Origin: Rhodospirillaceae bacterium
Lineage (GTDB): Bacteria; Pseudomonadota; Alphaproteobacteria; UBA6615
Direction: 5' to 3'
DNA length: 64,000 nucleotides
Assembly: GCA_038132575.1 (NCBI GenBank)
Contig: JAYPRP010000002.1
Location: 6,802-70,801, forward strand
Below the pieces are notes generated by a model. The model had not been told where the DNA came from. It did not search any database and worked only from the letters and a program-made list of their open reading frames with translations. A program made the translations under genes and the position numbers. Positions 1 to 64,000 of the stretch are shown in pieces. Each line of letters begins with the position of its first letter. Positions within the stretch are counted from its first letter, which is position 1.

Positions 1-253
1 TCGAGAAGGCGGCGCGCAGGAGTTGGCCGAGCGGATGCGCCGAGCGAAGCGCGGTGCGCCGGTTGGCGACGATCCAGGGCAGGATCAGCAGGAAGAAGAT
101 CAGGGACCGCCAGAACGACACGATCAGCGGGTCCGCACCCTCGCCCACGGCGAACCGGACCCAGACCCCGTGGGTGCCGAAGAAGAGCGACGCGCCGAGC
201 ATCCAGATCGCGCCACGGATCGTGCCGGGAAGCCTGGCGAAGGTCTCAGACAA
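1..253 (-). CDS. Partial (runs off the left edge) N-terminus of an EamA/DMT-like membrane protein. A TTG start near 253 is possible.
   Basis: Minus-strand translation reads ...SETFARLPGTIRGAIWMLGASLFFGTHGVWVRFAVGEGADPLIVSFWRSLIFFLLILPWIV..., which is hydrophobic and helix-like. It is not in the ORF track because it has no ATG and runs off the edge. The start is uncertain. Confidence 0.3.
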   Translation of the reverse strand, partial: MSETFARLPGTIRGAIWMLGASLFFGTHGVWVRFAVGEGADPLIVSFWRSLIFFLLILPWIVANRRTALRSAHPLGQLLRAAFS

Positions 254-1214
254 CGCGGTTCGGGACCGGTTCGCCGGCGAGCAACAGGTCGAGCCCGTCG
301 AGCAGCATGTCGCCCATCGCCGCGCGCGAGCGCTCGGCCCCGCTGCCGATATGCGGCGTCATGAAGACGTTGGGCAATTCGAGATAGGCGGGGTGGATGT
401 CATTCGGCTCGCCGTTGAACACGTCGAGTCCGGCCGCCGCGACCTTGCCGGACCGCAGCGCCGCGACCAGCGCCTCGTCATCGACCAGCTCGCCGCGCGC
501 GATATTCACGATCACGGCCTCGTCGGGCAGCATGGCAATTCGCTCGGCGTTGAGGAAGCCGCGGGTCTCGGGCGTGGCGGGCGCGCAGATCATCAGGAAC
601 GGGCTCGCGGGCAGGAGCGCCTCGACGCTGGTGTAGTAGCTCGCGCTCCTCTCCTCGTCGAAGGAGAGCCGCGACCGGTTGTGGTAGCGGATGGTCATGT
701 CGAAGGCGCGGGCCCGGTCGGCGACGGTGCGGCCGATCCGGCCCATGCCGAAGATGCCGAGCGCGGAGCCCGTGATCTCCTTGCCGATCATCTGGCGCGG
801 CGACCAGCTGGTCCACTCGCCGGCCCGCATCATGGCCGCCCCCTCGGCCGCGCGCCGTGCGGCACCAAGCAGGAGCAACATGCCGATCTCCGCCGTCGGC
901 GCGGTCACGGCGTCGGGCGTGTTCAGGACCGCGATGCCGCGCGCCTTCGCCGCGTCGGTGTCGATATGATCGAGGCCGACGGAGAGTGTCAGGATCGCCC
1001 GAACACTGTCCGGCAGCCGGTCGATGAGGGCCGCGTCCATCGGCTCGGTCACGCAGATCAGGAGCGCGTCCATGCCGTCGGCCGCCGCGACCAGCTCGTC
1101 GGCGGACATGATGTGGTCGTCCTCGTTGATCGCCGCATCGTAGTCGGCGGCGAGCCGCGCCTCGGTCGCCGCGAGATGGCGCCGGGTCACGTAGACCCTC
1201 GGCCTGTCGGTCAT
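246..1214 (-). CDS. D-isomer-specific 2-hydroxyacid dehydrogenase (glyoxylate/hydroxypyruvate reductase-like), 322 aa.
   Basis: Internal Met of track ORF 246..1682. The protein begins MTDRPRVYVTRRH and carries the NAD-binding GxGxxG motif GIFGMGRIGRTVA, RGELVDDEALVAALRSG and PHIGSGAERS motifs. The upstream extension would overlap the SDR gene on the other strand. Confidence 0.8.
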   Translation of the reverse strand: MTDRPRVYVTRRHLAATEARLAADYDAAINEDDHIMSADELVAAADGMDALLICVTEPMDAALIDRLPDSVRAILTLSVGLDHIDTDAAKARGIAVLNTPDAVTAPTAEIGMLLLLGAARRAAEGAAMMRAGEWTSWSPRQMIGKEITGSALGIFGMGRIGRTVADRARAFDMTIRYHNRSRLSFDEERSASYYTSVEALLPASPFLMICAPATPETRGFLNAERIAMLPDEAVIVNIARGELVDDEALVAALRSGKVAAAGLDVFNGEPNDIHPAYLELPNVFMTPHIGSGAERSRAAMGDMLLDGLDLLLAGEPVPNRVV

Positions 1215-1322
1215 CCGCTTCGGCCCTGCTGTTTCCCCCGCCAATGCTGTTAGCACTTTTCGGTGATACCCGCACCCGCCCGGGGCCGATACAGTAAGGG
1301 CATGACACAAGGGAGAACGGGC

Positions 1323-2081
1323 ATGCGCCTCGAGAATAAGACCGCCATCGTGACCGGCGCCGGGTCGGGCTTCGGCGAAGGCATCGCCGGAACTCTGGCC
1401 CGCGAGGGCGCGGCCGTGATCGTCTGCGACGTGAACGCCGACGGCGGCAACCGGGTCGCCGGAGAGATCACCGCCGCCGGAGGGCGAGCGCTCTTCGACG
1501 CCGCCGACGTGACCCGGGCCGACGCGGTGCAGGCCATGGTGGACCGGGCGGTCGCGGAGTTCGGCGGCCTCGACATCCTGGTCAACAACGCCGGCGTGTC
1601 GCATCACCGGAAGCCCATGCTCGACGTGACGGAGGCCGAGCTCGACCGGATTCTCGCGGTGAACGTGAAGGGGTTGTTCCACACCGCCAACGCGGCGATC
1701 CCTGCGATGCGTGCGAGCGAAAAAGGCGGCGCGATCATCAACATCGCCTCGACGGGCGCGGTCCGTCCCCGCCCCGGCCTCACCTGGTACAACGCCACCA
1801 AGGGGGCGGTGACGACCCTCACCAGGTCGATGGCGATCGAGTTGGCCGACGACAAGATCCGGGTCAACGCGGTGAACCCGGTCGCCGGCGACACACCCCT
1901 GCTCGCGACCTTCATGGGCGAGGACACGCCGGAGAACCGCGAGGCGTTCCGCCAGTCGGTGCCGTTGGGCCGGCTTTCGACGCCCGAGGACGTGGCAAAC
2001 GCGGTGCTCTATCTCGCCTCGGACGAGGCGGCGCTGTTGACCGGCGTGTGCCTGGAGGTGGACGGCGGCCGCTGCATCTAG
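1323..2081 (+). CDS. SDR family oxidoreductase (3-oxoacyl-ACP reductase-like), 252 aa.
   Basis: TGAGSGFGEGIA glycine-rich motif and NNAG motif; an active-site Y-x3-K is inferred from family membership, not read directly. Start was chosen at ATG 1323, preceded by a GGGAGAA RBS. Confidence 0.8.
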   Translation: MRLENKTAIVTGAGSGFGEGIAGTLAREGAAVIVCDVNADGGNRVAGEITAAGGRALFDAADVTRADAVQAMVDRAVAEFGGLDILVNNAGVSHHRKPMLDVTEAELDRILAVNVKGLFHTANAAIPAMRASEKGGAIINIASTGAVRPRPGLTWYNATKGAVTTLTRSMAIELADDKIRVNAVNPVAGDTPLLATFMGEDTPENREAFRQSVPLGRLSTPEDVANAVLYLASDEAALLTGVCLEVDGGRCI

Positions 2082-2090
2082 CCGCGCGGG

Positions 2091-2606
2091 CTAGCGCGGC
2101 ATCTGGTCGAGCATCTGGCGAAGCGTGTCGCGCACCCGCCGGTGCATCGCCTCGAACGGCTTGCGGTCGAAGCGTATCCGTGCGCCGCAGCGCGGGCGTT
2201 CGGCCGCGAGGTCCGCGACGATGCTCTCGGGCATGGTGAACATCACGAAGCGGTCGCGCGGCAGGATCTGGGTCTGCGCGCCCGGGTCGTCACCGCCGAA
2301 GCCGAAACGGATGGCGCTCGAGCGAAAATGCTCGAAGCCCGGATGGGGGCTTTCCTCGATATCGGTGTAGGTGGCGCGGATGTCCCCCACCACGCGATCG
2401 GGAATCCGCACGATGAAGGCCTGGGCCGGTCCCGGATCGACCTCGCTCCGCCGCAGCATCACCTCGCGATGCTCGGGCGCGCGGCCGATCACCTCGAAGC
2501 ATTCGACGGCGGAGAGATCGATCGTGTAGACGTTGCGCCGCTCCTTGGCCTGCGCGGGCGCGGCAAGCAGGCCCAGCACCAACGGCATCAGGATCCAGCG
2601 CCCCAT
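2091..2606 (-). CDS. Secreted hypothetical protein, 171 aa.
   Basis: N-terminal signal peptide MGRWILMPLVLGLLAAPAQA. No family recognised. Confidence 0.5.
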   Translation of the reverse strand: MGRWILMPLVLGLLAAPAQAKERRNVYTIDLSAVECFEVIGRAPEHREVMLRRSEVDPGPAQAFIVRIPDRVVGDIRATYTDIEESPHPGFEHFRSSAIRFGFGGDDPGAQTQILPRDRFVMFTMPESIVADLAAERPRCGARIRFDRKPFEAMHRRVRDTLRQMLDQMPR

Positions 2607-2610
2607 CGGT

Positions 2611-3447
2611 CTAGCCCGCGTGGACCGCGGCGGCGAGTTCCTGGTGGGTGGTCATCCAGACCCAGTCCACGTTCATCACCGCCTCGATGGCGGCGCGGAA
2701 CTCGATCGCGCCATAGGGCCGCCCAAACACATGGGCATGGGCCGTGATGTCGATCACCGCCGGCGGCCGGCCGATGGTGTCGTACTTCTCGACGATGCGC
2801 TTGAGCACGTCGGAGTAGGCCTGGGGCGGGTTGCCATAGCGCATGTAGAGCGGGAGATCATTGATCTCCATCGTGAAGGGGATCGCGGCGAGCGGCCCGG
2901 CCGGGGTGTCGAGTTTGTAGGGCAGGTCGGCGTTGAAATAATCGATGTGCCACTCGAAGCCGTTTTCGACCAGGAGCTCGGCAGTGTTCGCGCTCGGCGT
3001 GCCGCGCGGGCTGGCGAAACCCTTGGGCGCCTTGCCGACCACGTCGGCGAAGAGCGCCGCGCCCTTCTTGAGGTCGGCCTCCTCCACCGCGCGTTCCTGG
3101 TAGATCGGCAGGTCGTTCTGCATCCACGCATGGGCGCCGATGAAGTGGCCGTCGGCATCGATCCGGCGGAGCAGCTCGGGCCATTTCTCGGCGATGATGC
3201 CGCTGGCATAGGTGCCGCAGGGCACGCCCAGCTCGCCGACGATGTCGAGCAGGCGCGGGGCGCCGTGGGTCATGCCGTACTCCGCCCAGGAGCGGGACTG
3301 GGTGTCGAGGTTGCCGGACTTGAGCGGGTTGCCCATGGGGCCGATGCCCGGCGCGGCGTCGTCAGTCCACGCCTCGCACATGATGTTGACGGAGACGGCG
3401 AGCGCCTTGCCCTCGGGCCATCCCTTCGGTGCGTCCTGAACGTTCAT
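2611..3447 (-). CDS. Polysaccharide deacetylase family protein (PuuE/allantoinase-like NodB fold).
   Basis: 278 aa. Segments such as DTQSRSWAEYG, GAHAWMQND and FEWHIDYFNADLPY are typical of the NodB-homology deacetylase family. Confidence 0.7.
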   Translation of the reverse strand: MNVQDAPKGWPEGKALAVSVNIMCEAWTDDAAPGIGPMGNPLKSGNLDTQSRSWAEYGMTHGAPRLLDIVGELGVPCGTYASGIIAEKWPELLRRIDADGHFIGAHAWMQNDLPIYQERAVEEADLKKGAALFADVVGKAPKGFASPRGTPSANTAELLVENGFEWHIDYFNADLPYKLDTPAGPLAAIPFTMEINDLPLYMRYGNPPQAYSDVLKRIVEKYDTIGRPPAVIDITAHAHVFGRPYGAIEFRAAIEAVMNVDWVWMTTHQELAAAVHAG

Positions 3448-3589
3448 GCGTCACTCCCTGACGGTCCTGTTGCCCACAGCCGCCCCATATTGCGGGGGGC
3501 GCTGCGTCCTGTGATGATACCGCAACGGAACGATGCGCGCCGCCGCGAAACCCGGCGCGATTCATAATTGGCCGACTGGGGCGAACGCA

Positions 3590-4612
3590 ATGCTCAAGAC
3601 CACGATCACCGGCAGCCTGCCGAAGCCGTCCTGGCTGGCCCAGCCCGAGACCCTGTGGGCGCCCTGGGCCGCCGAGGACCCGGCGAAGCTGGAGGAGGCC
3701 AAGCAGGACGCGGTGCGGCTCGCGATCCGCGACCAGGAGCAGGCGGGCATCGACATCGTCACCGACGGCGAACAGTCGCGCCAGCACTTCGTCCACGGCA
3801 TCCTCGAGAAGATCGAGGGAATCGACTTCGAGAAGAAGACCCGGATCGGCATCCGCGACGACCGCTACGATGCCGACTGCCCGACCGTGACGTCCGCGCT
3901 CAAGCGCATGGGTTCGATCCACGGCGACGAGGTCACCTTCGCGCGCGCCCAGACCGACCGGGCGCTCAAGTTCACCATGCCCGGGCCGATGACGATCGTC
4001 GACACGCTGGCCGACGAGCATTACGGCGACCGGCCGAAGATGGCGATGGCCTTCGCCGAGATCCTCAACGAGGAGGCGAAGGAACTGGTCGCGGCGGGCG
4101 TCGACGCGCTGCAGTTCGACGAGCCGGCCTTCAACGTCTATCTCGACGCCGTGCCGACCTGGGGCGTGGAGGCGCTGAACCGCGCCGTCGAGGGGCTCGA
4201 CTGCACGACGGCCGTCCACATCTGCTACGGCTACGGGATCGAGGCGAACCTGCAGTGGAAGGCGACGCTGGGCGACGTGTGGGAGCAGTATGCGGCGATC
4301 CTGCCGGCGCTGGCGGAGAGCGACATCGACCAGGTCTCGCTCGAGTTCGCGGGATCGCGGGTGCCCATGGAGGTGATCAAGCTGCTCGACGGCAAGAAGG
4401 ACGTGCTGGTCGGCGCGATCGACGTGACGACCCTGACGGCGGAGAGTCCGGAAGAGGTGGCCGCCGTGATCCGCGAGGCCCTGGAGTACACCACGCCCGA
4501 GCGCATCTTCCCCTGCACCAACTGCGGGATGGTGCCCCTGCCCCGCGCGGTCTCCCAGGGCAAGCTCCGGGCGCTCGGCGCCGGCGCGGCGCTGGTCCGC
4601 GCGGAGCTCTAG
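3590..4612 (+). CDS. Cobalamin-independent methionine synthase (MetE C-terminal domain)-like protein, 340 aa.
   Basis: Starts MLKTTITGSLPKPSWL with an RBS before ATG 3590. Contains the MetE-like Zn-binding region HICYGYG and C-terminal FPCTNCGM. Confidence 0.7.
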   Translation: MLKTTITGSLPKPSWLAQPETLWAPWAAEDPAKLEEAKQDAVRLAIRDQEQAGIDIVTDGEQSRQHFVHGILEKIEGIDFEKKTRIGIRDDRYDADCPTVTSALKRMGSIHGDEVTFARAQTDRALKFTMPGPMTIVDTLADEHYGDRPKMAMAFAEILNEEAKELVAAGVDALQFDEPAFNVYLDAVPTWGVEALNRAVEGLDCTTAVHICYGYGIEANLQWKATLGDVWEQYAAILPALAESDIDQVSLEFAGSRVPMEVIKLLDGKKDVLVGAIDVTTLTAESPEEVAAVIREALEYTTPERIFPCTNCGMVPLPRAVSQGKLRALGAGAALVRAEL

Positions 4613-4620
4613 GCGCAAAC

Positions 4621-5511
4621 ATGGCCACTCTCGACATCAACGGCGTCCGGCTCTGGGTCGAGACGGAAGGCCCCGACGACGCGCCGGCGCTGGTGTTCGT
4701 GCACGAGTTCGGCGGCGACCACCGGTCGTGGCGGGGCCAGGTGGATCATTTCCGGGACCGGTTCCGCTGCGTCACCTACAGCGCGCGCGGCTATCCGCCC
4801 TCGGACGTGCCCGACGAGGAGGACGCCTACGGCCAGGACATCGCGACGGCCGACCTGCTGGGCGTGCTCGACGCGCTGGAAATCGACCAAGCGCACCTGG
4901 TCGGGCTCAGCATGGGCGCCTACACCTGCCTGCGCTTCGTGCTGGCCCACCCGGACCGGGTGAACAGCGCCGTGACCGCGAGCGGCGGCTCGGGCTCGTT
5001 CCCGGAGACCCGGGACGGCTTCCTGGCCGAGACGCGCGCGCTCGCCGACCACATCCTCGCGGAAAATTCCCTCGACCTGCCCGGCTTCGCGTCGAGCGCG
5101 ACCCGCATCCAGCTCAAACTGAAGAACCCCGAGGCGTGGCGGGAATTCGCCGATCATTTCGCGGAACATTCGCCCATGGGTTCGGCCTTCACGCTGCGCC
5201 GGGTACAGGCGGGCAGGCCCTCGCTCTACGATTTCGAGGCCGCGCTCGGCGCGGTCACCACGCCCGTCCTGCTGATGATCGGCGACGAGGACGAGCCCTG
5301 CATCGACACCAACATCTTCCTCAAGCGTACGATGCCGTCGGCAGGGCTGGTGACGTTCCCCAAGAGCGGGCACCTGATCAATCTCGAGGACCCGGCGGCT
5401 TTCAACGCCGCGATCGATGCCTTCCACCGCGATGTCGCGGACGACCGCTGGCCGCTGCGCGACGGCGCGACGACCGGTACCAGCGCCTACCTGTCACAAG
5501 AGGACACATGA
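4621..5511 (+). CDS. Alpha/beta hydrolase fold protein, 296 aa.
   Basis: Internal start MATLDINGVRLW of track ORF 3568..5511. GLSMGA nucleophile elbow (GxSxG) and an HEFGGDHRSW oxyanion region. Confidence 0.75.
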   Translation: MATLDINGVRLWVETEGPDDAPALVFVHEFGGDHRSWRGQVDHFRDRFRCVTYSARGYPPSDVPDEEDAYGQDIATADLLGVLDALEIDQAHLVGLSMGAYTCLRFVLAHPDRVNSAVTASGGSGSFPETRDGFLAETRALADHILAENSLDLPGFASSATRIQLKLKNPEAWREFADHFAEHSPMGSAFTLRRVQAGRPSLYDFEAALGAVTTPVLLMIGDEDEPCIDTNIFLKRTMPSAGLVTFPKSGHLINLEDPAAFNAAIDAFHRDVADDRWPLRDGATTGTSAYLSQEDT

Positions 5512-6560
5512 GCAACGACGACCGCATTGTCTCCGCCGAGGCGCTCAAGGACTTCACCAAGGCGCTGCTGCGCACCGCCGACGTATCCGAAGAGCATGCC
5601 GAGACCTGGTCCGACATCCTGGTCTGGGCCAACCTGCGGGGTATGGATTCCCATGGCGTGCTGCGGGTGCCGCGCTACATCGCCTACATGAAGAACGGCA
5701 ACATCCACGCCAAGCCCGACATGAAGCTCGAGAAACGCGCGGGCGCCATCGCGATCCTCGATTCCGACTGGGCACCGGGCCCCGTCGCCATGACCCGGGC
5801 GATGGACGAGGCGATCGACCGGGCCCGGGAGTGCCATGTGGGCTGGTGCATCGTCCGCAACATCACCCATGGCGGCGCCATCGGCTACTACGCGCTGCAG
5901 GCCGCGCGGGCGGGCTTCGCGGGTATCGTGATCACCGCCTCACGGCCGATGATGGCCTATCACGGCTCGAAGGTGGCCGGCGCCTCGACCAACCCGCTGG
6001 CGATCGCCGTTCCCGGCGGCGAGCACCCGCCGCTGGTCCTCGACATGTCCACCGCGACCGTCTCCATGGGCAAGATTCTCGCGGCCCAGGACAGCGGCAC
6101 CCCCATCCCCGACGGCTGGGGAATCGACGCCGAGGGCTTCAACACGAACGACGCGAACGCCGTCGCGACCCTCATGCCGCTGGGCGGCGCCAAGGGCTCG
6201 GGACTGTCGATGATGATCGAGTGCATGGTGAGCCTGTTCGCGAGCAACCCGCTGGTCGAACCGAACATCCGACCCGACGCGAACCCGACCGGCTACCGCC
6301 AGAACGGGCTCGCCGCCGCGATCGACATCTCGGCCTTCACCGACCTCGACACCTACCGGTCGGAGATTGACCAGCTCGCCAAGGGGCTGAAGGCGCTGCC
6401 GAAGGCCGACGGCGTTGACGAAATCTACGCGCCCGGCGAGCGCGGCAACGCGGTACTGGCCGAACGCATGAAAGCCGGCATCCCGCTGCCGCCGGGCACC
6501 TGGGACCGGCTCAAGGCAGAGGCGGACACGCTCGGCATCGCAATGCCGGAGACACGGTAG
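5508..6560 (+). CDS. Ldh2-family (malate/L-lactate/ureidoglycolate dehydrogenase-like) NAD(P)H-dependent oxidoreductase, 350 aa.
   Basis: Internal start MSNDDRIVSAE of track ORF 4728..6560. Its ATG overlaps the preceding stop (ATGA). Typical Ldh_2 segments DSHGVLRVPRY and HGGAIGYY. Confidence 0.75.
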   Translation: MSNDDRIVSAEALKDFTKALLRTADVSEEHAETWSDILVWANLRGMDSHGVLRVPRYIAYMKNGNIHAKPDMKLEKRAGAIAILDSDWAPGPVAMTRAMDEAIDRARECHVGWCIVRNITHGGAIGYYALQAARAGFAGIVITASRPMMAYHGSKVAGASTNPLAIAVPGGEHPPLVLDMSTATVSMGKILAAQDSGTPIPDGWGIDAEGFNTNDANAVATLMPLGGAKGSGLSMMIECMVSLFASNPLVEPNIRPDANPTGYRQNGLAAAIDISAFTDLDTYRSEIDQLAKGLKALPKADGVDEIYAPGERGNAVLAERMKAGIPLPPGTWDRLKAEADTLGIAMPETR

Positions 6561-6563
6561 ACA

Positions 6564-6586
6564 CGGGCGGGTTTGAGACCCGCCCG
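6564..6586 (+). terminator. Hairpin CGGGCGGG-tttgaga-CCCGCCCG immediately after the stop of the 5508..6560 gene.
   Basis: Perfect 8-bp GC stem with a 7-nt loop. No strong U-tract follows. Confidence 0.45.
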
Positions 6587-6607
6587 CTACCTTGACCCGA
6601 ACGAAAT

Positions 6608-6623
6608 GCCCGCTTGCGCGGGC
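6608..6623 (-). terminator. Hairpin GCCCGC-ttgc-GCGGGC downstream of the minus-strand gene ending at 6637.
   Basis: 6-bp GC stem. It lies in a convergent intergenic region. Confidence 0.4.
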
Positions 6624-6636
6624 ATGACGACGAAGG

Positions 6637-7731
6637 TTAACTCGCCGCCGGGACCTCGAGGCCGAGCAGCGCCGCGGCGTTCGCGCCCATCACCAGCGCC
6701 TTGTCATCCTCGGAAAGGTCCTTCACCGAATCCACATGCCCGACCGGGTCGGTCTCGGCCATGTCGTAGGGATAGTCCGTGCCCATGATGATGTGATCCG
6801 CGCCCCAAGTCTCGATGAGGTAACGGAGCTGGTGCTCGGTGAAGACCACCGTGTCGAAGTAGAGCTTCTTTACATACTCGGACGGCGGTTTGGAGATCAC
6901 GGCGCGGCAGTCGTCGCGCAGGTGATAGGGGTGATCGAAGCGTCCGGAATAGGCCGGCACGTAGCCGCCGCCATGGGCGATACAGATCTTCAGCCCCGGA
7001 TAGGTCTCGAGATAACCATCGAACACCAGGTGGCCGACCGCCAGCGCGGATTCGAGCGGGTGGCCAATCGTGTTGCGGAAATAATGGTCGGACATGCGCT
7101 CCTTGTAGGAGGTACCGATGGGATGCATAAAAATCACGACCCCCAGCTCCTCAACCCGAGCGAAGAACCTCTCGAGGCCCGCGCGCGTCAGGTCCTGCCC
7201 GTTTACGTTGGTCGAGATCTCGACGCCGCGCATGCCGAGGTCGTTGACGCAGCGGTCGAGCTCGGCGATCGCAATGTCGGCATCCTGGAGCGGCACTGTA
7301 CACATGCCGACGAAGCGGTCCGGGTGCTGGGCGCAGATCTCGGCGATCCGGTCGTTCACCACATGGGCCGTGTCGCGCGCGAAGCCGACCTCATAGGCAT
7401 AGTTGTAGTGGAACGGCGCCGGCGAGATCGCCTGCACGTCGATACCGGACGCGTCCATATCCGCGATTCGGACCGCCGGATCGGTCAGCTTATCGAGGAT
7501 ATCGAGATGCTGCTGGCGGTTGATCGCCGCCGTCACCTCGTTCGAGTCCACATAGAGGTTCTTCTGATCGGCCGCTTCGGCGTCCTTCAGCATCGCGTCG
7601 GCCTCGGGCACATGCACGTGGCAGTGAATGTCGACGGTGAAGTGTTTCTTGCCGTTTCTAACCGTCTGGCCGTGATCGGCTGTCGGCGCATGGGTGCGCT
7701 TATGGGCAGGATTGGAACAGGTAAAAAGCAT
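6637..7731 (-). CDS. Amidohydrolase-2 family protein (ACMSD/LigW-like metal-dependent decarboxylase/hydratase), 364 aa.
   Basis: Start chosen at MLFTCSNP (RBS GGGAAACC). It parallels the MLFRCGHN start of the tandem paralog. HxH metal-binding motif DIHCHVHV, plus HGGG and TDYPYD motifs. Confidence 0.75.
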   Translation of the reverse strand: MLFTCSNPAHKRTHAPTADHGQTVRNGKKHFTVDIHCHVHVPEADAMLKDAEAADQKNLYVDSNEVTAAINRQQHLDILDKLTDPAVRIADMDASGIDVQAISPAPFHYNYAYEVGFARDTAHVVNDRIAEICAQHPDRFVGMCTVPLQDADIAIAELDRCVNDLGMRGVEISTNVNGQDLTRAGLERFFARVEELGVVIFMHPIGTSYKERMSDHYFRNTIGHPLESALAVGHLVFDGYLETYPGLKICIAHGGGYVPAYSGRFDHPYHLRDDCRAVISKPPSEYVKKLYFDTVVFTEHQLRYLIETWGADHIIMGTDYPYDMAETDPVGHVDSVKDLSEDDKALVMGANAAALLGLEVPAAS

Positions 7732-7758
7732 CGTGGTTTCCCTTTCTTGGGTCCCGTC

Positions 7759-7821
7759 CTTCGACAAGCTCAAGACGAGGACAAACTCAAAACCTCATGC
7801 TGAGCTTGTCGAAGCATGAGG
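7759..7821. repeat. Two adjacent hairpins carrying the 14-mer CTTCGACAAGCTCA/TGAGCTTGTCGAAG. The second is the exact 29-mer CCTCATGCTGAGCTTGTCGAAGCATGAGG (7793..7821). The same 29-mer recurs inverted at 32691..32719.
   Basis: Read directly from the sequence. The element sits between tandem amidohydrolase paralogs. Confidence 0.7.
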
Positions 7822-7829
7822 CAGTTGGA

Positions 7830-8933
7830 TTAGAGCTTCAGCAGCTTCGCCGCGTTCTCACCGAGAATGGCGCGTTTCTGTTCGTCGGACAGGTTCGACC
7901 CCATAACGTGGCCCACCGGATCGGTCTCGGCCATGTCGTAGGGATAGTCGGTGCCCATGATCACATGCTCGGCGCCGTAGTGGTTGGCCAGGAACTCGAG
8001 CTGGTCGTGGGTGAAGACCACGCTGTCAAAGTAGAAGCGCTCCAGATACGAACCCGGCCGCTTGCCTGCAGGCAGCTCGCGCTGCATGTCGGCGCGCAGC
8101 GGATGCGCGTGGTCGATGCGGCCCGGATAGGACCCGAGGAAGCCGCCGCCATGGGCGAGTACCACCTTGAGCCCCGGGTGCCGGTCCATCACACCGTCGA
8201 AGATCAGGTAGTGGACCGCAACCGTGGTCGCCAGCGGATTGCCGATGATGTTGGAGAAGTAGTGGTCCGCCAGCCGGTCGCCTTTGGCGAAGCCCGACGG
8301 GTGGATAAAGACGATGACGTCGAGCTCCTCGCACTTAGCCCAGAACGGATCGAGGCCCGCCCTGGAGAGCTCCTGGCCGGCGACGTCGGCATTGATCTCC
8401 ACGCCGCGCATTCCCATGTCTTTCACGGCGCGCTCAAGCTCGGCAACAGCCATCTGCGAATCCTGCAGGGGCACGGTGCACAGGCCGACGAAACGGTCGG
8501 GATGCTCGCCGACTACCTCGGCCAGCTTATTGTTGACCGTCTGCGCCACCTCGCGGCCCAGGTCCGGCTCCGCCCAGTAGCAGTAATGGTTCGGCGCGGT
8601 GGAGATAGCCTGCACGTCGACCCCGGTCGCGTCCATCTCGGCCAGACGCAGGGACGAGTCCGTGATCTTGGGCATGATGTCCTGGCCGTGGGCCATCTGG
8701 AACTTGCGGGTCTCGTCGTTGGCGAACCAGAGCAGCGGCTCGTTCTGGAGATCGAAGACCTCCTTCACCAGTGCGTCCGCCTCGGGGACATGCAGGTGGC
8801 AGTGTATGTCAACCGTGCGCACGCTGAGTTTCTCGACCTTGACGGTATGCCCGCCCGCGTCGCTGGCGGGGGCGTGGGCGGCATGCCCGTGGGGTTGTCC
8901 CTGAAGATGATTGTGGCCACATCTAAAAAGCAT
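7830..8933 (-). CDS. Amidohydrolase-2 family protein, tandem paralog of 6637..7731, 367 aa.
   Basis: DIHCHLHV, HGGG and TDYPYDMAETDPVGHV motifs. About 55% identical to its neighbour by eye. Confidence 0.75.
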   Translation of the reverse strand: MLFRCGHNHLQGQPHGHAAHAPASDAGGHTVKVEKLSVRTVDIHCHLHVPEADALVKEVFDLQNEPLLWFANDETRKFQMAHGQDIMPKITDSSLRLAEMDATGVDVQAISTAPNHYCYWAEPDLGREVAQTVNNKLAEVVGEHPDRFVGLCTVPLQDSQMAVAELERAVKDMGMRGVEINADVAGQELSRAGLDPFWAKCEELDVIVFIHPSGFAKGDRLADHYFSNIIGNPLATTVAVHYLIFDGVMDRHPGLKVVLAHGGGFLGSYPGRIDHAHPLRADMQRELPAGKRPGSYLERFYFDSVVFTHDQLEFLANHYGAEHVIMGTDYPYDMAETDPVGHVMGSNLSDEQKRAILGENAAKLLKL

Positions 8934-9159
8934 GCGTTTTCCTTCCCGGCTTGACGGGTTTGTTTATGGGTCTCGGCACTTATCAGGAGAAATTCCGGTT
9001 CGCCGGCGGACGCGATTATACAGAAGGAAAACCGTGCGCAAAGTGGCTGAAAACAGCCGCCGCTATTCCATCCCTGCGGGCTTGAATGCTATCGTTTGCC
9101 CAATCGGAAAAACAAAATATCGGCGAATTCGCGCGGGTTTCCCGAAGGAGTATCACACC

Positions 9160-11499
9160 ATGGCATCCGGACAGTTCGGAATTTCCCAGCATGTCACGCG
9201 GCGCGAGGACGCGCGGCTGATCACCGGTGGCGGCGCCTACGCCGACGACACCGGCTTCGAGGGACAGGCGTTCGCCGCCTTCCTGCGCGCGCCTATCGGT
9301 CACGGGGTGATCAAATCGGTCGATACGTCGGCGGCGGCGAGCGCGCCGGGTGTGATCGCCGTCTACATCGGACAGGACCTGCGCAACGCGGGCATCGGCG
9401 CGATCCCCAACGTCACGCCGTTCCCGAACCGGGACGGATCCGAGATGCTGCGAACCCAGCGTCCGGCCGTCGCCGTCGACAAGATCTATCATGTGGGCGA
9501 GATCGTCGCGGTGGTGGTCGCCGAGAGCACGGCGCTGGCCCAGGACGCCGTCGACCTGATCGACCTGGACATGGACACTCTGCCGGCGCTGACCGATGTG
9601 CGCGAGGCGGCGAAAGCCGGCGCACTGCAGCTACATGAGAATATCCCCGGCAACGTCTGCCTCGATTTCCAGATCGGCGACGAGGCGAAGGCGAAGGCCG
9701 CGATCGCGGGTGCCGCCCACGTGGTGGAGCTGACACTGACGACCAACCGGCTGGCCGTGGCGGCGATGGAGCCGCGCAGCGCGGCTGCGCGCTTCGACCC
9801 GGCCGCGAATGAAGGCGCCGGGCGATACGACCTGATCACGGGATCCCAGGGCGTGAACGCCATGCGGAACATGCTCGCCGGCGCGATCTTCGACGTGCCC
9901 CATGAGCAGATGCATGTGATGACCAACGATGTAGGCGGCGGCTTCGGTATGAAGACACAGGCCTATCCGGAGTATGTGGCGATTCTGTTCGCGGCGAAGG
10001 CCTGCGGCAAACCCGTCAAGTGGCAGGGCACGCGATCCGAGGCGTTCCTCGCCGACAACCAGGCCCGCGACGGGGTGATGCACGGCACCATGGCCTTCGA
10101 CGAAGACGGGAAAATCCAGGGCTTCCGGGTCAACATGATCGCGGCGATGGGCGGCTATCTCTCGTCCCATGGCCCGGCCGCGGCGACCCGTAACGTCTGC
10201 AACTGCCTGACTGGCTGCTACGACAACCCGGCGCTGGAATTCCAGGTGAAGTGCCTGATGACCAACAACGTCCCCATCGGCCCCTATCGCGGTGCCGGGC
10301 GGCCCGAAGCGGCTTATATACTGGAGCGGATGATGGACCATGCGGCGCGCCAACTCGGAATCGACCGGGTGGAGCTGCGCCGGCGGAACTTCATCAAGCC
10401 CGACCAGATGCCCTACACTACCTCGCTTTCGCAGGTATATGATTCCGGCGAGTTCGAGGCCGAGATGGACAAGGCCCTCGCGCTGGCCGAATGGGACAGT
10501 TTCGAGGAACGCCGCGCGGCAAGCGCAGCCAATGGCAAGCTGCGCGGCATCGGCATGTCCTGCTTCGTGGAGACCGCGGGCGGCATGTTGCAGGAGGGCG
10601 CCAAGCTTGCCATCGGCGAGGACGACACCGTCGAGGCCCGGCTGGCCGTCCAGTCCAACGGCCAGGGACATGTTACCAGCTTCGCGCAGGTCGTGTCCGA
10701 ACTGCTGCAGGTCCCCTACGAGAAGGTGCGCATCATCGAGGGCGACAGTTTCGAGACCCCGGGCACCGGCTTCGCCTCGGTCGCCTCGCGCTCCATGGCG
10801 CTGGCCAGCGGCGCGATCTCACTGACGGCCGACGCCATGATCGACAAGGGGCGTAAACTCGCCGGCCATGTGCTGGAGGCCGCGGAGGCGGACATCGAGT
10901 ATGCGGATGGCACCTTCACCGTCGCCGGGACCGACCGGTCAGTCGACATCTTCGCGCTCGAAGAACAGGCCCGGTCCTTGGGCGACCTGCCCGAGGGCAT
11001 CCCGGACAGTCTCGCGTCGGAAGAGGATTTCGACTCGCCCGAACAGACCTATCCCAATGGCTGTCACATCTGCGAGGTGGAGATCGAGCCCGAGACCGGC
11101 GTCATCGACGTGTTGAGCTATATCGCCGTCGATGATTGCGGCACGGTCATCAACCCGATGATTGTCCACGGCCAGGTGCATGGCGGCGTCGCCCAGGGCC
11201 TCGGTCAGATTCTCGGCGAGCATGCCGTCTATGACGAGGATGGCCAACTGCTGGCCGGCTCCTTCATGGACTACATGATGCCGCGGGCCGACGACATGCC
11301 CGACATGAAGCTCGGCTTCCACTCGGTGCCCTGCACCACCAACCCGGTGGGCGCCAAGGGCGCCGGCGAGGCCGGCACTACCGGTGCGCTGGCTGCCGGC
11401 ATGAACGCCATCGTCGACGCGCTTTCGGTACACGGCATCACCGAATTCGACATGCCGGCCACGCCGCCGCGGGTCTGGGCAGCGCTGAACCGGAACTAG
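9160..11499 (+). CDS. Xanthine dehydrogenase/CoxL-family molybdopterin-binding subunit (form-II CODH-like large subunit), 779 aa.
   Basis: Internal start MASGQFGISQHVTRREDARL of track ORF 8911..11499, preceded by a GAAGGAG RBS. Active-site loop GPYRGAGRPEA and C-terminal GAKGAGEAGT (catalytic Glu). Confidence 0.8.
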   Translation: MASGQFGISQHVTRREDARLITGGGAYADDTGFEGQAFAAFLRAPIGHGVIKSVDTSAAASAPGVIAVYIGQDLRNAGIGAIPNVTPFPNRDGSEMLRTQRPAVAVDKIYHVGEIVAVVVAESTALAQDAVDLIDLDMDTLPALTDVREAAKAGALQLHENIPGNVCLDFQIGDEAKAKAAIAGAAHVVELTLTTNRLAVAAMEPRSAAARFDPAANEGAGRYDLITGSQGVNAMRNMLAGAIFDVPHEQMHVMTNDVGGGFGMKTQAYPEYVAILFAAKACGKPVKWQGTRSEAFLADNQARDGVMHGTMAFDEDGKIQGFRVNMIAAMGGYLSSHGPAAATRNVCNCLTGCYDNPALEFQVKCLMTNNVPIGPYRGAGRPEAAYILERMMDHAARQLGIDRVELRRRNFIKPDQMPYTTSLSQVYDSGEFEAEMDKALALAEWDSFEERRAASAANGKLRGIGMSCFVETAGGMLQEGAKLAIGEDDTVEARLAVQSNGQGHVTSFAQVVSELLQVPYEKVRIIEGDSFETPGTGFASVASRSMALASGAISLTADAMIDKGRKLAGHVLEAAEADIEYADGTFTVAGTDRSVDIFALEEQARSLGDLPEGIPDSLASEEDFDSPEQTYPNGCHICEVEIEPETGVIDVLSYIAVDDCGTVINPMIVHGQVHGGVAQGLGQILGEHAVYDEDGQLLAGSFMDYMMPRADDMPDMKLGFHSVPCTTNPVGAKGAGEAGTTGALAAGMNAIVDALSVHGITEFDMPATPPRVWAALNRN

Positions 11500-11546
11500 G
11501 TCGGAACCCGGGCTGGTTGGGAACCCGCCCGCCGCACACGAAAAAG

Positions 11547-11576
11547 CGCGGGTCCGAGACCCGCCCTTCTCTATTT
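11547..11576 (+). terminator. Rho-independent terminator GCGGGTC-cga-GACCCGC followed by a T-rich run (ccttctctatttc).
   Basis: 7-bp GC stem plus a U-rich tail 48 nt after the stop of the 9160..11499 gene. Confidence 0.55.
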
Positions 11577-11592
11577 CGGCATCAACCTCGTG

Positions 11593-12132
11593 TCAGGCGG
11601 CGGCAAGCGGCCGCGCATCGAGGGTTTTCATGAAGAGATGCGCGGCGTGGTAGATCGCTAGAAAGGTGCCGATCTCCATGATCTGCGCCTCCGTCCAGTG
11701 TTCGCGCATCTGCTCGTAGAAGATCGCATCGACCTTGTCGGGGTCGAGGAAAAGCTGGTCGGAGAAGCGCAAGGCCATCCGTTCCGCCTCGGTAAAGAGC
11801 TCCGAATCCTCGTAATCATCGCAGCCGGCGTCGATGCGTTCTTCGGTCAGGCCTTCTGCAATCGCCCGTTTGGATCGCAGTGCCGAGAAATAAGGATCCT
11901 CGACGAAGCGCGCGAGCTGGATGCGGATGATCTCCTTGAGCTGGTGATCGACCGTACCCTTGGTGTGCAGCTCGAGCATCACGCCCAAGAGCGTCTTCGC
12001 CTGGGCCGGGACCCGCGCGATGATGCACGGAAACAGCTCGTCCGGCACGCCGAGTTCAACGCACTGAGCCGTGAGATCACGGAGTTCGGGATCCTCGATC
12101 TGGTCGAGTTCGAGAGGTGCGAGACGGGACAT
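11593..12132 (-). CDS. Carboxymuconolactone decarboxylase (CMD/AhpD-like) family protein that lacks the CxYC redox motif, 179 aa.
   Basis: Clear paralog of the upstream gene (LDHKLKEVIRVML vs VDHQLKEIIRIQL). At the motif position it has FVEDPYFSAL. Confidence 0.7.
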   Translation of the reverse strand: MSRLAPLELDQIEDPELRDLTAQCVELGVPDELFPCIIARVPAQAKTLLGVMLELHTKGTVDHQLKEIIRIQLARFVEDPYFSALRSKRAIAEGLTEERIDAGCDDYEDSELFTEAERMALRFSDQLFLDPDKVDAIFYEQMREHWTEAQIMEIGTFLAIYHAAHLFMKTLDARPLAAA

Positions 12133-12752
12133 TATTCGGCCGCCTCCCCCTGGAGCGATTCCGGGGTCGCCCCATAGATCTCCGCCGATTCCTCCTGGCT
12201 CACCAGGCGTCCATCCGGTGCGAACATCGGGTAGAACTTCAGGGATCCGAAAAAGGTGTGGAAGCCGAGGTTACCAACCAGGAACATCCCCAGTTCGGCG
12301 ATCTCGTCCTCGCTCAGGTGGGCGCGCAGATCGTCCCAGTCGTCATCATCAAATGAGTCCGCGTCCGTCGAGATTTTCTCGACATAGCGCATGATCGCCT
12401 TTTCCTTCTCGGAGAAGACATCGCTGCCGGCATGGTTGTTGATGCCGTCGTCGAGGAGTTTTTCGTCAAGTCCTTCCCGCTTCGCCGAAGCAGAACGAAC
12501 GTTGCCTCAGTAACTGCAATGGGCCATGCGCGACAGCATCACCCGGATAACTTCCTTGAGTTTGTGGTCGAGTGCCCCCTCGTTGAACACGCTGGTCCAG
12601 AACAGGTAGGCCTTCTCGGCGAGGTCCACATTGTGGCCCATGACCGCGTGGAAGCCGGGGTCCGGCGCACGCAGCTCAAGGGATTTCTCGATATACGGCT
12701 TGAGCTTGGTCTTCTTCAGCTCTTCGATATCGAGCAGGGTGATATTCGGCAT
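12132..12752 (-). CDS. Candidate selenoprotein of the AhpD-like (CMD) peroxidase-related family: CSYU motif with in-frame TGA at 12507..12509, about 206 aa read-through.
   Basis: Track ORFs 12507..12752 and 12132..12392 are in the same frame and separated by a single TGA. Read by eye: ...RMAHCSY-TGA-GNVRSASAKREGLDEKLLDD.... Homology to the neighbouring CMD paralog continues across the TGA. The TGA occupies the second Cys of the AhpD CxYC motif. A stem-loop candidate lies downstream. selA/selB/selC/selD are in the window. Confidence 0.6.
12476..12494 (-). other. Candidate bacterial SECIS hairpin (mRNA 5'-UCUGCUUC-GGC-GAAGCGGG-3') starting about 13 nt after the UGA of the AhpD-like gene.
   Basis: 8-bp stem including G-U pairs, with an apical loop containing G. 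The spacing fits the bacterial SECIS window. Confidence 0.3.
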
Positions 12753-12807
12753 ATCGCTCTCTCAATCGTTTGGTGCCGGGGCACCGTAGCAAAAACAAGA
12801 TGTGTTC

Positions 12808-13137
12808 TCAGGCATGTTCTTCAATCGCCTTCTTGAGGACCTGGCGGCGATCGACGCCGGTGCGGGTCTCCACGACCTCTCCGTCCTTGAAGAACATGAG
12901 CGTCGGGAAGCCGCGCACACCATAGCGCGACAGCAGGTCGAGATTCTCGTCACCATCGACGGTGCCGATCACCACATTCTCGGGAAGCTCCTCGTTCACC
13001 TGTCCGAGAATCTTCTTGAGCTGCTTGCACGGCACGCAGGTCTTGGACCAGAAGTCGACGACGGTCAGCCCCTCGCGTTCGAGGACCTCGGTGTGGAAGT
13101 TGGAATCGTCGAAAATCGCAAGATCTTCCAGCGCCAT
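12808..13137 (-). CDS. Thioredoxin, 109 aa.
   Basis: Internal Met MALEDLAIFDDSNF of track ORF 12808..13593. WSKTCVPCK active site and the FPTLMFFKDGE motif. It is the first gene of an operon with the AhpD-like genes. Confidence 0.8.
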   Translation of the reverse strand: MALEDLAIFDDSNFHTEVLEREGLTVVDFWSKTCVPCKQLKKILGQVNEELPENVVIGTVDGDENLDLLSRYGVRGFPTLMFFKDGEVVETRTGVDRRQVLKKAIEEHA

Positions 13138-13355
13138 GGCCTCACTCCTCGTGGCGAATGTCCGGCACAATATATAGCGGAGCCCCCGGGCACGGACAAA
13201 CGCGCGCCCGGCACAAATCATATGCATCGTACCAGGACCGAAATCGTGGATTTCCGGGGGTTCGGGGAACGAAACCCCCAGCGGAGCACGAAAATTCACG
13301 CCCGTCGCGCGGTTCAGCCATGCACCCGCTGCAAACGCGCCCGCGCGGCGCGCCT

Positions 13356-14507
13356 CTAACGTGCCGGCACCTGGGAGAGTTCCTGCGCCGCGTCGTCCGC
13401 GCTGCTCTGCGCCGCCTCGAGCGCCTCGTCGAGCGCGCTCTTCGGCGCGACACGCGACCAGTTGCGCAAGAGGTTCACCCCCGCCGCGCGCAGCCGGTTC
13501 ATATACATATCGACCGCCGCCGTCCCCGGCCGGTCCGCCGCGTCGTGTGCCTCGGCCCAGCTCCGTGCAATCGGCGGCAGGCTGTCGGCCCACTGGAAGC
13601 GCCGGGTCTTGAGGAGCTTGGCCGCGCGCACACCCTGCGCCTTCAGATCGGCTACGGCCTGGGCGCCAGCAGCGCAGTATGCCTCGGCAGCGGCGCCGGT
13701 GAACGCCGCGCCCGCCTCGGCGATGGCGGTCCGCACGGCCTCTGGCAGCGCCGCGAGCCGTCTGGAGTTAACAGTCAGAACAAAGGGCACCTGCGCCCCG
13801 AAGCCCGTCCGGGTGTAGTGGTCTGCGAACCGCTTAAGCCCGATCCGGGCGATTTCCGACGTCGGCAAGAGTGCCGCGTCCAGCTCGCCCGCCTCCATGC
13901 GCGCGCCCATCGTGTCGTCGGGCAGGCGCCGGGGAAGACCCTGCACGCCCGCGACCCAGCTCTCCAGCCGGTCGACCATACCGACCCGGAGACCGCGTAG
14001 CTCGTCGGCGTTGCGGATCGAGCAGACCGCGATGAAGTTGTACCCGTCACTGGCGATGCCCGACACGAAGGCCTGGCGCGCCGCCGCGATGTCGTCGGTC
14101 ATGCCCGGCAGTTCCGTATGCATTGCCTGGTAGGCAGCGCCCACGACGGCGCAGTTCTCGGTGGTGAACGGCATCTGGAAGGTCAGGTTCTGGAGCGGCA
14201 GGCGCCGTGACTCGTGGTTGACCGCGACCACGGCGAACAGCGCGAGATTGTCTTCCGCCGCCTCGAGCGCGCCGCCCAAGCGCGCGAGCGTCTCGGCGTG
14301 CAGCTCGTCCCAGACGATCTCGCCACCCCCCGCATCGGCGACGCGGCGCGTGACCTCGTCCTGGAAATGGGTTCGTACAATCCGCGGGACCGCATGATCG
14401 TGCGGCAGCCCGCTCGTCACGGACAGGCGCAGCGGCTCGCCTGCCACGGACGGTGAGATGCTGACGGCGGACAGGAACAGGCCCGCGAAAAGGGTTCGTG
14501 CAATCAT
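13356..14507 (-). CDS. TRAP-transporter-type periplasmic solute-binding protein (DctP family), 383 aa.
   Basis: Start at MIARTLFAGLFLSAVSISPSVAGE (signal peptide), internal to the over-long track ORF 13356..14807. No DctQ/DctM adjacent. Confidence 0.55.
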   Translation of the reverse strand: MIARTLFAGLFLSAVSISPSVAGEPLRLSVTSGLPHDHAVPRIVRTHFQDEVTRRVADAGGGEIVWDELHAETLARLGGALEAAEDNLALFAVVAVNHESRRLPLQNLTFQMPFTTENCAVVGAAYQAMHTELPGMTDDIAAARQAFVSGIASDGYNFIAVCSIRNADELRGLRVGMVDRLESWVAGVQGLPRRLPDDTMGARMEAGELDAALLPTSEIARIGLKRFADHYTRTGFGAQVPFVLTVNSRRLAALPEAVRTAIAEAGAAFTGAAAEAYCAAGAQAVADLKAQGVRAAKLLKTRRFQWADSLPPIARSWAEAHDAADRPGTAAVDMYMNRLRAAGVNLLRNWSRVAPKSALDEALEAAQSSADDAAQELSQVPAR

Positions 14508-14727
14508 TCCGGCGCCTCGATCCTTCTTGGGTCGACCGCACGCGCCCGATCTTCGGGCGCGCGGGTGCGCAACAAGGCGACCATCCTGGCGGGAAAAGGT
14601 TAAGCAACGGCATACATGACGAATTGTTTCGACAGGCAAAACGACGGGCCGGGCACCGTTGAAACCTCGCGGAGACGCGTGATGAAGTGCCCACATCGAA
14701 TATTGCGGGATGCAGGAGAACGCGCAC

Positions 14728-15297
14728 ATGAAGACCATCGACATCGGGCCCGACGGCATGGCCGAACACATCGTGCGCCGCGCGGGATGGCACCCGAAGC
14801 AGGGCAACTACACCGAGCTCGGCATCCCGACCGAGGCCTACGAGATGCTGACGGCGAAGACCCTCTACACCCTGCTCGCACCGGGCAACGCGGCGGGCTC
14901 GCACCAGTTCACCTCGGCGAAGGGACCGGACGGGCTGTCCATCTCCATCGCCGAATGTCCGCCCGGCGACGGCCCGATGCTGCACGCCCACATGGAGACC
15001 CACGAGATCTTCTTCTGCCTCGAGGGGCGCTTCGAGCTGCGCTGGGGCGACGCGGGCGAGCATTCCGATGTGCTCGACCGCTTCGACATGGTCGACGTGC
15101 CGCTCGGCGTGACCCGCGCGTTCCGCAACATCGGCGATGACACAGCGCTGTTGCTGGTGATTATCCTCGGCGGCAACCAGAACGATATCGGATATGCCCG
15201 CTCTGTCGGCGACGAGGTGGCCGCAAAGTACGGCGCGGATGTACGCAACGCGATCGAGGCCCACACCTCGATGAAGTTCAACGTGGGAGCCGAATGA
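14728..15297 (+). CDS. Cupin domain protein, 189 aa.
   Basis: Start MKTIDIGPDG preceded by a CAGGAGAA RBS. Cupin motifs HAHMETHEIFFCLEG. Confidence 0.6.
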   Translation: MKTIDIGPDGMAEHIVRRAGWHPKQGNYTELGIPTEAYEMLTAKTLYTLLAPGNAAGSHQFTSAKGPDGLSISIAECPPGDGPMLHAHMETHEIFFCLEGRFELRWGDAGEHSDVLDRFDMVDVPLGVTRAFRNIGDDTALLLVIILGGNQNDIGYARSVGDEVAAKYGADVRNAIEAHTSMKFNVGAE

Positions 15298-15821
15298 TGG
15301 CGGCGAGGACCGCCTACAAGCGCCGCGCCGGGGAGGGGATCGAGCTGCCGCCCGAGACCGTCGCCCGGTCGATCGCGCCCTTCGAAGCGCTGGAGCTGGA
15401 CCCGGACGCGTTCCGCGACGCGAACAACCCCGACCTGCGCCTGGGCATCCGCTGGGTCATCTCGCCGGACAACATGGCCGGCCCGGCGGCGATCGACGCA
15501 CCGCACTCGTTCCATCTCTGCTACATCCAGTCCGAGCCCGGTCACCACCCGGTGCTGCATGCCCACGAATACACTGAGACCTTCATCTGCATGCGTGGCC
15601 AGTACACGATCCACTGGGGCAACGAAGGCCAGAACAAGGTCGTCCTCAACCCCTACGACACCTTCTCGGTTCCGCCGCACCTGATGCGTTCGGTCGAGAA
15701 CACCGGCGAAGAGGTGGGCATGGTGATGGTGATCTATGGCGACCACCCCGACCCGAACGCCGGGATCGTTGTACCCCAGTCCATCATCGACGCGGACAAG
15801 GCAGCGGGCCGGGATATCTAG
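15294..15821 (+). CDS. Cupin domain protein, 175 aa, tandem to the previous cupin.
   Basis: Start overlaps the upstream stop (ATGA). HAHEYTETFICMRG cupin motif. Confidence 0.6.
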   Translation: MMAARTAYKRRAGEGIELPPETVARSIAPFEALELDPDAFRDANNPDLRLGIRWVISPDNMAGPAAIDAPHSFHLCYIQSEPGHHPVLHAHEYTETFICMRGQYTIHWGNEGQNKVVLNPYDTFSVPPHLMRSVENTGEEVGMVMVIYGDHPDPNAGIVVPQSIIDADKAAGRDI

Positions 15822-15830
15822 GCGGGGCAC

Positions 15831-16853
15831 CTATTCCGCGGCCGCGTCGTGCCGCGCCAGCTCGAACGCATCGGCCAGGAGCTCGTAGGAGCGCAGCCGC
15901 TTCTCGAAGTCATAGGTGATCGTGAGGACGAGCAGTTCCTCGAAGCCATGCTCGTCGGCGAAGGCCGCAAGCTCGTGGCGCAGTTTCTCGGGTGTACCGG
16001 CAAACCGGTTCGCCTTGTTCGCCTCGACGACCCGGCGCTCCTGAGGGTTGTAGACGTAGTCCAGCGCCTCGTCCGGGTGGGGATAGGGCAGATGCTGGCC
16101 ATAGTTGAGTTTGAGCCGCCAGAGATCGCGGCTGGCGGCCAGGTAGTCCGCCTCCTCCTGGGTATCGGCGCAGATCACGAACACGCCGGCATTGGCCCGC
16201 GGGGCGGCGAGATGATCGGACGGCTCGAACTTCTCCCGGTAGTACTTCATCACCGGTCCTGTCGCCTGGGGCGCGATGAAGTGGGCGAAGGAATAGGCGA
16301 GCCCGAAATGGGCCGCGTAGGCTGCGCTCTGGTCGCTGGAGCCGAGCAGCCAGACTTCCGGCGCGTCGGCCACCGACGGGGTGGCGCGGACATCGCGGAA
16401 CGGCTTCGTCGCCGGAACCCCGTCGTCGAGGAAGGCCATCATGTCGGCGATCTTGGTCGGGAAATACTCGATCCCAACCTCGCTGCCATAGGCGAGCGCG
16501 GCGGCGGTGAGCCCGTCGCTGCCCGGCGCGCGACCGATCCCGAGATCGACCCGCCCGGGATAGAGATTCTCGAGCAGCTTGAAGTTCTCCGCCACCTTCA
16601 GTGGTGAGTAGTGGCTGAGCATAACCCCGCCGGAGCCGACGCGGATGCGGTTGGTGGCCGCCGCGACGCGGGTCACCATGATCTCGGGCGAGGAGCCCGC
16701 AAAACCCGCGGTGCCGTGATGCTCGGCGAGCCAGTAGCGCGAATAGCCGAGCCGCTCGGTCGCCTGGGCCAGCGCGATGGTCTCCTCGAGCGCGGTGCGG
16801 GCGTCGCCGCCGGCGCGCACAGGCGACTGGTCGAGAACGGAAAGCTTCACCAT
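15831..16853 (-). CDS. LLM-class (luciferase-like) flavin-dependent oxidoreductase, 340 aa.
   Basis: Begins MVKLSVLDQSPV...YSRYWLAEHHG, a typical luciferase-like monooxygenase N-terminus. Confidence 0.8.
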   Translation of the reverse strand: MVKLSVLDQSPVRAGGDARTALEETIALAQATERLGYSRYWLAEHHGTAGFAGSSPEIMVTRVAAATNRIRVGSGGVMLSHYSPLKVAENFKLLENLYPGRVDLGIGRAPGSDGLTAAALAYGSEVGIEYFPTKIADMMAFLDDGVPATKPFRDVRATPSVADAPEVWLLGSSDQSAAYAAHFGLAYSFAHFIAPQATGPVMKYYREKFEPSDHLAAPRANAGVFVICADTQEEADYLAASRDLWRLKLNYGQHLPYPHPDEALDYVYNPQERRVVEANKANRFAGTPEKLRHELAAFADEHGFEELLVLTITYDFEKRLRSYELLADAFELARHDAAAE

Positions 16854-16895
16854 AGGGATATATCTAGCACGGCCCGGCGGCGTGACAATGCCGCG

Positions 16896-17783
16896 TCACG
16901 ACGGGTCCGCGCGGCGCGGCTGCAGGAAGACCGTCGCCAGGATGCCGGCGGTCACCACCAGCGCGCCGACGATGTTCAGCAGCGTGGGTTCCTCGCCGAG
17001 GGTCGGGATCGCGGCGACCAGCGCGAGCGCCGGCACCCAGGAGCCAACGGCGGCCTGGCGGGTCGGGCCAATGGTCTTTACCGCATAGGCGTGGCCGAAG
17101 ATGCACAGGAATGCGCCGAACACCCCGTGGACGACCGACTGGAGGACGATGTCACCGAAGGGCGCGGTGAAAAGCGTCGAGGGCAGGAACAGGAGCCAGA
17201 TCGGCACATAAACGAGCGCGTTGCCGACCAGCAGGGCGGCAAGCGACTGCATCACGCCGAGCCGGGCGGCCCGCATGCCGCCATACCAGACGGCAACCCA
17301 CAGGGCGGCGCCAAGGAACAGCAGATGTCCGCGCCACTGGCCGGCGACCGTGCCGCCGGCGAACGCATCCCAGCCGACCGCGCCCACGCCCGCGACGATG
17401 GTAGCGATTCCCGCCCATTGCCAGCGCCCCGGGCAGTCGCCTACCCAGGCCCAGGCAACGAACGCGGCGAAAACCGGCAGCGCGCCGTACATGACGACCG
17501 AGGCATGGCCGACGGGCGCGAAGGTCATTCCGCCGAACAGCATCAGGATGAAGGGCGCGCCGCCGAAGAAGGCGACGATCGCGTGGTCGCGCAACCGGAC
17601 GCGCCAGGGGAAGTATCGGATCAGCAGTGGCAGCGCGAGGATCGCGGCGACCCCCATGCGCAGGCCCGCGAGATCGTAGATCGTCAGCGCGTCCGTGGTC
17701 GCGCCGAGCCGTCCCGCGATGAGCATCGCGACGACGCAGACGACCGTGCCGAGCCCGGCGGCGATGCCTCCCCAATCTTTCAT
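16896..17783 (-). CDS. EamA/DMT family transporter, 295 aa.
   Basis: Start MKDWGGIAAG with a GGAGG RBS. About ten hydrophobic segments with duplicated EamA halves. Confidence 0.7.
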   Translation of the reverse strand: MKDWGGIAAGLGTVVCVVAMLIAGRLGATTDALTIYDLAGLRMGVAAILALPLLIRYFPWRVRLRDHAIVAFFGGAPFILMLFGGMTFAPVGHASVVMYGALPVFAAFVAWAWVGDCPGRWQWAGIATIVAGVGAVGWDAFAGGTVAGQWRGHLLFLGAALWVAVWYGGMRAARLGVMQSLAALLVGNALVYVPIWLLFLPSTLFTAPFGDIVLQSVVHGVFGAFLCIFGHAYAVKTIGPTRQAAVGSWVPALALVAAIPTLGEEPTLLNIVGALVVTAGILATVFLQPRRADPS

Positions 17784-17913
17784 ATGTGCTGCCTCCAACC
17801 GTTCGCGCGCCAAGGAAATCCTGTTCGTGACGGTTGTCCATCACAGGTGTTGGTCGCGGAAGGGACTATATCAGTCTTGATCCCGACCGCCCCGACCGGA
17901 ACAATCACGCCCC

Positions 17914-19320
17914 ATGGCCGACCCAAGCCCCGACTTCTCCGCGATCCCCTCGCTCGACCGCCTGTTGCAGGCGCCGTCGGTCGCCACCCTCGTGGAATCG
18001 CACGGACGCGCCGCGACGACGGCGGCACTGCGCGCGGCGCTCGACGGCGCCCGCGGGACGATCGCGGCGGGCGACGCAGCTGACCTCTCGGAAGATGCCT
18101 TCGCGCGAACGGCGGCGGCGCAACTCGCGCGCGCGGCGGCCCCCGGGCTGCGCCGCGTCTTCAACCTGACCGGCACCGTGCTGCACACAAACCTGGGCCG
18201 GGCGCCGCTGGCCGAAGCGGCAATCGAGGCGATGGCCGAGGCCGCGCGCGGCGCGAGCAACCTGGAATACGATCTCGACAGCGGCAAGCGCGGCGACCGG
18301 GACACCCATGTCGAGGAACTGCTCTGTGAGCTGACAGGTGCCGAGGCCGCGACAGTCGTGAACAACAATGCGGGCGCCGTCCTGCTGCTCCTGAACGCGC
18401 TGGCGCTGCGCAAGGAAGTGCCCGTCTCGCGCGGCGAGCTGGTCGAGATCGGCGGCGCCTTCCGGATTCCCGACATCATGGCGCGGGCGGGCGCCAAGCT
18501 GGTCGAGGTCGGTACCACCAACCGGACCCACGCCCGGGACTTCGAGGGTGCGATCGGCGCCAGGACCGCGCTGGTGATGAAGGTCCACACGTCGAACTAC
18601 ACGGTCCAGGGCTTCACCGCCGACGTGCCCGAGGGCGATCTCGCCGGGATCGCCCACGCGGCGGACATTCCCTTCGCCGTCGATCTGGGTGCCGGGGCGC
18701 TGGTGGATCTCGAGCGCTGGGGCCTGCCCCACGAGCCCACCCCGCGCGAGACGCTGGCGGCGGGCGCGGACATCGTCACCTTCTCCGGCGACAAGCTGCT
18801 GGGCGGCCCCCAGGCGGGGCTGATCGTCGGGCGCGCGGACCTGATCGCGCGGCTCAAGAAGAACCCTCTCAAGCGTGCGCTCCGCTGCGACAAGGCAACC
18901 CTCGCCGCGCTGGCCGCGACCCTGATGCTCTACCGCGATCCCGACCGGCTGGCTGAACGGCTGCCCACGCTCAAGCTCCTGGCGCGTGGGGCGGACGATA
19001 TTCGCGCCGTCGCGGGATCGCTGCGCGACGCGGTTGGCGAGGCCGTCGGCGACGCGTTCACGGTCTCGGTCGAGGACTGCGCCGGACAGATCGGATCGGG
19101 CGCGCTCCCGGTCGAGAGCCTGGGCAGCGCCGCACTGGTCATCCGGCCGGCCGCGGTGCGCGGCCAGGGCGCGAAACTCAAACGGCTGGCGGCATCGCTC
19201 CGCGCCTTGCCCGTGCCGGTCATCGGGCGCGTGCATGACGACGCGCTCTGGCTCGACCTGCGCTGCCTCGACGATACCGACGGCTTCTGCGCCCAGCTCC
19301 AAAATCTGCACACATCATGA
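17914..19320 (+). CDS. selA: L-seryl-tRNA(Sec) selenium transferase (selenocysteine synthase), 468 aa.
   Basis: [15 protein letters not shown] and the PLP-lysine motif [13 protein letters not shown]. Size and order match selA; it is followed by selB with a 4-nt overlap. Confidence 0.9.
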
Positions 19321-21227
19321 TCATCGCGACCGCGGGCCATATCGATCACGGCAAGACCCTGCTCGTGAAATCGCTGACGGGCGTCGACGCCGACCGCCTG
19401 CCGGAAGAGAAAAAGCGCGGCATGACGCTCGATCTCGGCTTTGCGTACACCGACCTCGAGAACGGCGCGCGGCTCGGCTTCATCGACGTGCCGGGCCATG
19501 AACGCCTGGTCCACAACATGCTGGCGGGCGTGACCGGCATCGACTGCGCGCTGCTCGTGGTCGCGGCGGACGACGGCCCCATGCCCCAGACGCTCGAACA
19601 CCTGGCGATCCTCGATATCCTGGGCGTCTCGCGCGGGATGGTCGCGCTCACGAAGATCGACCGGGTGGACGCATCCCGCGTGGCCGAGGTCCGGGACGAG
19701 ATCGAACTGCTGATCTGTGAAACTTCGCTGGCGGGCGCGACGGTGTTCCCGGTCTCGGCGGTCACCGGCGACGGGATCGAGGCGCTGCGGGAAGAAATCG
19801 CCGACATGGCCGCGGTCACCGAGGCGCGCTCCGGCGCAGGGCATTTCCGCCTCGCCGTCGACCGGGTGTTCACCGTCGCAGGCGCCGGCCTGGTGGCGAC
19901 CGGCACCGCCTTCGCCGGCACGGTCTCCCGCGAGGACCGGCTGTGGATCGCGGGGCACGACGTGCAGGCGCGCGTCCGCGGCATTCACGCCAACAACACG
20001 GACAGCGAGACAGGCCGGGCCGGAGACCGGCTGGCGCTCAACCTCGCCGGGCTCGACAAGGACGACATCGCGCGCGGCGACTGGTTGGTGGCCGATTCCG
20101 GGCTCGGGCTCTACCGCAAGCTGGATGTCCGGCTGAACGTGGTCGCCGATGCCAAGAGGCCGCTGCGGCACTGGACCCCCGTCCATGTGCATCTCGGCGC
20201 GCGGAACGTCACCGGCCGGGTGGCGATCCTCGGCGCCGACAGCGCCGCGCCGGGGAGCAACGTACCGGCGCAGCTCGTGCTGGACGCGCCCGTCGGCGCG
20301 TGCGTGCGCGACCGGTTCGTCATTCGCGACCAGTCGGCACAGGTCACGCTCGGCGGCGGGCACGTAGTGGATCTGCATCCGCCGCGCCGGGGGCGCGCCA
20401 GGCCGGAACGCCTCGAGCTGCTCGACGCCCTCGACACGCCCGACGCCGAGACGGCACTTGCCAGCGCACTGGCCCGGTCCCCGACCGGCCTGTCGATCGC
20501 CGACTTCGCGGCGGAGCGCAACCTGACCGAGGCCGAGATGTCCGCCGCTCTTTCGGCGACCGGCGCGGCGTCGGCGGGAACCGGCGCGGATGCGCTTGCG
20601 ATCGCGCAAGACGCCTGGGCCGCGCGGCGCGAGGAGTTGCTCGCCGCCCTCGACCAGTTCCACACGCGCTACCCCGACCGGCTGGGGCCCGCCGCGGCAC
20701 AGCTGCGCAAGAGCGTCGGCCGGTTCATCCCGGAGACCCTGTTCGACGCGGTCAGCGCGAAGCTGGTCGCCGACGGCACCATGTCGAGCGACGGGATGCT
20801 GCTGCACCGCCCGGATCACCGGCCGGGCCTGACGGGCGACGACGCGAAGCGCTGGGAAGCGCTGCAGCCCTATCTGAACGAGACGCCGGCAAGCCCGCCG
20901 GTGGTGCATGACCTGGCCCAGGCCGCCGGCCTCCCGGTCAACGGCGTCGGCAAGACGCTGCGCCAGGCGGTGCGCATGGGGCTCGCCGTGCAGATTGCCG
21001 AGAACCGGTTCTTCCTGCCCGCAGCGCTGCGCGCGCACGCACGGACCTTCGAAGCGATGATCGCCGCCGACGGCAGCGTCGGTGTGTCGCCATTCCGCAA
21101 GGAAGCGGGAATCGGACGGAATCTCGCCGTCGAGTTACTGGAGTATTTCGATCGGGTCGGCCTGTCACAGCGCGACGGGAATGTTCGTCACCAGCTCCGG
21201 CCGGTCGAAGAAGTGTTCGGCGCCTAA
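19317..21227 (+). CDS. selB: Selenocysteine-specific translation elongation factor, 636 aa.
   Basis: N-terminus [22 protein letters not shown] with G-domain motifs DVPGHE and TKID. A long C-terminal extension is consistent with SECIS-binding winged-helix domains. Confidence 0.9.
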
Positions 21228-21236
21228 GTCCGGGCT

Positions 21237-21854
21237 TCAGGGGCGCACGAAGGCGTAGCTGACCACCTGGCGGACGTTGTCGGTCGCGCGCACGGTGGCA
21301 ATCGCCTTCTCGAGCTCCTCCCGGGAGCGCGCGCGGCCCATCAGATAGACGGTGCCGAAGGAATCCGCAGCCGTGCGGAAGTTCACGTCGGCGACCCCCC
21401 GGGTCGACACCATCTCGATATCGACCTTGGTTTCCAGTACCAGGACATCGTCCCAGCCCAGGAGCTCATCCTTCCGGCGTTCACGCTCTTCATCGGTGAG
21501 CACATGGGCGTGCCAGAAGAGCTCCTTCACGCCCTCGACCTGCTTCACCTTGTCGTGGAAGGCGTCGTGGGTCGCCTGGTCGGAGAAGATGCCGGTGATC
21601 AGGAGCTTCTGTTCGTAGATCTCGGTCGAGGCCTTGATCGTCCCGACGTCGGCCATGGTGGCATTCACGTCGATGACGATGCGGTTGTCCTTGGCGATGT
21701 CCGCCGCGCTGCGCGCCTCGATCGCGCGGTCGATGAGGGTCTTCGGCGCCTTCAGGATGTCGCCGAGCTGCGCGCCCGAGGGCTGCACGGTCATCGCGAG
21801 AGCGGGTGCGGCAAGCAACGCCGCCACCGTGGCCTTCTGAAAACGCATGAGCAT
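21237..21854 (-). CDS. BON-domain (OsmY-like) periplasmic protein, 205 aa.
   Basis: Start MLMRFQKATVAALLAAPALA (signal peptide, AAAGGA RBS). Two BON-like repeats. Confidence 0.6.
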   Translation of the reverse strand: MLMRFQKATVAALLAAPALAMTVQPSGAQLGDILKAPKTLIDRAIEARSAADIAKDNRIVIDVNATMADVGTIKASTEIYEQKLLITGIFSDQATHDAFHDKVKQVEGVKELFWHAHVLTDEERERRKDELLGWDDVLVLETKVDIEMVSTRGVADVNFRTAADSFGTVYLMGRARSREELEKAIATVRATDNVRQVVSYAFVRP

Positions 21855-22230
21855 TCCTTTCGGTCGTGTCCCCGGTCTGCCCATCATTGGTTTTCTCCTC
21901 GCATTCGATCCCCTTAGCTGCCCGCGGCCCGTGTCGCCCCGAACCTCCCTGCCCTATCGTGTGCGCCGAGAACGGGTCAATGTCAGAGCGCGTCGTCCGG
22001 CGGTAGGCCGCCGGCCCGCAACGCGCCACACCGTCTATCTAGTGCGTGAATGTGGCGGATGTGAGGAGCTTTCGGGAGCGATTGGAGACCGCGCGGCGGC
22101 TGGAACACAGGCGAACACCGCCTTCGGTATCTCACTCGGCTCACTCACAGCCGGCTCCCCGTCAGCGCTTGCGTGGAGAAGTCTAACATCGGACACTCGC
22201 GGACCTTACCAACGGCTTCGGGTCGATGCG

Positions 22231-23112
22231 ATGCAACCCCTGACGATCGGTGCCTTCTCCGTGCAGTCGGTGAACGAGGCGACCGGCGCCTATATCACCC
22301 CGGCGGACATGTTCCCCACGGCGACGCCCGAGGCCGTATCGGAACATCTCGACTGGATGGCGCCGACCTACTTCGACATCGCCAGCGGCAAACTGAAGCT
22401 CACCTTCCAGAGCTTCATTCTCCAGACCCCGAACCACAACATCCTGATCGACACCTGCGTCGGCGAGGACAAGGAGCGCGCAAATCCCGACTTCCACATG
22501 AAGAAGTGGCCGTGGATGGACAACCTCGCGGCCCTGGGCCTGACGCCCGCAGATATCGATATCGTCATGTGCACCCACCTGCACCCGGATCATGTGGGCT
22601 GGAACACCCAGCTCGTGGACGGGCGCTGGGTCCCGACGTTTCCGAACGCGAAGTATGTCTTCGCGCGCGACGAGTACGCCCACTGGGAGGCGGAAAGCAC
22701 GGCGGGCGCGGAACGCGTCGGCCTCACCTTCATCGACAGCGTGCTGCCCGTCATGGAAGCCGGCCAGGCGGTGCTGGTCGATCATGACCACGAGATCGAG
22801 ACCGGCGTCTGGCTCGAGCCGACCCCGGGTCACTCGCCGGGCCATGTAATCGTGAACGTCGAGTCCGACGGCGAACGCGGGGCCTTCATCGGCGATTTGA
22901 TGCACCACCCGATCCAGGTACCGTACCCGGAATGGAGCACCTGTTTCTGCTGGGACATGGAGATGTCGGCAGCGAGCCGCAGCAAGTTCGTCGATGCCCA
23001 GACCGACAGCGGCAACCTTGTGCTGCCGGTCCATTTCGCGGGTGCGACCGCCGGGCATATCGTCGCGGCGGGCGACACCCGCACCTTCAAGTTCCTCGAC
23101 ACCACCAACTGA
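22231..23112 (+). CDS. MBL-fold metallo-hydrolase (lactonase-like), 293 aa.
   Basis: Internal start MQPLTIGAF of track ORF 21847..23112. HLHPDH (HxHxDH) metal-binding motif. The start is uncertain (weak RBS). Confidence 0.65.
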   Translation: MQPLTIGAFSVQSVNEATGAYITPADMFPTATPEAVSEHLDWMAPTYFDIASGKLKLTFQSFILQTPNHNILIDTCVGEDKERANPDFHMKKWPWMDNLAALGLTPADIDIVMCTHLHPDHVGWNTQLVDGRWVPTFPNAKYVFARDEYAHWEAESTAGAERVGLTFIDSVLPVMEAGQAVLVDHDHEIETGVWLEPTPGHSPGHVIVNVESDGERGAFIGDLMHHPIQVPYPEWSTCFCWDMEMSAASRSKFVDAQTDSGNLVLPVHFAGATAGHIVAAGDTRTFKFLDTTN

Positions 23113-23121
23113 GAAAATTCC

Positions 23122-23919
23122 ATGACCATCACCGTGATCCAGACCCTCGACGTGGAGCCCGAACGCATGGAGGAGCGGGACGGCTGGGCAATCTCGGAGT
23201 TCCGGCTGCCGATCACCGGCGAGACCGGGAGCGCGACGACGGTGTTCCACTCGATCTTCCGGCCGGGCTCGACCCACGCCAAGCATCTGCACGAGGTGAG
23301 CGACGAGATCGCGGTGTACCTGTCGGGCCACGGCGTCGTCGGCCAGGGCGAGAGCCGGGCCGTGGTGACCGCCGGGCACTGCCGGCTGATGCCGAAGGGC
23401 TCGGAGCATTTCTTCTATAACGAGACGACCGACGAGGATGCGAAGGTTATCGGCTTCTACATGAATGCGCCGAGCGTCGCGGGCACCGGCTACCAATTCT
23501 GCGGAACGGTGAGCGACGACGACCTGACGCGCGACCGTGACGGCCTCAACGAGGGCATTCTCGTGCGGCTGGAGGAGACCGCGGCACCGGGTGACGGCGT
23601 TCCCGAGGCGTGGCGCGATGCGGCGTTGAAGGCACCCATCGGCGCCCACAACGGCAGCGAGAATTCGCTGGTCCACGCCGCGCTCGCCCCCGGCGCGAAA
23701 ATCGCCGAACACGCGCTGGCCGGGGCCGAGGCGATCTACTACATCGTATCGGGGACCGGGCTGGCCGTGGATGGGGACGGCGAGTCGGCCATCGCGGCCG
23801 ACAGCTTCGTGTTCGTGCCGCGCGGCGCAAGCCACGCGATCCGCAACACCGGCACGGCGGCGCTGGAACTCTATATTGTGCTGACCGGCGCGGGCAGCCT
23901 GGCCGCGGCCGCCGGCTAG
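23122..23919 (+). CDS. Bicupin protein (two cupin domains), 265 aa.
   Basis: Two cupin motif sets (HAKHLHEVSDEIAVYLSGHG and AEHALAGAEAIYYIVSGTG). Confidence 0.6.
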   Translation: MTITVIQTLDVEPERMEERDGWAISEFRLPITGETGSATTVFHSIFRPGSTHAKHLHEVSDEIAVYLSGHGVVGQGESRAVVTAGHCRLMPKGSEHFFYNETTDEDAKVIGFYMNAPSVAGTGYQFCGTVSDDDLTRDRDGLNEGILVRLEETAAPGDGVPEAWRDAALKAPIGAHNGSENSLVHAALAPGAKIAEHALAGAEAIYYIVSGTGLAVDGDGESAIAADSFVFVPRGASHAIRNTGTAALELYIVLTGAGSLAAAAG

Positions 23920-23923
23920 ATAC

Positions 23924-24274
23924 CTAGGCCTTGCTGCGGGTCATCCCGGCCATGCCGCCGATCACGAGCGCCAGCGCATAGCCGAACGGCAGCATCATCA
24001 CGGTCGAAAGGAGCGGCTTCCAGACGAGCACGAAGGGCTCGGGACCGCCGCGCATCACGAAGAGGATGATCGTGACCGCCGCCGCGATGAGAGCGCCGAC
24101 ATAGGCTTCGCGGTGCAGATCGCTGTACCCCTCGAGCCGCCCCGACTTGTGCGAGGTATCCTCGCTCGGGAACACGATCGTGAGCGCAAGGGTTGCGACG
24201 ATCATGACCACCAGCGGCACCACGAACAGAATCAGGTTATCGGGATTGGCGAAAAACTTGGCGACAACTTCCAT
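23924..24274 (-). CDS. Small integral membrane protein, hypothetical, about 116 aa.
   Basis: Start MEVVAKFFANPDN with a GGGGAG RBS. Three to four hydrophobic helices. Confidence 0.45.
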   Translation of the reverse strand: MEVVAKFFANPDNLILFVVPLVVMIVATLALTIVFPSEDTSHKSGRLEGYSDLHREAYVGALIAAAVTIILFVMRGGPEPFVLVWKPLLSTVMMLPFGYALALVIGGMAGMTRSKA

Positions 24275-24300
24275 GACGGCTCCCCTGCCCATACCTCGTC

Positions 24301-24317
24301 GCGTTTCCAAGAAACGC
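24301..24317. promoter_or_regulatory. Perfect palindrome GCGTTTC-caa-GAAACGC in the divergent promoter region between the membrane-protein gene and the redoxin selenoprotein gene.
   Basis: 7-bp inverted repeat with a 3-bp spacer, read directly. Confidence 0.35.
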
Positions 24318-24455
24318 TTGTATACCACTTACAATGCCAGCGTGTGGGGGACAAGCCCAAGCACAATCCGATGATTGCGGCGCATCGCGTTAGGGTGCAC
24401 CATAACTCCGCAATCCGCGCCGGTTTCGGCGCATTTCTCCAGCAAAGGAAGCAAC

Positions 24456-24929
24456 ATGTCAGAGAAACTCGGCATCGGCTCGGCCTTCCCGAAACTGACG
24501 GTTGATCTCGTCGGCGGCGGAACGCTCAGCCTGCCCGATGACCTAGACGCACGGTACCGGGTCATCCTCTTCTACCGTGGCCACTGGTGACCCTACTGTC
24601 GCCGTCAGTTGGTCGGCTTTGCAGAATTGAAAGACGAGTTCGACAAGCTCGGCGCCCAGGTATTCGCCGCCAGCGTCGATCCCGTCGATAAGGCCCAGGA
24701 AGTCGCCGATGAGGTGAACTTCCCCGTCGGACACAGCGTATCCCGGGACATCGCCAACGCGCTCGGCTCCTACTGGGAGGACCGGCGCCGGATCATCCAG
24801 CCTTCGGAATTCATCGTCGGTGCCGACGGCAACGTCGCCGCCTGTTCGTACAGCGACGGCCCGCTGGGCCGGATCGATGCGGCGGACGTCCTCAAGATGG
24901 TGAATTTCTACGATTCCCAGAACAAGTAG
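24456..24929 (+). CDS. Candidate selenoprotein: thioredoxin-fold redoxin (AhpC/TSA/Prx-like) with W-U-P-Y-C active site. TGA at 24588..24590. About 157 aa.
   Basis: Start MSEKLGIGSAFPKL after an AAAGGAAG RBS. Track ORFs 24375..24590 and 24609..24929 share a frame. Read-through: ...RVILFYRGHW-TGA-PYCRRQLVGFAELKDEFDKLGAQVF.... TGA sits at the first Cys of a CxxC motif. Confidence 0.6.
24601..24617 (+). other. Candidate SECIS hairpin GCCG-ucaguuggu-CGGC beginning 10 nt after the UGA of the redoxin gene.
   Basis: Short stem with a G-containing apical loop at the expected spacing. Weak on its own. Confidence 0.25.
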
Positions 24930-24956
24930 GCCGGCACACGCCGGGATAGAAACGAA

Positions 24957-24988
24957 CGCCGCACCGGCCCGCCGGTGCGGCGTTTTTT
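24957..24988 (+). terminator. Rho-independent terminator CGCCGCACCGG-cccg-CCGGTGCGGCG followed by TTTTTT.
   Basis: Perfect 11-bp stem plus T6 tract, 28 nt after the redoxin stop. Confidence 0.8.
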
Positions 24989-25071
24989 CGTACCTGCGAA
25001 ACCAGGACATTTACGCATCCCCGATGGGGGGCTAAGCTCTCAGGAGAACACGGTTCGGGAGGAACAATATA

Positions 25072-25464
25072 ATGATCGCCTATGACCTCAAGGTCGAAGA
25101 GGAATGGAATCCCCAGCGCCACGTCGAGAAAATTCTCGACACGGTGGAGAACGGGGATGTCACCGTCGCCTGCTGGGAGCCGGGACAGGTGAGCCCGAAC
25201 CACTGCCACCCCAACGCGACGGAGATCTACTTCTGCTTCGAGGGTGGCGGCGTGATGCGCACGCCCGACCAGACGATCGACGTCAAGCCGGGTGCCTTCA
25301 TCGTGCACCCCCCGGGCGAACTCCACGAGTATGAGAACGGCCCGCAACGCTCGCTCCTGTTCCGGGTGCGCTACGGCGGCGACTTCTCGACCCGGATCAA
25401 GGACTGGCCCAGCCAGCCCGACTTCGAACGCAGCGACGACGACCGGGCCTACTATCCGGACTGA
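25072..25464 (+). CDS. Cupin domain protein, 130 aa.
   Basis: GGAGGAA RBS. Cupin metal-binding motifs NHCHPNATEIYFCFEGGG. Confidence 0.6.
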   Translation: MIAYDLKVEEEWNPQRHVEKILDTVENGDVTVACWEPGQVSPNHCHPNATEIYFCFEGGGVMRTPDQTIDVKPGAFIVHPPGELHEYENGPQRSLLFRVRYGGDFSTRIKDWPSQPDFERSDDDRAYYPD

Positions 25465-25623
25465 CCAATCGAGGGAGGAATCATACCTGTCCGCAACCCG
25501 AAGCTCGTTGGCATTCTCGCGGCAGCCATAAGCCGAATTTGAGAAAGGCATTCATGAGACTTCGTAAGGCCGGTGTCGGTCCCGCGGCTTGCCCTGCTCT
25601 GCCATCTCGCCGACAATGAAGGT

Positions 25624-25719
25624 GGAGGAGGACCGTTCCCCGGTGGGGCGCCCGGTCTTCAAAACCGGTGAGGGGCGTTAGACGTGCCTGGTGGGTTCGA
25701 CTCCCACCCTCTTCCGCCA
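25624..25719 (+). tRNA. selC: tRNA-Sec (anticodon UCA), 96 nt including encoded CCA.
   Basis: 8-bp acceptor stem GGAGGAGG/CCTCTTCC (one G-U pair). 6-bp D-stem. Anticodon stem CCGGT/ACCGG with loop CTTCAAA (anticodon TCA). Long variable arm. 5-bp T-stem GTGGG/CCCAC with TTCGACT loop. Discriminator G, then CCA. The 8/5 architecture is diagnostic of bacterial tRNA-Sec. Confidence 0.85.
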
Positions 25720-25812
25720 GTTTTCACGCACCCAAGCGCGATCCGGGAAAGACACCCGCCGCCCGGTGTTGATGTTCGCGCGGATGCGAAGCCCGGCAGT
25801 CCCTGAGAGCGC

Positions 25813-28035
25813 ATGACCCCGACCGTCCCGATCACACATGATATTGTCCTGATCGGCGGCGGCCATAGCCATGTGGCCGTCCTCAAGCGGTTCGGCATGA
25901 AGCCCGAGCCCGGGATCCGGCTGACTCTGATCACCCGGGACCTGCTGACACCCTATTCGGGCATGATCCCCGGCTACATCGCCAACCATTACAGCGCGGC
26001 CGAGGCGCATATTGACCTGCGCCCCCTCGCCGCCTTCGCCAACGCCCGGATCATCCACGCGGCGGCGACGGGGCTGGATCTGCAAAACAACTATGTCCAG
26101 GTCGCCGGCCGCCCGTCCGTGGCGTTCGATCTCGTCTCCGTCGACACCGGCTCGACCCCGTCAACGGCAGACATCGTCGGCGCCGGACACGGGTTGCCGG
26201 TGAAACCCATCGACCGCTTCCTTGAAACGTATCACCGCCTGACCGACGAGATCAGGAACCATCGTGGCCCGTTCCACATCACCATTGCGGGTGGCGGCGC
26301 GGGCGGGGTCGAGCTCGCGCTCGCGCTGCGCCACCGGCTGGGGCTGGCGGCACCGGGCCTCGGTAAGCGCCCCGGCGATCTCCGCTTCGCCATCGTCGAG
26401 GCCGCCGATACGCTCTTGCCCGGCTACAACAGGGCGGCCCGCCGCAAGCTCGCCCGCGCGCTCGCGGACCGCGGGATCGCCGTGCAAACCGGCGCGGGCG
26501 TGACACAGGTCGGGCCGGATACGGTGACCCTCGCCGACGGCGGCGTGCTTGACAGTGACAGAACGATCCTGGTGACCTCGGCCGGACCGCCCCACTGGCT
26601 CGCGGACAGCGATGTGGCGCGCGACGACCGCGGCTTCGTGCGGGTCGATGCGACGCTCCGCTCGCCGTCGCATCCGCAACTCTTCGCCACCGGCGACGCC
26701 GCCTCGATGGACGGGCACGCGCTGCCGAAGGCGGGGGTCTATGCCGTCCGCCAGGGGCCTTACCTGGCCGAGAACCTGGGCCGCGCGGCGCGGGGCCGGC
26801 CGCTGCGCAGCTACCGGCCGCAGGGCCAGACCCTGGCGCTCATCACCACGGGCGACAGGTTCGCCATCGCCGCACGCGGCTCGCTCTCCGTTCAGGGCGC
26901 CTGGGTGTGGCGCTGGAAGGACTGGATCGACCGACGCTGGATGCGCAAATACCAGGAGCTGCCGGACATGGATGCGGGCGACGGCGCGGACGGCGACGCA
27001 ACGCTCGAGGCCATGCGCTGTGGGGGCTGCGGCGCCAAGGTGCCGGCCCCGGTGCTCCGCCGCGCGCTCGACCGTTTGCCGCCGCAGGAAATCGAGGGCC
27101 TCGACCAGGGGCTGGATTCACCCGACGACGCAGCGGTCCTCACCCCGCCGCCGGGCAAGGCACTAATCCAGACCGTCGACCAGTTCCGCGCCTTCATCGA
27201 CGATCCCTATCTCTTCGGACGCATCGCGGCCAACCACTGCCTGGGCGATATCTTCGCAATGGGCGCCGAGGCCCATTCAGCACTGGCCGCGGTGATGCTG
27301 CCCCACGGCGAGGACGCGAAGACGTCCGACGATCTCTACCAGCTGCTCGCGGGTGCGACCGAGACCCTTGCAGAGGCCGGCGCGGTTCTCGCCGGCGGCC
27401 ACACCGGCGAGGGTGCGGAGATGGCCTTCGGCCTGACGGTCAACGGCTATGCCGATCCGGACACCATCCTGCGCAAGGGCGGGCTCGCGCCCGGCGACGC
27501 CCTAATCCTCACCAAGCCGCTCGGCACGGGCGTCCTGTTCGCCGCCGACATGCGTGCCAAGGCGGGCGGCGACCATGTGACGGCGGCGTTCGCCTCCATG
27601 CAGCGCTCGCTCGCGCTGGCGATCCCGGTGGTCCGGGACCATGGCGCGCACGCCGCCACCGATGTCACCGGCTTCGGGCTGGCGGGGCACCTGCTGGAGA
27701 TGCTCAACGCATCGGGCGTCGATGCCGAGCTCGAGCTCAACGCGCTGCCGGTCCTGCCGGGCATCGCCGCGCTGGTGGCCGCCGGCCATGAGAGCACGCT
27801 CCGGCCCGGCAACGAGGAGGCGGTCGGCAACGCCGCGCCCGTCTCAGCGCACCCGAACTTCCCGCTGCTGTTCGATCCGCAGACCGCGGGCGGGCTTCTC
27901 GTTGGCGTCCCGAGCGAACGGGCCGAGGCCTGCCTTGACGCGCTCCGCGCCGGCCCCGCGCCGGACGCGACGATTATCGGGCAAGTCACTGCAAGGATGG
28001 GCGACGTCTGCGTGCTGCGCTACGCCGAAACCTGA
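25813..28035 (+). CDS. selD: Bifunctional protein: N-terminal FAD-dependent pyridine-nucleotide-disulfide (NADH dehydrogenase-like) oxidoreductase domain fused to selenide, water dikinase, 740 aa. Cys-type active site.
   Basis: N-terminus DIVLIGGGHSHVAVLK (Rossmann FAD motif) and a second GGGAGGVELA nucleotide-binding motif. C-terminal half has SelD hallmarks: MRCGGCGAKV (catalytic Cys, not Sec) and an AIR-synthase-like fold. Confidence 0.85.
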   Translation: MTPTVPITHDIVLIGGGHSHVAVLKRFGMKPEPGIRLTLITRDLLTPYSGMIPGYIANHYSAAEAHIDLRPLAAFANARIIHAAATGLDLQNNYVQVAGRPSVAFDLVSVDTGSTPSTADIVGAGHGLPVKPIDRFLETYHRLTDEIRNHRGPFHITIAGGGAGGVELALALRHRLGLAAPGLGKRPGDLRFAIVEAADTLLPGYNRAARRKLARALADRGIAVQTGAGVTQVGPDTVTLADGGVLDSDRTILVTSAGPPHWLADSDVARDDRGFVRVDATLRSPSHPQLFATGDAASMDGHALPKAGVYAVRQGPYLAENLGRAARGRPLRSYRPQGQTLALITTGDRFAIAARGSLSVQGAWVWRWKDWIDRRWMRKYQELPDMDAGDGADGDATLEAMRCGGCGAKVPAPVLRRALDRLPPQEIEGLDQGLDSPDDAAVLTPPPGKALIQTVDQFRAFIDDPYLFGRIAANHCLGDIFAMGAEAHSALAAVMLPHGEDAKTSDDLYQLLAGATETLAEAGAVLAGGHTGEGAEMAFGLTVNGYADPDTILRKGGLAPGDALILTKPLGTGVLFAADMRAKAGGDHVTAAFASMQRSLALAIPVVRDHGAHAATDVTGFGLAGHLLEMLNASGVDAELELNALPVLPGIAALVAAGHESTLRPGNEEAVGNAAPVSAHPNFPLLFDPQTAGGLLVGVPSERAEACLDALRAGPAPDATIIGQVTARMGDVCVLRYAET

Positions 28036-28048
28036 CGGCCCGAAACGA

Positions 28049-28074
28049 AAGGCCCTCCCTGACGGGAGGGCCTT
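28049..28074. terminator. Bidirectional terminator hairpin AAGGCCCTCCC-tgac-GGGAGGGCCTT between convergent selD and the grdB-like gene.
   Basis: Perfect 11-bp stem, 14 nt after the selD stop. Confidence 0.6.
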
Positions 28075-28094
28075 CGCGTCAAAGCTGTGTGTAA

Positions 28095-29330
28095 TCAGCC
28101 GTGAATGGTGCGGTGGCGCTGATGGGTCGGAACCATGGCCGTCGGCGCGAGCGCCTTGAAGCCCGGATGCTCGCTCTCCATCGCCCAGTTGCGGATCTCC
28201 ACGAGCACCTTGCCCAGGGTCGTCTCACCCCACAGCCAATTCCCGATGTCCACGTCGGTGACCCGGCCGTCGGGCCGCGCGATCGCCGATTCCATGTAGT
28301 AGTAGCGCATGTCGTCGGCCATCTGCTTGAAGGCCAGATGGACCGGCTTTTCGTCGCCGAACGGTGACGGCGTGTCTTCCCGGTTCACCACGAGGCTGGC
28401 AAGGAACGCGGGAATCTCCTCGGGCGCCTTGCCCGAGATCCCGTAGTTCGTCCGTCCGCCGCGGCTCTGCTTCGATTCCTCGTACCACGGTTTCAGGAGC
28501 GCGATCTCCTGCAACAGCGTCTGCTCGAGCAGTTCCTGATCGCTGACGTCCTCCACCAGTGCCGCGAAGTTGACCGGGCAGGCCCAGCCTTCCTGCTCGA
28601 CGTCCGCGCCCGGCGGGTCGTCGGGGAAGTCTTCCAGGACGGGTCCGGATTCACGCTCCAGCAGGTCCAGGCAATCGCGCAGGACCCGGCGCTGAAACTC
28701 CGGCTCGTTCGGCGCGCCCAGGGGACGGCCGAGCTCGAATGGCACCGCGAGCGCGCGCGGAGGCTTGATTTCCTCGGCATGCTTGCGGATCAGCGCGATC
28801 TGCGTCGTCGGAATGCCTTCGTCTTCGAGATAGTGTGCAAGCCCGCCCACGGCGCGCGTGCATTGGGGTCAGACGGGGACGAGCGCAACCGCGTCGACAT
28901 TGTCCGCCTTGAGGACGCCGGCGAGGTCACGCGCGATGGGTTCCATCACGGTCGGCGGGGTTGCCCCCATGAAGGAGAAGTGCCGGCTCGCGACCGAGCC
29001 GATGACACCCTCTTCGGCCAGTTCGCGCAGGCGGTCGATCGGGAAGGATGTGTTCACGTCCTGATAGAAGCCGCTGCGGTCGAAGTTGGTCGACAGGTGG
29101 CTCATCACCAGGTCGCCCATGTCGTAATCGTCCGGGATGATCCGGTAGTCGCCGGCGCCCGGCGTGAACGGATCGTCCTCGCGCCGGTGCAGACCGGCGG
29201 TCGAGATAAGCGCGACACGGCATTCGTCGAGCGGCTTGGGCGTGACCCATGGCGTGTCGCCGTACTCGGGCAGTTCCTGATTGATCAGCGCCTCGCGCAG
29301 ATGATCAGGCATTTCTCGCAGGTGAACCAT
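28095..29330 (-). CDS. Candidate selenoprotein of the glycine/sarcosine/betaine/D-proline reductase selenoprotein B (GrdB/PrdB) family. UxxC motif with TGA at 28869..28871. About 411 aa read-through.
   Basis: Track ORFs 28869..29597 and 28095..28850 are in the same frame (29597-28850 = 747). Start chosen at MVHLREMPDHL (29330, GGGGAG RBS). Junction ...VDAVALVPV-TGA-PQCTRAVGGLAHYLEDEGIPTTQIALIRKH... gives U-P-Q-C. My by-eye base reading around 28800-28860 differed by one base from the track translation, so the junction follows the track frames. Confidence 0.5.
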
Positions 29331-29443
29331 GAATTCTCCCCTGGTCAGGATTTCCCGAACAGTATCAGCCGCCCAGGCAGCCAACAACGGCGGCCGCCGA
29401 ACATCACCTTTGCTGGGGGCGCATCGGTCGCGGTCGCGTGAAA

Positions 29444-30136
29444 TCAGGCCGCGCGCATGTCCTCGGCGGTGGTGCCGGTCGAGGTGTTCTCGGCGTATTT
29501 GCGCCAGTTCTCGATCAGCACCTCGAGCGACGCAGAGCCCTCCGTCACCGACGGGCGCTGGCCCATGAGCTGCAGCCAACCCTTGAGGAGCACGCATTCG
29601 TCGGGGATCTGGAAGTCGCGGTAGTGGGTGAGCACCGCGACCCGCTGCATGTGCGGCAGGAAGGTCAGGTCGACCAGACTGATGTCGTCGCCGAGCCAGT
29701 AGGAGCCGTCGCCCAGCTTGCCGAGCCCTTCATGCTCCATCATCAGCATCGCCTTCGTCAGCCGCTCAACCTGGAAGGCCTGGGCCTCGGCGTCCTGGGC
29801 CATCATCAGCTTGTAGACATGGGGCGTGAAGCGGACATTCGCGAAATCGATCCAGATGCGCGCCTGGGCCCGGCGGACCGGATCGCGCGGCAGCAACGGA
29901 CGCTCCGGGAACACCTCCTCGAGATACTCGTTGATGACGGCGGATTCGAAGATCACCGCACCGTTGTGACGCAGCACGGGCACCTTGCCGTAGGGCGAGA
30001 TCGCGAGGAACCAATCGGGCTTGTCGTTCAGGTCGATCGCGGTGAGCGTGTGCTCGATCCCCTTCTCGATCAGCGCCATCCGGGTGCGCTGGGCGAACGG
30101 ACAGGTGGACGAACTGATGATCTCGACGTCGCTCAT
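29444..30136 (-). CDS. Glutathione S-transferase (Cys-type, CPFA active site), 230 aa.
   Basis: N-terminus MSDVEIISSSTCPFAQRTRMALIEKGIEH (thioredoxin-like GST N-domain) and a C-terminal helical domain. Confidence 0.75.
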   Translation of the reverse strand: MSDVEIISSSTCPFAQRTRMALIEKGIEHTLTAIDLNDKPDWFLAISPYGKVPVLRHNGAVIFESAVINEYLEEVFPERPLLPRDPVRRAQARIWIDFANVRFTPHVYKLMMAQDAEAQAFQVERLTKAMLMMEHEGLGKLGDGSYWLGDDISLVDLTFLPHMQRVAVLTHYRDFQIPDECVLLKGWLQLMGQRPSVTEGSASLEVLIENWRKYAENTSTGTTAEDMRAA

Positions 30137-30153
30137 GATGTCTCTCCGAATCG

Positions 30154-32550
30154 CTAGTACTTGCCGAGCGCCTTGAGCACCCGCTCGGGCGTGATCGGCT
30201 GGGCGAAGACCGTCGCCCCCAGGGGACTGAGCGCGTCGTTGACGGCGTTCAGGATCGCGCCGGGCGCACCCGCGGTGCCGGCCTCGCCCGCACCCTTAGC
30301 GCCGAGCTCGGATTCCTTCGTCAGCGTCTCCACATGCCCGATCTCGATATCCGGCATCTCGCCCGCCATGGGCACCAGATAGTCGGCCATGTTCGCGTTC
30401 AGGAAGTTGCCGTCCAGGTCATAGCGGCACTCCTCGTAGAGCACGCCGCCGATGCCCTGGACAATCGAGCCGCGCACCTGTTCGTCCACCAGGAGCGGGT
30501 TGATGACCTTGCCGCAATCCTCAACGCAGTAGAACTTGAGCAGCTCGACCGTGCCGAGCTCGGGATCGACCTCGCAGGTCACGGCCTGGAAACTGTTGGT
30601 CATCGCCACGGGATACTTCTTCGGGATGTAGTGGCGCGTCGCCATCATCTCGGACTGGAAATCCTGGGGCAGCGTGTCGGGCCGGAAGTAGGCCACGCGC
30701 GCCACCTCCTCGAGCGGCATGCGCTCCTCGCCGGTCGCCCGGTCAACCACGACGCCGTGGCGGATGTCCAGCGACGCGGCCTCGGACTGGAGCAGGATCG
30801 CGGCCACGTCGAGGACGTTGTGACGCAGCGCCTTGGCCGCCTGGAGCGCTGCCTCGCCGGCAATGCCCGCACCGCCGGAACCGCCCGCGCCCCAGCCGAC
30901 CGGGACGTTGTCCGTGTCGCCCGAGATCACCTTTACCTTGTCCGGCGTGGTGCCGAAGGCGCTGGCCGTCACCTGCTGGATCACGGCCTCCGAGCCCTGG
31001 CCCTGCTCGGTGATCGACGTCTGGACGATCACGGCCCCCGACGCGTCCATCCGCGCTGCCGCGCCGTCCTGGGACGATATGCGCGCCCCGCCCAGCCCGT
31101 AGGTGTGCGGGCCCGGGTTCGTCATCTCGACAAGGGTCGCAAAACCGACGCCGCGGTAGATGCCCTGTTCGCGCAACCGGGCCTGCTCCGCGCGGAAACC
31201 CTGGTAGTCGAACATGGCAAGAAGCTTGTCGAGCGAGGCCTCGTGGGAGAGGGCCTCCATCTTCAGGCCGGTGATGAAATCGCGCGGATAGCTGTCGTCC
31301 GCCATGAGGTTGCGCCGGCGCACATCGACCGGATCGAGCCCGAGCTTGCGCGCACCCTCTTCCATGAGCGTTTCGGTGATCGCGACGGCGACGGGATGGC
31401 CAACCGCGCGATACTGGCTCATCGGCGTCTTGTTCTGGAACACGACGCGCGAGCGCGCCTTGTAGTTCGCGTGGTTGTAGGGCGCGCCGACATAGTTGAT
31501 GACCTGCAGCGCCTCGAGCGCGGAGGTGCGGGGATACATCGAGTAGGGACCGACGCCCGTGAGGTCGTCCATCTCGATGGCGAGCAGTTCGCCATCCTCG
31601 GCAAACGCCGCGCGCACGTGAGCGCGGTGGTCGCGCGCGTGCAGGTCCGTCAGGAAGGATTCAATCCGGTCGGCGATGAACTTCACCGGCCGTTTCATGA
31701 TCTTGGAGATCGCGGCCGTCGCCATCTCGTCGGGATAGGTGTGTCCCTTGACGCCATACGCACCGCCGACGTCGCCGCACACGATCCGGACATTCTGGTT
31801 CGGGATGTCGAGATGCCGGGCGAACAGGTCCTGCATCATGTGCGGGGCCTGGTGCGAATGGTACGAGGTCAGGCGGTTCTCGGAGCTGTGATAGTCGGCG
31901 ATGATCGCGCGCGATTCCGGGCACACGCCGGTGTGACGGCCGAAATGCATGGTGTGCCCGACCACCGCCGCCGCCTCGGCAAACGCCTTTTCGGTGTCGC
32001 CGATATCGTGATTCATCTCGAACAGCAGGTTGTCGCCAAGATCGGCATGCATCACGAGCGTGTCGTCGTCGAGCGCGACCTCGGGATCGGCGAGCACCGG
32101 CAGTTCCTCGAACTCGACCTCCAGCAGTTCGAGCGCGTCCTCGGCTTCCGCCCGGCTGTGGGCGACGATCGCGGCCACCGGCTCGCCCTGCCAGCAGGCC
32201 CGGTCCACTGCCATCGCGTACTGGGGCGCCGACTTCATGCCCTTGAAGTGGGCAAGCGTTCCGACCCAGGGGGTACAGACCTCGGCGATCTCCTTGCCCG
32301 TGAACACCCGGATCACGCCGGGGCTCGCCAGCGCGGCCGCGTCGTCGATCGAGACGATCTTCGCGTGCGCATAGGGCGAACGGAAATAGGCCACATGGAC
32401 CATGCGCGGCAGCGACAGGTCATCGACATACCTGCCCTGGCCGGCCACCAGGCGCGCGGCGTTGGCGCGCGGCACGGTCTTGCCGATGAAGGTTTCCTCG
32501 CGGTCGAGGACGCTTTCCTCGCCCGAATGGTCCGCCACGCTCATGAGCAC
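30154..32550 (-). CDS. Xanthine dehydrogenase/CoxL-family molybdopterin-binding subunit, 798 aa.
   Basis: ELGAKGAGEAGTAGAPGAILNAVNDAL C-terminal active-site Glu region and a QYRAVGHP loop. Paralog of 32735..35125 and 9160..11499. Confidence 0.8.
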   Translation of the reverse strand: MLMSVADHSGEESVLDREETFIGKTVPRANAARLVAGQGRYVDDLSLPRMVHVAYFRSPYAHAKIVSIDDAAALASPGVIRVFTGKEIAEVCTPWVGTLAHFKGMKSAPQYAMAVDRACWQGEPVAAIVAHSRAEAEDALELLEVEFEELPVLADPEVALDDDTLVMHADLGDNLLFEMNHDIGDTEKAFAEAAAVVGHTMHFGRHTGVCPESRAIIADYHSSENRLTSYHSHQAPHMMQDLFARHLDIPNQNVRIVCGDVGGAYGVKGHTYPDEMATAAISKIMKRPVKFIADRIESFLTDLHARDHRAHVRAAFAEDGELLAIEMDDLTGVGPYSMYPRTSALEALQVINYVGAPYNHANYKARSRVVFQNKTPMSQYRAVGHPVAVAITETLMEEGARKLGLDPVDVRRRNLMADDSYPRDFITGLKMEALSHEASLDKLLAMFDYQGFRAEQARLREQGIYRGVGFATLVEMTNPGPHTYGLGGARISSQDGAAARMDASGAVIVQTSITEQGQGSEAVIQQVTASAFGTTPDKVKVISGDTDNVPVGWGAGGSGGAGIAGEAALQAAKALRHNVLDVAAILLQSEAASLDIRHGVVVDRATGEERMPLEEVARVAYFRPDTLPQDFQSEMMATRHYIPKKYPVAMTNSFQAVTCEVDPELGTVELLKFYCVEDCGKVINPLLVDEQVRGSIVQGIGGVLYEECRYDLDGNFLNANMADYLVPMAGEMPDIEIGHVETLTKESELGAKGAGEAGTAGAPGAILNAVNDALSPLGATVFAQPITPERVLKALGKY

Positions 32551-32654
32551 CGTTCCCCTGTGACCTGTTATCGGGGGAACGGTACAGGCCCGGGACCTCT
32601 ACGGCCAGCCCGGCGGGCGTTCACGATCGGGACAGCGGGCGCGACAACAGGCAC

Positions 32655-32719
32655 GCCCTCATCCTGAGCTTGTCGAAGGAGAGGGCGGCCCCTCATGCTT
32701 CGACAAGCTCAGCATGAGG
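32655..32719. repeat. Second copy of the twin-hairpin element. It contains TGAGCTTGTCGAAG (32665..32678) and the inverted exact 29-mer CCTCATGCTTCGACAAGCTCAGCATGAGG (32691..32719).
   Basis: The reverse complement of this 29-mer equals the 29-mer at 7793..7821. It lies between the tandem XDH-family paralogs. Confidence 0.7.
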
Positions 32720-32734
32720 TTCGTGATTCCCCGC

Positions 32735-35125
32735 CTAGAACTTGCCGAGCGCCTTCAGGATTCGTTCCGGCGTGATCGGCTGGTGCGACACGCGGACGTC
32801 GAAGGGCGAGAGCGCATCGTTGATGGCGTTCATGACCACCCCCGGCGCGCCGGCCGTGCCGGCCTCGCCCGCACCCTTGGCGCCGAGTTCCGAATCCGCC
32901 GTCGGCGTCTCCACATGGCCGACATGGATGTCCGGCATCTCGCCGGCCATGGGCACCAGGTAGTCGGCCATATTGGCGTTCACGAGATTGCCCGTATCGT
33001 CGTAGCGGCATTCCTCGAGCAGCGCGCCGCCGAGCCCCTGGATCACGCCGCCGCGCACCTGCTCGTCCACCAGCTGCGGGTTCAGCACCGTGCCGCAATC
33101 CTCGACGACCCAGTAGTCCAGGAACCGCAGGAAACCGGTCTCCGGATCGACCTCGACGTAGCAGGCCTGGATGCCGTTCGTGAACGCGATGTTGTACTCG
33201 CGCGGCACGAAATGGCGGGTCGCCATCAGCTCGGGCTGGAAGCCCTTGGGGATCAGGTCCGAGCGGAAGTAGGAGATCCGCGCCAGCTCGTCGAGCCCCA
33301 TCCGCTCGTTGCCCGTGTCGTCATCGACCACCACGCCCTCGCGGATGTCGAGGGTCTTCGGGTCGGCCTGGAGGAGCTGGCCGGCGATGTCCTTGATGTT
33401 GTAACGCAGCGCCTTGGCCGCCCGGAGCACGGCCTCTCCGCCGATGCCCGCGCCGCGCGAGCCCCAGGTGCCGCCGCCGGTGGGCACGTTGTCCGTGTCG
33501 CCGGTGATGACCTTGACCCGGTCCGGGCTGGTGCCGAACGCGGTGGCCGCGATCTGGCCCATGATCGCGTCGGTGCCCTGTCCCTGCTCGGTCACCGACG
33601 TGTGGACGACGATCGAGCCGCTCGAATCGAGCCGCACCTGCGCGCCGTCCTGGGACGAAATCCGCGCGCCGCCGATGCCGTACATGGCCGCGCCCGGGTT
33701 GGTGAGCTCGATCATCGCCGCGAAGCCGATGCCGCGATAGACGCCCTCGCCGCGCAGCCTGTCGCGCTCGGCCTTCATGCCCTCGTAGTCCATCGCGCCG
33801 AGCAGCTTGTCGAGTGACGCGTGGTGGGAAAGGCCCTCGAAGACGATGCCGCTCGCGCCCTTGGTCGGGTAGGCGTCGTCCGTGATGAGGTTGCGCCGGC
33901 GGATATCGACCGGGTCGATCCCGAGCGCCTGCGCACCCTTGTCCACCATGGCCTCGGTCACGGCGAAGGCGACCGGGTGGCCGACGGCGCGGTACTGGCA
34001 CATGACGTTCTTGTTCTGGAACACGACCTGCGCCTTGGCGCGATAGTGCTCGTGCTTGTAGGGGCCGCCGGTGAAGTTCAGGACCTGGTTCGCCTCCATC
34101 GCGCTCGTGCGCGGGTACATGGAGTAGGGCCCGACGCCGGTCAGGTCGTCGATCTCGATCGCGGTGATGTCACCGTCCCTGGTGAAGCCCATCTTGGCGT
34201 GCACCCGGTGCGCGCGGGCATGGATGTCGGTGAGGAAGGACTCGATCCGGTCGGCGGCGAACTTGACCGGCCGGCCAAGCATCTTCGACAGGGCCACCGT
34301 GGCCATCTCGTCGGCATAGACATGGACCTTGATGCCGAACGACCCGCCGACGTCGCGGCAGACCACGCGAACCTGGCCCTCGGGCACGCCGACATGCTTG
34401 GCGAAGATGTGCTGCATCATGTGCGGCGCCTGGTTCGACATGTGCACGGTCAGCTTGTCGTCGGCCTCGTCATAGTCCGCGACGAGGACGCGCGGCTCCA
34501 GCGTGACGCCGGTGTGGCGGTCGAAGTGGTAGGTCTCCTCGACCACGACGTCCGCGGCGGCAAAGGCCGCGTCCACGTCCCCGGCCTCGACCCCGTTCTC
34601 GAAGGCGATGTTGTCGCCGAGATCGGGATGGATGACCGGCGTTCCGGGGTCGCCCGCCGTCTCGGGATCGGTGACCGCCGGCAGCTCCTCATACTCGACC
34701 GTGATCGCGGCCGCGGCATCCTCGGCCTCGGCCCGGCTGTTCGCGACCACGGCGGCAACCGCCTCGCCCTGCCAGCAGACATGATCGACGGCGATCGCGT
34801 GCTGCGGGGCCGACTTGAGGCCCTTGAAGTGGGTGAGCACGCCGACCCAGGGCTCGCAATACTCCGCCAGTTCGGCGCCGGTGACGACGCGAACGACACC
34901 GGGCATCCCGGCGGCCGCGCTCGTGTCGATCGAGATGATTCTCGCATGGGCGTGGGGCGAGCGGAGATAGACCGCGTGCACCATGCGGGGCAGCTTCAGG
35001 TCATCGACGAACTGGCCCTTGCCGCGCACGAGCTTGCGCACGTTCGGCCGCGGCACCACCTTGCCGATGTAGCTGTTGGGGCGTCCCAGGACGCTCGAAT
35101 CCGGACTCAGGGCTTCGTCGGTCAT
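32735..35125 (-). CDS. Xanthine dehydrogenase/CoxL-family molybdopterin-binding subunit, 796 aa.
   Basis: ELGAKGAGEAGTAGAPGVVMNAINDAL and QYRAVGHPVAFAV. Tandem paralog of the downstream gene. Confidence 0.8.
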   Translation of the reverse strand: MTDEALSPDSSVLGRPNSYIGKVVPRPNVRKLVRGKGQFVDDLKLPRMVHAVYLRSPHAHARIISIDTSAAAGMPGVVRVVTGAELAEYCEPWVGVLTHFKGLKSAPQHAIAVDHVCWQGEAVAAVVANSRAEAEDAAAAITVEYEELPAVTDPETAGDPGTPVIHPDLGDNIAFENGVEAGDVDAAFAAADVVVEETYHFDRHTGVTLEPRVLVADYDEADDKLTVHMSNQAPHMMQHIFAKHVGVPEGQVRVVCRDVGGSFGIKVHVYADEMATVALSKMLGRPVKFAADRIESFLTDIHARAHRVHAKMGFTRDGDITAIEIDDLTGVGPYSMYPRTSAMEANQVLNFTGGPYKHEHYRAKAQVVFQNKNVMCQYRAVGHPVAFAVTEAMVDKGAQALGIDPVDIRRRNLITDDAYPTKGASGIVFEGLSHHASLDKLLGAMDYEGMKAERDRLRGEGVYRGIGFAAMIELTNPGAAMYGIGGARISSQDGAQVRLDSSGSIVVHTSVTEQGQGTDAIMGQIAATAFGTSPDRVKVITGDTDNVPTGGGTWGSRGAGIGGEAVLRAAKALRYNIKDIAGQLLQADPKTLDIREGVVVDDDTGNERMGLDELARISYFRSDLIPKGFQPELMATRHFVPREYNIAFTNGIQACYVEVDPETGFLRFLDYWVVEDCGTVLNPQLVDEQVRGGVIQGLGGALLEECRYDDTGNLVNANMADYLVPMAGEMPDIHVGHVETPTADSELGAKGAGEAGTAGAPGVVMNAINDALSPFDVRVSHQPITPERILKALGKF

Positions 35126-35182
35126 CGTCTCTCTCCACGCGTGTCTTTTCGTCCGCGTCTGGTGCGCGGATTGGTTACCGGA

Positions 35183-36385
35183 TTATTCCACACCCGCGCC
35201 GCGAAGGCGATTGCGGACCGGGTGCCGGTCGGCGTCCTTTATCCCCAGCGCGTCCTCGCCGATCAGGATGCGCTGGACGTTGGCCGTCCCCTCGCCCACA
35301 GCGAGCATGTTCACATAGGCGGTGAATTTCTTGATCGGATATTCGTCGGCAAGCGCGTAGCCGGCAAAGATCTCCGCCGCCCCTGCCGCCGCCTCTTTCG
35401 CCGCCTCGACCGCGAAATACTTCGCCCGGGACGCCGCCCCGGTTGCCGGCCGCCCCTCGTCCATCAGCCAGGCCATGCGCTGCACCATCAGGCGCGCGGC
35501 GTCGGTGTGCGTGGCCATGTCGGCGATCAGGTGCTGCACCATCTGGTATTCCGCGATGGGACGGTCGCGGATGACCCGCGCATTGGCATAAGCGATCGCC
35601 TCGTCAAGGCAGGCCTGGGCCAGCCCCACCGCCCGGGCGGACACGGTGAGCCGCCCGAACTCGAGCGCGTTCATCGCGATCCTGAACCCCTCGCCCTCTT
35701 CGCCGAGACGGTTCTCGACCGGCACGACGAAATCGTCGAGGAAGACGGCGTTCGACGCGAGGCAATTCGACAGGCCGGTCATCGGGATCGGATCGGCCGC
35801 GAAACCCTCGTGGGACTTCGGTTCGACGATAAACGCGGTGATCCCCCGGTGGCCCGCGGACGGATCGGTCTTGGCAAACAGTATCCCCGCGTCGGCGGCG
35901 TTGGCGAAGGTGATCCACTGCTTCGAGCCGTTGAGCCGATAGACATCGCCGTCGCGCGTGGCGGTCGTTTTCATGGACCCGGCCGCATCCGAGCCGCCGC
36001 CGGGCTCGGTCAGGGCGAACATGCCGATCCGCCGCCCGGCGATCAGGTCCGGGACGAAGCGGTCGATCTGGTCGTCGGTGCCCCAGTTGAAGATCGTGAA
36101 CGGGCAGGTCATGGCCTGCATGTTCATGCAGTAGCCGAACTCCGGCGCGATGCGCGAGATCGTCTCGGAGATCGCGGCCACGGCAAGGAACCCGGCGTCC
36201 GTGCCGCCGAGCGCCTCGGGAAAGGCCGCGCCGAAGAAGCCCGCATCGCCCATCTTCGCGACGATCTCGCGCGGGAATTCGCCGGACGCCTCGTAGGTGC
36301 CGATCTCCGGCAGAATCTCTGTTTCCGCGAACCGTGCGACCGCATCCGCGACGGCACCGATTTCCTCGGGCAGGCTGAAGTCCAT
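35183..36385 (-). CDS. Acyl-CoA dehydrogenase, 400 aa.
   Basis: Typical ACAD segments: MTCPFTIFNWGTDDQ, LTEPGGGSDAAG, the FAD/substrate region GEGTANVQRILIG, and a catalytic-base region near the C-terminus. Confidence 0.85.
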   Translation of the reverse strand: MDFSLPEEIGAVADAVARFAETEILPEIGTYEASGEFPREIVAKMGDAGFFGAAFPEALGGTDAGFLAVAAISETISRIAPEFGYCMNMQAMTCPFTIFNWGTDDQIDRFVPDLIAGRRIGMFALTEPGGGSDAAGSMKTTATRDGDVYRLNGSKQWITFANAADAGILFAKTDPSAGHRGITAFIVEPKSHEGFAADPIPMTGLSNCLASNAVFLDDFVVPVENRLGEEGEGFRIAMNALEFGRLTVSARAVGLAQACLDEAIAYANARVIRDRPIAEYQMVQHLIADMATHTDAARLMVQRMAWLMDEGRPATGAASRAKYFAVEAAKEAAAGAAEIFAGYALADEYPIKKFTAYVNMLAVGEGTANVQRILIGEDALGIKDADRHPVRNRLRGAGVE

Positions 36386-36436
36386 CCGCGCGTTTCCTTT
36401 ATTCCTGCGGGCAATCTATTTAACATCGCGCCTTCC

Positions 36437-37285
36437 ATGGAAAGAAAGGTCGAACCGCGCGTGAGCGAGCTTTTCACATCCGTCGAGGACCTGGCCGCCC
36501 GCATTCCCGACGGCGCAAAGGTGGCGCTGGCGCCCGACTATTCGGGCTGCTCGATGGCAACCGTACGCGCGCTGATCGCCCGTGGGGCGAAGGACCTGCA
36601 CCTGGTCGGTGTCCCGTCGGTGGGGTTCCAGGGCGACATGCTGATCGGCGCGGGCTGCGTCGCGACGCTGGAGACAGCGGCGGTGACCCTCGACGAGTAC
36701 GGCCCCGCCCCGCGGTTCATGGCGGCCGTGAAGGCCGGCTCGATCAAGGTGATCGACGGCACCTGCCCTGCGATTCACGCCGGCCTGCAGGCGGCGGAAA
36801 AGGGCATACCCTACATGCCCGTGCGCGGCATCGTCGGCTCCGATCTGCTCGCCCATCGTGACGACTGGACCACGGGCACCGACCCCTTCGGCGAACAGGA
36901 GGGACCGCTCGTGCTGGTAAAGGCGATCCGGCCCGACATAACGCTCATTCACGCGCCGCTTGCCGACCGTAACGGCAATGTCTGGATCGGCGTGCGCCGG
37001 GAGATGATGGTGATGGCCCACGCCGCGCGCCAGACCTTCGTCACCGCGGAGGAAATCTACGACGGCGACCTTCTTGCCGATGCCGTGCGCGCGCCGGGCA
37101 CCATCCCGGGGCTCTACATCTCGGCGCTGGCCGAAGCCGAGAACGGCGCCTGGCCCGTCGGCCTGTTCGGCGCGTACGGACCCGACGACGCGCACCTGCG
37201 CGACTATCTCGAACGCGCGCGCACCGACGAGGGCTTCGCGGGCTATCTCGAGGAATTCGTGTACGCACCCAAGGCCGCCGAATGA
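36437..37285 (+). CDS. CoA-transferase subunit A (glutaconate/3-oxoacid CoA-transferase family I, alpha), about 282 aa.
   Basis: C-terminal part of the artefactual 1154-aa track ORF 33821..37285. SELFTSVEDLAARIPDGAKVAL... is a typical subunit-A N-terminus. Start is uncertain (ATG 36437 or GTG 36461). Confidence 0.7.
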   Translation: MERKVEPRVSELFTSVEDLAARIPDGAKVALAPDYSGCSMATVRALIARGAKDLHLVGVPSVGFQGDMLIGAGCVATLETAAVTLDEYGPAPRFMAAVKAGSIKVIDGTCPAIHAGLQAAEKGIPYMPVRGIVGSDLLAHRDDWTTGTDPFGEQEGPLVLVKAIRPDITLIHAPLADRNGNVWIGVRREMMVMAHAARQTFVTAEEIYDGDLLADAVRAPGTIPGLYISALAEAENGAWPVGLFGAYGPDDAHLRDYLERARTDEGFAGYLEEFVYAPKAAE

Positions 37286-37295
37286 GCGCCCCAAG

Positions 37296-38039
37296 ATGAG
37301 CGCAACGATCGCGCCCGAAGAACTGCTGATCGCGACCGTCGCGGACATGCTCGCCGGGCTCGGCCATGTGGCCGTGGGCGCCCAGTCACCCATCCCGGGT
37401 TCCGCCGCCCTGCTCGCCCGCGCGCGGTCCGGGGGCTCGCTCCGGGTCTCGATGCTCGGCAGCGAGGCCCACAGCCCGTTCACCGACGGCGGGCGCGAGC
37501 TCTTCGACTGTGCCGCCCAGGGCCGGATCGACGCCTTCTTCCTCGGCGGCGGCCAGATCGACGGCCAGGCGAACATCAACCTGGTGGGCATCGGCGACTA
37601 TCCGGACACGAAGGTCCGGTTTCCCGGCTCCTTCGGCTCGGCCTATCTCTACTTCCTCGTGCCCCGGGTGATCCTGTTCCGCGAGGAACACACCGCGCGG
37701 GTGCTGGTGCCCAAGGTCGATTTCGTCAGCGCGCCGGGCGTGAGCGAGGACGATGTCGCACGGACCGGTGGTCCCCACGCGCTGGTCACCGGCCGCTGCG
37801 TCTTCGACTTCGACCGGGACCGCCGCCGCTTCCGGCTCGCCTCGGTGCATCCCGGCCATGATGCCGACGAGGTTCGCGAACATACCGGGTTCGACTACGA
37901 CGCCCCCAACACGGTGCCCAAGACGGCATTGCCGGACGCGGCAACGCTGGAGTTGCTGCGCGGCCGGATCGCCACCGAGGTCGCCGAGACCTATCCGGCC
38001 TTCGCCGCGCGCGTGTTCGGGGCCGCCGACGCCGCCTAA
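37296..38039 (+). CDS. CoA-transferase subunit B (family I, beta), 247 aa.
   Basis: Internal start MSATIAPEELL of track ORF 37074..38039, 10 nt after the subunit-A stop. It contains an ESG-type segment (MLGSEAHS), though I could not place the catalytic Glu with certainty. Confidence 0.7.
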   Translation: MSATIAPEELLIATVADMLAGLGHVAVGAQSPIPGSAALLARARSGGSLRVSMLGSEAHSPFTDGGRELFDCAAQGRIDAFFLGGGQIDGQANINLVGIGDYPDTKVRFPGSFGSAYLYFLVPRVILFREEHTARVLVPKVDFVSAPGVSEDDVARTGGPHALVTGRCVFDFDRDRRRFRLASVHPGHDADEVREHTGFDYDAPNTVPKTALPDAATLELLRGRIATEVAETYPAFAARVFGAADAA

Positions 38040-38065
38040 GGTACGATCACAGGGCCTCTGAAGCC

Positions 38066-39229
38066 TCAGTAGGCCTTGCCGCGCGCCGTCACCGGCCAGA
38101 GGGTCTCGACCCTTCCGTTCCGCACCCCGACATACCAGTCGTGCAGGTTCGCCGTCGGGTCGCAATGGCCGGGAACCAGCCGCAGTTTGTCGCCCACCTT
38201 CAGCACGCCGCCAGGGTCGGACACGACGCCATGTTCGTCGGAGCAGCTGATGTATTCTACGTCATCGCGCCCGAACACGAACGGCAGGCCGCTGTCGACG
38301 GACTGGACCTTCAGGCCGGCATCGACAACCGCCCGGTCGGCCTTCACATGGCTCATCACCTGGGTGAGCAGGAAGAAGGCGTACTCCCATTCGCCGGCGT
38401 CGAGCCGCACACCATCGGCATCGAGGATCTGGCCGTAGTCGGCATCCATGAACGCGTAGGAACCGCACTGCAGCTCGTTGTAGACGCCCGAGTTGCTTTC
38501 GAGCGTGTAGGTGCCGGTGCCGCCACCCGTCACCAGCTCGGGCGATAGTCCGGCCGCCTCCAGGCCGGCGATAACGTTTCTCAACTGGGTGATCGCGACG
38601 TCGAGCTTCTCCGCCCGCGCGGCGTAGCTCTGGAGATGCTGGGCAGAACCCTGGTAAGCCTGGATGCCGGCGAACGTCAGTCCTGCGGCGGCGTTGATAG
38701 TACGGGCCAATTCCACCGCCTCCCCGGTTGCCGCGACGCCGCAGCGACCCTGCCCGCAGTCGATCTCGACCAGCACCTCGAGCGCCGTGCCATGGCGAGA
38801 GGCCGCGTCCGACAGTTCCGCCACATTGTCGGGGTCGTCAACACAGACGATCACCCGCGCGCCGCGTCTCGGAAGCCGCGCTAGCCGATCGATCTTCACG
38901 AGGTCACGAACCTCATTCGACACCAGGACGTCCGTGATCCCGCCGCGGACGAACGCCTCGGCTTCGGAGGGTTTCTGGCAGCACACGCCGACCGCACCGC
39001 CGATGTCTTGCTGCAATTTCGCGATGTCGACCGACTTGTGCATCTTTCCGTGCACGCGCAGCTTCATGCCGTGTGCGGCCGCGTAGTCGCCCATCTTGCG
39101 GATATTCCGCTCCAGCGCATCGAGATCGAGCACAATGCAGGGAGTCTGTATCTCGGTTTCATCCATCCCCGGCAAGGCGGGTACGTCGTAGCCGACCTCG
39201 AGACCGTTCAATTCCGTCACCGCGCTCAT
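38066..39229 (-). CDS. DSD1/alanine-racemase-fold PLP-dependent enzyme (D-serine dehydratase-like, D-threonine aldolase or 3[17 protein letters not shown] dehydratase-like), 387 aa.
   Basis: VHGKMHKSVDIA (PLP-Lys in an HxK context) and a C-terminal metal-binding HCDP region characteristic of the DSD1 family. Confidence 0.7.
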   Translation of the reverse strand: MSAVTELNGLEVGYDVPALPGMDETEIQTPCIVLDLDALERNIRKMGDYAAAHGMKLRVHGKMHKSVDIAKLQQDIGGAVGVCCQKPSEAEAFVRGGITDVLVSNEVRDLVKIDRLARLPRRGARVIVCVDDPDNVAELSDAASRHGTALEVLVEIDCGQGRCGVAATGEAVELARTINAAAGLTFAGIQAYQGSAQHLQSYAARAEKLDVAITQLRNVIAGLEAAGLSPELVTGGGTGTYTLESNSGVYNELQCGSYAFMDADYGQILDADGVRLDAGEWEYAFFLLTQVMSHVKADRAVVDAGLKVQSVDSGLPFVFGRDDVEYISCSDEHGVVSDPGGVLKVGDKLRLVPGHCDPTANLHDWYVGVRNGRVETLWPVTARGKAY

Positions 39230-39370
39230 CCGGGTCCCCCTTTTATCCGTTCCATGGCATGGACGGAGACGGGCGGGGTAACTAGCATCGGCGCATCATT
39301 CTCGCGAGGCACCGGCTGCCCGCCCTTTAGTTTCACTCGCTTCCAACGACAATATCCCAGGCCCAAATCG

Positions 39371-40585
39371 ATGTCCCCCAACACCTCTCGCTTCGGCGCA
39401 CTCAACGGCCTCAAGGTCGTCGATCTGGCCCGCGTTCTCGGCGGCCCCTACTGCACGCAGATCCTCGCGGATCACGGCGCAAACGTAATCAAGGTGGAGC
39501 CACCCCAGGGCGACGAGGTGCGCGACTGGGGGCCGCCGTTCCACGACGGCGACGCGTCCTATTTCACGGGGCTCAACCGCAACAAGCGCTCCATCGGCCT
39601 CGACCTGACCAAGCCCGAGGGGCGGGAAATCCTGTTCCGCCTGCTGGAGGATGCGGACGTGCTGATCGAGAATTACAAGACCGGCACCATGGAGAAGTGG
39701 GGGCTCGGCTACGACGAGATGCTGTCGGAGAAGTATCCGCGCCTGATCCACTGCCGGATCTCCGGATATGGCGCCGACGGCCCGCTGGGCGGCTTTCCCG
39801 GCTACGACGCAATCGTCCAGGCAATGGCCGGCTGGTTCTCGATCAACGGCGGCGAAGACAAGGTGCCGACCCGCGTCGGCATCGCCGCCGTGGACATGGG
39901 CACGGGCCTCTATTCCTGCGTCGGCATCCTGATGGCGCTGTTCGAGCGCCAGGCGTCGGGCCGCGGCCAGTATATCGACATGACGCTCTACGACTGCGCG
40001 GTCTCGCTGATGCACCCACACATTCCCAACTACTACCTGTCGGGCGGCAAGGTCCCCGGGATCACGGGCAACCAACACTCCAACATCGCGCCCTACGACA
40101 AGTTCCCCACGAAGACAGTCGATGTCTTCATCGGCGCAGGTAACAACCGGGCGTTCCAGCGCCTGTGCGATACGCTCGGCCGGCCCAAACTGACCGAGGA
40201 CCCGCGCTTCGTCACCAACTCCGACCGGATTCAGCATCGCGACGAGCTGCGCGAAGAACTGCTCGACGCCTTCGCCGCCGTGGACGGCGAGGAGGTCTCG
40301 ATGAAGCTGCTGGCGGCCGGCGTGCCCTGCGGGCCGGTGCTCGATACCGCCCAGGTGATGGACGCGCCCCACACGAAGCATCGCAACATGGCCGCCAAGC
40401 TCGATTGGTACGAGGGCGCGGGCATTCCCATCAAGTTCGGGCGCACGCCGGGCGAGATCCGCTCGACCCCGCCCGCCTTCGGCGCCCAGGCCGAGGAGAT
40501 TCTTCGCGAGCACGGGTTCGACGACGACGCGGTCGCGGCGCTCGCCGAATCGGGCGGTCTCGTCACCGAACGCCGCAAGCTCTAG
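39371..40585 (+). CDS. CaiB/BaiF family III CoA-transferase, 404 aa.
   Basis: Internal start MSPNTSRFGALNGLKVVDLARVLGGPYCTQILADHGANVIKVEPP of track ORF 39008..40585. Classic family-III N-terminus. A conserved Asp is expected but I did not pinpoint it. Confidence 0.8.
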   Translation: MSPNTSRFGALNGLKVVDLARVLGGPYCTQILADHGANVIKVEPPQGDEVRDWGPPFHDGDASYFTGLNRNKRSIGLDLTKPEGREILFRLLEDADVLIENYKTGTMEKWGLGYDEMLSEKYPRLIHCRISGYGADGPLGGFPGYDAIVQAMAGWFSINGGEDKVPTRVGIAAVDMGTGLYSCVGILMALFERQASGRGQYIDMTLYDCAVSLMHPHIPNYYLSGGKVPGITGNQHSNIAPYDKFPTKTVDVFIGAGNNRAFQRLCDTLGRPKLTEDPRFVTNSDRIQHRDELREELLDAFAAVDGEEVSMKLLAAGVPCGPVLDTAQVMDAPHTKHRNMAAKLDWYEGAGIPIKFGRTPGEIRSTPPAFGAQAEEILREHGFDDDAVAALAESGGLVTERRKL

Positions 40586-40611
40586 CCGAAACAAACCAGA
40601 ACGAGGACACC

Positions 40612-41469
40612 ATGCGCTGGTCCGAACGCCGTAAGAAATTCCGCGCCATCCTGAACGGAGATGCCTGCATCCACCCCGGCTCGGTCGCCGAGCCGATGAC
40701 CGCGCGTATCACACAGGAGATCGGTTTCGAGGTCGGCATCTTCGCCGGCTCCGTCGCTTCGATGTCCGTGCTCGCCGCCCCCGACCTGATCTTGCTCACC
40801 CTGACGGAATTCGCCGACCAGGCGAAGCGCATCGGCCGGGCGACCGAGTTGCCGCTGCTGGTGGATGCCGATCACGGCTATGGCAACGCGCTGAATGTCC
40901 GGCGCACGGTCGAGGAACTCGAGATGGCGGGTGTCGCAGCCCTCTCGATCGAGGACACCGAACTGCCGACGCCCCATGGCAGCGGCGGCAAGGCCCGCCT
41001 GATCAGCATCGAAGAGGGTGTCGGGAAGATGAGGGCCGCGCTCGACGCGCGCATCGACCCGGACCTGGTAATTGCCGGACGCACCAGCGCGCCCGGGGTC
41101 GCGGGCGTCGAGGAAGCGGTCGCGCGCGTTACCGCCTACGAGGCAGCTGGCGTGGACGCGCTCTTCCTGGTCGGGGTGAAGGACCGCGATGACCTGGCCG
41201 CGATTGCGGCAAAGGTCTCGACCCCTATCATCCTGGGCAGCGCGTCGCGCGAGATGATGGACCGCGAATGGCTGGCATCCATCGGCGTGCGCATCTGCCT
41301 GCAAGGCCACAAGGTCCACGCCGCGGCGATGGCGGCGTTTCGAAAAACCCAGCAGGCGCTCGCCGACGGCACCCATCCCGACGACCTGGAGGGCGTCGCG
41401 CCCGGCAGCGACATGAACCGATTTATGCGCGCCGACAACTATGCGCGCTGGAGCGAAGACTACCTCTAG
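40612..41469 (+). CDS. Isocitrate lyase/PEP mutase superfamily enzyme (oxaloacetate decarboxylase or 2-methylisocitrate-lyase-like), 285 aa.
   Basis: Internal start MRWSERRKKFRAILNGDA (GAGGA RBS) of track ORF 40165..41469. VDADHGYGN metal/substrate motif and EDTELP segment. Confidence 0.75.
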   Translation: MRWSERRKKFRAILNGDACIHPGSVAEPMTARITQEIGFEVGIFAGSVASMSVLAAPDLILLTLTEFADQAKRIGRATELPLLVDADHGYGNALNVRRTVEELEMAGVAALSIEDTELPTPHGSGGKARLISIEEGVGKMRAALDARIDPDLVIAGRTSAPGVAGVEEAVARVTAYEAAGVDALFLVGVKDRDDLAAIAAKVSTPIILGSASREMMDREWLASIGVRICLQGHKVHAAAMAAFRKTQQALADGTHPDDLEGVAPGSDMNRFMRADNYARWSEDYL

Positions 41470-41472
41470 GCC

Positions 41473-41829
41473 TCAGCGCCGTGGGCGGATATCCGCTGCG
41501 AACGCACGCAGCCCGTGGAACAGCTCCGGGTCGTTGATGATCCGCGGCACCTTGTGCTGGCCGCCGAGCTGGCCGCGCGCCTTCATCCATTCCGCGAACC
41601 CGCCCGGCGGCAGCACGACCGCGAGGTCGCGGTCGCTCTCAGCCTCGGCAAACGGCACCTGATGTTCATTCCAGTGGATGCGCACCGGCGCAGACAGCGG
41701 CAGACCGGAAACCGGGATGGCATCCAGACGCCGGTCGATATCAACCGGTTCCGGCAGCGGCGTGAGCACGGCGCAGCCGGCAAGAACGACCGCCATTACC
41801 GTACCGGCGAGCAATGTGGTCAGGCGCAT
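41473..41829 (-). CDS. Hypothetical lipoprotein, 118 aa.
   Basis: Signal peptide plus lipobox MRLTTLLAGTVMAVVLAGC. Confidence 0.45.
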   Translation of the reverse strand: MRLTTLLAGTVMAVVLAGCAVLTPLPEPVDIDRRLDAIPVSGLPLSAPVRIHWNEHQVPFAEAESDRDLAVVLPPGGFAEWMKARGQLGGQHKVPRIINDPELFHGLRAFAADIRPRR

Positions 41830-41856
41830 GCGGCCACTCCGGTCACTCCAAACAGG

Positions 41857-42381
41857 TCAGGACCGAAATGTGATCGGGCCGGCGCCTTGTCCAGTTGCAT
41901 TGACGTGATGAAAGGCCAGATACCCGGTGTGTCCGACGCCCGTGACCTTGCGCAGCAGGCGCAGCAGCTCCTCCGCCTCGGCACCGGAGAGATCGGCGGC
42001 GATCGCCGCATCGTGGTCGCGCACTAGGGGTGTGATCCGATCGAAACGCGCGATACCGTCGTCGGCCAGATACAGCTCATGGGACCGGCGATCCGTCTTC
42101 GAGCGCTCCCGGGCGACCCCGCCCCGTGCCTCCATGCGATCGATCATCGCGACCATCGTGGAGCCGTCCACGCCGAGTGCGCGCGCGAGACGGGTCTGGC
42201 TCAAGCCGGGATTCCTCGCGACGATGACGAGCAGGCCGAACCAGCCGAGGCGCATGTCGTCCGCGCCGAGCGTCGCCGCGAGGTGCTGGAACGTCTGAAT
42301 CTGCGCGTGGCGCAGCTGATAGCCAACCAACTCGGGCAGAAACCCCAGGTCGATATCGTTTGTCTTGCCGTTGTCCGCCAC
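41857..42381 (-). CDS. MarR family transcriptional regulator, 174 aa.
   Basis: Winged-helix segment LSQTRLARALGVDGSTMVAMIDRMEARG. Divergent from the reductase-led operon. Confidence 0.75.
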   Translation of the reverse strand: MADNGKTNDIDLGFLPELVGYQLRHAQIQTFQHLAATLGADDMRLGWFGLLVIVARNPGLSQTRLARALGVDGSTMVAMIDRMEARGGVARERSKTDRRSHELYLADDGIARFDRITPLVRDHDAAIAADLSGAEAEELLRLLRKVTGVGHTGYLAFHHVNATGQGAGPITFRS

Positions 42382-42428
42382 GCTAGTTCGTCTTACAAAC
42401 TAATTTCTCGCCAACAATCGGGATCGCG

Positions 42429-43472
42429 ATGAGCTTCTCCGTCAAGATCAGGCAAACTGACGCGTCACTGGCCGTCGAGATGGGCGACACCATCCTGACG
42501 GCCGCGCTGGCGGCGGGCATTTCCTATCCTCATGGCTGCCAGTCGGGCAATTGCGGGGCGTGCAAGTCGCGCCTGTATGCGGGCGAGGTCGAGATGTCCC
42601 CCTACTCCGACTATGCGCTGACCGACGAGGAAAAGGACTCCGGGCTCGTCCTTGCCTGCCGGGCCGTTCCGTGGAGCGATTGCGATGTGGCCTGGCTGGA
42701 GCCCGACGAGGTCGTCTCGCACCCGCTCAGGAAACTCGACTGCAAGGTCGCCGCGCTCGACCGGGTGACCCACGACATCACCCGCGTGCGCCTGTCGATC
42801 GAGGCGGGCGGGCCATTCGACTTCACCGCGGGCCAGTATGCGCGCGTACACTTCGCGGACCTGCCGTCGCGCGATTACTCGATGGCAAACCTACCGCGCG
42901 ACGTGGCTGGCGGGGATGACGGGATCGAGTTTCATATCCGCCAGGTGACCGACGGCGGGGTCAGCACCCATGTGCACGAGGCGCTCAAGGTGGGCGACCC
43001 GGTGCGGGTCGAAGGCCCCTACGGCATTTCCTATCTGCGTGCGAACCACACCGGCCCCATCGTCGCGCTGGCCGGCGGATCGGGAATTGCGCCGGTGAAG
43101 TCGATCATCAAATCCGCGCTGGCCGCGGGTGCGAGCCAGCCGATCCAAATGTATTTCGGCGTCCGCGCCGAACGGGATGTGTATCTTGAAGAACACTTCG
43201 CGGCCCTCGCGGCGAAGCACGAGAACTTCAATTTCGAGATCGTGCTGTCGGAACCCGACGGGGACACCGAGCGCCGCACCGGCTACCTCGCCGACATCGT
43301 GGCCGCGGACTTCGCAAACCTCGACGGCGCGAAGGCCTATCTCGCCGGTCCACCCATCATGGTCGAAACTTGCGTGGAAAAACTGAAGTCCATCGCCGTA
43401 CGCGACGAGGACTGTCACGCGGACGCGTTCTACACCGAGGCCGAAAAGGCCGCGCTGGAGAAAACATCATGA
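42429..43472 (+). CDS. Oxygenase reductase component: N-terminal plant-type [2Fe-2S] ferredoxin plus C-terminal FAD/NAD(P)-binding FNR-like domain, 347 aa.
   Basis: CQSGNCGACKSRL...C [2Fe-2S] cysteines, then an RxYS-like FAD motif (RDYSMA) and GGSGIAP NAD motif. Same domain order as reductases of soluble diiron monooxygenases. Confidence 0.8.
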   Translation: MSFSVKIRQTDASLAVEMGDTILTAALAAGISYPHGCQSGNCGACKSRLYAGEVEMSPYSDYALTDEEKDSGLVLACRAVPWSDCDVAWLEPDEVVSHPLRKLDCKVAALDRVTHDITRVRLSIEAGGPFDFTAGQYARVHFADLPSRDYSMANLPRDVAGGDDGIEFHIRQVTDGGVSTHVHEALKVGDPVRVEGPYGISYLRANHTGPIVALAGGSGIAPVKSIIKSALAAGASQPIQMYFGVRAERDVYLEEHFAALAAKHENFNFEIVLSEPDGDTERRTGYLADIVAADFANLDGAKAYLAGPPIMVETCVEKLKSIAVRDEDCHADAFYTEAEKAALEKTS

Positions 43473-44425
43473 GCGATGAATCCCGGGACGGACGGCTCGA
43501 CGGTCGCGTGGCGCTGGTGAGCGGCGCCGGGCGGGGGATCGGCCTGGCGATCGCGCGGGCGCTTGCCGCGCGCGGCGCGAAGGTTGTGATCGCCGACACC
43601 GGTAGCGATGTCGGCGGCGGCGACCCAGACCCCTCTGTGGCCGCAGCCGCCGCAGCAGATATAGGTGATAACGCCACCGCCTTCACGGACTCGATCGCGA
43701 GTGCGGACGGCGCCCGCACCGCCGTCGCCTGCGCCACGGAGCGTTTCGGCGGCCTCGACATCCTGGTGAATAACGCAGCCATCCTGCGTGACGGCTTCAT
43801 CTTCAAGTCCGACCCGGACGATTTCCGCGCGGTCATCGAGACCAACCTGTGCGGCGCCTGGTACATGACGAATGTGGCCACGCCGGTTATGCGCGAGCAG
43901 GCCAAGGCCGAGCGCGGCGGCGCGCCCTACGACTGGGGCCGAATCGTCAACATCACCTCGTCGGCGGGCCTGTACGGCAACTTCGGCCAGTCGGCCTACG
44001 CGTCGGCCAAGTCCGGCATGATCGGCCTCACCCGGGTGGCAGCCATGGACCTTGGCCGGGCGGGCATCACCGTCAACGCGATCGCCCCCTTCGCCGCGAC
44101 CCGTGTGACCGAAATGATCGTGCCGGCCAACGACGAGCAGGCAGCCTATAAGGAACGCGCCCTCAAGCTCTCGCCCGATCATGTGGCGACGGCCGTGGCC
44201 TGGCTGTGCCAACCCGAGAGCCAGTCGATCACCGGGCAGATCTTCGGCGTGCGCGGCCGCGAGCTGTTCCTCTTCTCACAGCCGCGCCCGGTCGCCACGC
44301 TATCGCGTGACGACGCCGACTGGGATGTCGCCGGCCTAGTCGCCGCGGCACCGGCCGAGTTTGAAACGCACTACACCGACCTCACCACGGACCTAGAATC
44401 CTTCAATACGGACCCAAAGGTCTAA
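43469..44425 (+). CDS. SDR family oxidoreductase with C-terminal extension (hydroxyacyl-CoA dehydrogenase/MFE-2-like), 318 aa.
   Basis: Internal start MSDESRDGRL overlapping the reductase stop (ATGA). VSGAGRGIGLAIA, NNAA and SAYASAKSG (YxxxK) motifs. Confidence 0.7.
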   Translation: MSDESRDGRLDGRVALVSGAGRGIGLAIARALAARGAKVVIADTGSDVGGGDPDPSVAAAAAADIGDNATAFTDSIASADGARTAVACATERFGGLDILVNNAAILRDGFIFKSDPDDFRAVIETNLCGAWYMTNVATPVMREQAKAERGGAPYDWGRIVNITSSAGLYGNFGQSAYASAKSGMIGLTRVAAMDLGRAGITVNAIAPFAATRVTEMIVPANDEQAAYKERALKLSPDHVATAVAWLCQPESQSITGQIFGVRGRELFLFSQPRPVATLSRDDADWDVAGLVAAAPAEFETHYTDLTTDLESFNTDPKV

Positions 44426-44443
44426 CCGACAGGAGAAGCCGCC

Positions 44444-45157
44444 ATGAGCATCCAACCCGGAGATTCCGTCGAAACCTCCCGCGAGCTGCAGGACGCCCCC
44501 GAGGAGTTCCGGATCGCAGTCGAGAAGATCGTCATCAGCCACGCGGTCAACGAGCTCTATGGCGCGCAGGTGTTCGACGAGCCCGCCATCGCCCTGGCGC
44601 CGACGCCGTATTCCAAGTGGCTCACCTGCCGGGTCGCCATGGAGGAGTACGGCCATCACGTGCGCTTCCGCGAGCTGGGCGAGGAAATCGGGATCGCGCC
44701 GGAGCGCATGGTGCCGGGTGACAAGAAGCCGCTGTCCATCTTCGAGTTCCCGCTCGAATCCTGGGAGGAATTCTGCGTGATCAAGCTGCTGGCCGACCTG
44801 GCGGAAATTCTCCAGGTCGAGGACCTCGCCCAGTGCAAGTTCCTGCCCCTGCGCAACCTGTCGCGCATGACCATGCCGGAGGAGCGCTTCCACGCGCAGT
44901 TCGGCGAGGATTTCTGCAAGGAGCTGATCGAGACCGAGGAGGGCCGCCAGGCCGTCCAGGACGCGATCAACCGCTATTTCCCGATCCTTCCCAAGTTCTT
45001 CGGCCGCGCCGGGTCGAAGAACAACGAGATTTATCGAAAATGGGGGATCAAGCAGCGGACCAATGAGGATATGCTGGCGGACTACATCAAGCGGGCGCGC
45101 GACCTGGTCGAGGGGGAACTCGGCCTGAAGCTGCCCGACGTGGCGGAGGCGGCCTGA
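44444..45157 (+). CDS. Ferritin-like diiron oxygenase subunit of the phenylacetate-CoA oxygenase PaaA/PaaC family, 237 aa.
   Basis: Two ExxH diiron motifs (EEYGHH and EERFH) in helical context. The assignment is to the family only. Confidence 0.5.
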   Translation: MSIQPGDSVETSRELQDAPEEFRIAVEKIVISHAVNELYGAQVFDEPAIALAPTPYSKWLTCRVAMEEYGHHVRFRELGEEIGIAPERMVPGDKKPLSIFEFPLESWEEFCVIKLLADLAEILQVEDLAQCKFLPLRNLSRMTMPEERFHAQFGEDFCKELIETEEGRQAVQDAINRYFPILPKFFGRAGSKNNEIYRKWGIKQRTNEDMLADYIKRARDLVEGELGLKLPDVAEAA

Positions 45158-45197
45158 CCGCACGGCCAGCCACCGGTAAAAAACGAGGAATCCAGAG

Positions 45198-46244
45198 ATG
45201 ACCATCCGATCCGACGTCCGCCCCGACCTGCTGCCCTACTACGAGAATGATTGCGACCCGAAGAATCTCGCGCCGCTGTGGGAGGTGCTGCACACATTCG
45301 CCCGCCGGGAGCCGAAGAGCGACTGCGAACCCTATATCTGGCACTACAACGACATCCGCGAAACGCTCATGAAGTCGGCCGACCTGATCACCGCCGAGGA
45401 GGCGGAGCGCCGGGTTCTGATTCTCGAGAACCCGGGCATGCGCGGCCGCTACCGGGTGACGACGTCGCTGTTTGCAGGCCTGCAGCTGATCATGCCGGGC
45501 GAGATTGCGCCGGCGCACCGCCACACGCAGGCCGCGCTGCGTTTCATCGTCGAGGGGTCGGGTGCCTACACCGCCGTCGACGGTGAGAAGACCATCATGG
45601 AAGAGGGCGACTTCGTCATCACCCCGTCCTGGACCTGGCACGACCATGGCAACGAGAGCAACCGTCCCATGGTCTGGCTCGACGGCCTCGATGTGCCGCT
45701 GGTCGAGACCCTCGACACGACATTCGCGGAGCCCTATGGCGAGAAGAACCAGGGCAAGACCCGCCCGAGCGGCGATTCGCTCGCCCGTTACGGCTCGGGG
45801 CTGCTCCCGGTGGACCACCAGCAGCGGAGCCCGTCCTCGCCGATCTTCAACTACCCCTACGCGCGCACCCGCGAAGCGCTGGAAACGATGCGCAAGACCG
45901 ACGAGTGGGATCCGTGCCACGGGCTGAAGCTCCGCTACGTCAACCCGGACAACGGCGACTCCCCGATGCCGACCATTGGCACCTTCATGCAGCTGTTGCC
46001 GAAGGGCTTCGAGACATCGGGCTATCGCTGCTCCGACGGGACCGTCTATTCCGTCGTCGAGGGTACCGGCAAATCGATCATCGGCGACCAGACCTTCGAG
46101 TGGGGCCCGCGCGACCATTTCGTGGTGCCCTGCTGGGTGCCACAGAAGCATATCGCGAACGAGGACGCCGTCCTGTTCAGCTACTCCGACCGCCCCGCCC
46201 AGCAGAAGCTCGGCCTCTGGCGCGAGGATCGCGGGAACGCCTGA
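45198..46244 (+). CDS. Gentisate 1,2-dioxygenase-like bicupin ring-cleavage dioxygenase, 348 aa.
   Basis: His triad region APAHRHTQAALRFIVEG...HDHGNES and a second cupin domain. Size typical of gentisate/1-hydroxy-2-naphthoate dioxygenases. Confidence 0.7.
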   Translation: MTIRSDVRPDLLPYYENDCDPKNLAPLWEVLHTFARREPKSDCEPYIWHYNDIRETLMKSADLITAEEAERRVLILENPGMRGRYRVTTSLFAGLQLIMPGEIAPAHRHTQAALRFIVEGSGAYTAVDGEKTIMEEGDFVITPSWTWHDHGNESNRPMVWLDGLDVPLVETLDTTFAEPYGEKNQGKTRPSGDSLARYGSGLLPVDHQQRSPSSPIFNYPYARTREALETMRKTDEWDPCHGLKLRYVNPDNGDSPMPTIGTFMQLLPKGFETSGYRCSDGTVYSVVEGTGKSIIGDQTFEWGPRDHFVVPCWVPQKHIANEDAVLFSYSDRPAQQKLGLWREDRGNA

Positions 46245-46808
46245 ATGACCGACGCTGTCGCGGCGCTTGCCGACTTTCCCCAGCGACTGCGCATGGCGTC
46301 ATGGTTCTCGTTCGTCGGCACGCCGTTGAGCGATGCCGAGCGCGCGGACATTTCCGAGTACACGGAATCGCTCGGCCTCGGCCCGTTGCCTGTGACGGAA
46401 CTCGGCGACTGGCGCGCGGCCGAGGACTGTATCAAGCAAACCGACTGGGACACCGGCTGGTGGAACGCCGAGGAGGAACGCCGACAGGCGCTACTCTCCC
46501 GGGCGGAGGCCAGGGTCGGTGATATGGCGCTCACCCGCGCCCTGACCGAGTTGTCGGAGAAGGCGTCCGACATCGTGCATGGTGCGGCGGCGATCGCAGC
46601 GTCACGCGGCGGCGTGGCCGACCAGGGCCTCACGCGTTCCGCCGCCGGCGCCGCGACCATGTCCGCCTACCAGGCCGCCGTGGAGAAGGCTGCCGCTCCG
46701 GATGCGGCGAACGACAACCAGGGGCTACCCTTCGCCGCCAAGTTTCGCCTGTTCGAGGCCGGCCACTGGCCGCTGTGCGTGCGCGGCGGCACGATCTACG
46801 TCTTCTAG
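46245..46808 (+). CDS. Hypothetical protein, 187 aa.
   Basis: ATG immediately after the upstream stop. No recognisable motif. Coding-like composition. Confidence 0.4.
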   Translation: MTDAVAALADFPQRLRMASWFSFVGTPLSDAERADISEYTESLGLGPLPVTELGDWRAAEDCIKQTDWDTGWWNAEEERRQALLSRAEARVGDMALTRALTELSEKASDIVHGAAAIAASRGGVADQGLTRSAAGAATMSAYQAAVEKAAAPDAANDNQGLPFAAKFRLFEAGHWPLCVRGGTIYVF

Positions 46809-46831
46809 CCCCCGATACCGGACACCGATCG

Positions 46832-48226
46832 ATGACCGCACCGCGCGACTGCCGACCCTTTTTCGAGCCCGAGAGCGTCGCCGTCATCGGCGCCGGCGAA
46901 CGGTTGACCAGCTCGGGGGGCGCGGTGCTCCGAAACCTGATCGCCTCGAAATACGCCGGGCGCATCGTGCCGGTGAACCCCAAGGGCGGCGAGATTCTGG
47001 GCCTGCCAGCGGCCGCCTCCCTGTCAGAGCTGGACGAGCCGGTCGATCTCGCGATCGTCGTGATCCGCCCCGACCTCATCCTCGATGTGGTGGACGAGGC
47101 GACGGCCACGGGCCACAAGAACCTGATGATCCTACCCGGCGGATTCCGCGAAGCGGGCGAGGAGGGCGTGGCGCGTGAGGCCGAGCTCCTGCGCAAGGCC
47201 GACGCGGCCGGTATCACGATCTTCGGCCCCAACTGCGCCGGCATTGTCCACCTGGCCGAAGCCGCGCCCTTCGCCGCGACCTTCCTGCGCGACCTGCCAC
47301 CTGGCGGGGGCATCGCCGCCATCTCGCAATCGGGCGCGATCACGGAAGAAATCATCGCGAAGGCGAACCAGGACCGGCTGCCAGTCAGCACGGTCGTTTC
47401 GGTGGGCAACGCAATCCATCTCGAGGTGACGGACTATCTCGAGTATCTGGGCGGCCAGGACAGCTGCCGCTGCGTACTGCTGTACATCGAATCCATCGCG
47501 GACCCCGACAGGTTTCGCGAGGTGGCGCGCCGGGTCGCGGCGAAGAAACCCGTCGTGGCCCTGATGGGCGGCGGCACGGAAAAGGGCGCGGCGGCGGTGC
47601 GCAATCACACCGGCGGCACCGCGATGCCCGACGCGGAGATCGACACCTATCTGCGCGAGTGCGGCGTGATACGGGTTTCCTCCGTCCGGCGCCTGTTGCT
47701 GGCGGGCAAGGGGTTCGGGTTCCACCCGGAGGGCATCGGCTCGCGCGTACTGCTGCTGTCCAACTCGGGCGGTCCCGGCGTGATCACCACCGACCGGCTG
47801 CGCGCGGAGGGACTCGATATGCCCGACCTGCCGGACACCTATGCCGCGAAGCTGCGCGAGATGCTGCCCGGAGAGGCCGCGGTGGCCAATCCCATCGATC
47901 TGCTGGCGGACGCGCGCGAAGACCGGTTTGGTCCGGCCTTCAAAGCCGCCATCGCGCACGGATCGGATGCATTCGACGCGATCCTGATGATCCATGTGGT
48001 GCCTTTCATGGTCGACGCCGGCCCGATCATCGACACGCTGTCGGGGCTCACCGCGAAGGTCGGCATGCCCTGCTTCCACTCGATGATGGGCACGCTCGAA
48101 CACCAGGCGGAATGGTTCGCGAAGATGGAGGCCGCCGGCGTACCGGCATTCGACGATTCCGAATCCATGGCCGAGACCGCCGGCATCCTGGCGCAGTATC
48201 CGCCTTTGCAGTCCGCACTCGGCTGA
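46832..48226 (+). CDS. CoA-binding domain protein related to the alpha part of ADP-forming acyl-CoA synthetases / succinyl-CoA synthetase alpha. The ATP-grasp part is not present here. 464 aa.
   Basis: Internal start MTAPRDCRPFFEPESVAVIGAGER of track ORF 46775..48226. CoA-binding Rossmann N-terminus and ligase-CoA domain. Confidence 0.6.
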   Translation: MTAPRDCRPFFEPESVAVIGAGERLTSSGGAVLRNLIASKYAGRIVPVNPKGGEILGLPAAASLSELDEPVDLAIVVIRPDLILDVVDEATATGHKNLMILPGGFREAGEEGVAREAELLRKADAAGITIFGPNCAGIVHLAEAAPFAATFLRDLPPGGGIAAISQSGAITEEIIAKANQDRLPVSTVVSVGNAIHLEVTDYLEYLGGQDSCRCVLLYIESIADPDRFREVARRVAAKKPVVALMGGGTEKGAAAVRNHTGGTAMPDAEIDTYLRECGVIRVSSVRRLLLAGKGFGFHPEGIGSRVLLLSNSGGPGVITTDRLRAEGLDMPDLPDTYAAKLREMLPGEAAVANPIDLLADAREDRFGPAFKAAIAHGSDAFDAILMIHVVPFMVDAGPIIDTLSGLTAKVGMPCFHSMMGTLEHQAEWFAKMEAAGVPAFDDSESMAETAGILAQYPPLQSALG

Positions 48227-48378
48227 TCCGGCGCGGAGTCATATTGCCATACAGCCGCTGTCTCGCGACTTCCGCCTGTTCCTCTTCGCAGGCGAGAAAC
48301 GGGAACACCGCAACTGCCTGATTGACCTTCCAGCTGGCGGAAGCTGTAGGAAATACCCCGAACCGGACGGGAGATCGG

Positions 48379-48852
48379 ATGTCCAGGAAGTTTCTCATTG
48401 CAGGTGGTTTCGTCGTCGGCCTGGTCGCCGGGGCGGTTTACCTGTCAACCGGCGGTGAGACCGTCGACACGAAGCTCTCGGCAGACCATACGGATGCAGA
48501 TCTCGTCGCCCTGGGACGCGATGTTTACGCGTCGCAATGCGCAGCCTGCCACGGCGCGAATCTGGAGGGCCAGCCCAGGTGGCGCACACGCAAGCCCAAT
48601 GGCCGCCTCCCCGCTCCACCGCATGATGCGAGCGGACATACATGGCACCATGACGATCTGTCCCTGTTCCGGCTGACGAAGTTCGGCCTATCGGCTGTCG
48701 TCGGCCAACCTGTCGAAACGGACATGCCCGCCTACGAGGGGGTACTCTCGGACAGGGAGATTTGGGCCGTGCTCGCGTACATCAAATCACGCTGGCCCGA
48801 GAACATCCGGCAACGCCAGGCCGACATCAACGCGCGCACGCGCCAGGAATAG
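48379..48852 (+). CDS. Class I c-type cytochrome, 157 aa, membrane-anchored or secreted.
   Basis: Start MSRKFLIAGGFVVGLVAGAVYL with a GGGAGA RBS. CAACHG haem-binding motif. Confidence 0.7.
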   Translation: MSRKFLIAGGFVVGLVAGAVYLSTGGETVDTKLSADHTDADLVALGRDVYASQCAACHGANLEGQPRWRTRKPNGRLPAPPHDASGHTWHHDDLSLFRLTKFGLSAVVGQPVETDMPAYEGVLSDREIWAVLAYIKSRWPENIRQRQADINARTRQE

Positions 48853-48855
48853 TCG

Positions 48856-51147
48856 TCAAAGTCTGACCGCCCGCAGGCGAAGCGCGTTCGCAATCACCGA
48901 CACGGAGCTCAGGCTCATGGCGGCGGCCGCCACCATCGGGCTGAGCAGGAGCCCCAGTACCGGATAGAGGATGCCCGCGGCGACGGGAATCCCGGCGGCG
49001 TTATAGACGAAGGCGAAGAAAAGGTTCTGCCGAACATTGCGCAGGGTCGCCGCCGCCAGGCGACGCGCGCGCACCAGCGCCATGAGGTCGCCCGTCACGA
49101 GGGTGATGCCGGCGCTCTCCATCGCGACGTCCGTGCCGGTGCCCATGGCGATGCCGACATCGGCGCCCGCGACCGCCGGCGCGTCGTTGATGCCGTCGCC
49201 TGCCATGGCGACGACATGTCCCTCGGCGCGCCAACGCTCGACGATGGTGACCTTGTCGGCCGGCAGGACATCGGCGACCACCTGCGAGATCCCCAGTTCA
49301 TCGGCGACGGCCGCCGCCGTGACCGCGTTGTCGCCCGTGGCCATGACGATCTCCAGACCCAGCGCGCGCAGCTCCGCCAGGGCCGCCGGAGTCGTGTCCT
49401 TGATCGGGTCAGAAATGGCGATGAAGCCCGCGAGCGCGGCGTCCACCGCCAGGAAGACCGCGGTCGCGCCCGAACGGCGCGCGGTGTCGGCCGCCTCTGC
49501 CAGCGGCGTGACCGGAACCCCGTGACGCGCCATCAGCGCGGCGTTCCCGAACACGACCGGGCATCCATCGACGCTACCCGTGACCCCTTCCCCCGGAACC
49601 ACCTCGAAGTCGGCCGCCGCCGGAACATCGATACCCCGTGCCGCGGCCGCCTCGAGGATCGCCGCGGCGAGCGGATGCTCGCTGCCCCGCTCGAGAGCGG
49701 CGGCGAGGGCAAGGATTGTTCGGGAATCCCCGCCGTCCAGTGACTCGACCCCGGTCACCGCCGGCCGGCCGGCGGTGTCGGTGCCCGGCTTGTCGACGGC
49801 GAGCCCATCCACCCGGGCCCGTGTCTCCAGCGCCGCGGCATTGCGCACCAGCACACCCGCGCCCGCGCCACGGCCCGTCGCGACCATGATCGACATCGGT
49901 GTGGCGAGCCCGAGCGCACACGGGCAGGCGATGATGAGAACGGAAACTGCCGCAATCACCGCGAACGCGGGCGTCGGGCCCCATATCGACCACGCGGCAA
50001 ACGCAAGGATCGCCACCGCGACCACGAGCGGCACAAACCAGACCGCGACCCGGTCCGCCAGGCGCTGGATCGGCGCGCGGGTGCGTTGGGCACGAGAGAC
50101 AAGATCGACGATACGCGCCAGCATCGTCTCACCACCCACATGCTCGGCCCGCATGACGAAGCCACCCGCACCGTTGACGGTTCCGCCGATGACCGGGTCG
50201 CCGCTGCCCTTCTCGACCGGCATCGCCTCGCCGGTGACCATGGACTCATCGACGCTGGCGGTACCCTCGACGATGCTGCCATCCACCGGCACCGCCTCGC
50301 CCGGGCGGACCCGCAACAGGTCCCCGGCTGCCACGTCGTCGAGCGGAACCTCCCGGTCATTTCCATCCTCCACGCGCAGCGCTGTCTTCGGCGCCAGGTC
50401 GAGGAGCGCACGCAGCGCGTCTCCCGTCCGCTCGCGCGCCCGCAGCTCGAGGACCTGGCCGAGCAGCACGAGCACAACGATCACCGCGGCCGATTCAAAG
50501 TAGAGCGCCGTTGCGCCGCCATGACCGCGGAACGCCTCCGGCACAGCATCCGGCGCGATCACCGCGACGACGCTGAAGAGATACGCGGCGCCCGTGCCGA
50601 GTGCGATCAGGGTGAACATGTTCGGGCTGCGCTGGCCGATCGATTGCCATCCACGCACGAAGAACGGCCAACCCGCCCACAGGACAACCGGCGTCGCCAG
50701 CACGAACTGCAACCATTCGAACGCGCCGCCCGGCAGATGTGCGAAAGAGAGGCCCGGAATCATATCGCCCATGGCCATGACGAGAAGCGGTACGGCGAAA
50801 ACCGCGCCGCCCCGGAAACGCCGGGTCATATCGTCCAGTTCCGGGTTCGGCGGCTTCTCGGCCGTGATCTGCATGGGCTCGAGCGCCATCCCGCAAAGGG
50901 GACAGGAATCCGGCCCGTCGCGCACGACCTCCGGATGCATGGGACAGGTGTACTGCGTTCCCGGGGCAACGTCGGGCGCGGGCCGGTCTTCCGGTGGCAG
51001 GAGATAGAAGGCCGGGTCACCGGAAAATTTCGTGGCACAACCCGCCGAGCAGAAATGAAAGGTCTGCCCGTCATGTACATGCTGATGCTTCGACGTCGAT
51101 GGATCGACGTCCATGCCGCAGACCGGATCCTTCACCAGGTCAGACAT
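48856..51147 (-). CDS. copA: Copper-translocating P1B-type ATPase, 764 aa, with N-terminal TRASH/YHS-like and CxxC-type metal-binding segments.
   Basis: Start [16 protein letters not shown]. Transmembrane CPC motif, DKTGT phosphorylation site and GDGINDAPA hinge. Its start overlaps the cueR stop by 1 nt. Confidence 0.85.
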
Positions 51148-51545
51148 CAAACTGTACTCCGGTTCGCGAGGTCTTCGATGATGGGGCAATCCGGGCGGTC
51201 GTCGCCGTGGCAGGTCTCCGCCAGCTCGACCAGGGTCGCGCGCATCGCCCGCAGTTCGGCGATCTTGGAATCGATTTCCTCGACCCGGTTGAGCGCGATC
51301 TCCTTCACGTCCGCGCTCTTCCGGCCCGTGTCGGCGTAAAGCGCGATGAGCGCCCGGCAGTCTGCCACGGAGAATCCGAGCCCGCGGGCACGCGACAGAA
51401 AGCGCAGCATGTGCACATCACGCTCGGCATAATCCCGGTAGCCATTGTCCCGTCGCCGCGCGGGTGCGACCAGGCCGATATCCTCGTAGTAGCGGATGGT
51501 CTTGGTTGGAAGACCGGCCTGTTCGGCCGCCTCGCTGATATTCAT
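51147..51545 (-). CDS. cueR: MerR-family Cu(I)-responsive regulator (CueR/HmrR-like), 132 aa.
   Basis: Start [25 protein letters not shown] (MerR HTH). C-terminal [10 protein letters not shown] metal-binding loop. Confidence 0.75.
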
Positions 51546-51620
51546 CGTCCGCCTCCGATCCTTCCGGGATGACGGAGTCAAGGTAAACCTTCCAGCAACT
51601 AGAAGGTCAAGCGCGACGCG

Positions 51621-52496
51621 TTACGCGTGGGCCCGCACGGGCACGTACATGGCACCGACCCCCTCGATCCAGGCGTGCATGACGTCCCCCGGCGCGACCG
51701 GCGCGACGCCCTCGGGCGTACCGGTCATGATGACATCACCGGGATAGAGGGTCATGAACGAAGAGGCGTAGGCGATGAGCCTCGGAATATCGAAGATCAG
51801 ATGTTCCGTGTTCGATTTCTGCCGAACCTCGTCGTTCACCTTGATCTCGAAGTCGAGATGGCCCGGATCGTCGATCTCGTCGGCGGTGACAAGCCAGGGT
51901 CCCAGCACCGAGTAACTGTCGATCCCCTTGCGCAGGCTCCGGTCCTCGGTCCCGCGCACCGTCATGTCCAGCCCGATTGCATAGCCGCAGATGTGGCGCA
52001 TGGCGTCGGCCTCTGCAATATCGGAACCGCCCGCGCCGATGATGACGGCGAGTTCGACCTCGTGATCGTTGCGCCGGTCGCCGAAGCGCAGTTCGACTCC
52101 CTCGCCCGGTCCGACCAGCGAACTGTTGGCCTTCATGAACAGGCCGTAGGTGTCGATCGTCTTGATGTCGCGGCCAAGGTTGATCTCCCGGTCCGCCTGC
52201 GCTTCCGCCTGGTGTTTATGGTAGTTGACCGGCGCTCCGATGATCTTGCTCGGGTTCGCGACCGGGCTCTTCAGGATGACCGATTCGACCGGCACGGGGT
52301 GGGAATCGCCCGCGGCATGTTCGATCGCCGGCCGCAGCGCATCCAGGTTGGCGATCAGCTGGTCGCCGTGGGGGGCAGGCCAGCTCTGCGGGGGCAGGCT
52401 TCCGAGCGCGGCGGTGGCATCGAAAAGCATCTCGCCCTGCACGAGTCCCAGCTGGTCTTCGCCCAGGTCGCTGTCGGTGTAACGGCAGATACGCAT
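51621..52496 (-). CDS. Fumarylacetoacetate hydrolase (FAH) family protein, 291 aa.
   Basis: Start MRICRYTD with an AGGAG RBS. Metal-binding residues in the EVELAVIIG segment (the alignment to ExE is approximate) and a C-terminal GTPEGV segment. Confidence 0.75.
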   Translation of the reverse strand: MRICRYTDSDLGEDQLGLVQGEMLFDATAALGSLPPQSWPAPHGDQLIANLDALRPAIEHAAGDSHPVPVESVILKSPVANPSKIIGAPVNYHKHQAEAQADREINLGRDIKTIDTYGLFMKANSSLVGPGEGVELRFGDRRNDHEVELAVIIGAGGSDIAEADAMRHICGYAIGLDMTVRGTEDRSLRKGIDSYSVLGPWLVTADEIDDPGHLDFEIKVNDEVRQKSNTEHLIFDIPRLIAYASSFMTLYPGDVIMTGTPEGVAPVAPGDVMHAWIEGVGAMYVPVRAHA

Positions 52497-52509
52497 GCGC
52501 TGCTCCTGG

Positions 52510-53289
52510 TTAGACGAACGCCGCGCCGCCATCGACGCACAGCGACTGACCCGTCATGAATTCCGACGCCGGCGACGCGAGGAACAGGAGTGTCCCGACC
52601 ATGTCCGCAGGCTCCTGCTGACGCTTCAGGGACTGGTGGCCGATGACGGTCGCACGTCCCTCGTCCGTCCGGCCGGCATTCTCGATCTCGGTCTCGATCA
52701 TCCCCGGCAGCACGGCATTTACCGCGATGTTGGCATCGCCCAGTTCGCGCGCCATGCATCGCGTCATCCCGATCAGCGCGGACTTCGACGTCACATAGTG
52801 CGTAAAGCCGGGGATGCCCTGGGGCACTGTGGACGAGGAGATGTTGATGATCCGTCCGCCTCCGGCCTCGCGCATGGGGCCTGCGACCGCGGCCGCGCAG
52901 ATGAAGCAGCCGGTGATATTCACGTCCATCACCGCGCGCCATTCCTCGAGGTCGATTTCCCAGAACGGCCGCCGGCCGAGGGTCACGAATATGGCCGCGT
53001 TGTTGACGAGCACGTCGACCCGGCCGAACCGCTCAAGCGTGGCATCGACGGCCGCCTTGACCGAGGCGGGGTCGGTGACGTCCATGCGGATCGCCAGCGC
53101 TGTGCCGCCCGCGGCCTCGATCTCCGCGGCCACCGCGTCGCCCTTCGCACCATCGATTTCGGCGATCACCGGAACGGCACCCGCTTCGGCAAACGCCAGT
53201 GCATAGGCGCGGCCGATGCCCTGGCCGGCACCGGTGATTATCACGACGCGCCCTTCGACGGACGCGGGGCTGTCGGTCATGTTCGGCAC
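52510..53289 (-). CDS. SDR family oxidoreductase, 259 aa (true start may be the internal MTDSP).
   Basis: ITGAGQGIGRAYA and NNAA motifs. A YxxxK catalytic motif is assumed by family; the nearby segment reads HYVTSKSALIG. Confidence 0.8.
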   Translation of the reverse strand: MPNMTDSPASVEGRVVIITGAGQGIGRAYALAFAEAGAVPVIAEIDGAKGDAVAAEIEAAGGTALAIRMDVTDPASVKAAVDATLERFGRVDVLVNNAAIFVTLGRRPFWEIDLEEWRAVMDVNITGCFICAAAVAGPMREAGGGRIINISSSTVPQGIPGFTHYVTSKSALIGMTRCMARELGDANIAVNAVLPGMIETEIENAGRTDEGRATVIGHQSLKRQQEPADMVGTLLFLASPASEFMTGQSLCVDGGAAFV

Positions 53290-53345
53290 TCCCCGAAACA
53301 GGCTTCTGATGCCGGAGAGTGCAGCGCGTCAGGCGATCGAAATAA

Positions 53346-53963
53346 TCAACTGCTCGCCGGCGCAAGGGGCGCTGCGGAGAACAGGACCCCGAACGCCTTG
53401 CACCAGACGACGACGCTTCCAAAGCTTGCCGGGTCGATGCCCGGCGGGACGGCATAGTTCTGGTTGCCGATGTTGCCCTTGAGGGGCCCGAGGTCGATGT
53501 AGTTCCCGTCGGTTACATCGGACGAGGATTCCGGTCCGGGATGGCGCACCAGGAACACATGCAGGTCCGGACCGTTGGTGACATCCAGATTCTCGAGCCG
53601 GAGCACATGGTTGCCGTCCGCCAAGCGATAGAGACCCGCATTCCCGCTGCCCTTGTGCACGGCGTCCGCGTCGCGGAAAGCACCCGCCGCGAGTGCCACC
53701 GGCGTGCCGGGGGCCATCATCTCGTCCTTGGCGTCCTGCATGGCCTTGTCGGGCATCCCGCGGGCCGCCTCGAGAACCTCGTCCGCCATGGCGGCCTTCT
53801 TCTCATCCGACATCTCGGACAGGGCCTGGGGTGTCGGCACGCCCGGGAACTGCTCGTCAACGACCTCGTCGATGAACAAGGGCGAAAGCAGGAACCAGCC
53901 GACGACCGCGGTCACCACCACGGAAACGCCGAAGCCGTAAATGAACGCGCGTCGCATGAGCAA
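53346..53963 (-). CDS. DM13 domain-containing protein with N-terminal membrane anchor, 205 aa.
   Basis: N-terminal TM helix, then a beta-rich C-terminal domain (GSGNAGLYRLADGNHVLRLENLDVTNGPDLHVFL) typical of DM13. Confidence 0.55.
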   Translation of the reverse strand: MLMRRAFIYGFGVSVVVTAVVGWFLLSPLFIDEVVDEQFPGVPTPQALSEMSDEKKAAMADEVLEAARGMPDKAMQDAKDEMMAPGTPVALAAGAFRDADAVHKGSGNAGLYRLADGNHVLRLENLDVTNGPDLHVFLVRHPGPESSSDVTDGNYIDLGPLKGNIGNQNYAVPPGIDPASFGSVVVWCKAFGVLFSAAPLAPASS

Positions 53964-54049
53964 TCACCTCTCGATCGATCCGGGGGACAATCGTGGCATG
54001 GCGCACCGGCAATGTCGCGATTGCCAGATCAACACCCGGTGCCGCCGGA

Positions 54050-55180
54050 CTATTCCGTCGCCGGACGGAGCCGGAGCAACTGGCCGTCACTCTCGTCGCT
54101 CAGGAGATAGATCAGGCCATCCGGCCCCTGGCGCACATCGCGGATACGACCGTGTTGTCCGGCGATCAACCGTTCCTCGGCGACCACACGCGTGCCGTCA
54201 AGCGTAAGCCGCGCCAGATAGCGGAACTTGAGCGATCCGACGAACAGGTTTCCGCGCCAGCGCGGGAATGCGTCGCCGTCATAGAACGTCATACCCGAGG
54301 GCGCGATCGACGGTGTCCAGTGATGCAGGGGCGGTTCCATGCCCGCCTTGGACGAACCTTCGCCGATGGGGAAGCCGGCATAGCTGCGCCCGAAGGTCAC
54401 GACTGGCCAGCCGTAGTTCGCCCCGCCGACCAGCCGGTTGATCTCGTCGCCCCCCTGGGGTCCGTGTTCGTGTACCCAGATTTCGTCACGGGTCGGATGG
54501 CGGGCCATGCCCTGGGGATTGCGGTGCCCGTAGGAGAAGATGGACGGCAGCACCTCCGTGCGCCCCGCCTGCGGATTGTCACCCGGGACCGAGCCGTCAT
54601 CGTTGAGCCGAACGACCGTCCCGTTGTGGTTCGAGGGGTCCTGCGCCGCGTCGGCGTCGCCCCGTTCGCCGAAGCTGACATAGAGCTTTCCGTCCGGTCC
54701 GAAGGCGATCCGCGAGCCGAAATGCCGGCCGCCCGATCCCGGGTTCCGCGCCTCGAACACTGTCTCGACGTCTCGCAAGGCCGCGCCGTCGAGCCGGGCC
54801 CGGCTCACGGCCGTAAAGGCACCGCGATCGCCCGGCGCCGCATAGGAGAAATAGATCCAGCCATTGTCCGCGTGGTCCGGATGGAGCGCCAGGTCCAGCA
54901 GCCCGCCCTGGCCGCGCGCAAACACCTCGGGGAGGCCTGCGACCGGCGCGGACAGTCCCTGTCCGGGTACGAAAACGCGCAACCGGCCCGGACGCTCCGT
55001 CACCAGTATGCGTCCGTCCGAAAGGAATGCGAGCGCCCACGGGTTCTGCAAACCGTCGGCCAGAACTTCGACCTCGAACCGGTGCTCGCGGGACTCGTTC
55101 ACCTGCGCGAGCGCGGGCGCCGCCGCCACCGCCGCAGCGCCGAGCGCCAGAATCCCGATCCACTGTGCGCACATACCCAT
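54050..55180 (-). CDS. PQQ-dependent soluble sugar (aldose) dehydrogenase-like beta-propeller protein, secreted, 376 aa.
   Basis: Signal peptide. Segments LQNPWALAFLSDGRILVTERPGRL and HNGTVVRLNDDGSVPGDNP match the YliI/sGDH family. Confidence 0.7.
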   Translation of the reverse strand: MGMCAQWIGILALGAAAVAAAPALAQVNESREHRFEVEVLADGLQNPWALAFLSDGRILVTERPGRLRVFVPGQGLSAPVAGLPEVFARGQGGLLDLALHPDHADNGWIYFSYAAPGDRGAFTAVSRARLDGAALRDVETVFEARNPGSGGRHFGSRIAFGPDGKLYVSFGERGDADAAQDPSNHNGTVVRLNDDGSVPGDNPQAGRTEVLPSIFSYGHRNPQGMARHPTRDEIWVHEHGPQGGDEINRLVGGANYGWPVVTFGRSYAGFPIGEGSSKAGMEPPLHHWTPSIAPSGMTFYDGDAFPRWRGNLFVGSLKFRYLARLTLDGTRVVAEERLIAGQHGRIRDVRQGPDGLIYLLSDESDGQLLRLRPATE

Positions 55181-55244
55181 CGATCTCTCCCTGCAACACG
55201 ATGGAAGTGGGGACGCCGACGCGCACGGGCAAGACCGGCGTCAA

Positions 55245-55562
55245 TCACGAGATCCCGACATGACGCGGGCGCGGCGCGACCAGCTGGCCGGACAGCGCGC
55301 GCGCGAAAAGCTTTAGGGTGTCGGCCGACTGTTCCGGCGGACAGAGGAAACAGACGTCCTTCTTCTGCGCTTCCGCGAAGGTGTACCCGAAAAGCTCCTC
55401 GGCGCCGGCGTTCCAGATAACGACCTCGCCGTCGGCCGAGTACACAATCGCCGAGTCATGTATGTGCGAAAACGCCGCCGCCAGGGGTGCAAACACATCT
55501 TCAGTTTCGTCGATCATGTCGGCGGTCACATCGATTGCGCTTACGTCGAGACTTGATGCCAA
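55245..55562 (-). CDS. Small PAS-domain protein, 105 aa.
   Basis: AIVYSADGEVVIWNAGAEELFGYTFAEAQKKDV resembles a PAS core. No output domain. Confidence 0.4.
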   Translation of the reverse strand: MASSLDVSAIDVTADMIDETEDVFAPLAAAFSHIHDSAIVYSADGEVVIWNAGAEELFGYTFAEAQKKDVCFLCPPEQSADTLKLFARALSGQLVAPRPRHVGIS

Positions 55563-55640
55563 TGCGCACGCCTCGCAGCCGGGATAATAACGGCACGCGC
55601 CCGCACAGGACGCGGCTTTCGGGACTTTCCGAACCTAGAC

Positions 55641-55662
55641 AAGCGTTTCTTAACATACGCTT
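55641..55662. promoter_or_regulatory. Inverted repeat AAGCGT-n10-ACGCTT in the AT-richer region upstream of the tandem dioxygenase genes. Candidate operator.
   Basis: aagcgtttcttaacatacgctt, read directly. Local AT enrichment. Confidence 0.3.
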
Positions 55663-55779
55663 AAAATTGATCGGATCACACGCCCCCGGAAGAGAGGACA
55701 AGGCCGATGCCGGAACCGTGGAACGGTCGTCATCGGGCGCCGAATTCGCTAGAGTACCGGAGAGCTAGGGAGAGACGTC

Positions 55780-56646
55780 ATGATCGAAGTTGTGGGTTTT
55801 CGCTACTGTCGGCTGGGAACGGCCGATCTTGAGGAAACGGTCAAATTCGCCACCGACATGATCGGGCTGGAGGACGTGGGGCGCGAGAACGGTGCCGCCT
55901 ACATGCGCGGCGACGACCGCGACCACAATATCTGCTACTTCCAGGGCGATCCCACCGACCACACGCTGGGCCTGGAGCTCGCGGACTTCGACGCGCTCGA
56001 CGCGGCGGAAAGCAGCCTGTCCGCGGCCGGCCTCGAGGTGTATCGCGGCAGCGACGAGGAGGCCGCTGCGCGCCGGTGCATGGGCTACATCAACTTCAAG
56101 GACCCGAGCGGAAACTCCATCGACCTGACGGTACGGCCGTTCGCCTCCGGACGGCGCTACTTCCCCGGGCGTGACGCCGGCATCGACGAGTTCAGCCATA
56201 TCGGGCTCGCGGTGACCGACCCGCGCGAGGCCGAGAAGTTCTGGTCCGAGATGTTCAACTTCCGGACCAGCGACTGGATCGGCTGGTCCGCCCTCATGAC
56301 CTTCGATGCGGTGCATCACCGCTTCGCCCTGTTCCCGTCGAACAAGCCCGGCATCCAGCACATCAACTTCCAGGTCCACGAGACCGACGACGTGATGCGC
56401 TCGAACTACTTCCTGCGCGATCACCAGGTGCGCATCCAGGCCGGGCCGGGGCGGCATTCGCTTTCCGGTGCACGGTTCCTCTACTTCTACGGCCCGGACG
56501 ACATGATCTACGAATACTCCTGCGGCGTGAGGATGGTCGACGACAGCTGGCGCGCCCGCCAGTTCCCCGTCAACGACGCCTCGTTCTGCGCCTGGGGCTC
56601 GCGCCCCGACCTGAGCGTTCTCGAAGGCGAGAATGCCGCGGAGTGA
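55780..56646 (+). CDS. Type I extradiol ring-cleavage dioxygenase (VOC superfamily, catechol 2,3-dioxygenase-like), 288 aa.
   Basis: Two VOC modules. The second contains FSHIGLAV, HHRFALF and E-containing metal ligands. Confidence 0.7.
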   Translation: MIEVVGFRYCRLGTADLEETVKFATDMIGLEDVGRENGAAYMRGDDRDHNICYFQGDPTDHTLGLELADFDALDAAESSLSAAGLEVYRGSDEEAAARRCMGYINFKDPSGNSIDLTVRPFASGRRYFPGRDAGIDEFSHIGLAVTDPREAEKFWSEMFNFRTSDWIGWSALMTFDAVHHRFALFPSNKPGIQHINFQVHETDDVMRSNYFLRDHQVRIQAGPGRHSLSGARFLYFYGPDDMIYEYSCGVRMVDDSWRARQFPVNDASFCAWGSRPDLSVLEGENAAE

Positions 56647-56675
56647 TCGGCGTCCGGATCCCGTGAGACCGGCTC

Positions 56676-57530
56676 ATGATTGAGATCGTCGATATCCGCT
56701 ACTGCCGCCTCGGCACCGCCGACCTCAAATCGGCGGTCGACTTCGCGACGTCCATGATCGGGCTCGAGGAGGTCGCCCGCGCCGACGGACAGGTCTATCT
56801 CCGCGGCGACGACCGGGATCACAACATCTGCTACTTCGCTGGTGACCCGGCCGACCACACCTTCGGGCTGGAGGTGGAAACGTCCGAAGCGCTCGACGCG
56901 GCAGCGACCACGCTCGAGGCGGCGGGCGTCGCGGTACGCCGCGGCAGCGACGACGAAGCGGCCGCGCGCCGGGTCATGGGGTTCATCAACTTCCGCGACC
57001 CCACGGGCAACTCGGTCGACCTGGTCGTCCGCCCGCACCATTCCGGGCGCCGGTATTTTCCGTCGCGCGACGCGGGTATCACCGAGTTCAGTCACATCGG
57101 GATCAAGACGGACAACCCCGCGCGCGACGAGAAATTCTGGAGCGGCCTGTTCAACATCCAGGCGAACGACCGGATCGGCGATGCGGCGCTAATGTCCTTC
57201 GACGAGGTGCACCACCGCATCGCACTGTTCCCGACCGACCATGCCGGCATCCAACACATCAACTTCCAGGTCGAGAGCATCGACGACATCATGCGCTCGC
57301 ACTATTTCCTGACCGAGCGCCAGGTCCAGATCAGGTTCGGGCCCGGGCGGCACCCGACGTCGGGTGCCATGTTCCTCTACTACGAGGGCCCCGACGGGAT
57401 GACCTACGAGTATTCGTCCGGCGTACGGAACGTGGACGAGAGCTGGCGACCACGCCAATTGCCCTTCAAGGACGAGTCCTTCTGCATGTGGGGCGCGCGC
57501 CCGAACATTCCCGAATTTTCCGACGGCTGA
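56676..57530 (+). CDS. Type I extradiol dioxygenase, tandem paralog, 284 aa.
   Basis: About 60% identical by eye to the previous gene (MIEIVDIRYCRLGTADL vs MIEVVGFRYCRLGTADL). Confidence 0.7.
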   Translation: MIEIVDIRYCRLGTADLKSAVDFATSMIGLEEVARADGQVYLRGDDRDHNICYFAGDPADHTFGLEVETSEALDAAATTLEAAGVAVRRGSDDEAAARRVMGFINFRDPTGNSVDLVVRPHHSGRRYFPSRDAGITEFSHIGIKTDNPARDEKFWSGLFNIQANDRIGDAALMSFDEVHHRIALFPTDHAGIQHINFQVESIDDIMRSHYFLTERQVQIRFGPGRHPTSGAMFLYYEGPDGMTYEYSSGVRNVDESWRPRQLPFKDESFCMWGARPNIPEFSDG

Positions 57531-57564
57531 GCCGGCCATACCGGCGCTGGAAGGACATCCCGCC

Positions 57565-58395
57565 ATGAGCGATCCACGCCCCGGCAAAAGCACCGTGATT
57601 CCACCGAAGGCATACGAGAATCCGGACTTCCTGCACAGCCGCGAGGCGCGGGCGATCCGTATCCTGTCAGAGTATCAGGAGCCGCTGTCCCGCTTCGAGC
57701 ATTACGACATCGACGACACGATCGTGTTCATGGGTTCCGCGCGCATCAAGTCGGCCGAGGACGCCGCCGCCATGGCCGCAGCGGCGGCACGCGGCGAAGC
57801 CGATCCGAGGGAGGCCGAACGTGCGGAACGCATGTCCGCTTACTACGAAGCAGCCCGCAAACTCGCCTTCCGGCTGACCGAATGGTCGAAGGGGCTGGGC
57901 GAGGACAAGCGCCGCTTCGTCGTCTGCACCGGGGGTGGACCCGGCATCATGGAGGCCGCCAACAGGGGGGCGTCCGAGGCCAAGGGCATGAACATCGGGC
58001 TGACGATCTCGTTGCCCTTCGAGGACTTCGAGAACCCCTATGTCAGCCGCGAGCTGAACGTGATGTTCCACTACTTCTTCATGCGGAAGTTCTGGTTCAC
58101 CTACCCCGCGAAGGCCGTCGTCCTGTTCCCGGGCGGCTTCGGCACCCTCGACGAACTGTTCGAGATCCTGACCCTGGTACAGACCCAGAAGATCAAGAAG
58201 CGCCTGCCCGTTGTACTGTTCGGCCACGAGTTCTGGGATCGCGTGATCGACATGGATGCGCTGATCGAGTTCGGCACGATCAGCCCCGGTGACATCGACC
58301 TTTTCCACCGGACCGATTCCGTTGACGACGCCTACGATCACATCACGCGCGAGCTTGCCGCCCACGGGCTCGACGAACCCGGCGTTGCGCTCTAG
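57565..58395 (+). CDS. LOG family protein (TIGR00730 Rossmann-fold nucleotide-binding / cytokinin riboside 5'-monophosphate phosphoribohydrolase-like), 276 aa.
   Basis: FPGGFGTLDELFE (PGGxGTxxE) signature and GGGPGIMEAANRGA. Confidence 0.75.
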   Translation: MSDPRPGKSTVIPPKAYENPDFLHSREARAIRILSEYQEPLSRFEHYDIDDTIVFMGSARIKSAEDAAAMAAAAARGEADPREAERAERMSAYYEAARKLAFRLTEWSKGLGEDKRRFVVCTGGGPGIMEAANRGASEAKGMNIGLTISLPFEDFENPYVSRELNVMFHYFFMRKFWFTYPAKAVVLFPGGFGTLDELFEILTLVQTQKIKKRLPVVLFGHEFWDRVIDMDALIEFGTISPGDIDLFHRTDSVDDAYDHITRELAAHGLDEPGVAL

Positions 58396-58472
58396 CGCGC
58401 ACGGCGGACGGTTGCTCTTTCCCGCGCCGGGCATCATATGTTGGACAACATGCCCGCACACAGGTGAGCCAG

Positions 58473-58691
58473 ATGAGCTTCCGGATCGAATACTGCAAAC
58501 TCTGAAACTACGAGCCGCGTGCGCTCCGTGCGAGGGACCTGCTCGAACAGCTTGGCGAAACCGTCGAGATCGCGCCCGGGCGAACCGGATCGTTCGAAAT
58601 CACGAAGGACGGCGCCCTTCTCTTCTCGAAGCTCGACACCGCGCGTTTCCCCGATGATGACGAGGTTCGGGCTCTCGCCGGCCCGGCCTGA
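58473..58691 (+). CDS. Candidate SelW/Rdx-family selenoprotein, 72 codons, CKLU motif with in-frame TGA at 58503..58505. Absent from the ORF track.
   Basis: AGGTGA RBS 6 nt before ATG 58473. Read by eye: MSFRIEYCKL-TGA-NYEPRALRARDLLEQLGETVEIAPGRTGSFEITKDGALLFSKLDTARFPDDDEVRALAGPA-stop. Matches the Rdx-fold pattern I-E-Y-C-x-x-U...RA..L...FE-like...SK...G-FP. Confidence 0.55.
58509..58545 (+). other. GC-rich region with potential stem-loops (CGAGC...GCUCG outer pairing) 6-40 nt after the UGA of the SelW-like gene. Candidate SECIS.
   Basis: By-eye pairing only. Confidence 0.2.
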
Positions 58692-58705
58692 CGGCCCTGC
58701 AAACG

Positions 58706-59305
58706 ATGACCCATGACCCCTACTTTCCCGCCGGCGAGCCGCGCCGCCTGATCGTCGGCATTTCCGGCGCCACCGGGATCGCCTACGGCATCCGCCTGCT
58801 CGAGGCGCTGCGCGAATGCGAGGTGGAGAGCCACCTGGTCGTCACCCGCCCCGGGCTGATGACCCTCGGTTACGAGACCGACCTCTCGCGTGATCAGCTG
58901 TACGACCTCGCCGACGTCGTCTATGCCGAGAACGACGTGGGGGCGGCCATCTCATCGGGCTCGATGATCACGCTGGGCATGATCGTCGCGCCCTGCGCGG
59001 TGAAATCGGCTGCCGAGATCGCATCGGGCGCGACCCAGACCCTGCTGACCCGCGCGGCCGACGTGACGCTGAAGGAACGCCGGCGGCTGGTGCTGATGGT
59101 TCGCGAGAGCCCGCTGCACACAGGCCATCTGCGTACACTGACGGAAGCCTCGGAGATCGGCGCCATCGTCATGCCGCCCATGCCCGCCTTCTATCCCCGG
59201 CCCGAGACCATCGAGGACATGGTGGACCATACGGTCGGCCGGGCGCTCGATCTGTTCGGGATCGAACACGACCTGCTGAAACGCTGGACCGGCAGGCCTG
59301 ACTAG
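58706..59305 (+). CDS. ubiX: UbiX/Pad1 family flavin prenyltransferase, 199 aa.
   Basis: RLIVGISGATGIAYGIRLLE and downstream conserved segments. No UbiD partner in the window. Confidence 0.85.
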   Translation: MTHDPYFPAGEPRRLIVGISGATGIAYGIRLLEALRECEVESHLVVTRPGLMTLGYETDLSRDQLYDLADVVYAENDVGAAISSGSMITLGMIVAPCAVKSAAEIASGATQTLLTRAADVTLKERRRLVLMVRESPLHTGHLRTLTEASEIGAIVMPPMPAFYPRPETIEDMVDHTVGRALDLFGIEHDLLKRWTGRPD

Positions 59306-59355
59306 AAAGCCGTCTCCGTGATCCGCGCAGCCGCGCGCTGCGTACCGATTTTGAC

Positions 59356-60069
59356 ATGCCGGGACATCCGAAATTCCGCGCCACGCTGTTCGCTTGGTTC
59401 ACAGCACTCCTAATCGCCGTGCCGCCGGCCGCCGCAAACCCGACGGACGGAACGTTGCGCTTCGACGTCGAGCTCGACGGCCGAAACATCGGTGCACACG
59501 CGCTGACGTTCGAAACGCGCCCCGACGGCACCCTGGCTGTCGCGATCGAGATTGACCTGGAGATCACGTTCGGACCGTTCATCGTGTTCGCGTACACGCA
59601 CCGCAACCGAACGTCCTGGCAGGGCGGGCGGTTGGTGGCAATGAACAGCGAAACCGACGACAACGGCGAGCAGCACTGGGTCAAGGCACGCGCCGGGAAC
59701 GACGTCCTGTCCGTCAGCTCGGACCAGGATCCGGGCTCGAAGCTGTCCGCGGCGATGCTGCCGACCACCTACTGGATGGCCTCGACCGTCCGCCAGACCC
59801 GGATGATCAATTCCCAGACCGGCGAACTGCTCGAGGTGAGAACCCGGAAGGTCGGACGGAAAACCGTCCCCGGCCCCGGCGGCGCAATTCCGGCGACACA
59901 TTACCGCCTCGACGGCGATCTCGAGATCGATCTCTGGTACGACGACGCCGGCGTTCTCGTCGGGCTCGCCTTCGTTGCCCGCGGCGCACAGGTCACCTAC
60001 CGCCTGCGCGAGCGCACGGGCGAGATTCCCGTCAGCATGGCCGGCAACATCATGAACGACCGGCGCTGA
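59356..60069 (+). CDS. Secreted hypothetical protein, 237 aa.
   Basis: Signal peptide MPGHPKFRATLFAWFTALLIAVPPAAA. Beta-rich composition. Confidence 0.5.
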   Translation: MPGHPKFRATLFAWFTALLIAVPPAAANPTDGTLRFDVELDGRNIGAHALTFETRPDGTLAVAIEIDLEITFGPFIVFAYTHRNRTSWQGGRLVAMNSETDDNGEQHWVKARAGNDVLSVSSDQDPGSKLSAAMLPTTYWMASTVRQTRMINSQTGELLEVRTRKVGRKTVPGPGGAIPATHYRLDGDLEIDLWYDDAGVLVGLAFVARGAQVTYRLRERTGEIPVSMAGNIMNDRR

Positions 60070-60100
60070 TCGTCGACTCATGGCAACGAACGGCGACTGA

Positions 60101-61393
60101 ATGGTTTCCTCCCGCCTTTCCGCGCTCCAGCTCTTCGCCTACGGTCTGCCGGGCCTGCCGCTGGCCATCCTGCTGCTGCCGCTTTTCATCACGGTACCCA
60201 CCTTCTACGCGGACGATCTCGGCCTCGGCTTTGCGACCGTCGGCCTGATCCTGCTCGGTGCGCGGGTCTGGGATGTCGTGACCGATCCGCTGATCGGGAT
60301 TCTTTCGGACCGCTTCCACACCCGTTTCGGGCGACGGCGGCCGTGGTTGCTGGCCGGTGCGCCACTGATGGTGATCGGCGCCTGGGCGCTGTTCCGCCCG
60401 CCCGACGATGTCGGCGCGCTGCACCTCGCCGGCGCGACATTCGCGCTCTACCTGGGCGGCACGATGGTGATGCTGCCCTACACCGCCTGGGCAGCCGAGC
60501 TGTCGCCCGACTATCACGAGCGCAGCCGGATTGCCGGTGCGCGCGAGGCAGCGCTCGTGTTCGGCACCCTCGGCGCGATGGCCGTACCCGCGCTCTTCGG
60601 AATCGACCGCGCGATCATCATGGACGGAACCGCGATCGCGCTGCTTGTCCTGACCCCTGTGACCGTCGCGGCCGCGCTCGTCGCGCTTCCCGACCCCGGA
60701 GCCGCGCACCACGAGCCAGCGGCCCCGCGGATTGCCGCGCATGTCGGTTTTCGCCGGTTGTGGCGCAACCGGCCCTTTCGGCTCCTGATCTCCGCCTATT
60801 TCGTGAACGGCATCGCCTATGGCCTGCCGGCAACGCTGTTCCTGCTCTACGCAGAGCACGTTCTGGGCCGCCCGGACCGATCATGGGTTCTGCTGATCAT
60901 CTACTTCGCGAGCGCCATCGCGGCCCTGCCGGTCTGGCTCGCCGTCAGCCGGCGGCTCGGGAAACGCCGGACCTGGATCATCGCGATGGTCATGGCGACG
61001 CTGGGGTTCTGGCCCGCCGTTCTGCTCGGTCCGGGCGATCTCATCTGGTTCGTCCTGATCTGCGTCTGGACGGGCATCCCGCTGGGCGCCGAACTCGTCA
61101 TGCCGCCGTCCATGCAGGCCGAGGTCGTGGACCTGGACGCCACCGAGACCGGTTATGGGCGCGCCGGCACGCTGTTCGGGCTCTGGGGGGTCGCCACCAA
61201 GATTCCCCTTGCGCTGGGTGTCGGGATCGCATTTCCCATTCTGGGGCTGGCGGGGTTCAGCGGTGACGCGGAGCGCAACAGCCAGGATGCGCTCCTGATC
61301 CTGGCAATGCTTTACGGCCTGGTTCCGGTCGCCTTCAAGCTGATCGCCATCCGGCTGATCTGGAACTATCCGCTCGATGCCGGCCGGGACTGA
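60101..61393 (+). CDS. MFS transporter, glycoside-pentoside-hexuronide (GPH) cation symporter-like, 430 aa.
   Basis: Twelve hydrophobic segments. SDRFHTRFGRRRPWLLAG is a GPH-family signature loop. Confidence 0.75.
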   Translation: MVSSRLSALQLFAYGLPGLPLAILLLPLFITVPTFYADDLGLGFATVGLILLGARVWDVVTDPLIGILSDRFHTRFGRRRPWLLAGAPLMVIGAWALFRPPDDVGALHLAGATFALYLGGTMVMLPYTAWAAELSPDYHERSRIAGAREAALVFGTLGAMAVPALFGIDRAIIMDGTAIALLVLTPVTVAAALVALPDPGAAHHEPAAPRIAAHVGFRRLWRNRPFRLLISAYFVNGIAYGLPATLFLLYAEHVLGRPDRSWVLLIIYFASAIAALPVWLAVSRRLGKRRTWIIAMVMATLGFWPAVLLGPGDLIWFVLICVWTGIPLGAELVMPPSMQAEVVDLDATETGYGRAGTLFGLWGVATKIPLALGVGIAFPILGLAGFSGDAERNSQDALLILAMLYGLVPVAFKLIAIRLIWNYPLDAGRD

Positions 61394-61773
61394 CGCCGCA
61401 CCAACGAAAGATCGCGCGCGCGGAAACTGATTGTACCCCCGGCCGGGTGACGCAGCACGATCCGCCAGCGGGAGTGGCCACCAAACCCGTCGGCCGGCGG
61501 CTGGCACTCGATGCGCTCGATCACCTGCGCGCGGGTCTCGTCGCCCGGGCTTTGAAGCGACATCTCCAGATCGCGTACATCGTCGAAGACGAGGTCGGTC
61601 GGCGAACGGCGCATCTCCACGGCACCGCCGTCCAAAACGCCGCCCGCCGCGTGATCGATGTCGAGAACGAGGCTGCGCCCGGTCCGCCCGCATCCGTCAA
61701 CGCGCGTCCCAAAGACGGTATCGCCGCGCCAGGCATCGGGATCGTGTTCGGGACGTGTGGAAGTTCGCGCCAT
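61366..61773 (-). CDS. Hypothetical protein, 135 aa. Overlaps the MFS gene 3' end by 28 nt.
   Basis: GC3 about 84% with preferred high-GC codons in this frame, versus about 75% for the competing plus-strand ORF 61447..61845. No family recognised. Confidence 0.3.
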   Translation of the reverse strand: MARTSTRPEHDPDAWRGDTVFGTRVDGCGRTGRSLVLDIDHAAGGVLDGGAVEMRRSPTDLVFDDVRDLEMSLQSPGDETRAQVIERIECQPPADGFGGHSRWRIVLRHPAGGTISFRARDLSLVRRQSRPASSG

Positions 61774-61857
61774 CCCGGCGTGGTAGCGCGATTCGCACTG
61801 AAACTGCGCGAACTATCGCGGCGCATTTGCACCAAAAAAACCTGAAAAGCCGGCCGA

Positions 61858-63108
61858 TCAGTCGAGGATCGCAGCAAACCCCAGGCCGACGACGGAGTTG
61901 TACCATTCGATAATTAGCCGGCGCTCGTCATCCTCCATGAAGGACACGTTCGCCGGCGGCATCGCGCGGGTATGGCCGGCCTGGAGGTAGATCGCGCGCG
62001 CATGGGCGGCGATCTGGCGGTCGGTTTCGAGCTTCACACCCTTCGGCGCCTTGACGATGCCGTCCCATGCCGTCACCGAAGCGTGGCACATGGCGCAGCG
62101 CCCCTGCACGATGTTGCGCACCTCGCCGAAGTGCGGCGATGCGACGAAGCGCTGCTGCGACGGGGTCAGCTCGGTGCTTTCCTCGGCCTCGGATTCGAAC
62201 AGCGGCGAGAAGGCCGAAAGCCACATGACGATGATGAAGATCATCACCGTCGCGCCCCAGGTCCAAAGCGGGCTGCCCTTGCGCGCATGCACCGAGTTGA
62301 AATAGTGGCGGATCGTGACGCCCATCAGGAAGATCAGGCTGGCGATGACCCAGTTGAACTCGGTCGCGAACGCCTGCGGGTAATGATTCGACAGCATCAG
62401 GAACACGACCGGCAGGGTCAGGTAGTTGTTGTGGGTCGAACGTTGCTTGGCGAGAATCCCGTGCTTCGCCTCGGGTTTGCGGCCCGCCTTGAGGTCGGCG
62501 ACCACGATGCGCTGGCTCGGGATGATGGTCAGGAAGACGTTCGCCGACATGATGGTCGCGGTGAACGCGCCGAGATGCAGGAATGCCGCACGCGGCGTGA
62601 ACACCTGCGTGTAGCCCCACGCCATGATCACCAGCAGCACGTAGAGCAGCAGCATCAGGGTCGTGTTGTTACGCCCGAGCGGGCTCCTGCAGATGAGGTC
62701 GTAGGCGAACCAGCCGAACACCAGCGAACCGATCGAGATCGCGATGCCCGCGATCGGAGAGATGTCGAGGACGGCGGGATCGACGAGGTAGAGTTCCGCA
62801 CCGGCGTAGTAGACCAGCGTCATCAGGATGAACCCCGACATCCAGGCCCAGTAGGACTCCCACTTGAACCAGGTCAGGTGCTCCGGCAGCGCAGCCGGGG
62901 CCACCAGGTATTTCTGGATGTGATAGAAGCCGCCGCCATGGACCTGCCATTCCTCCCCGTAGGCGCCCTCGGGCAGGTCCGGGACCTTGCGCAGCCCGAG
63001 GTCGAGCGCGATGAAGTAGAAGGACGAGCCGATCCACGCGATGCCCGCGATGACGTGAAACCATCGCGCCGCGAAGGACAGCCACTCCATGACCAGTGCG
63101 GTTTCCAT
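61858..63108 (-). CDS. Urate hydroxylase PuuD-like membrane protein with C-terminal c-type cytochrome domain, 416 aa.
   Basis: Multiple TM helices. A C-terminal CAMCH haem-binding motif follows a soluble extension. Organisation matches the PuuD family. Confidence 0.65.
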   Translation of the reverse strand: METALVMEWLSFAARWFHVIAGIAWIGSSFYFIALDLGLRKVPDLPEGAYGEEWQVHGGGFYHIQKYLVAPAALPEHLTWFKWESYWAWMSGFILMTLVYYAGAELYLVDPAVLDISPIAGIAISIGSLVFGWFAYDLICRSPLGRNNTTLMLLLYVLLVIMAWGYTQVFTPRAAFLHLGAFTATIMSANVFLTIIPSQRIVVADLKAGRKPEAKHGILAKQRSTHNNYLTLPVVFLMLSNHYPQAFATEFNWVIASLIFLMGVTIRHYFNSVHARKGSPLWTWGATVMIFIIVMWLSAFSPLFESEAEESTELTPSQQRFVASPHFGEVRNIVQGRCAMCHASVTAWDGIVKAPKGVKLETDRQIAAHARAIYLQAGHTRAMPPANVSFMEDDERRLIIEWYNSVVGLGFAAILD

Positions 63109-63205
63109 CCAATCCCCCTGCTTACCCCGTAACGCGCAGCGTCACGCGCCGTGCTCCACAATTGCTTGCCGATCTTGCAGCCATTTCCGATAGATTGCAC
63201 ACACG

Positions 63206-64000
63206 ATGCCGCATGTTGAAAACATCCGCATGTTCGTCCGGGTCTTCGAGCTCGGCAGCATGTCCGAGGCTGCACGCGACCAGCAGGTCTCGCCCGCCGT
63301 CGCGTCGAGCCGCATCTCGCGGCTGGAGAAACATCTTGGTGTGCGCCTGTTCAACCGCACGACTCGTCGGCTGCACCCGACCGAGCACGGCACCACCTAC
63401 TATGACGGCGCGGTCAAAATTCTCCAGGCGATCGAGGAGGCCGAGGCCGCCGTCGCCAGTATCGCCCGAAATCCGCGCGGTTCGATCTACGTCGCCGCGC
63501 CGCTGGGGGTCGGAAAGCGGTTGATCGCGCCCCACGTCCCGGATTTCAAGGACGCCTACCCCGACATCAGCGTGCGCCTGCGCATGTCCGACCGTAACGT
63601 GGACCTGACGCGCGAGGGCGTGGACATCGCGTTCCATCTCGGAAACCTCGCGGACTCGGCGCTGCGCCTGACCAACATCGCGGAATGCCCGCGGGTGCTT
63701 TGTGCCGCGCCCGACTATCTCGCGCGCCGCGGCACGCCGGCGGGCGGCGACGATCTGGTTGCAGACGGACATGATTGCCTGATGCTGCGGTTTCCCGGCG
63801 CCGACGAAACCCGCTGGACGCTGGTGACCGACAACGGGCCGAAGCGTTTCGATGTCTCGGGGCCGTTCGAGTCCGACGACGGCGATGTGCTCACGGCGTG
63901 GGCGCTCGACGGACGGGGCATAGCCATGAAGCCGGTGTTCGAGATCGCCGAGCATCTCCGCGCGGGCACCCTCGTCCCGGTCGCGCGGATGACACCGCCC
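63206..64000 (+). CDS. LysR-family transcriptional regulator, partial (runs off the right edge). Divergent from the PuuD-like gene.
   Basis: Not in the ORF track because there is no stop in the window. By-eye translation: MPHVENIRMFVRVFELGSMSEAARDQQVSPAVASSRISRLEKHLGVRLFNRTTRRLHPTEHG (LysR HTH), then a substrate-binding domain. Confidence 0.7.
   Translation, partial: MPHVENIRMFVRVFELGSMSEAARDQQVSPAVASSRISRLEKHLGVRLFNRTTRRLHPTEHGTTYYDGAVKILQAIEEAEAAVASIARNPRGSIYVAAPLGVGKRLIAPHVPDFKDAYPDISVRLRMSDRNVDLTREGVDIAFHLGNLADSALRLTNIAECPRVLCAAPDYLARRGTPAGGDDLVADGHDCLMLRFPGADETRWTLVTDNGPKRFDVSGPFESDDGDVLTAWALDGRGIAMKPVFEIAEHLRAGTLVPVARMTPP

What the first reader, a model, noticed from the sequence alone, without database searches (positions are those of the whole stretch)
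30154..35125. Three CoxL/XDH-family molybdopterin large-subunit genes (two in tandem) with no FAD (CoxM) or [2Fe-2S] (CoxS) subunit genes anywhere in 64 kb
The genes 9160..11499, 30154..32550 and 32735..35125 each encode only the roughly 790-aa Mo-binding subunit. This family normally functions as L-M-S heterotrimers encoded in one operon. The 9160 gene has the form-II AYRGAGR loop; the tandem pair has an AYRAVGHP-type loop. Either the partner subunits are shared from a distant locus, or these are large-subunit-only enzymes with different electron partners. Candidates for partners are the nearby cytochrome c, the DM13 protein or the GST.
Basis: partly seen in the sequence, partly recalled or inferred. 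Interest (0 to 1): 0.5.

Follow-up and report, generated by a model that had tools for sequence, protein, structure and literature searches.

The report
Molybdenum hydroxylase genes lacking partner subunits
Two adjacent genes, plus a third 20 kb away, encode intact molybdenum-binding subunits of the xanthine/CO-dehydrogenase family with no iron-sulfur or flavin subunit genes nearby, an arrangement conserved across marine Alphaproteobacteria and lying next to a selenocysteine gene island, so how these enzymes pass on electrons is unresolved.

Summary
Genes 32735-35125 (La), 30154-32550 (Lb) and 9160-11499 (L3) are full-length XDH/CoxL-family Mo subunits. tblastn and profile HMMs find no CoxS or CoxM gene in the 64 kb.

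It is not a local accident. All 22 orthologous loci (75-93% identity, marine alphaproteobacterial MAGs) carry acyl-CoA dehydrogenase, La, optionally Lb, then a Cys-type (CPFAQR) GST, divergent from CoA-transferases, with no S/M within 10 kb. The nearest outgroup (64-68% identity) nearly always has S, and usually M, just upstream of L.

La and Lb keep all catalytic and cofactor motifs. La shows no rate acceleration and no excess loss of residues shared by S/M-linked clades.

My best reading (about 0.45) is conventional hydroxylases that use FeS/FAD subunits encoded elsewhere. The main rival (about 0.25) is an enzyme that needs no S/M. Cytochrome c and DM13 are not conserved neighbours.

The question is undecided without whole-genome data.

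The parts
32735..35125 (-). La: XDH/CoxL-family Mo-cofactor-binding large subunit, 796 aa
   Evidence: Pfam Ald_Xan_dh_C, MoCoBD_1 and MoCoBD_2 at full length. Best PDB sequence match is quinoline 2-oxidoreductase QorL 1t3q_B, 459 bits. Motifs SNQAPHMM, DVGGSFGIK, QYRAVGHP and GAKGAGEAGT are present.
30154..32550 (-). Lb: paralogous large subunit, 798 aa, 62% identical to La
   Evidence: Same three Pfam domains. Catalytic and cofactor motifs are kept, with R557G in the GSR segment. It forms its own clade with a long stem and shares 8 derived states with La.
9160..11499 (+). L3: third large subunit, 779 aa, with a PYRGAGRP loop (form-II-like)
   Evidence: It belongs to a broad radiation of relatives with no S/M in their flanks, separate from the single S-L-M clade.
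35183..36385 (-). Acyl-CoA dehydrogenase, 57 nt upstream of La
   Evidence: Pfam Acyl-CoA_dh N, M and C domains. Nearest NCBIfam model is non-decarboxylating glutaryl-CoA dehydrogenase, 323 bits, below cut-off. tblastn finds it in 20 of the 22 orthologous loci; it is missing from L018 and from the truncated L023.
29444..30136 (-). Cys-type (Omega/Lambda-like) glutathione transferase, 17 nt downstream of Lb
   Evidence: GST_N_2 and GST_N_3 domains. N-terminal SSSTCPFAQR. CPFAQR is invariant in 20 loci.
28095..29330 (-). PrdB/GrdB-like selenoprotein, 411 aa, with Sec at residue 154 in a U-P-Q-C motif
   Evidence: In-frame TGA with ORFs continuous on both sides. Full-length homologues carry Cys at that position, PVCPxCTR. 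Best NCBIfam match is PrdB TIGR04483, 122.9 bits, below the 300 cut-off. The TGA is conserved in all 23 copies examined.
28836..28862 (-). SECIS-like hairpin, 9 nt after the UGA at 28869-28871
   Evidence: ViennaRNA fold gives a stem with a GUG apical loop, recurring in the orthologous copies. It overlaps conserved codons, so its conservation is not independent evidence.
36437..38039 (+). Two-subunit family-I CoA-transferase (A 36437-37285, B 37296-38039), divergent from the ACAD-L operon
   Evidence: Pfam CoA_trans. Both subunits are found in 20 of 22 loci.
39371..40585 (+). Family-III CoA-transferase
   Evidence: CoA_transf_3, E 3e-123. Nearest NCBIfam model is succinate-glutarate CoA-transferase, below cut-off. 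Found in 21 of the 22 orthologous loci; the truncated L013 and L023 lack the upstream flank, though L013 still shows ACAD.
25813..28035 (+). Pyridine-nucleotide-disulfide oxidoreductase fused to SelD (selenophosphate synthetase), convergent with the PrdB-like gene
   Evidence: Pfam Pyr_redox_2, AIRS and AIRS_C. TIGR03169 and selD TIGR00476 both above cut-off.
25624..25719 (+). tRNA-Sec
   Evidence: ARAGORN, anticodon TCA. Rfam RF01852, 71.2 bits.
17914..21227 (+). SelA (17914-19320) and SelB (19317-21227)
   Evidence: Pfam SelA, E 1e-162; SelB domains.
32551..32734 (.). La-Lb spacer holding a palindromic repeat element
   Evidence: The 22-nt arm occurs as an inverted pair here and once more at 7794-7815, against 0 expected by chance. 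A similar element is in the L005 spacer.

Best explanation
La and Lb are functional catalytic (Mo-cofactor) subunits of a molybdenum hydroxylase from the QorL/CoxL-like 'QYRAVGHP' subgroup.

They sit in a catabolic module conserved in marine Alphaproteobacteria. On one strand: acyl-CoA dehydrogenase, La, optionally Lb, then a Cys-type GST. Divergent from it: a two-subunit and a family-III CoA-transferase. The likely substrate is a CoA-activated or N-heterocyclic/aromatic carboxylic acid.

The lineage descends from an ordinary M-S-L operon and has lost the linked FeS (S) and FAD (M) genes. The most likely mechanism remains the family's usual one. The substrate is hydroxylated at Mo. Electrons leave through two [2Fe-2S] clusters to FAD, on S and M subunits encoded elsewhere in the genome and possibly shared among the several orphan L paralogues. 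La and Lb probably form the L-L' dimer core.

Shown: intact genes and motifs, conserved synteny, absence of S/M nearby, descent from M-S-L relatives. Inferred: trans-encoded S/M, the heterodimer, the substrate class.

The adjacent PrdB-like selenoprotein belongs to the neighbouring selenocysteine island and is probably a separate GSH- or thiol-dependent reductase, not the missing partner.
For: 1. The active-site and cofactor motifs (QAPHMM, DVGGSFGIK, QYRAVGHP, GAKGAGEAGT) are near-identical in La, Lb and 60 relatives, nearly all S/M-linked. There are no extra domains and no length change.

2. La is not accelerated. Its mean distance to the outgroup is 1.415, against 1.422 for the S/M-linked sister clade.

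3. A paired contrast is symmetric. Of 156 residues shared by two independent S/M-linked clades, La keeps 145. Of 155 shared by the two orphan groups, the canonical clade keeps 145. The convergent changes (351, 478, 549, 639) include the 471-487 loop. By my own alignment to bovine XDH F1009-L1014, that loop lines the substrate pocket rather than a subunit interface.

4. Apart from the ACAD, no FeS or flavin protein is conserved in the module.

5. The PrdB-like gene travels with SelD, SelB and SelA even where L and GST are absent (L171), and it can be separated from the GST by a TRAP transporter (L172, L008, L011, L013). Its Cys homologues are not next to L genes.

6. From my own knowledge, every characterised member of the family uses two [2Fe-2S] centres.

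7. CoxL-like genes are highly multi-copy in marine MAGs: 119,560 in 26,690 genomes (PMC13203968). In sponge symbionts they average up to 29 per genome (PMC8941161).
Against: No S/M lies within 10 kb in any of the 22 orthologous loci, whose contigs reach 4.3 Mb, whereas S lies upstream of L, usually with M, in nearly all of the 60 outgroup loci.

Three orphan L genes lie in one 64-kb stretch.

In the L3 group the orphan state is phylogenetically coherent and old. Apart from L114 (S/M about 3 kb away on the opposite strand), all S-L-M loci form one tight clade, and every other lineage lacks S/M. That is unusual for subunits of an obligate complex.

La has lost more canonical-invariant positions (16%) than an equally diverged S/M-linked relative, L024 (9%).

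No trans-encoded S/M gene has actually been found, because whole genomes could not be searched.
Confidence: 0.45

Rival explanations
1. La/Lb form an S/M-independent molybdenum enzyme. Electrons would leave or enter the Mo centre in one of two ways. Either a second substrate reacts at the same site (ping-pong oxo-transfer), or a thiol/selenol route runs through the co-conserved Cys-GST with glutathione and possibly the neighbouring UxxC selenoprotein. No iron-sulfur or flavin subunit would be involved.
For: S/M linkage was lost in 22 of 22 loci while a Cys-GST is gained immediately downstream of L in every locus with enough flank. CPFAQR is invariant, and that motif marks reductase/thiol-transferase GSTs by my own knowledge. 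The PrdB-like UxxC selenoprotein is next to it in most loci. La carries about 26 more substitutions at canonical-invariant sites than expected from its divergence. Orphan L lineages are widespread and old.
Against: No characterised XDH-family enzyme lacks the FeS centres (own knowledge). There is no excess loss of residues shared by S/M-linked clades and no rate acceleration in La. The PrdB-like gene is linked to the Sec machinery rather than to L, and its Cys homologues occur without L. No fusion protein links PrdB-like to anything else among the 150 best of 3495 representative clusters. L3-type orphans have no recurrent neighbour at all.
Confidence: 0.25
2. The BenC-like reductase at 42429-43472 carries a plant-type [2Fe-2S] domain, an FAD domain and an NAD domain on one polypeptide. 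It would substitute for both S and M.
For: It holds the same cofactor types as S plus M. It is the only FeS hit in the window. It recurs about 1-2 kb beyond the family-III CoA-transferase in L004, L021 and L022.
Against: It lies next to a PaaA-like di-iron oxygenase subunit and an SDR, which is the usual client of such reductases. It lacks the Fer2_2 domain that contacts the Mo cofactor (own knowledge). It is absent from the fetched flank of L006. In L003, L005 and L007 its expected position would fall beyond the fetched flank, so those loci say nothing either way.
Confidence: 0.06
3. The orphan L proteins are selenium-dependent molybdenum hydroxylases. That would explain why La/Lb on one side and L3 on the other flank the SelD/SelA/SelB island.
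For: L genes lie on both sides of the Sec island here and in related loci: L019, L021, L091 and L093.
Against: SelD is already explained by the complete Sec pathway (SelA, SelB, tRNA-Sec) and two UGA-encoded selenoproteins. No XdhC/YqeB-like accessory gene was found among the window proteins scanned. This reading also does not explain the missing S/M, since known selenium-dependent enzymes have FeS/FAD subunits (own knowledge).
Confidence: 0.05
4. One or both tandem genes are decaying or non-catalytic remnants.
For: Lb has a long stem branch and R557G in a family-wide conserved GSR segment. The L021 orthologue has an in-frame stop.
Against: Both have full-length ORFs. Both are conserved at 85-93% identity across 13 loci. 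The catalytic Glu, Gln, Arg and the GGxFG motifs are intact.
Confidence: 0.03

Closest known systems
Quinoline 2-oxidoreductase large subunit QorL (PDB 1t3q_B), with aerobic CO dehydrogenase CoxL as the next closest
   Same: Same three-domain Mo-binding subunit, aligned end to end: 459 bits to QorL and 442 bits to mycobacterial CoxL 8uem. The catalytic Glu, the Gln and the YR-loop Arg are conserved.
   Different: The known enzymes are L-M-S heterotrimers whose genes are adjacent. Here no M or S gene lies within 10 kb in 22 loci. The loop is QYRAVGHP, which is neither form I AYxCSFR nor form II AYRGAGR.
The unnamed sister clade, 64-68% identical, from Hyphomicrobiales, Oceanibaculum and Alsobacter (annotated 'xanthine dehydrogenase family protein molybdopterin-binding subunit')
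   Same: Near-identical active-site motifs and the same length.
   Different: In the sister clade S lies upstream of L, usually preceded by M and often overlapping the L start. The window's clade has ACAD upstream and a Cys-GST downstream instead.
CoA-ester-acting members of the family (4-hydroxybenzoyl-CoA reductase HcrA, 2-furoyl-CoA dehydrogenase HmfA)
   Same: An XDH-family L subunit embedded among CoA-ester enzymes. HcrA 1rm6_A matches at 273 bits; TIGR03194 matches at 383-414 bits, below cut-off.
   Different: Both known enzymes have co-encoded FeS and FAD subunits (own knowledge). The sequence is closer to QorL and CoxL than to HcrA.
Form II CoxSLM (for the third gene, L3)
   Same: YRGAGRP loop, and 42-46% identity to L genes that lie in S-L-M operons.
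   Different: L3 falls outside the S-L-M clade, in a radiation of lineages without adjacent S/M. The first residue of its motif is P, not A.
Marine 'proline reductase PrdB' selenoprotein family (UxxC) and the Ndh-SelD fusion, both described from Sargasso Sea and GOS metagenomes
   Same: PF07355 match, a UxxC motif with Sec, high abundance in marine data, and SelD fused to an Ndh-like domain (PMC1088965, PMC2398784).
   Different: It is not an orthologue of clostridial PrdB: 122.9 bits against a cut-off of 300, no PrdA gene, and an extra helical C-terminal domain of about 185 aa. Its linkage to orphan XDH-family L genes was not mentioned in the passages I read.

Membership tests
XDH/CoxL-family molybdenum hydroxylase, large subunit | Ald_Xan_dh_C, MoCoBD_1 and MoCoBD_2 domains at full length | tested here: met
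   all three genes.
XDH/CoxL-family molybdenum hydroxylase, large subunit | Catalytic Glu (GxGE), active-site Gln, YR-loop Arg, GGxFG(x)K cofactor motif | tested here: met
   These are conserved in La, Lb and L3. Lb has Tyr for Phe in the GGxFG motif.
XDH/CoxL-family molybdenum hydroxylase, holoenzyme | Co-encoded [2Fe-2S] (Fer2 + Fer2_2) and FAD (FAD_binding_5 + CO_deh_flav_C) subunits or domains | tested here: not met
   None in the 64-kb window. None within 10 kb in 22 orthologous loci. The rest of the genome was not searchable.
Form I aerobic CO dehydrogenase | AYxCSFR active-site loop and coxMSL order | tested here: not met
   The loops are QYRAVGHP and PYRGAGRP. TIGR02416 scores 416-512 against a cut-off of 991.
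Form II CoxSLM | AYRGAGR loop and coxS-coxL-coxM order | tested here: not met
   L3 has PYRGAGR, no S/M, and lies outside the S-L-M clade.
Selenium-dependent molybdenum hydroxylase trait | SelD together with YqeB/YqeC-type accessory genes next to the hydroxylase genes | tested here: inconclusive
   SelD is adjacent. No XdhC/YqeB-like hit was found among the window proteins scanned with Pfam. I ran no dedicated YqeC model and could not search the rest of the genome.
Bacterial selenoprotein (for the PrdB-like gene) | In-frame UGA, Cys in homologues at that position, downstream hairpin, and Sec machinery in the genome | tested here: met
D-proline reductase PrdB (TIGR04483 equivalog) | Score above the curated cut-off, and a PrdA pyruvoyl partner gene | tested here: not met
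   122.9 bits against a cut-off of 300. No PrdA-like gene is annotated in the locus tables.
Omega/Lambda-class (Cys) glutathione transferase | GST N- and C-terminal domains with a catalytic Cys in a CPF/CPY motif | tested here: met
   Assigning the class from the motif rests on my own knowledge.

The most novel reading that the evidence does not exclude
Orphan XDH/CoxL-family large subunits, meaning the La/Lb clade here and the much wider L3-like radiation, are a distinct class of molybdenum enzymes that work without the family's [2Fe-2S] and FAD subunits. In the La/Lb case they would exchange redox equivalents through glutathione and a Cys-GST, and perhaps the neighbouring UxxC selenoprotein, or through a second substrate at the Mo site.
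Probability: 0.2. Interest if true: 0.85.

Novelty: new variant of a known kind. Interest (0 to 1): 0.5.

Why it matters
CoxL-like genes are among the most multiplied oxidoreductase genes in marine and soil genomes, and the substrates of most are unknown (PMC13203968, PMC8941161).

These results show that lack of linked FeS/FAD genes is a clade-level, conserved property, both here and in a broad radiation around the third gene. If such proteins share S/M modules in trans, metabolic reconstructions that require a coxMSL operon undercount active enzymes. If they truly work without S/M, that would be a new electron-transfer design for a textbook enzyme family.

The conserved ACAD, L, optional L', Cys-GST and CoA-transferase module also defines an uncharacterised catabolic pathway in abundant uncultured marine Alphaproteobacteria. 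It gives the abundant marine 'PrdB' selenoprotein a genomic setting.

Tried and rejected
1. Exact look-up of La in the assembly index found nothing. The left end gene was also not on record, so only the right end could be extended.

2. The first CoxS HMM was contaminated by S ORFs that run in frame into L, giving false hits to La, Lb and L3. I rebuilt it from ORFs of at most 260 aa.

3. The structure of the PrdB-like protein, modelled from the Cys homologue P0229, reached only pLDDT 65.7. It had no significant PDB fold match (best E 0.024), and the sequence search of the PDB found nothing. The C-terminal domain remains unassigned.

4. A Rosetta-stone search for PrdB-like fusions found none. 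The longest of the 150 best representatives is 419 aa.

5. Clustering the neighbours of 54 L3-like orphan loci gave no recurrent partner family.

6. Rfam found no Moco riboswitch or annotated SECIS, only tRNA-Sec. The promoter/terminator scan of the operon was uninformative.

7. Literature searches for orphan coxL or for L-only enzymes found no description of this arrangement.

8. I rejected cytochrome c and DM13 as partners because they are not conserved. BhcC (38066-39229) is not part of the module, being present in only 3 loci.

9. I ran no further search on CoxS. The top-120 limit made it unlikely to recover S genes from the same genomes.
Full report
**Observation**

The window is high-GC (about 66%). 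I picked coding frames by GC3 and GC1 against GC2. Three genes encode complete XDH/CoxL-family large subunits:

- La, 32735-35125 (-)
- Lb, 30154-32550 (-)
- L3, 9160-11499 (+)

Each has Ald_Xan_dh_C, MoCoBD_1 and MoCoBD_2 at full length. None reaches the cut-off of any named NCBIfam equivalog.

No CoxS or CoxM gene exists in the 64 kb:

- tblastn with a CoxM/CoxS pair from a related locus gave a best E of 0.079.
- HMMs built from 65 CoxS and 67 CoxM sequences, searched without filters against all six-frame ORFs of at least 40 aa, gave a best E of 0.11.
- Both best hits fall on the plant-type Fer2 domain of a BenC-like reductase at 42429-43472.
- A contig that encodes an identical copy of the window's right-end gene extends 5.3 kb further and shows only purine-catabolism genes.

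**Surroundings**

On the minus strand the order is as follows, with RBS-like sequences before each start:

| Gene | Coordinates | Gap to next |
|---|---|---|
| Acyl-CoA dehydrogenase | 35183-36385 | 57 nt |
| La | 32735-35125 | 184 nt |
| Lb | 30154-32550 | 17 nt |
| GST | 29444-30136 | 113 nt |
| PF07355 (GRDB) protein | 28095-29330 | — |

Divergent on the plus strand lie a two-subunit family-I CoA-transferase (36437-38039) and a family-III CoA-transferase (39371-40585). A 3[17 protein letters not shown] aldolase BhcC gene is inserted between them (above cut-off).

The GRDB-like ORF stops at a TGA (28869-28871), which is followed in frame by a 256-codon ORF. Read through, the sequence is VPV-U-PQC-TR. 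Several lines support a selenoprotein:

- Full-length homologues have PVCPxCTR at this site and align on both sides of it.
- The TGA is present in all 23 copies in related loci.
- A hairpin with a GUG loop starts 9 nt downstream.
- tRNA-Sec lies at 25624-25719.
- SelA and SelB are at 17914-21227, and an oxidoreductase-SelD fusion at 25813-28035.
- A second UGA gene, a Prx-like protein with W-U-PYC, lies at 24456-24929.

These selenium features match families described from Sargasso Sea and GOS metagenomes: 'PrdB' UxxC, 'Prx-like 1' UxxC and the Ndh-SelD fusion (PMC1088965, PMC2398784).

**Comparative evidence for La/Lb**

A scan of one genome per species returned 80 loci, and I mapped their genes by tblastn. 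With one metagenomic locus, 22 loci hold orthologues at 75-93% identity. All are from uncultured marine Alphaproteobacteria or Rhodospirillaceae MAGs.

- Every one has the same module where its flanks reach far enough: CoA-transferases, then divergently ACAD, La, optionally Lb, and the GST. A PrdB-like gene split at the TGA and the SelD fusion follow.
- None has S or M within 10 kb.
- Seven loci have a single L (L016, L018-L023).
- L001 has an independent second copy.
- The 60 loci at 64-68% identity (Hyphomicrobiales, Oceanibaculum, Alsobacter) nearly all have S, and usually M as well, just upstream of L.

All groups share essentially the same QAPHMM, DVGGSFGIK, QYRAVGHP and GAKGAGEAGT motifs. 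In an NJ tree the La clade, the Lb clade and the canonical clade radiate from nearly one node, and Lb has a long stem. La and Lb share eight derived states at canonical-invariant sites, which argues for a common orphan ancestor.

**Is the large subunit still built for S/M?**

- La is not accelerated. Its distance to the outgroup is 1.415, against 1.422 for the canonical clade; Lb is at 1.496.
- Lb changes 7 of 114 family-wide conserved columns. Only R557G is non-conservative.
- La keeps 84% of the positions that are invariant in the canonical core. An equally diverged S/M-linked relative, L024, keeps 91%. This points to a moderate functional shift.
- A phylogenetically paired contrast shows no asymmetry. 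It compared La with its S/M-linked sister clade, and the L3 subclade with the S-L-M clade. 145 of 156 against 145 of 155 shared residues are kept, with five convergent changes in each direction.
- The convergent sites include the 471-487 loop. By my own alignment this corresponds to the bovine XDH F1009-L1014 substrate-pocket segment, so it suggests altered substrate specificity rather than a lost interface.

I could not map residues onto a heterotrimer structure with the tools available.

**The third gene and orphan L genes in general**

Of 80 metagenomic relatives of L3, 54 loci have no S/M in their flanks. In a tree, apart from L114 (S/M about 3 kb away on the opposite strand), all S-L-M loci form a single tight clade. 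Every other lineage, L3 included, is an orphan, and many have 7-8 kb of sequence on each side. These orphans share no recurrent neighbour. So the orphan state is widespread, old and clade-coherent.

**Candidate partners**

- **Cytochrome c and DM13.** Neither is found in any of the 22 loci, and each has an obvious local client: a Cu-ATPase with CueR, and a PQQ dehydrogenase.
- **GST.** It is always present, with an invariant CPFAQR motif. By my own knowledge that is the hallmark of Cys-type (Omega/Lambda/DHAR-like) GSTs, which act as GSH-dependent reductases.
- **PrdB-like selenoprotein.** It is linked primarily to the Sec machinery. At 55% identity it sits with the SelD fusion, SelB and SelA but without L or GST (L171). 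In several loci a TRAP transporter separates it from the GST. Its Cys homologues occur in unrelated contexts. The family is large, with 3495 representative clusters, most truncated at the Sec codon and none fused to anything else in the top 150. Its model is of medium quality and has no PDB fold match.

**Conclusion**

The sequence evidence includes intact motifs, an unchanged rate and symmetric retention of shared residues. No replacement redox protein is conserved, and all known family members depend on FeS centres. On this basis I favour ordinary hydroxylases that use S/M subunits encoded elsewhere (0.45).

An S/M-independent mechanism remains a serious rival (0.25). It is supported by the strict loss of linkage, the gain of the Cys-GST, and the breadth and age of orphan lineages.

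The whole genomes that would settle the question exist (for example OZ253937.1) but could not be scanned here.

Noticed in passing
window 28095-29330 (-), TGA at 28869-28871: A UGA-encoded PrdB/GrdB-like selenoprotein (411 aa, U-P-Q-C motif) that gene callers split into 153-aa and about 250-aa pieces. Cys homologues span the site. The TGA is conserved in 23 of 23 copies and is followed by a hairpin.
   Followed up: yes
window 24456-24929 (+), TGA at 24588-24590: A second candidate selenoprotein: a Prx-like (AhpC-TSA) protein reading GHW-U-PYC. The Pfam match starts only after the stop codon. A split orthologue (44 + 107 aa) is seen in L172.
   Followed up: partly
window 17914-28035: A complete selenocysteine island: SelA, SelB, tRNA-Sec and an oxidoreductase-SelD fusion. 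XDH-family L genes flank it on both sides (L3 upstream, Lb/La downstream). Similar L-to-Sec-island proximity is seen in L019, L021, L091 and L093.
   Followed up: partly
window 38066-39229 (-): 3[17 protein letters not shown] aldolase BhcC (NCBIfam 709.8 bits, above the 690 cut-off) inserted between the CoA-transferase genes. It is present at this position in only 3 related loci (L008, L010, L011).
   Followed up: partly
window 32658-32718 and 7794-7815; L005:12389-13022: A 22-nt palindromic repeat arm (CTCATGCTGAGCTTGTCGAAGC) forms an inverted pair in the La-Lb spacer and recurs once between two amidohydrolase genes. In several related loci the longer La-Lb spacer instead holds an opposite-strand ORF with two CxxC motifs followed by a hydrophobic stretch.
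   Followed up: partly
L021:10001-12391: The La orthologue of this MAG has one in-frame stop (NFTG*TYKH where the others read NFTGGPYKH). It could be a pseudogene or an assembly error.
   Followed up: no
window 42429-48226 (+): A run of genes: BenC-like Fer2-FAD-NAD reductase, SDR, PaaA/PaaC-like di-iron protein, bicupin, an unknown, and an ADP-forming acyl-CoA synthetase, preceded by a MarR gene and a GH3_C fragment. It is probably an aryl-CoA oxygenase pathway. The reductase and PaaA-like genes recur in L004, L021 and L022, and the PaaA-like gene also in L018.
   Followed up: partly
window 61858-64000 and L168: A membrane urate oxidase (Urate_ox_N) and a LysR gene begin a purine-catabolism cluster that continues beyond the window: HIU hydrolase, OHCU decarboxylase/PuuE, allantoicase, ureidoglycolate lyase and a xanthine permease. 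No xanthine dehydrogenase genes are adjacent.
   Followed up: partly
L013:10542-13028, L015:16620-19000, L172:6279-8759: The PrdB-like selenoprotein gene is duplicated in tandem in some loci. Both copies keep the TGA.
   Followed up: no
L088-L167: Among relatives of L3, apart from L114, the loci with coxS-L-coxM order form one tight clade, while 52 sequences from many deep lineages have no S/M in their flanks. The orphan state looks like a clade property across a large part of the family.
   Followed up: partly

What the first reader, a model, noticed from the sequence alone, without database searches (positions are those of the whole stretch)
58473..58691. Unannotated 72-codon SelW/Rdx-like gene (CKLU) between LOG and ubiX, invisible to the ORF track because the UGA falls at codon 11
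A strong RBS (AGGTGA) precedes ATG 58473. The frame reads MSFRIEYCKL-UGA-NYEPRALRARDLL...SFEITKDGALLFSKLDTARFPDDDE and ends at TGA 58689..58691, 14 nt before ubiX. This is the conserved pattern of bacterial SelW-like (Rdx-fold) selenoproteins (IEYCxxU...RA..L...FEV...SK...G.FP). Because the segment after the UGA has no Met, ORF finders return only noise here. It is a fourth Sec-protein candidate in the window.
Basis: partly seen in the sequence, partly recalled or inferred. Interest (0 to 1): 0.75.

Follow-up and report, generated by a model that had tools for sequence, protein, structure and literature searches.

The report
SelW-like selenoprotein gene upstream of ubiX
This is a real but ordinary 72-codon gene for a small SelW-like redox protein whose active-site selenocysteine is written as a UGA "stop" codon, which is why gene finders miss it; the family is already known as the commonest selenoprotein in marine bacteria.

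Summary
ATG 58473, in-frame TGA 58503-58505 (codon 11) and stop TGA 58689-58691 give a 72-residue protein. With U read as C it passes the curated thresholds of Pfam Rdx (56.2 bits against 22.6) and TIGR02174 CXXU_selWTH (52.7 against 34.2).

All 64 relatives recovered from marine alphaproteobacterial MAGs and metagenomes carry TGA at the same CxxU position, with the reading frame conserved on both sides. Distant relatives and solved structures have Cys there.

The roughly 40 nt after the UGA are almost invariant even at synonymous sites. They form a hairpin (58511-58545) with a five-base loop, CGUGC, and the upper stem covaries in divergent relatives. This fits a bacterial SECIS element.

selA, selB, tRNA-Sec and a SelD fusion lie in the same window, and TGA is otherwise the normal stop.

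This is a new member of a well-known kind, since SelW-like is the most abundant marine bacterial selenoprotein family, so interest is low.

The one modest lead is a tight, clade-wide pairing with ubiX, 12-30 nt downstream. Its functional meaning is untested.

The parts
58462..58467 (+). Shine-Dalgarno-like AGGTGA, 5 nt before the start codon
   Evidence: Read directly. Purine-rich GG(A/T)G motifs sit at a similar distance in most orthologues.
58473..58691 (+). SelW-like (Rdx family) selenoprotein gene: 72 sense codons including Sec11, stop TGA
   Evidence: Translation. Pfam Rdx 56.2 bits and TIGR02174 52.7 bits, both above their curated cut-offs. The start ATG and the frame are conserved in 64 related loci.
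58494..58505 (+). CKLU redox motif: Cys8 TGC at 58494-58496 and Sec11 TGA at 58503-58505
   Evidence: It aligns with CxxC of MIEN1 and Atu0228. TGA is at this codon in 65 of 65 sequences. It lies between strand 1 and helix 1 in the AF2 model of the 82%-identical orthologue.
58506..58543 (+). Block of near-invariant nucleotides after the UGA (AACTACGAGCCGCGTGCGCTCCGTGCGAGGGACCTGCT) with suppressed synonymous variation
   Evidence: Alignment. Synonymous pairwise diversity is 0.11 in codons 12-23 against 0.49 elsewhere, Mann-Whitney p = 6e-6. For 4- and 6-fold codons only it is 0.12 against 0.61, p = 2e-5.
58511..58545 (+). Predicted bacterial SECIS hairpin. Lower stem 58511-58515 pairs with 58541-58545. 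Upper stem 58522-58526 pairs with 58532-58536, with a G.G mismatch at 58523/58535. Apical loop CGUGC lies at 58527-58531, with G58528 and U58529 conserved.
   Evidence: It is the only fold stable in all 22 orthologues (-6.5 to -12.4 kcal/mol). On 26 diverse sequences it is 79% paired, 7 pairs change on both sides, and the covariation score is 0.212 against 0.102 for shuffles, with 0 of 500 shuffles reaching it. Slid controls give 31-48% paired. Rival apical hairpins fail.
58706..59305 (+). ubiX (flavin prenyltransferase), 14 nt downstream on the same strand; probable operon partner
   Evidence: NF004685 at 252.9 bits and TIGR00421 at 231 bits. No terminator-like site lies between the genes. 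ubiX lies 12-30 nt downstream in all 37 loci of the close subclade that have enough downstream DNA.
17914..19320 (+). selA, L-seryl-tRNA(Sec) selenium transferase
   Evidence: TIGR00474 at 587.8 bits, cut-off 267.9.
19317..21227 (+). selB, Sec-specific elongation factor, the protein expected to bind the SECIS
   Evidence: TIGR00475 at 457.7 bits, cut-off 242.
25624..25719 (+). selC, tRNA-Sec with anticodon UCA
   Evidence: ARAGORN; Rfam RF01852 at 71.2 bits, gathering score 47.
25813..28035 (+). Fusion of a pyridine-nucleotide-disulfide oxidoreductase with SelD (selenophosphate synthetase)
   Evidence: TIGR03169 at 445.5 bits (cut-off 310) and TIGR00476 selD at 291 bits (cut-off 125).

Best explanation
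Window 58473-58691 (+) encodes a 72-residue SelW-like (Rdx-fold) selenoprotein. Translation starts at ATG 58473. At UGA 58503-58505 the hairpin formed by nt 58511-58545 of the mRNA recruits SelB carrying GTP and Sec-tRNA(Sec). SelB, tRNA-Sec, SelA and SelD are all encoded in this window, and Sec is inserted as residue 11. The result is a Cys8-x-x-Sec11 redox centre at the N-terminus of helix 1 of a thioredoxin-like beta-alpha-beta-beta-beta-alpha fold. The second TGA (58689-58691) has no such hairpin and terminates translation. The protein most likely acts as a small thiol/selenol oxidoreductase cycling through a selenenylsulfide; this step is inferred from the family motif and is not shown here. 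It is probably co-transcribed with ubiX. What is shown: family membership, conservation of the UGA and both flanks, the RNA element, and the presence of the machinery. What is inferred: actual Sec insertion, the SelB-hairpin contact, redox activity and the operon.
For: Profile matches exceed curated thresholds. PDB sequence hits are all Rdx proteins, with the UGA aligned to the second Cys of CxxC. The AF2 model of orthologue P0001 (82% identical) has pLDDT 92.3 and an E-H-E-E-E-H order with the CxxU between strand 1 and helix 1. Its best structural matches are bacterial SelW-related crystal structures 2OJL, 2FA8, 2P0G and 2OBK at TM 0.85-0.88. All 21 genome loci and 43 metagenome loci have TGA at this codon, with the amino-acid sequence conserved and synonymous variation present on both sides. 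Cys forms occur only among distant relatives. Synonymous variation collapses for 12 codons after the UGA. The hairpin is supported by energy in all orthologues and by covariation; for example CGCUC/GAGGG becomes CUGCC/GGCAG or CCGCC/GGCGG in the same register, with G26-U27 kept in the loop. selA, selB, selC and selD are in the window. TGA is the ordinary stop of 6 of the 10 well-supported genes checked, so the genome does not reassign UGA. [quoted passage not shown]
Against: There is no expression, proteomic or 75Se evidence. The hairpin alone is not more stable than shuffled sequence (z = -0.77). In most close orthologues its upper stem carries a G.G mismatch. RNAalifold on the close set chose a different 3-bp apical stem. 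The covariation rests largely on a few divergent sequences that may share ancestry, and I chose the structure after seeing the sequences. No Rfam family matches. No promoter-like site was found. The biochemical function of bacterial Rdx proteins is unknown.
Confidence: 0.92

Rival explanations
1. The UGA is a true stop. The locus is a dead or truncated Rdx gene, or a 10-codon leader peptide, and the downstream similarity is a relic.
For: Gene callers leave the region empty. TGA is the usual stop codon in this window.
Against: 65 of 65 sequences spanning 32-97% protein identity keep the TGA and the same frame on both sides, with amino-acid conservation plus synonymous drift. That pattern indicates purifying selection on a translated product. 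No relative in the clade has a sense codon there, which a decaying pseudogene would not maintain. The Sec machinery is encoded in the same window.
Confidence: 0.02
2. The UGA is read through, but not as Sec. For example, near-cognate Trp or Cys insertion, or SelB-independent suppression, would give a CxxW or CxxC protein.
For: JGI and many metagenome calls write W at this position. Sequence alone cannot tell which amino acid is inserted.
Against: The W calls are code-4-style translations of TGA, and the terminal TGA is also written as W. The position aligns with the catalytic Cys of CxxC in relatives, where Trp would abolish the redox centre. A dedicated hairpin with a conserved GU loop, together with selA/B/C/D, is what Sec decoding requires.
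Confidence: 0.04
3. The invariant 40-nt block is not a SECIS. It is another overlapping element, such as a regulatory RNA or attenuator for ubiX, a protein-binding site, or an antisense ORF (58508-58834, minus strand).
For: No Rfam SECIS match. The single-sequence fold z-score is unremarkable. A 108-aa antisense ORF overlaps the region.
Against: The block starts directly after the UGA. The hairpin keeps its register relative to the UGA even in relatives that lack ubiX and have a different stem sequence (L067-L069, L072). In a 66.5% GC genome long antisense ORFs are expected by chance.
Confidence: 0.02

Closest known systems
Bacterial SelW-like selenoproteins (CxxU; Pfam Rdx PF10262, formerly PF05169; TIGR02174), described from Sargasso Sea and GOS metagenomes by Zhang, Gladyshev and colleagues
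   Same: Size of about 70-80 aa, an N-terminal IEYCxxU motif, the Rdx thioredoxin-like fold, a SECIS hairpin immediately after the UGA, a marine bacterial host, and predominance of Sec over Cys forms.
   Different: Nothing essential differs. This is a particular alphaproteobacterial (Rhodospirillaceae-like MAG) subclade with an unusually invariant SECIS sequence and a fixed position directly upstream of ubiX.
Cys-containing bacterial Rdx proteins with solved structures (Atu0228 2FA8, BpR68 2OJL, VcR75 2P0G, PA 2OKA, P. fluorescens 2OBK, SAV_2001 3DEX)
   Same: The same fold at TM 0.8-0.88 and rmsd 1.5-2.2 A, with the redox motif in the same location.
   Different: They carry CxxC rather than CxxU, are about 100-108 aa with extra termini, share only 21-28% identity, and have no recoding element.
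Eukaryotic selenoprotein W (2NPB) and MIEN1/C17orf37 (2LJK)
   Same: Rdx family members. MIEN1 is the best PDB sequence hit (E 3e-7) and SelW also uses CxxU.
   Different: Eukaryotic SelW uses a 3'-UTR SECIS of a different type bound by SBP2, whereas here the element lies inside the coding sequence as in bacteria. Structural similarity is lower (TM 0.66-0.70).
E. coli fdhF SECIS, the archetypal bacterial SECIS (details from my own knowledge, not tested here)
   Same: A hairpin within the ORF directly 3' of the UGA, with a small apical loop displaying G-U. It is presumed to be bound by the C-terminal domain of SelB.
   Different: The sequence is unrelated. The loop GU lies at nt 26-27 from the U of UGA, rather than 23-24 as I recall for fdhF. 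No bulged U is evident, and the upper stem has a G.G mismatch in most members.

Membership tests
Rdx / SelT-SelW-SelH family (Pfam PF10262; NCBIfam TIGR02174) | Profile score above the curated family threshold over most of the domain | tested here: met
   PF10262 at 56.2 bits against 22.6, covering profile positions 3-69 of 74. TIGR02174 at 52.7 bits against 34.2. U was replaced by C for the search.
Rdx / SelT-SelW-SelH family (Pfam PF10262; NCBIfam TIGR02174) | CxxC or CxxU redox motif near the N-terminus, between strand 1 and helix 1 | tested here: met
   C8-K-L-U11. It aligns with CEPC of MIEN1 and CTQC of Atu0228. It lies between E2-7 and H14-26 in the model.
Rdx / SelT-SelW-SelH family (Pfam PF10262; NCBIfam TIGR02174) | Thioredoxin-like beta-alpha-beta-beta-beta-alpha fold | tested here: met
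   The AF2 model of orthologue P0001 (82% identical; the window protein itself could not be submitted because of the UGA) has pLDDT 92.3. The top 23 Foldseek PDB hits are all Rdx proteins, TM up to 0.88.
NF041051 SelTWH_Campy equivalog | Score at or above the 88-bit equivalog cut-off | tested here: not met
   73.4 bits. It is related to that equivalog group but not a member of it.
Bacterial selenoprotein gene (SelB-dependent UGA recoding) | In-frame UGA aligned with Cys in homologues, with coding conservation on both sides | tested here: met
   65 of 65 sequences have TGA with conserved flanks. Cys is at the aligned position in P0015, P0021, P0022, P0029 and in PDB relatives.
Bacterial selenoprotein gene (SelB-dependent UGA recoding) | SECIS hairpin immediately downstream of the UGA with a small apical loop containing G | tested here: met
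   Hairpin at 58511-58545 with loop CGUGC 21 nt after the UGA. It is supported by energy in all orthologues, by covariation and by suppressed synonymous change. It was judged against the published description (PMC1088965). bSECISearch itself was not available, and Rfam has no matching model.
Bacterial selenoprotein gene (SelB-dependent UGA recoding) | Genome encodes selA, selB, selC and selD | tested here: met
   All four are in the same 64-kb window.
Bacterial selenoprotein gene (SelB-dependent UGA recoding) | Selenium is actually incorporated at the UGA | not testable with these tools
   This needs 75Se labelling or mass spectrometry.

The most novel reading that the evidence does not exclude
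The SelW-like selenoprotein may be a dedicated redox partner of UbiX. It could supply or recycle reducing equivalents for reduced FMN, or protect or mature prenylated FMN. That would explain why the two genes stay 12-30 nt apart across a whole clade of marine alphaproteobacteria while the upstream neighbour changes. If true, it would give a bacterial Rdx protein its first defined physiological function.
Probability: 0.1. Interest if true: 0.5.

Novelty: new member of a known kind. Interest (0 to 1): 0.2.

Why it matters
The main value is in annotation. It adds one more correctly delimited selenoprotein gene, with its SECIS, to a marine alphaproteobacterial genome. It also shows that public MAG records for this clade either omit the gene, truncate it to 47-50 aa, or write Trp at the Sec position. 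The 65-sequence set, with an almost invariant SECIS plus a few covarying variants, could seed a covariance model for this SECIS type, which Rfam lacks. The conserved selW-like-ubiX pairing is a cheap, testable lead on the still unknown function of bacterial Rdx proteins.

Tried and rejected
- A single-sequence fold of the 68 nt after the UGA gave MFE -21.9 and z = -0.77, which is not informative alone.
- Rfam found no SECIS family at gathering threshold over the whole window or at E <= 10 over 58380-58760. It returned only two chance snoRNA-like hits.
- Covariation on the 22 close orthologues was not significant because the element is nearly invariant. RNAalifold proposed a different 3-bp apical stem.
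- Rival hairpin A (UGCGC-UCC-GUGCG) is the MFE fold in most close orthologues. It collapses energetically in L020, L022, L024 and L027 and is no better than shuffles on the diverse set. Rival C is broken in half the sequences at its middle pair. My first test of hairpin A had an off-by-one error in the lower stem, so only its apical helix is usable.
- The promoter and terminator scan of 57400-59500 found nothing.
- A search for the SECIS core elsewhere in the window found only chance-level 3-mismatch hits.
- The word-indexed homology search found only 8 proteins, because callers miss or truncate this gene.
- A literature search for a UbiX and selenoprotein W link found no papers.
- The contexts of the divergent loci (PhyH, CoA-transferase, PIN) show no common neighbour.
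- GTG 58464 was considered as an alternative in-frame start and rejected. It overlaps the SD-like motif, and the orthologues align from the ATG.

Full report
**1. Observation**

AGGTGA lies at 58462-58467, followed by ATG at 58473. The frame reads MSFRIEYCKL, then TGA at 58503-58505, then NYEPRALRARDLLEQLGETVEIAPGRTGSFEITKDGALLFSKLDTARFPDDDEVRALAGPA, and ends at TGA 58689-58691.

ubiX starts at 58706, 14 nt later, and scores 252.9 bits on NF004685. The upstream gene 57565-58395 is a LOG/Lysine_decarbox-family protein.

After codon 1 the frame contains no ATG, GTG or TTG. The mechanical ORF list shows nothing in this frame even at a 20-aa minimum. That explains why gene callers miss it.

- On public contigs that carry the identical ubiX, the 310-nt gap is left empty.
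- Orthologues appear in NCBI only as 47-50-aa fragments called 'Rdx family protein' or 'hypothetical protein' that begin after the UGA.
- JGI calls them full length but writes W at the UGA. For P0001 the DNA is TGA, both internally and at the terminal stop.

**2. What the protein is**

With U replaced by C, the peptide passes the curated thresholds of two family models.

| Model | Score (bits) | Cut-off (bits) | Note |
|---|---|---|---|
| Pfam Rdx PF10262 | 56.2 | 22.6 | E 4e-15, nearly full-length |
| NCBIfam TIGR02174 CXXU_selWTH | 52.7 | 34.2 | |
| NF041051 (Campylobacter-type equivalog) | 73.4 | 88 | not reached |

All PDB sequence hits are Rdx proteins: MIEN1 2LJK, Atu0228 2FA8, mouse SelW 2NPB, 2P0G, 3DEX, 2OJL, 2OBK and 2OKA. 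The UGA aligns with the second Cys of their CxxC motif.

The window protein could not be submitted for folding because of its UGA, so I modelled orthologue P0001, which is 82% identical. The AlphaFold2 model has pLDDT 92.3. Its order of elements is strand, helix, three strands, a short four-residue helix (53-56) and a final helix, with the CxxU between strand 1 and helix 1. Its best structural matches are bacterial SelW-related crystal structures at TM 0.85-0.88.

**3. Is the UGA decoded?**

*Conservation.* A scan of one genome per species returned 21 orthologous loci, all from marine alphaproteobacterial or Rhodospirillaceae MAGs. A metagenome scan returned 43 more readable loci at 32-97% identity.

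Every one has TGA at the same codon. I5, E6 and C8 upstream, and the frame downstream, are conserved while synonymous sites drift. L022 is the one exception, with Tyr in place of the first Cys.

Exhaustive HMMER found Cys forms only among distant relatives: P0015, P0021, P0022 and P0029. It also found many further 'CxxW' calls, which are probably also UGA.

This agrees with the literature. [quoted passage not shown] It has few Cys homologues in Sec-using organisms (PMC1088965, PMC2398784, PMC1794560).

*RNA element.* The 38 nt after the UGA are nearly invariant at the nucleotide level in the close orthologues. Synonymous pairwise diversity falls sharply there:

| Codons compared | After UGA (codons 12-23) | Elsewhere | Mann-Whitney p |
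|---|---|---|---|
| All conserved codons | 0.11 | 0.49 | 6e-6 |
| 4- and 6-fold codons only | 0.12 | 0.61 | 2e-5 |

Three alternative apical hairpins were possible. Only one is stable in all 22 orthologues, at -6.5 to -12.4 kcal/mol. The other two collapse in four sequences. The surviving structure is:

- lower stem 58511-58515 paired with 58541-58545
- upper stem 58522-58526 paired with 58532-58536
- apical loop CGUGC at 58527-58531

The close set was too invariant for covariation statistics. The divergent metagenome relatives keep the same register with different stems: CUGCC/GGCAG, CCGCC/GGCGG, or U-A replacing the G.G mismatch. They also keep G26-U27 in the loop.

On 26 diverse sequences the structure gives the following:

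| Measure | Observed | Control |
|---|---|---|
| Cells paired | 79% | 0 of 500 shuffles reach it; slid registers give 31-48% |
| Pairs changed on both sides | 7 | 2 of 500 shuffles reach it |
| Covariation score | 0.212 | 0.102 for shuffles |

Rival hairpin A is no better than shuffled sequence, and rival C is broken at its middle pair in half the sequences.

The caveats are these. The single-sequence z-score is unremarkable. I chose the structure after inspecting the sequences. The few covarying sequences may share ancestry. Rfam has no matching model.

*Machinery.* All four components of Sec decoding are in the same window:

- selA at 17914-19320, 588 bits
- selB at 19317-21227, 458 bits
- tRNA-Sec at 25624-25719
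- an oxidoreductase-SelD fusion at 25813-28035

TGA terminates 6 of the 10 well-supported genes checked, including selA and this gene itself. UGA is therefore not reassigned genome-wide.

**4. Mechanism**

The shown parts are family membership, the conserved UGA, the overlapping RNA element and the presence of the machinery.

The inferred parts are as follows. SelB with GTP and Sec-tRNA(Sec) binds the 58511-58545 hairpin and delivers Sec at codon 11. The Cys8-x-x-Sec11 centre cycles through a selenenylsulfide as a small oxidoreductase. The gene is co-transcribed with ubiX, given the 14-nt gap and the absence of a terminator-like site.

**5. Context**

In every locus of the subclade at 72% identity or more that has enough downstream DNA (37 loci), ubiX follows within 12-30 nt. 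The upstream neighbour varies: LOG lies 32-2426 nt away or is absent, and L029 has cytochrome c and a zeta toxin instead.

More divergent subclades have other neighbours, such as PhyH and CoA-transferase. The pairing may therefore be inherited synteny rather than functional coupling. No paper links UbiX with SelW.

**6. Verdict**

This is a genuine but ordinary bacterial SelW-like selenoprotein gene, a new member of a well-described family, missed or mis-called by standard annotation.

Interest is low at 0.2. The most novel reading still open is a functional partnership with UbiX, at a probability of about 0.1.

Noticed in passing
window 17914-21227 and 25624-28035: A complete Sec-decoding set lies in one window. 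selA and selB overlap by 4 nt (ATGA). About 4.4 kb downstream lie tRNA-Sec and, immediately after it, a 740-aa fusion of a pyridine-nucleotide-disulfide oxidoreductase with SelD. The fusion scores above the cut-offs of TIGR03169 and TIGR00476 and below that of the 'fusion_not_SelD' model TIGR04369.
   Followed up: partly
L007-L019, L021-L023, L025, L031-L052, L062 (gene at about 3001 or 1501, ubiX 12-30 nt downstream): The selW-like and ubiX pair is invariant across the close subclade, although the upstream neighbour changes (LOG 32-2426 nt away or absent). The pairing is absent in more divergent subclades.
   Followed up: partly
L022:3001-3219: This orthologue reads FYKI-TGA, with Tyr in place of the resolving Cys of CxxU. 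Its close sisters L045 and L047 have FCKI. It may be a sequencing error or a YxxU variant.
   Followed up: no
L070:313-645 and L071:1492-1824: In these two metagenome copies the C-terminal half after 'EITRDGD' is replaced by unrelated sequence. They are probably disrupted or recombined genes that still retain the UGA and the SECIS.
   Followed up: no
L053:752-967: The SECIS loop reads CAUGC instead of CGUGC, so the otherwise conserved G26 is A and the codon changes from Arg to His. This is the only sequence lacking that loop G.
   Followed up: no
P0001, P0002 and many hits (for example P0009-P0014): Public metagenome protein calls write W at the Sec position, and sometimes W at the C-terminus too. 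This means TGA was translated as Trp, as under genetic code 4. I verified it for P0001 on L029. Such entries hide selenoproteins as 'CxxW' proteins.
   Followed up: partly
window 55780-56646 and 56676-57530: Two tandem paralogous glyoxalase/VOC-family genes, about 65% identical, lie upstream of LOG. The arrangement is conserved in many related MAGs.
   Followed up: no
window 61858-63108 (-) and downstream, as seen in L001: A purine-catabolism-like cluster lies just beyond the MFS gene. It includes a protein with the Urate_ox_N domain, a LysR regulator and a transthyretin-family HIU hydrolase.
   Followed up: no
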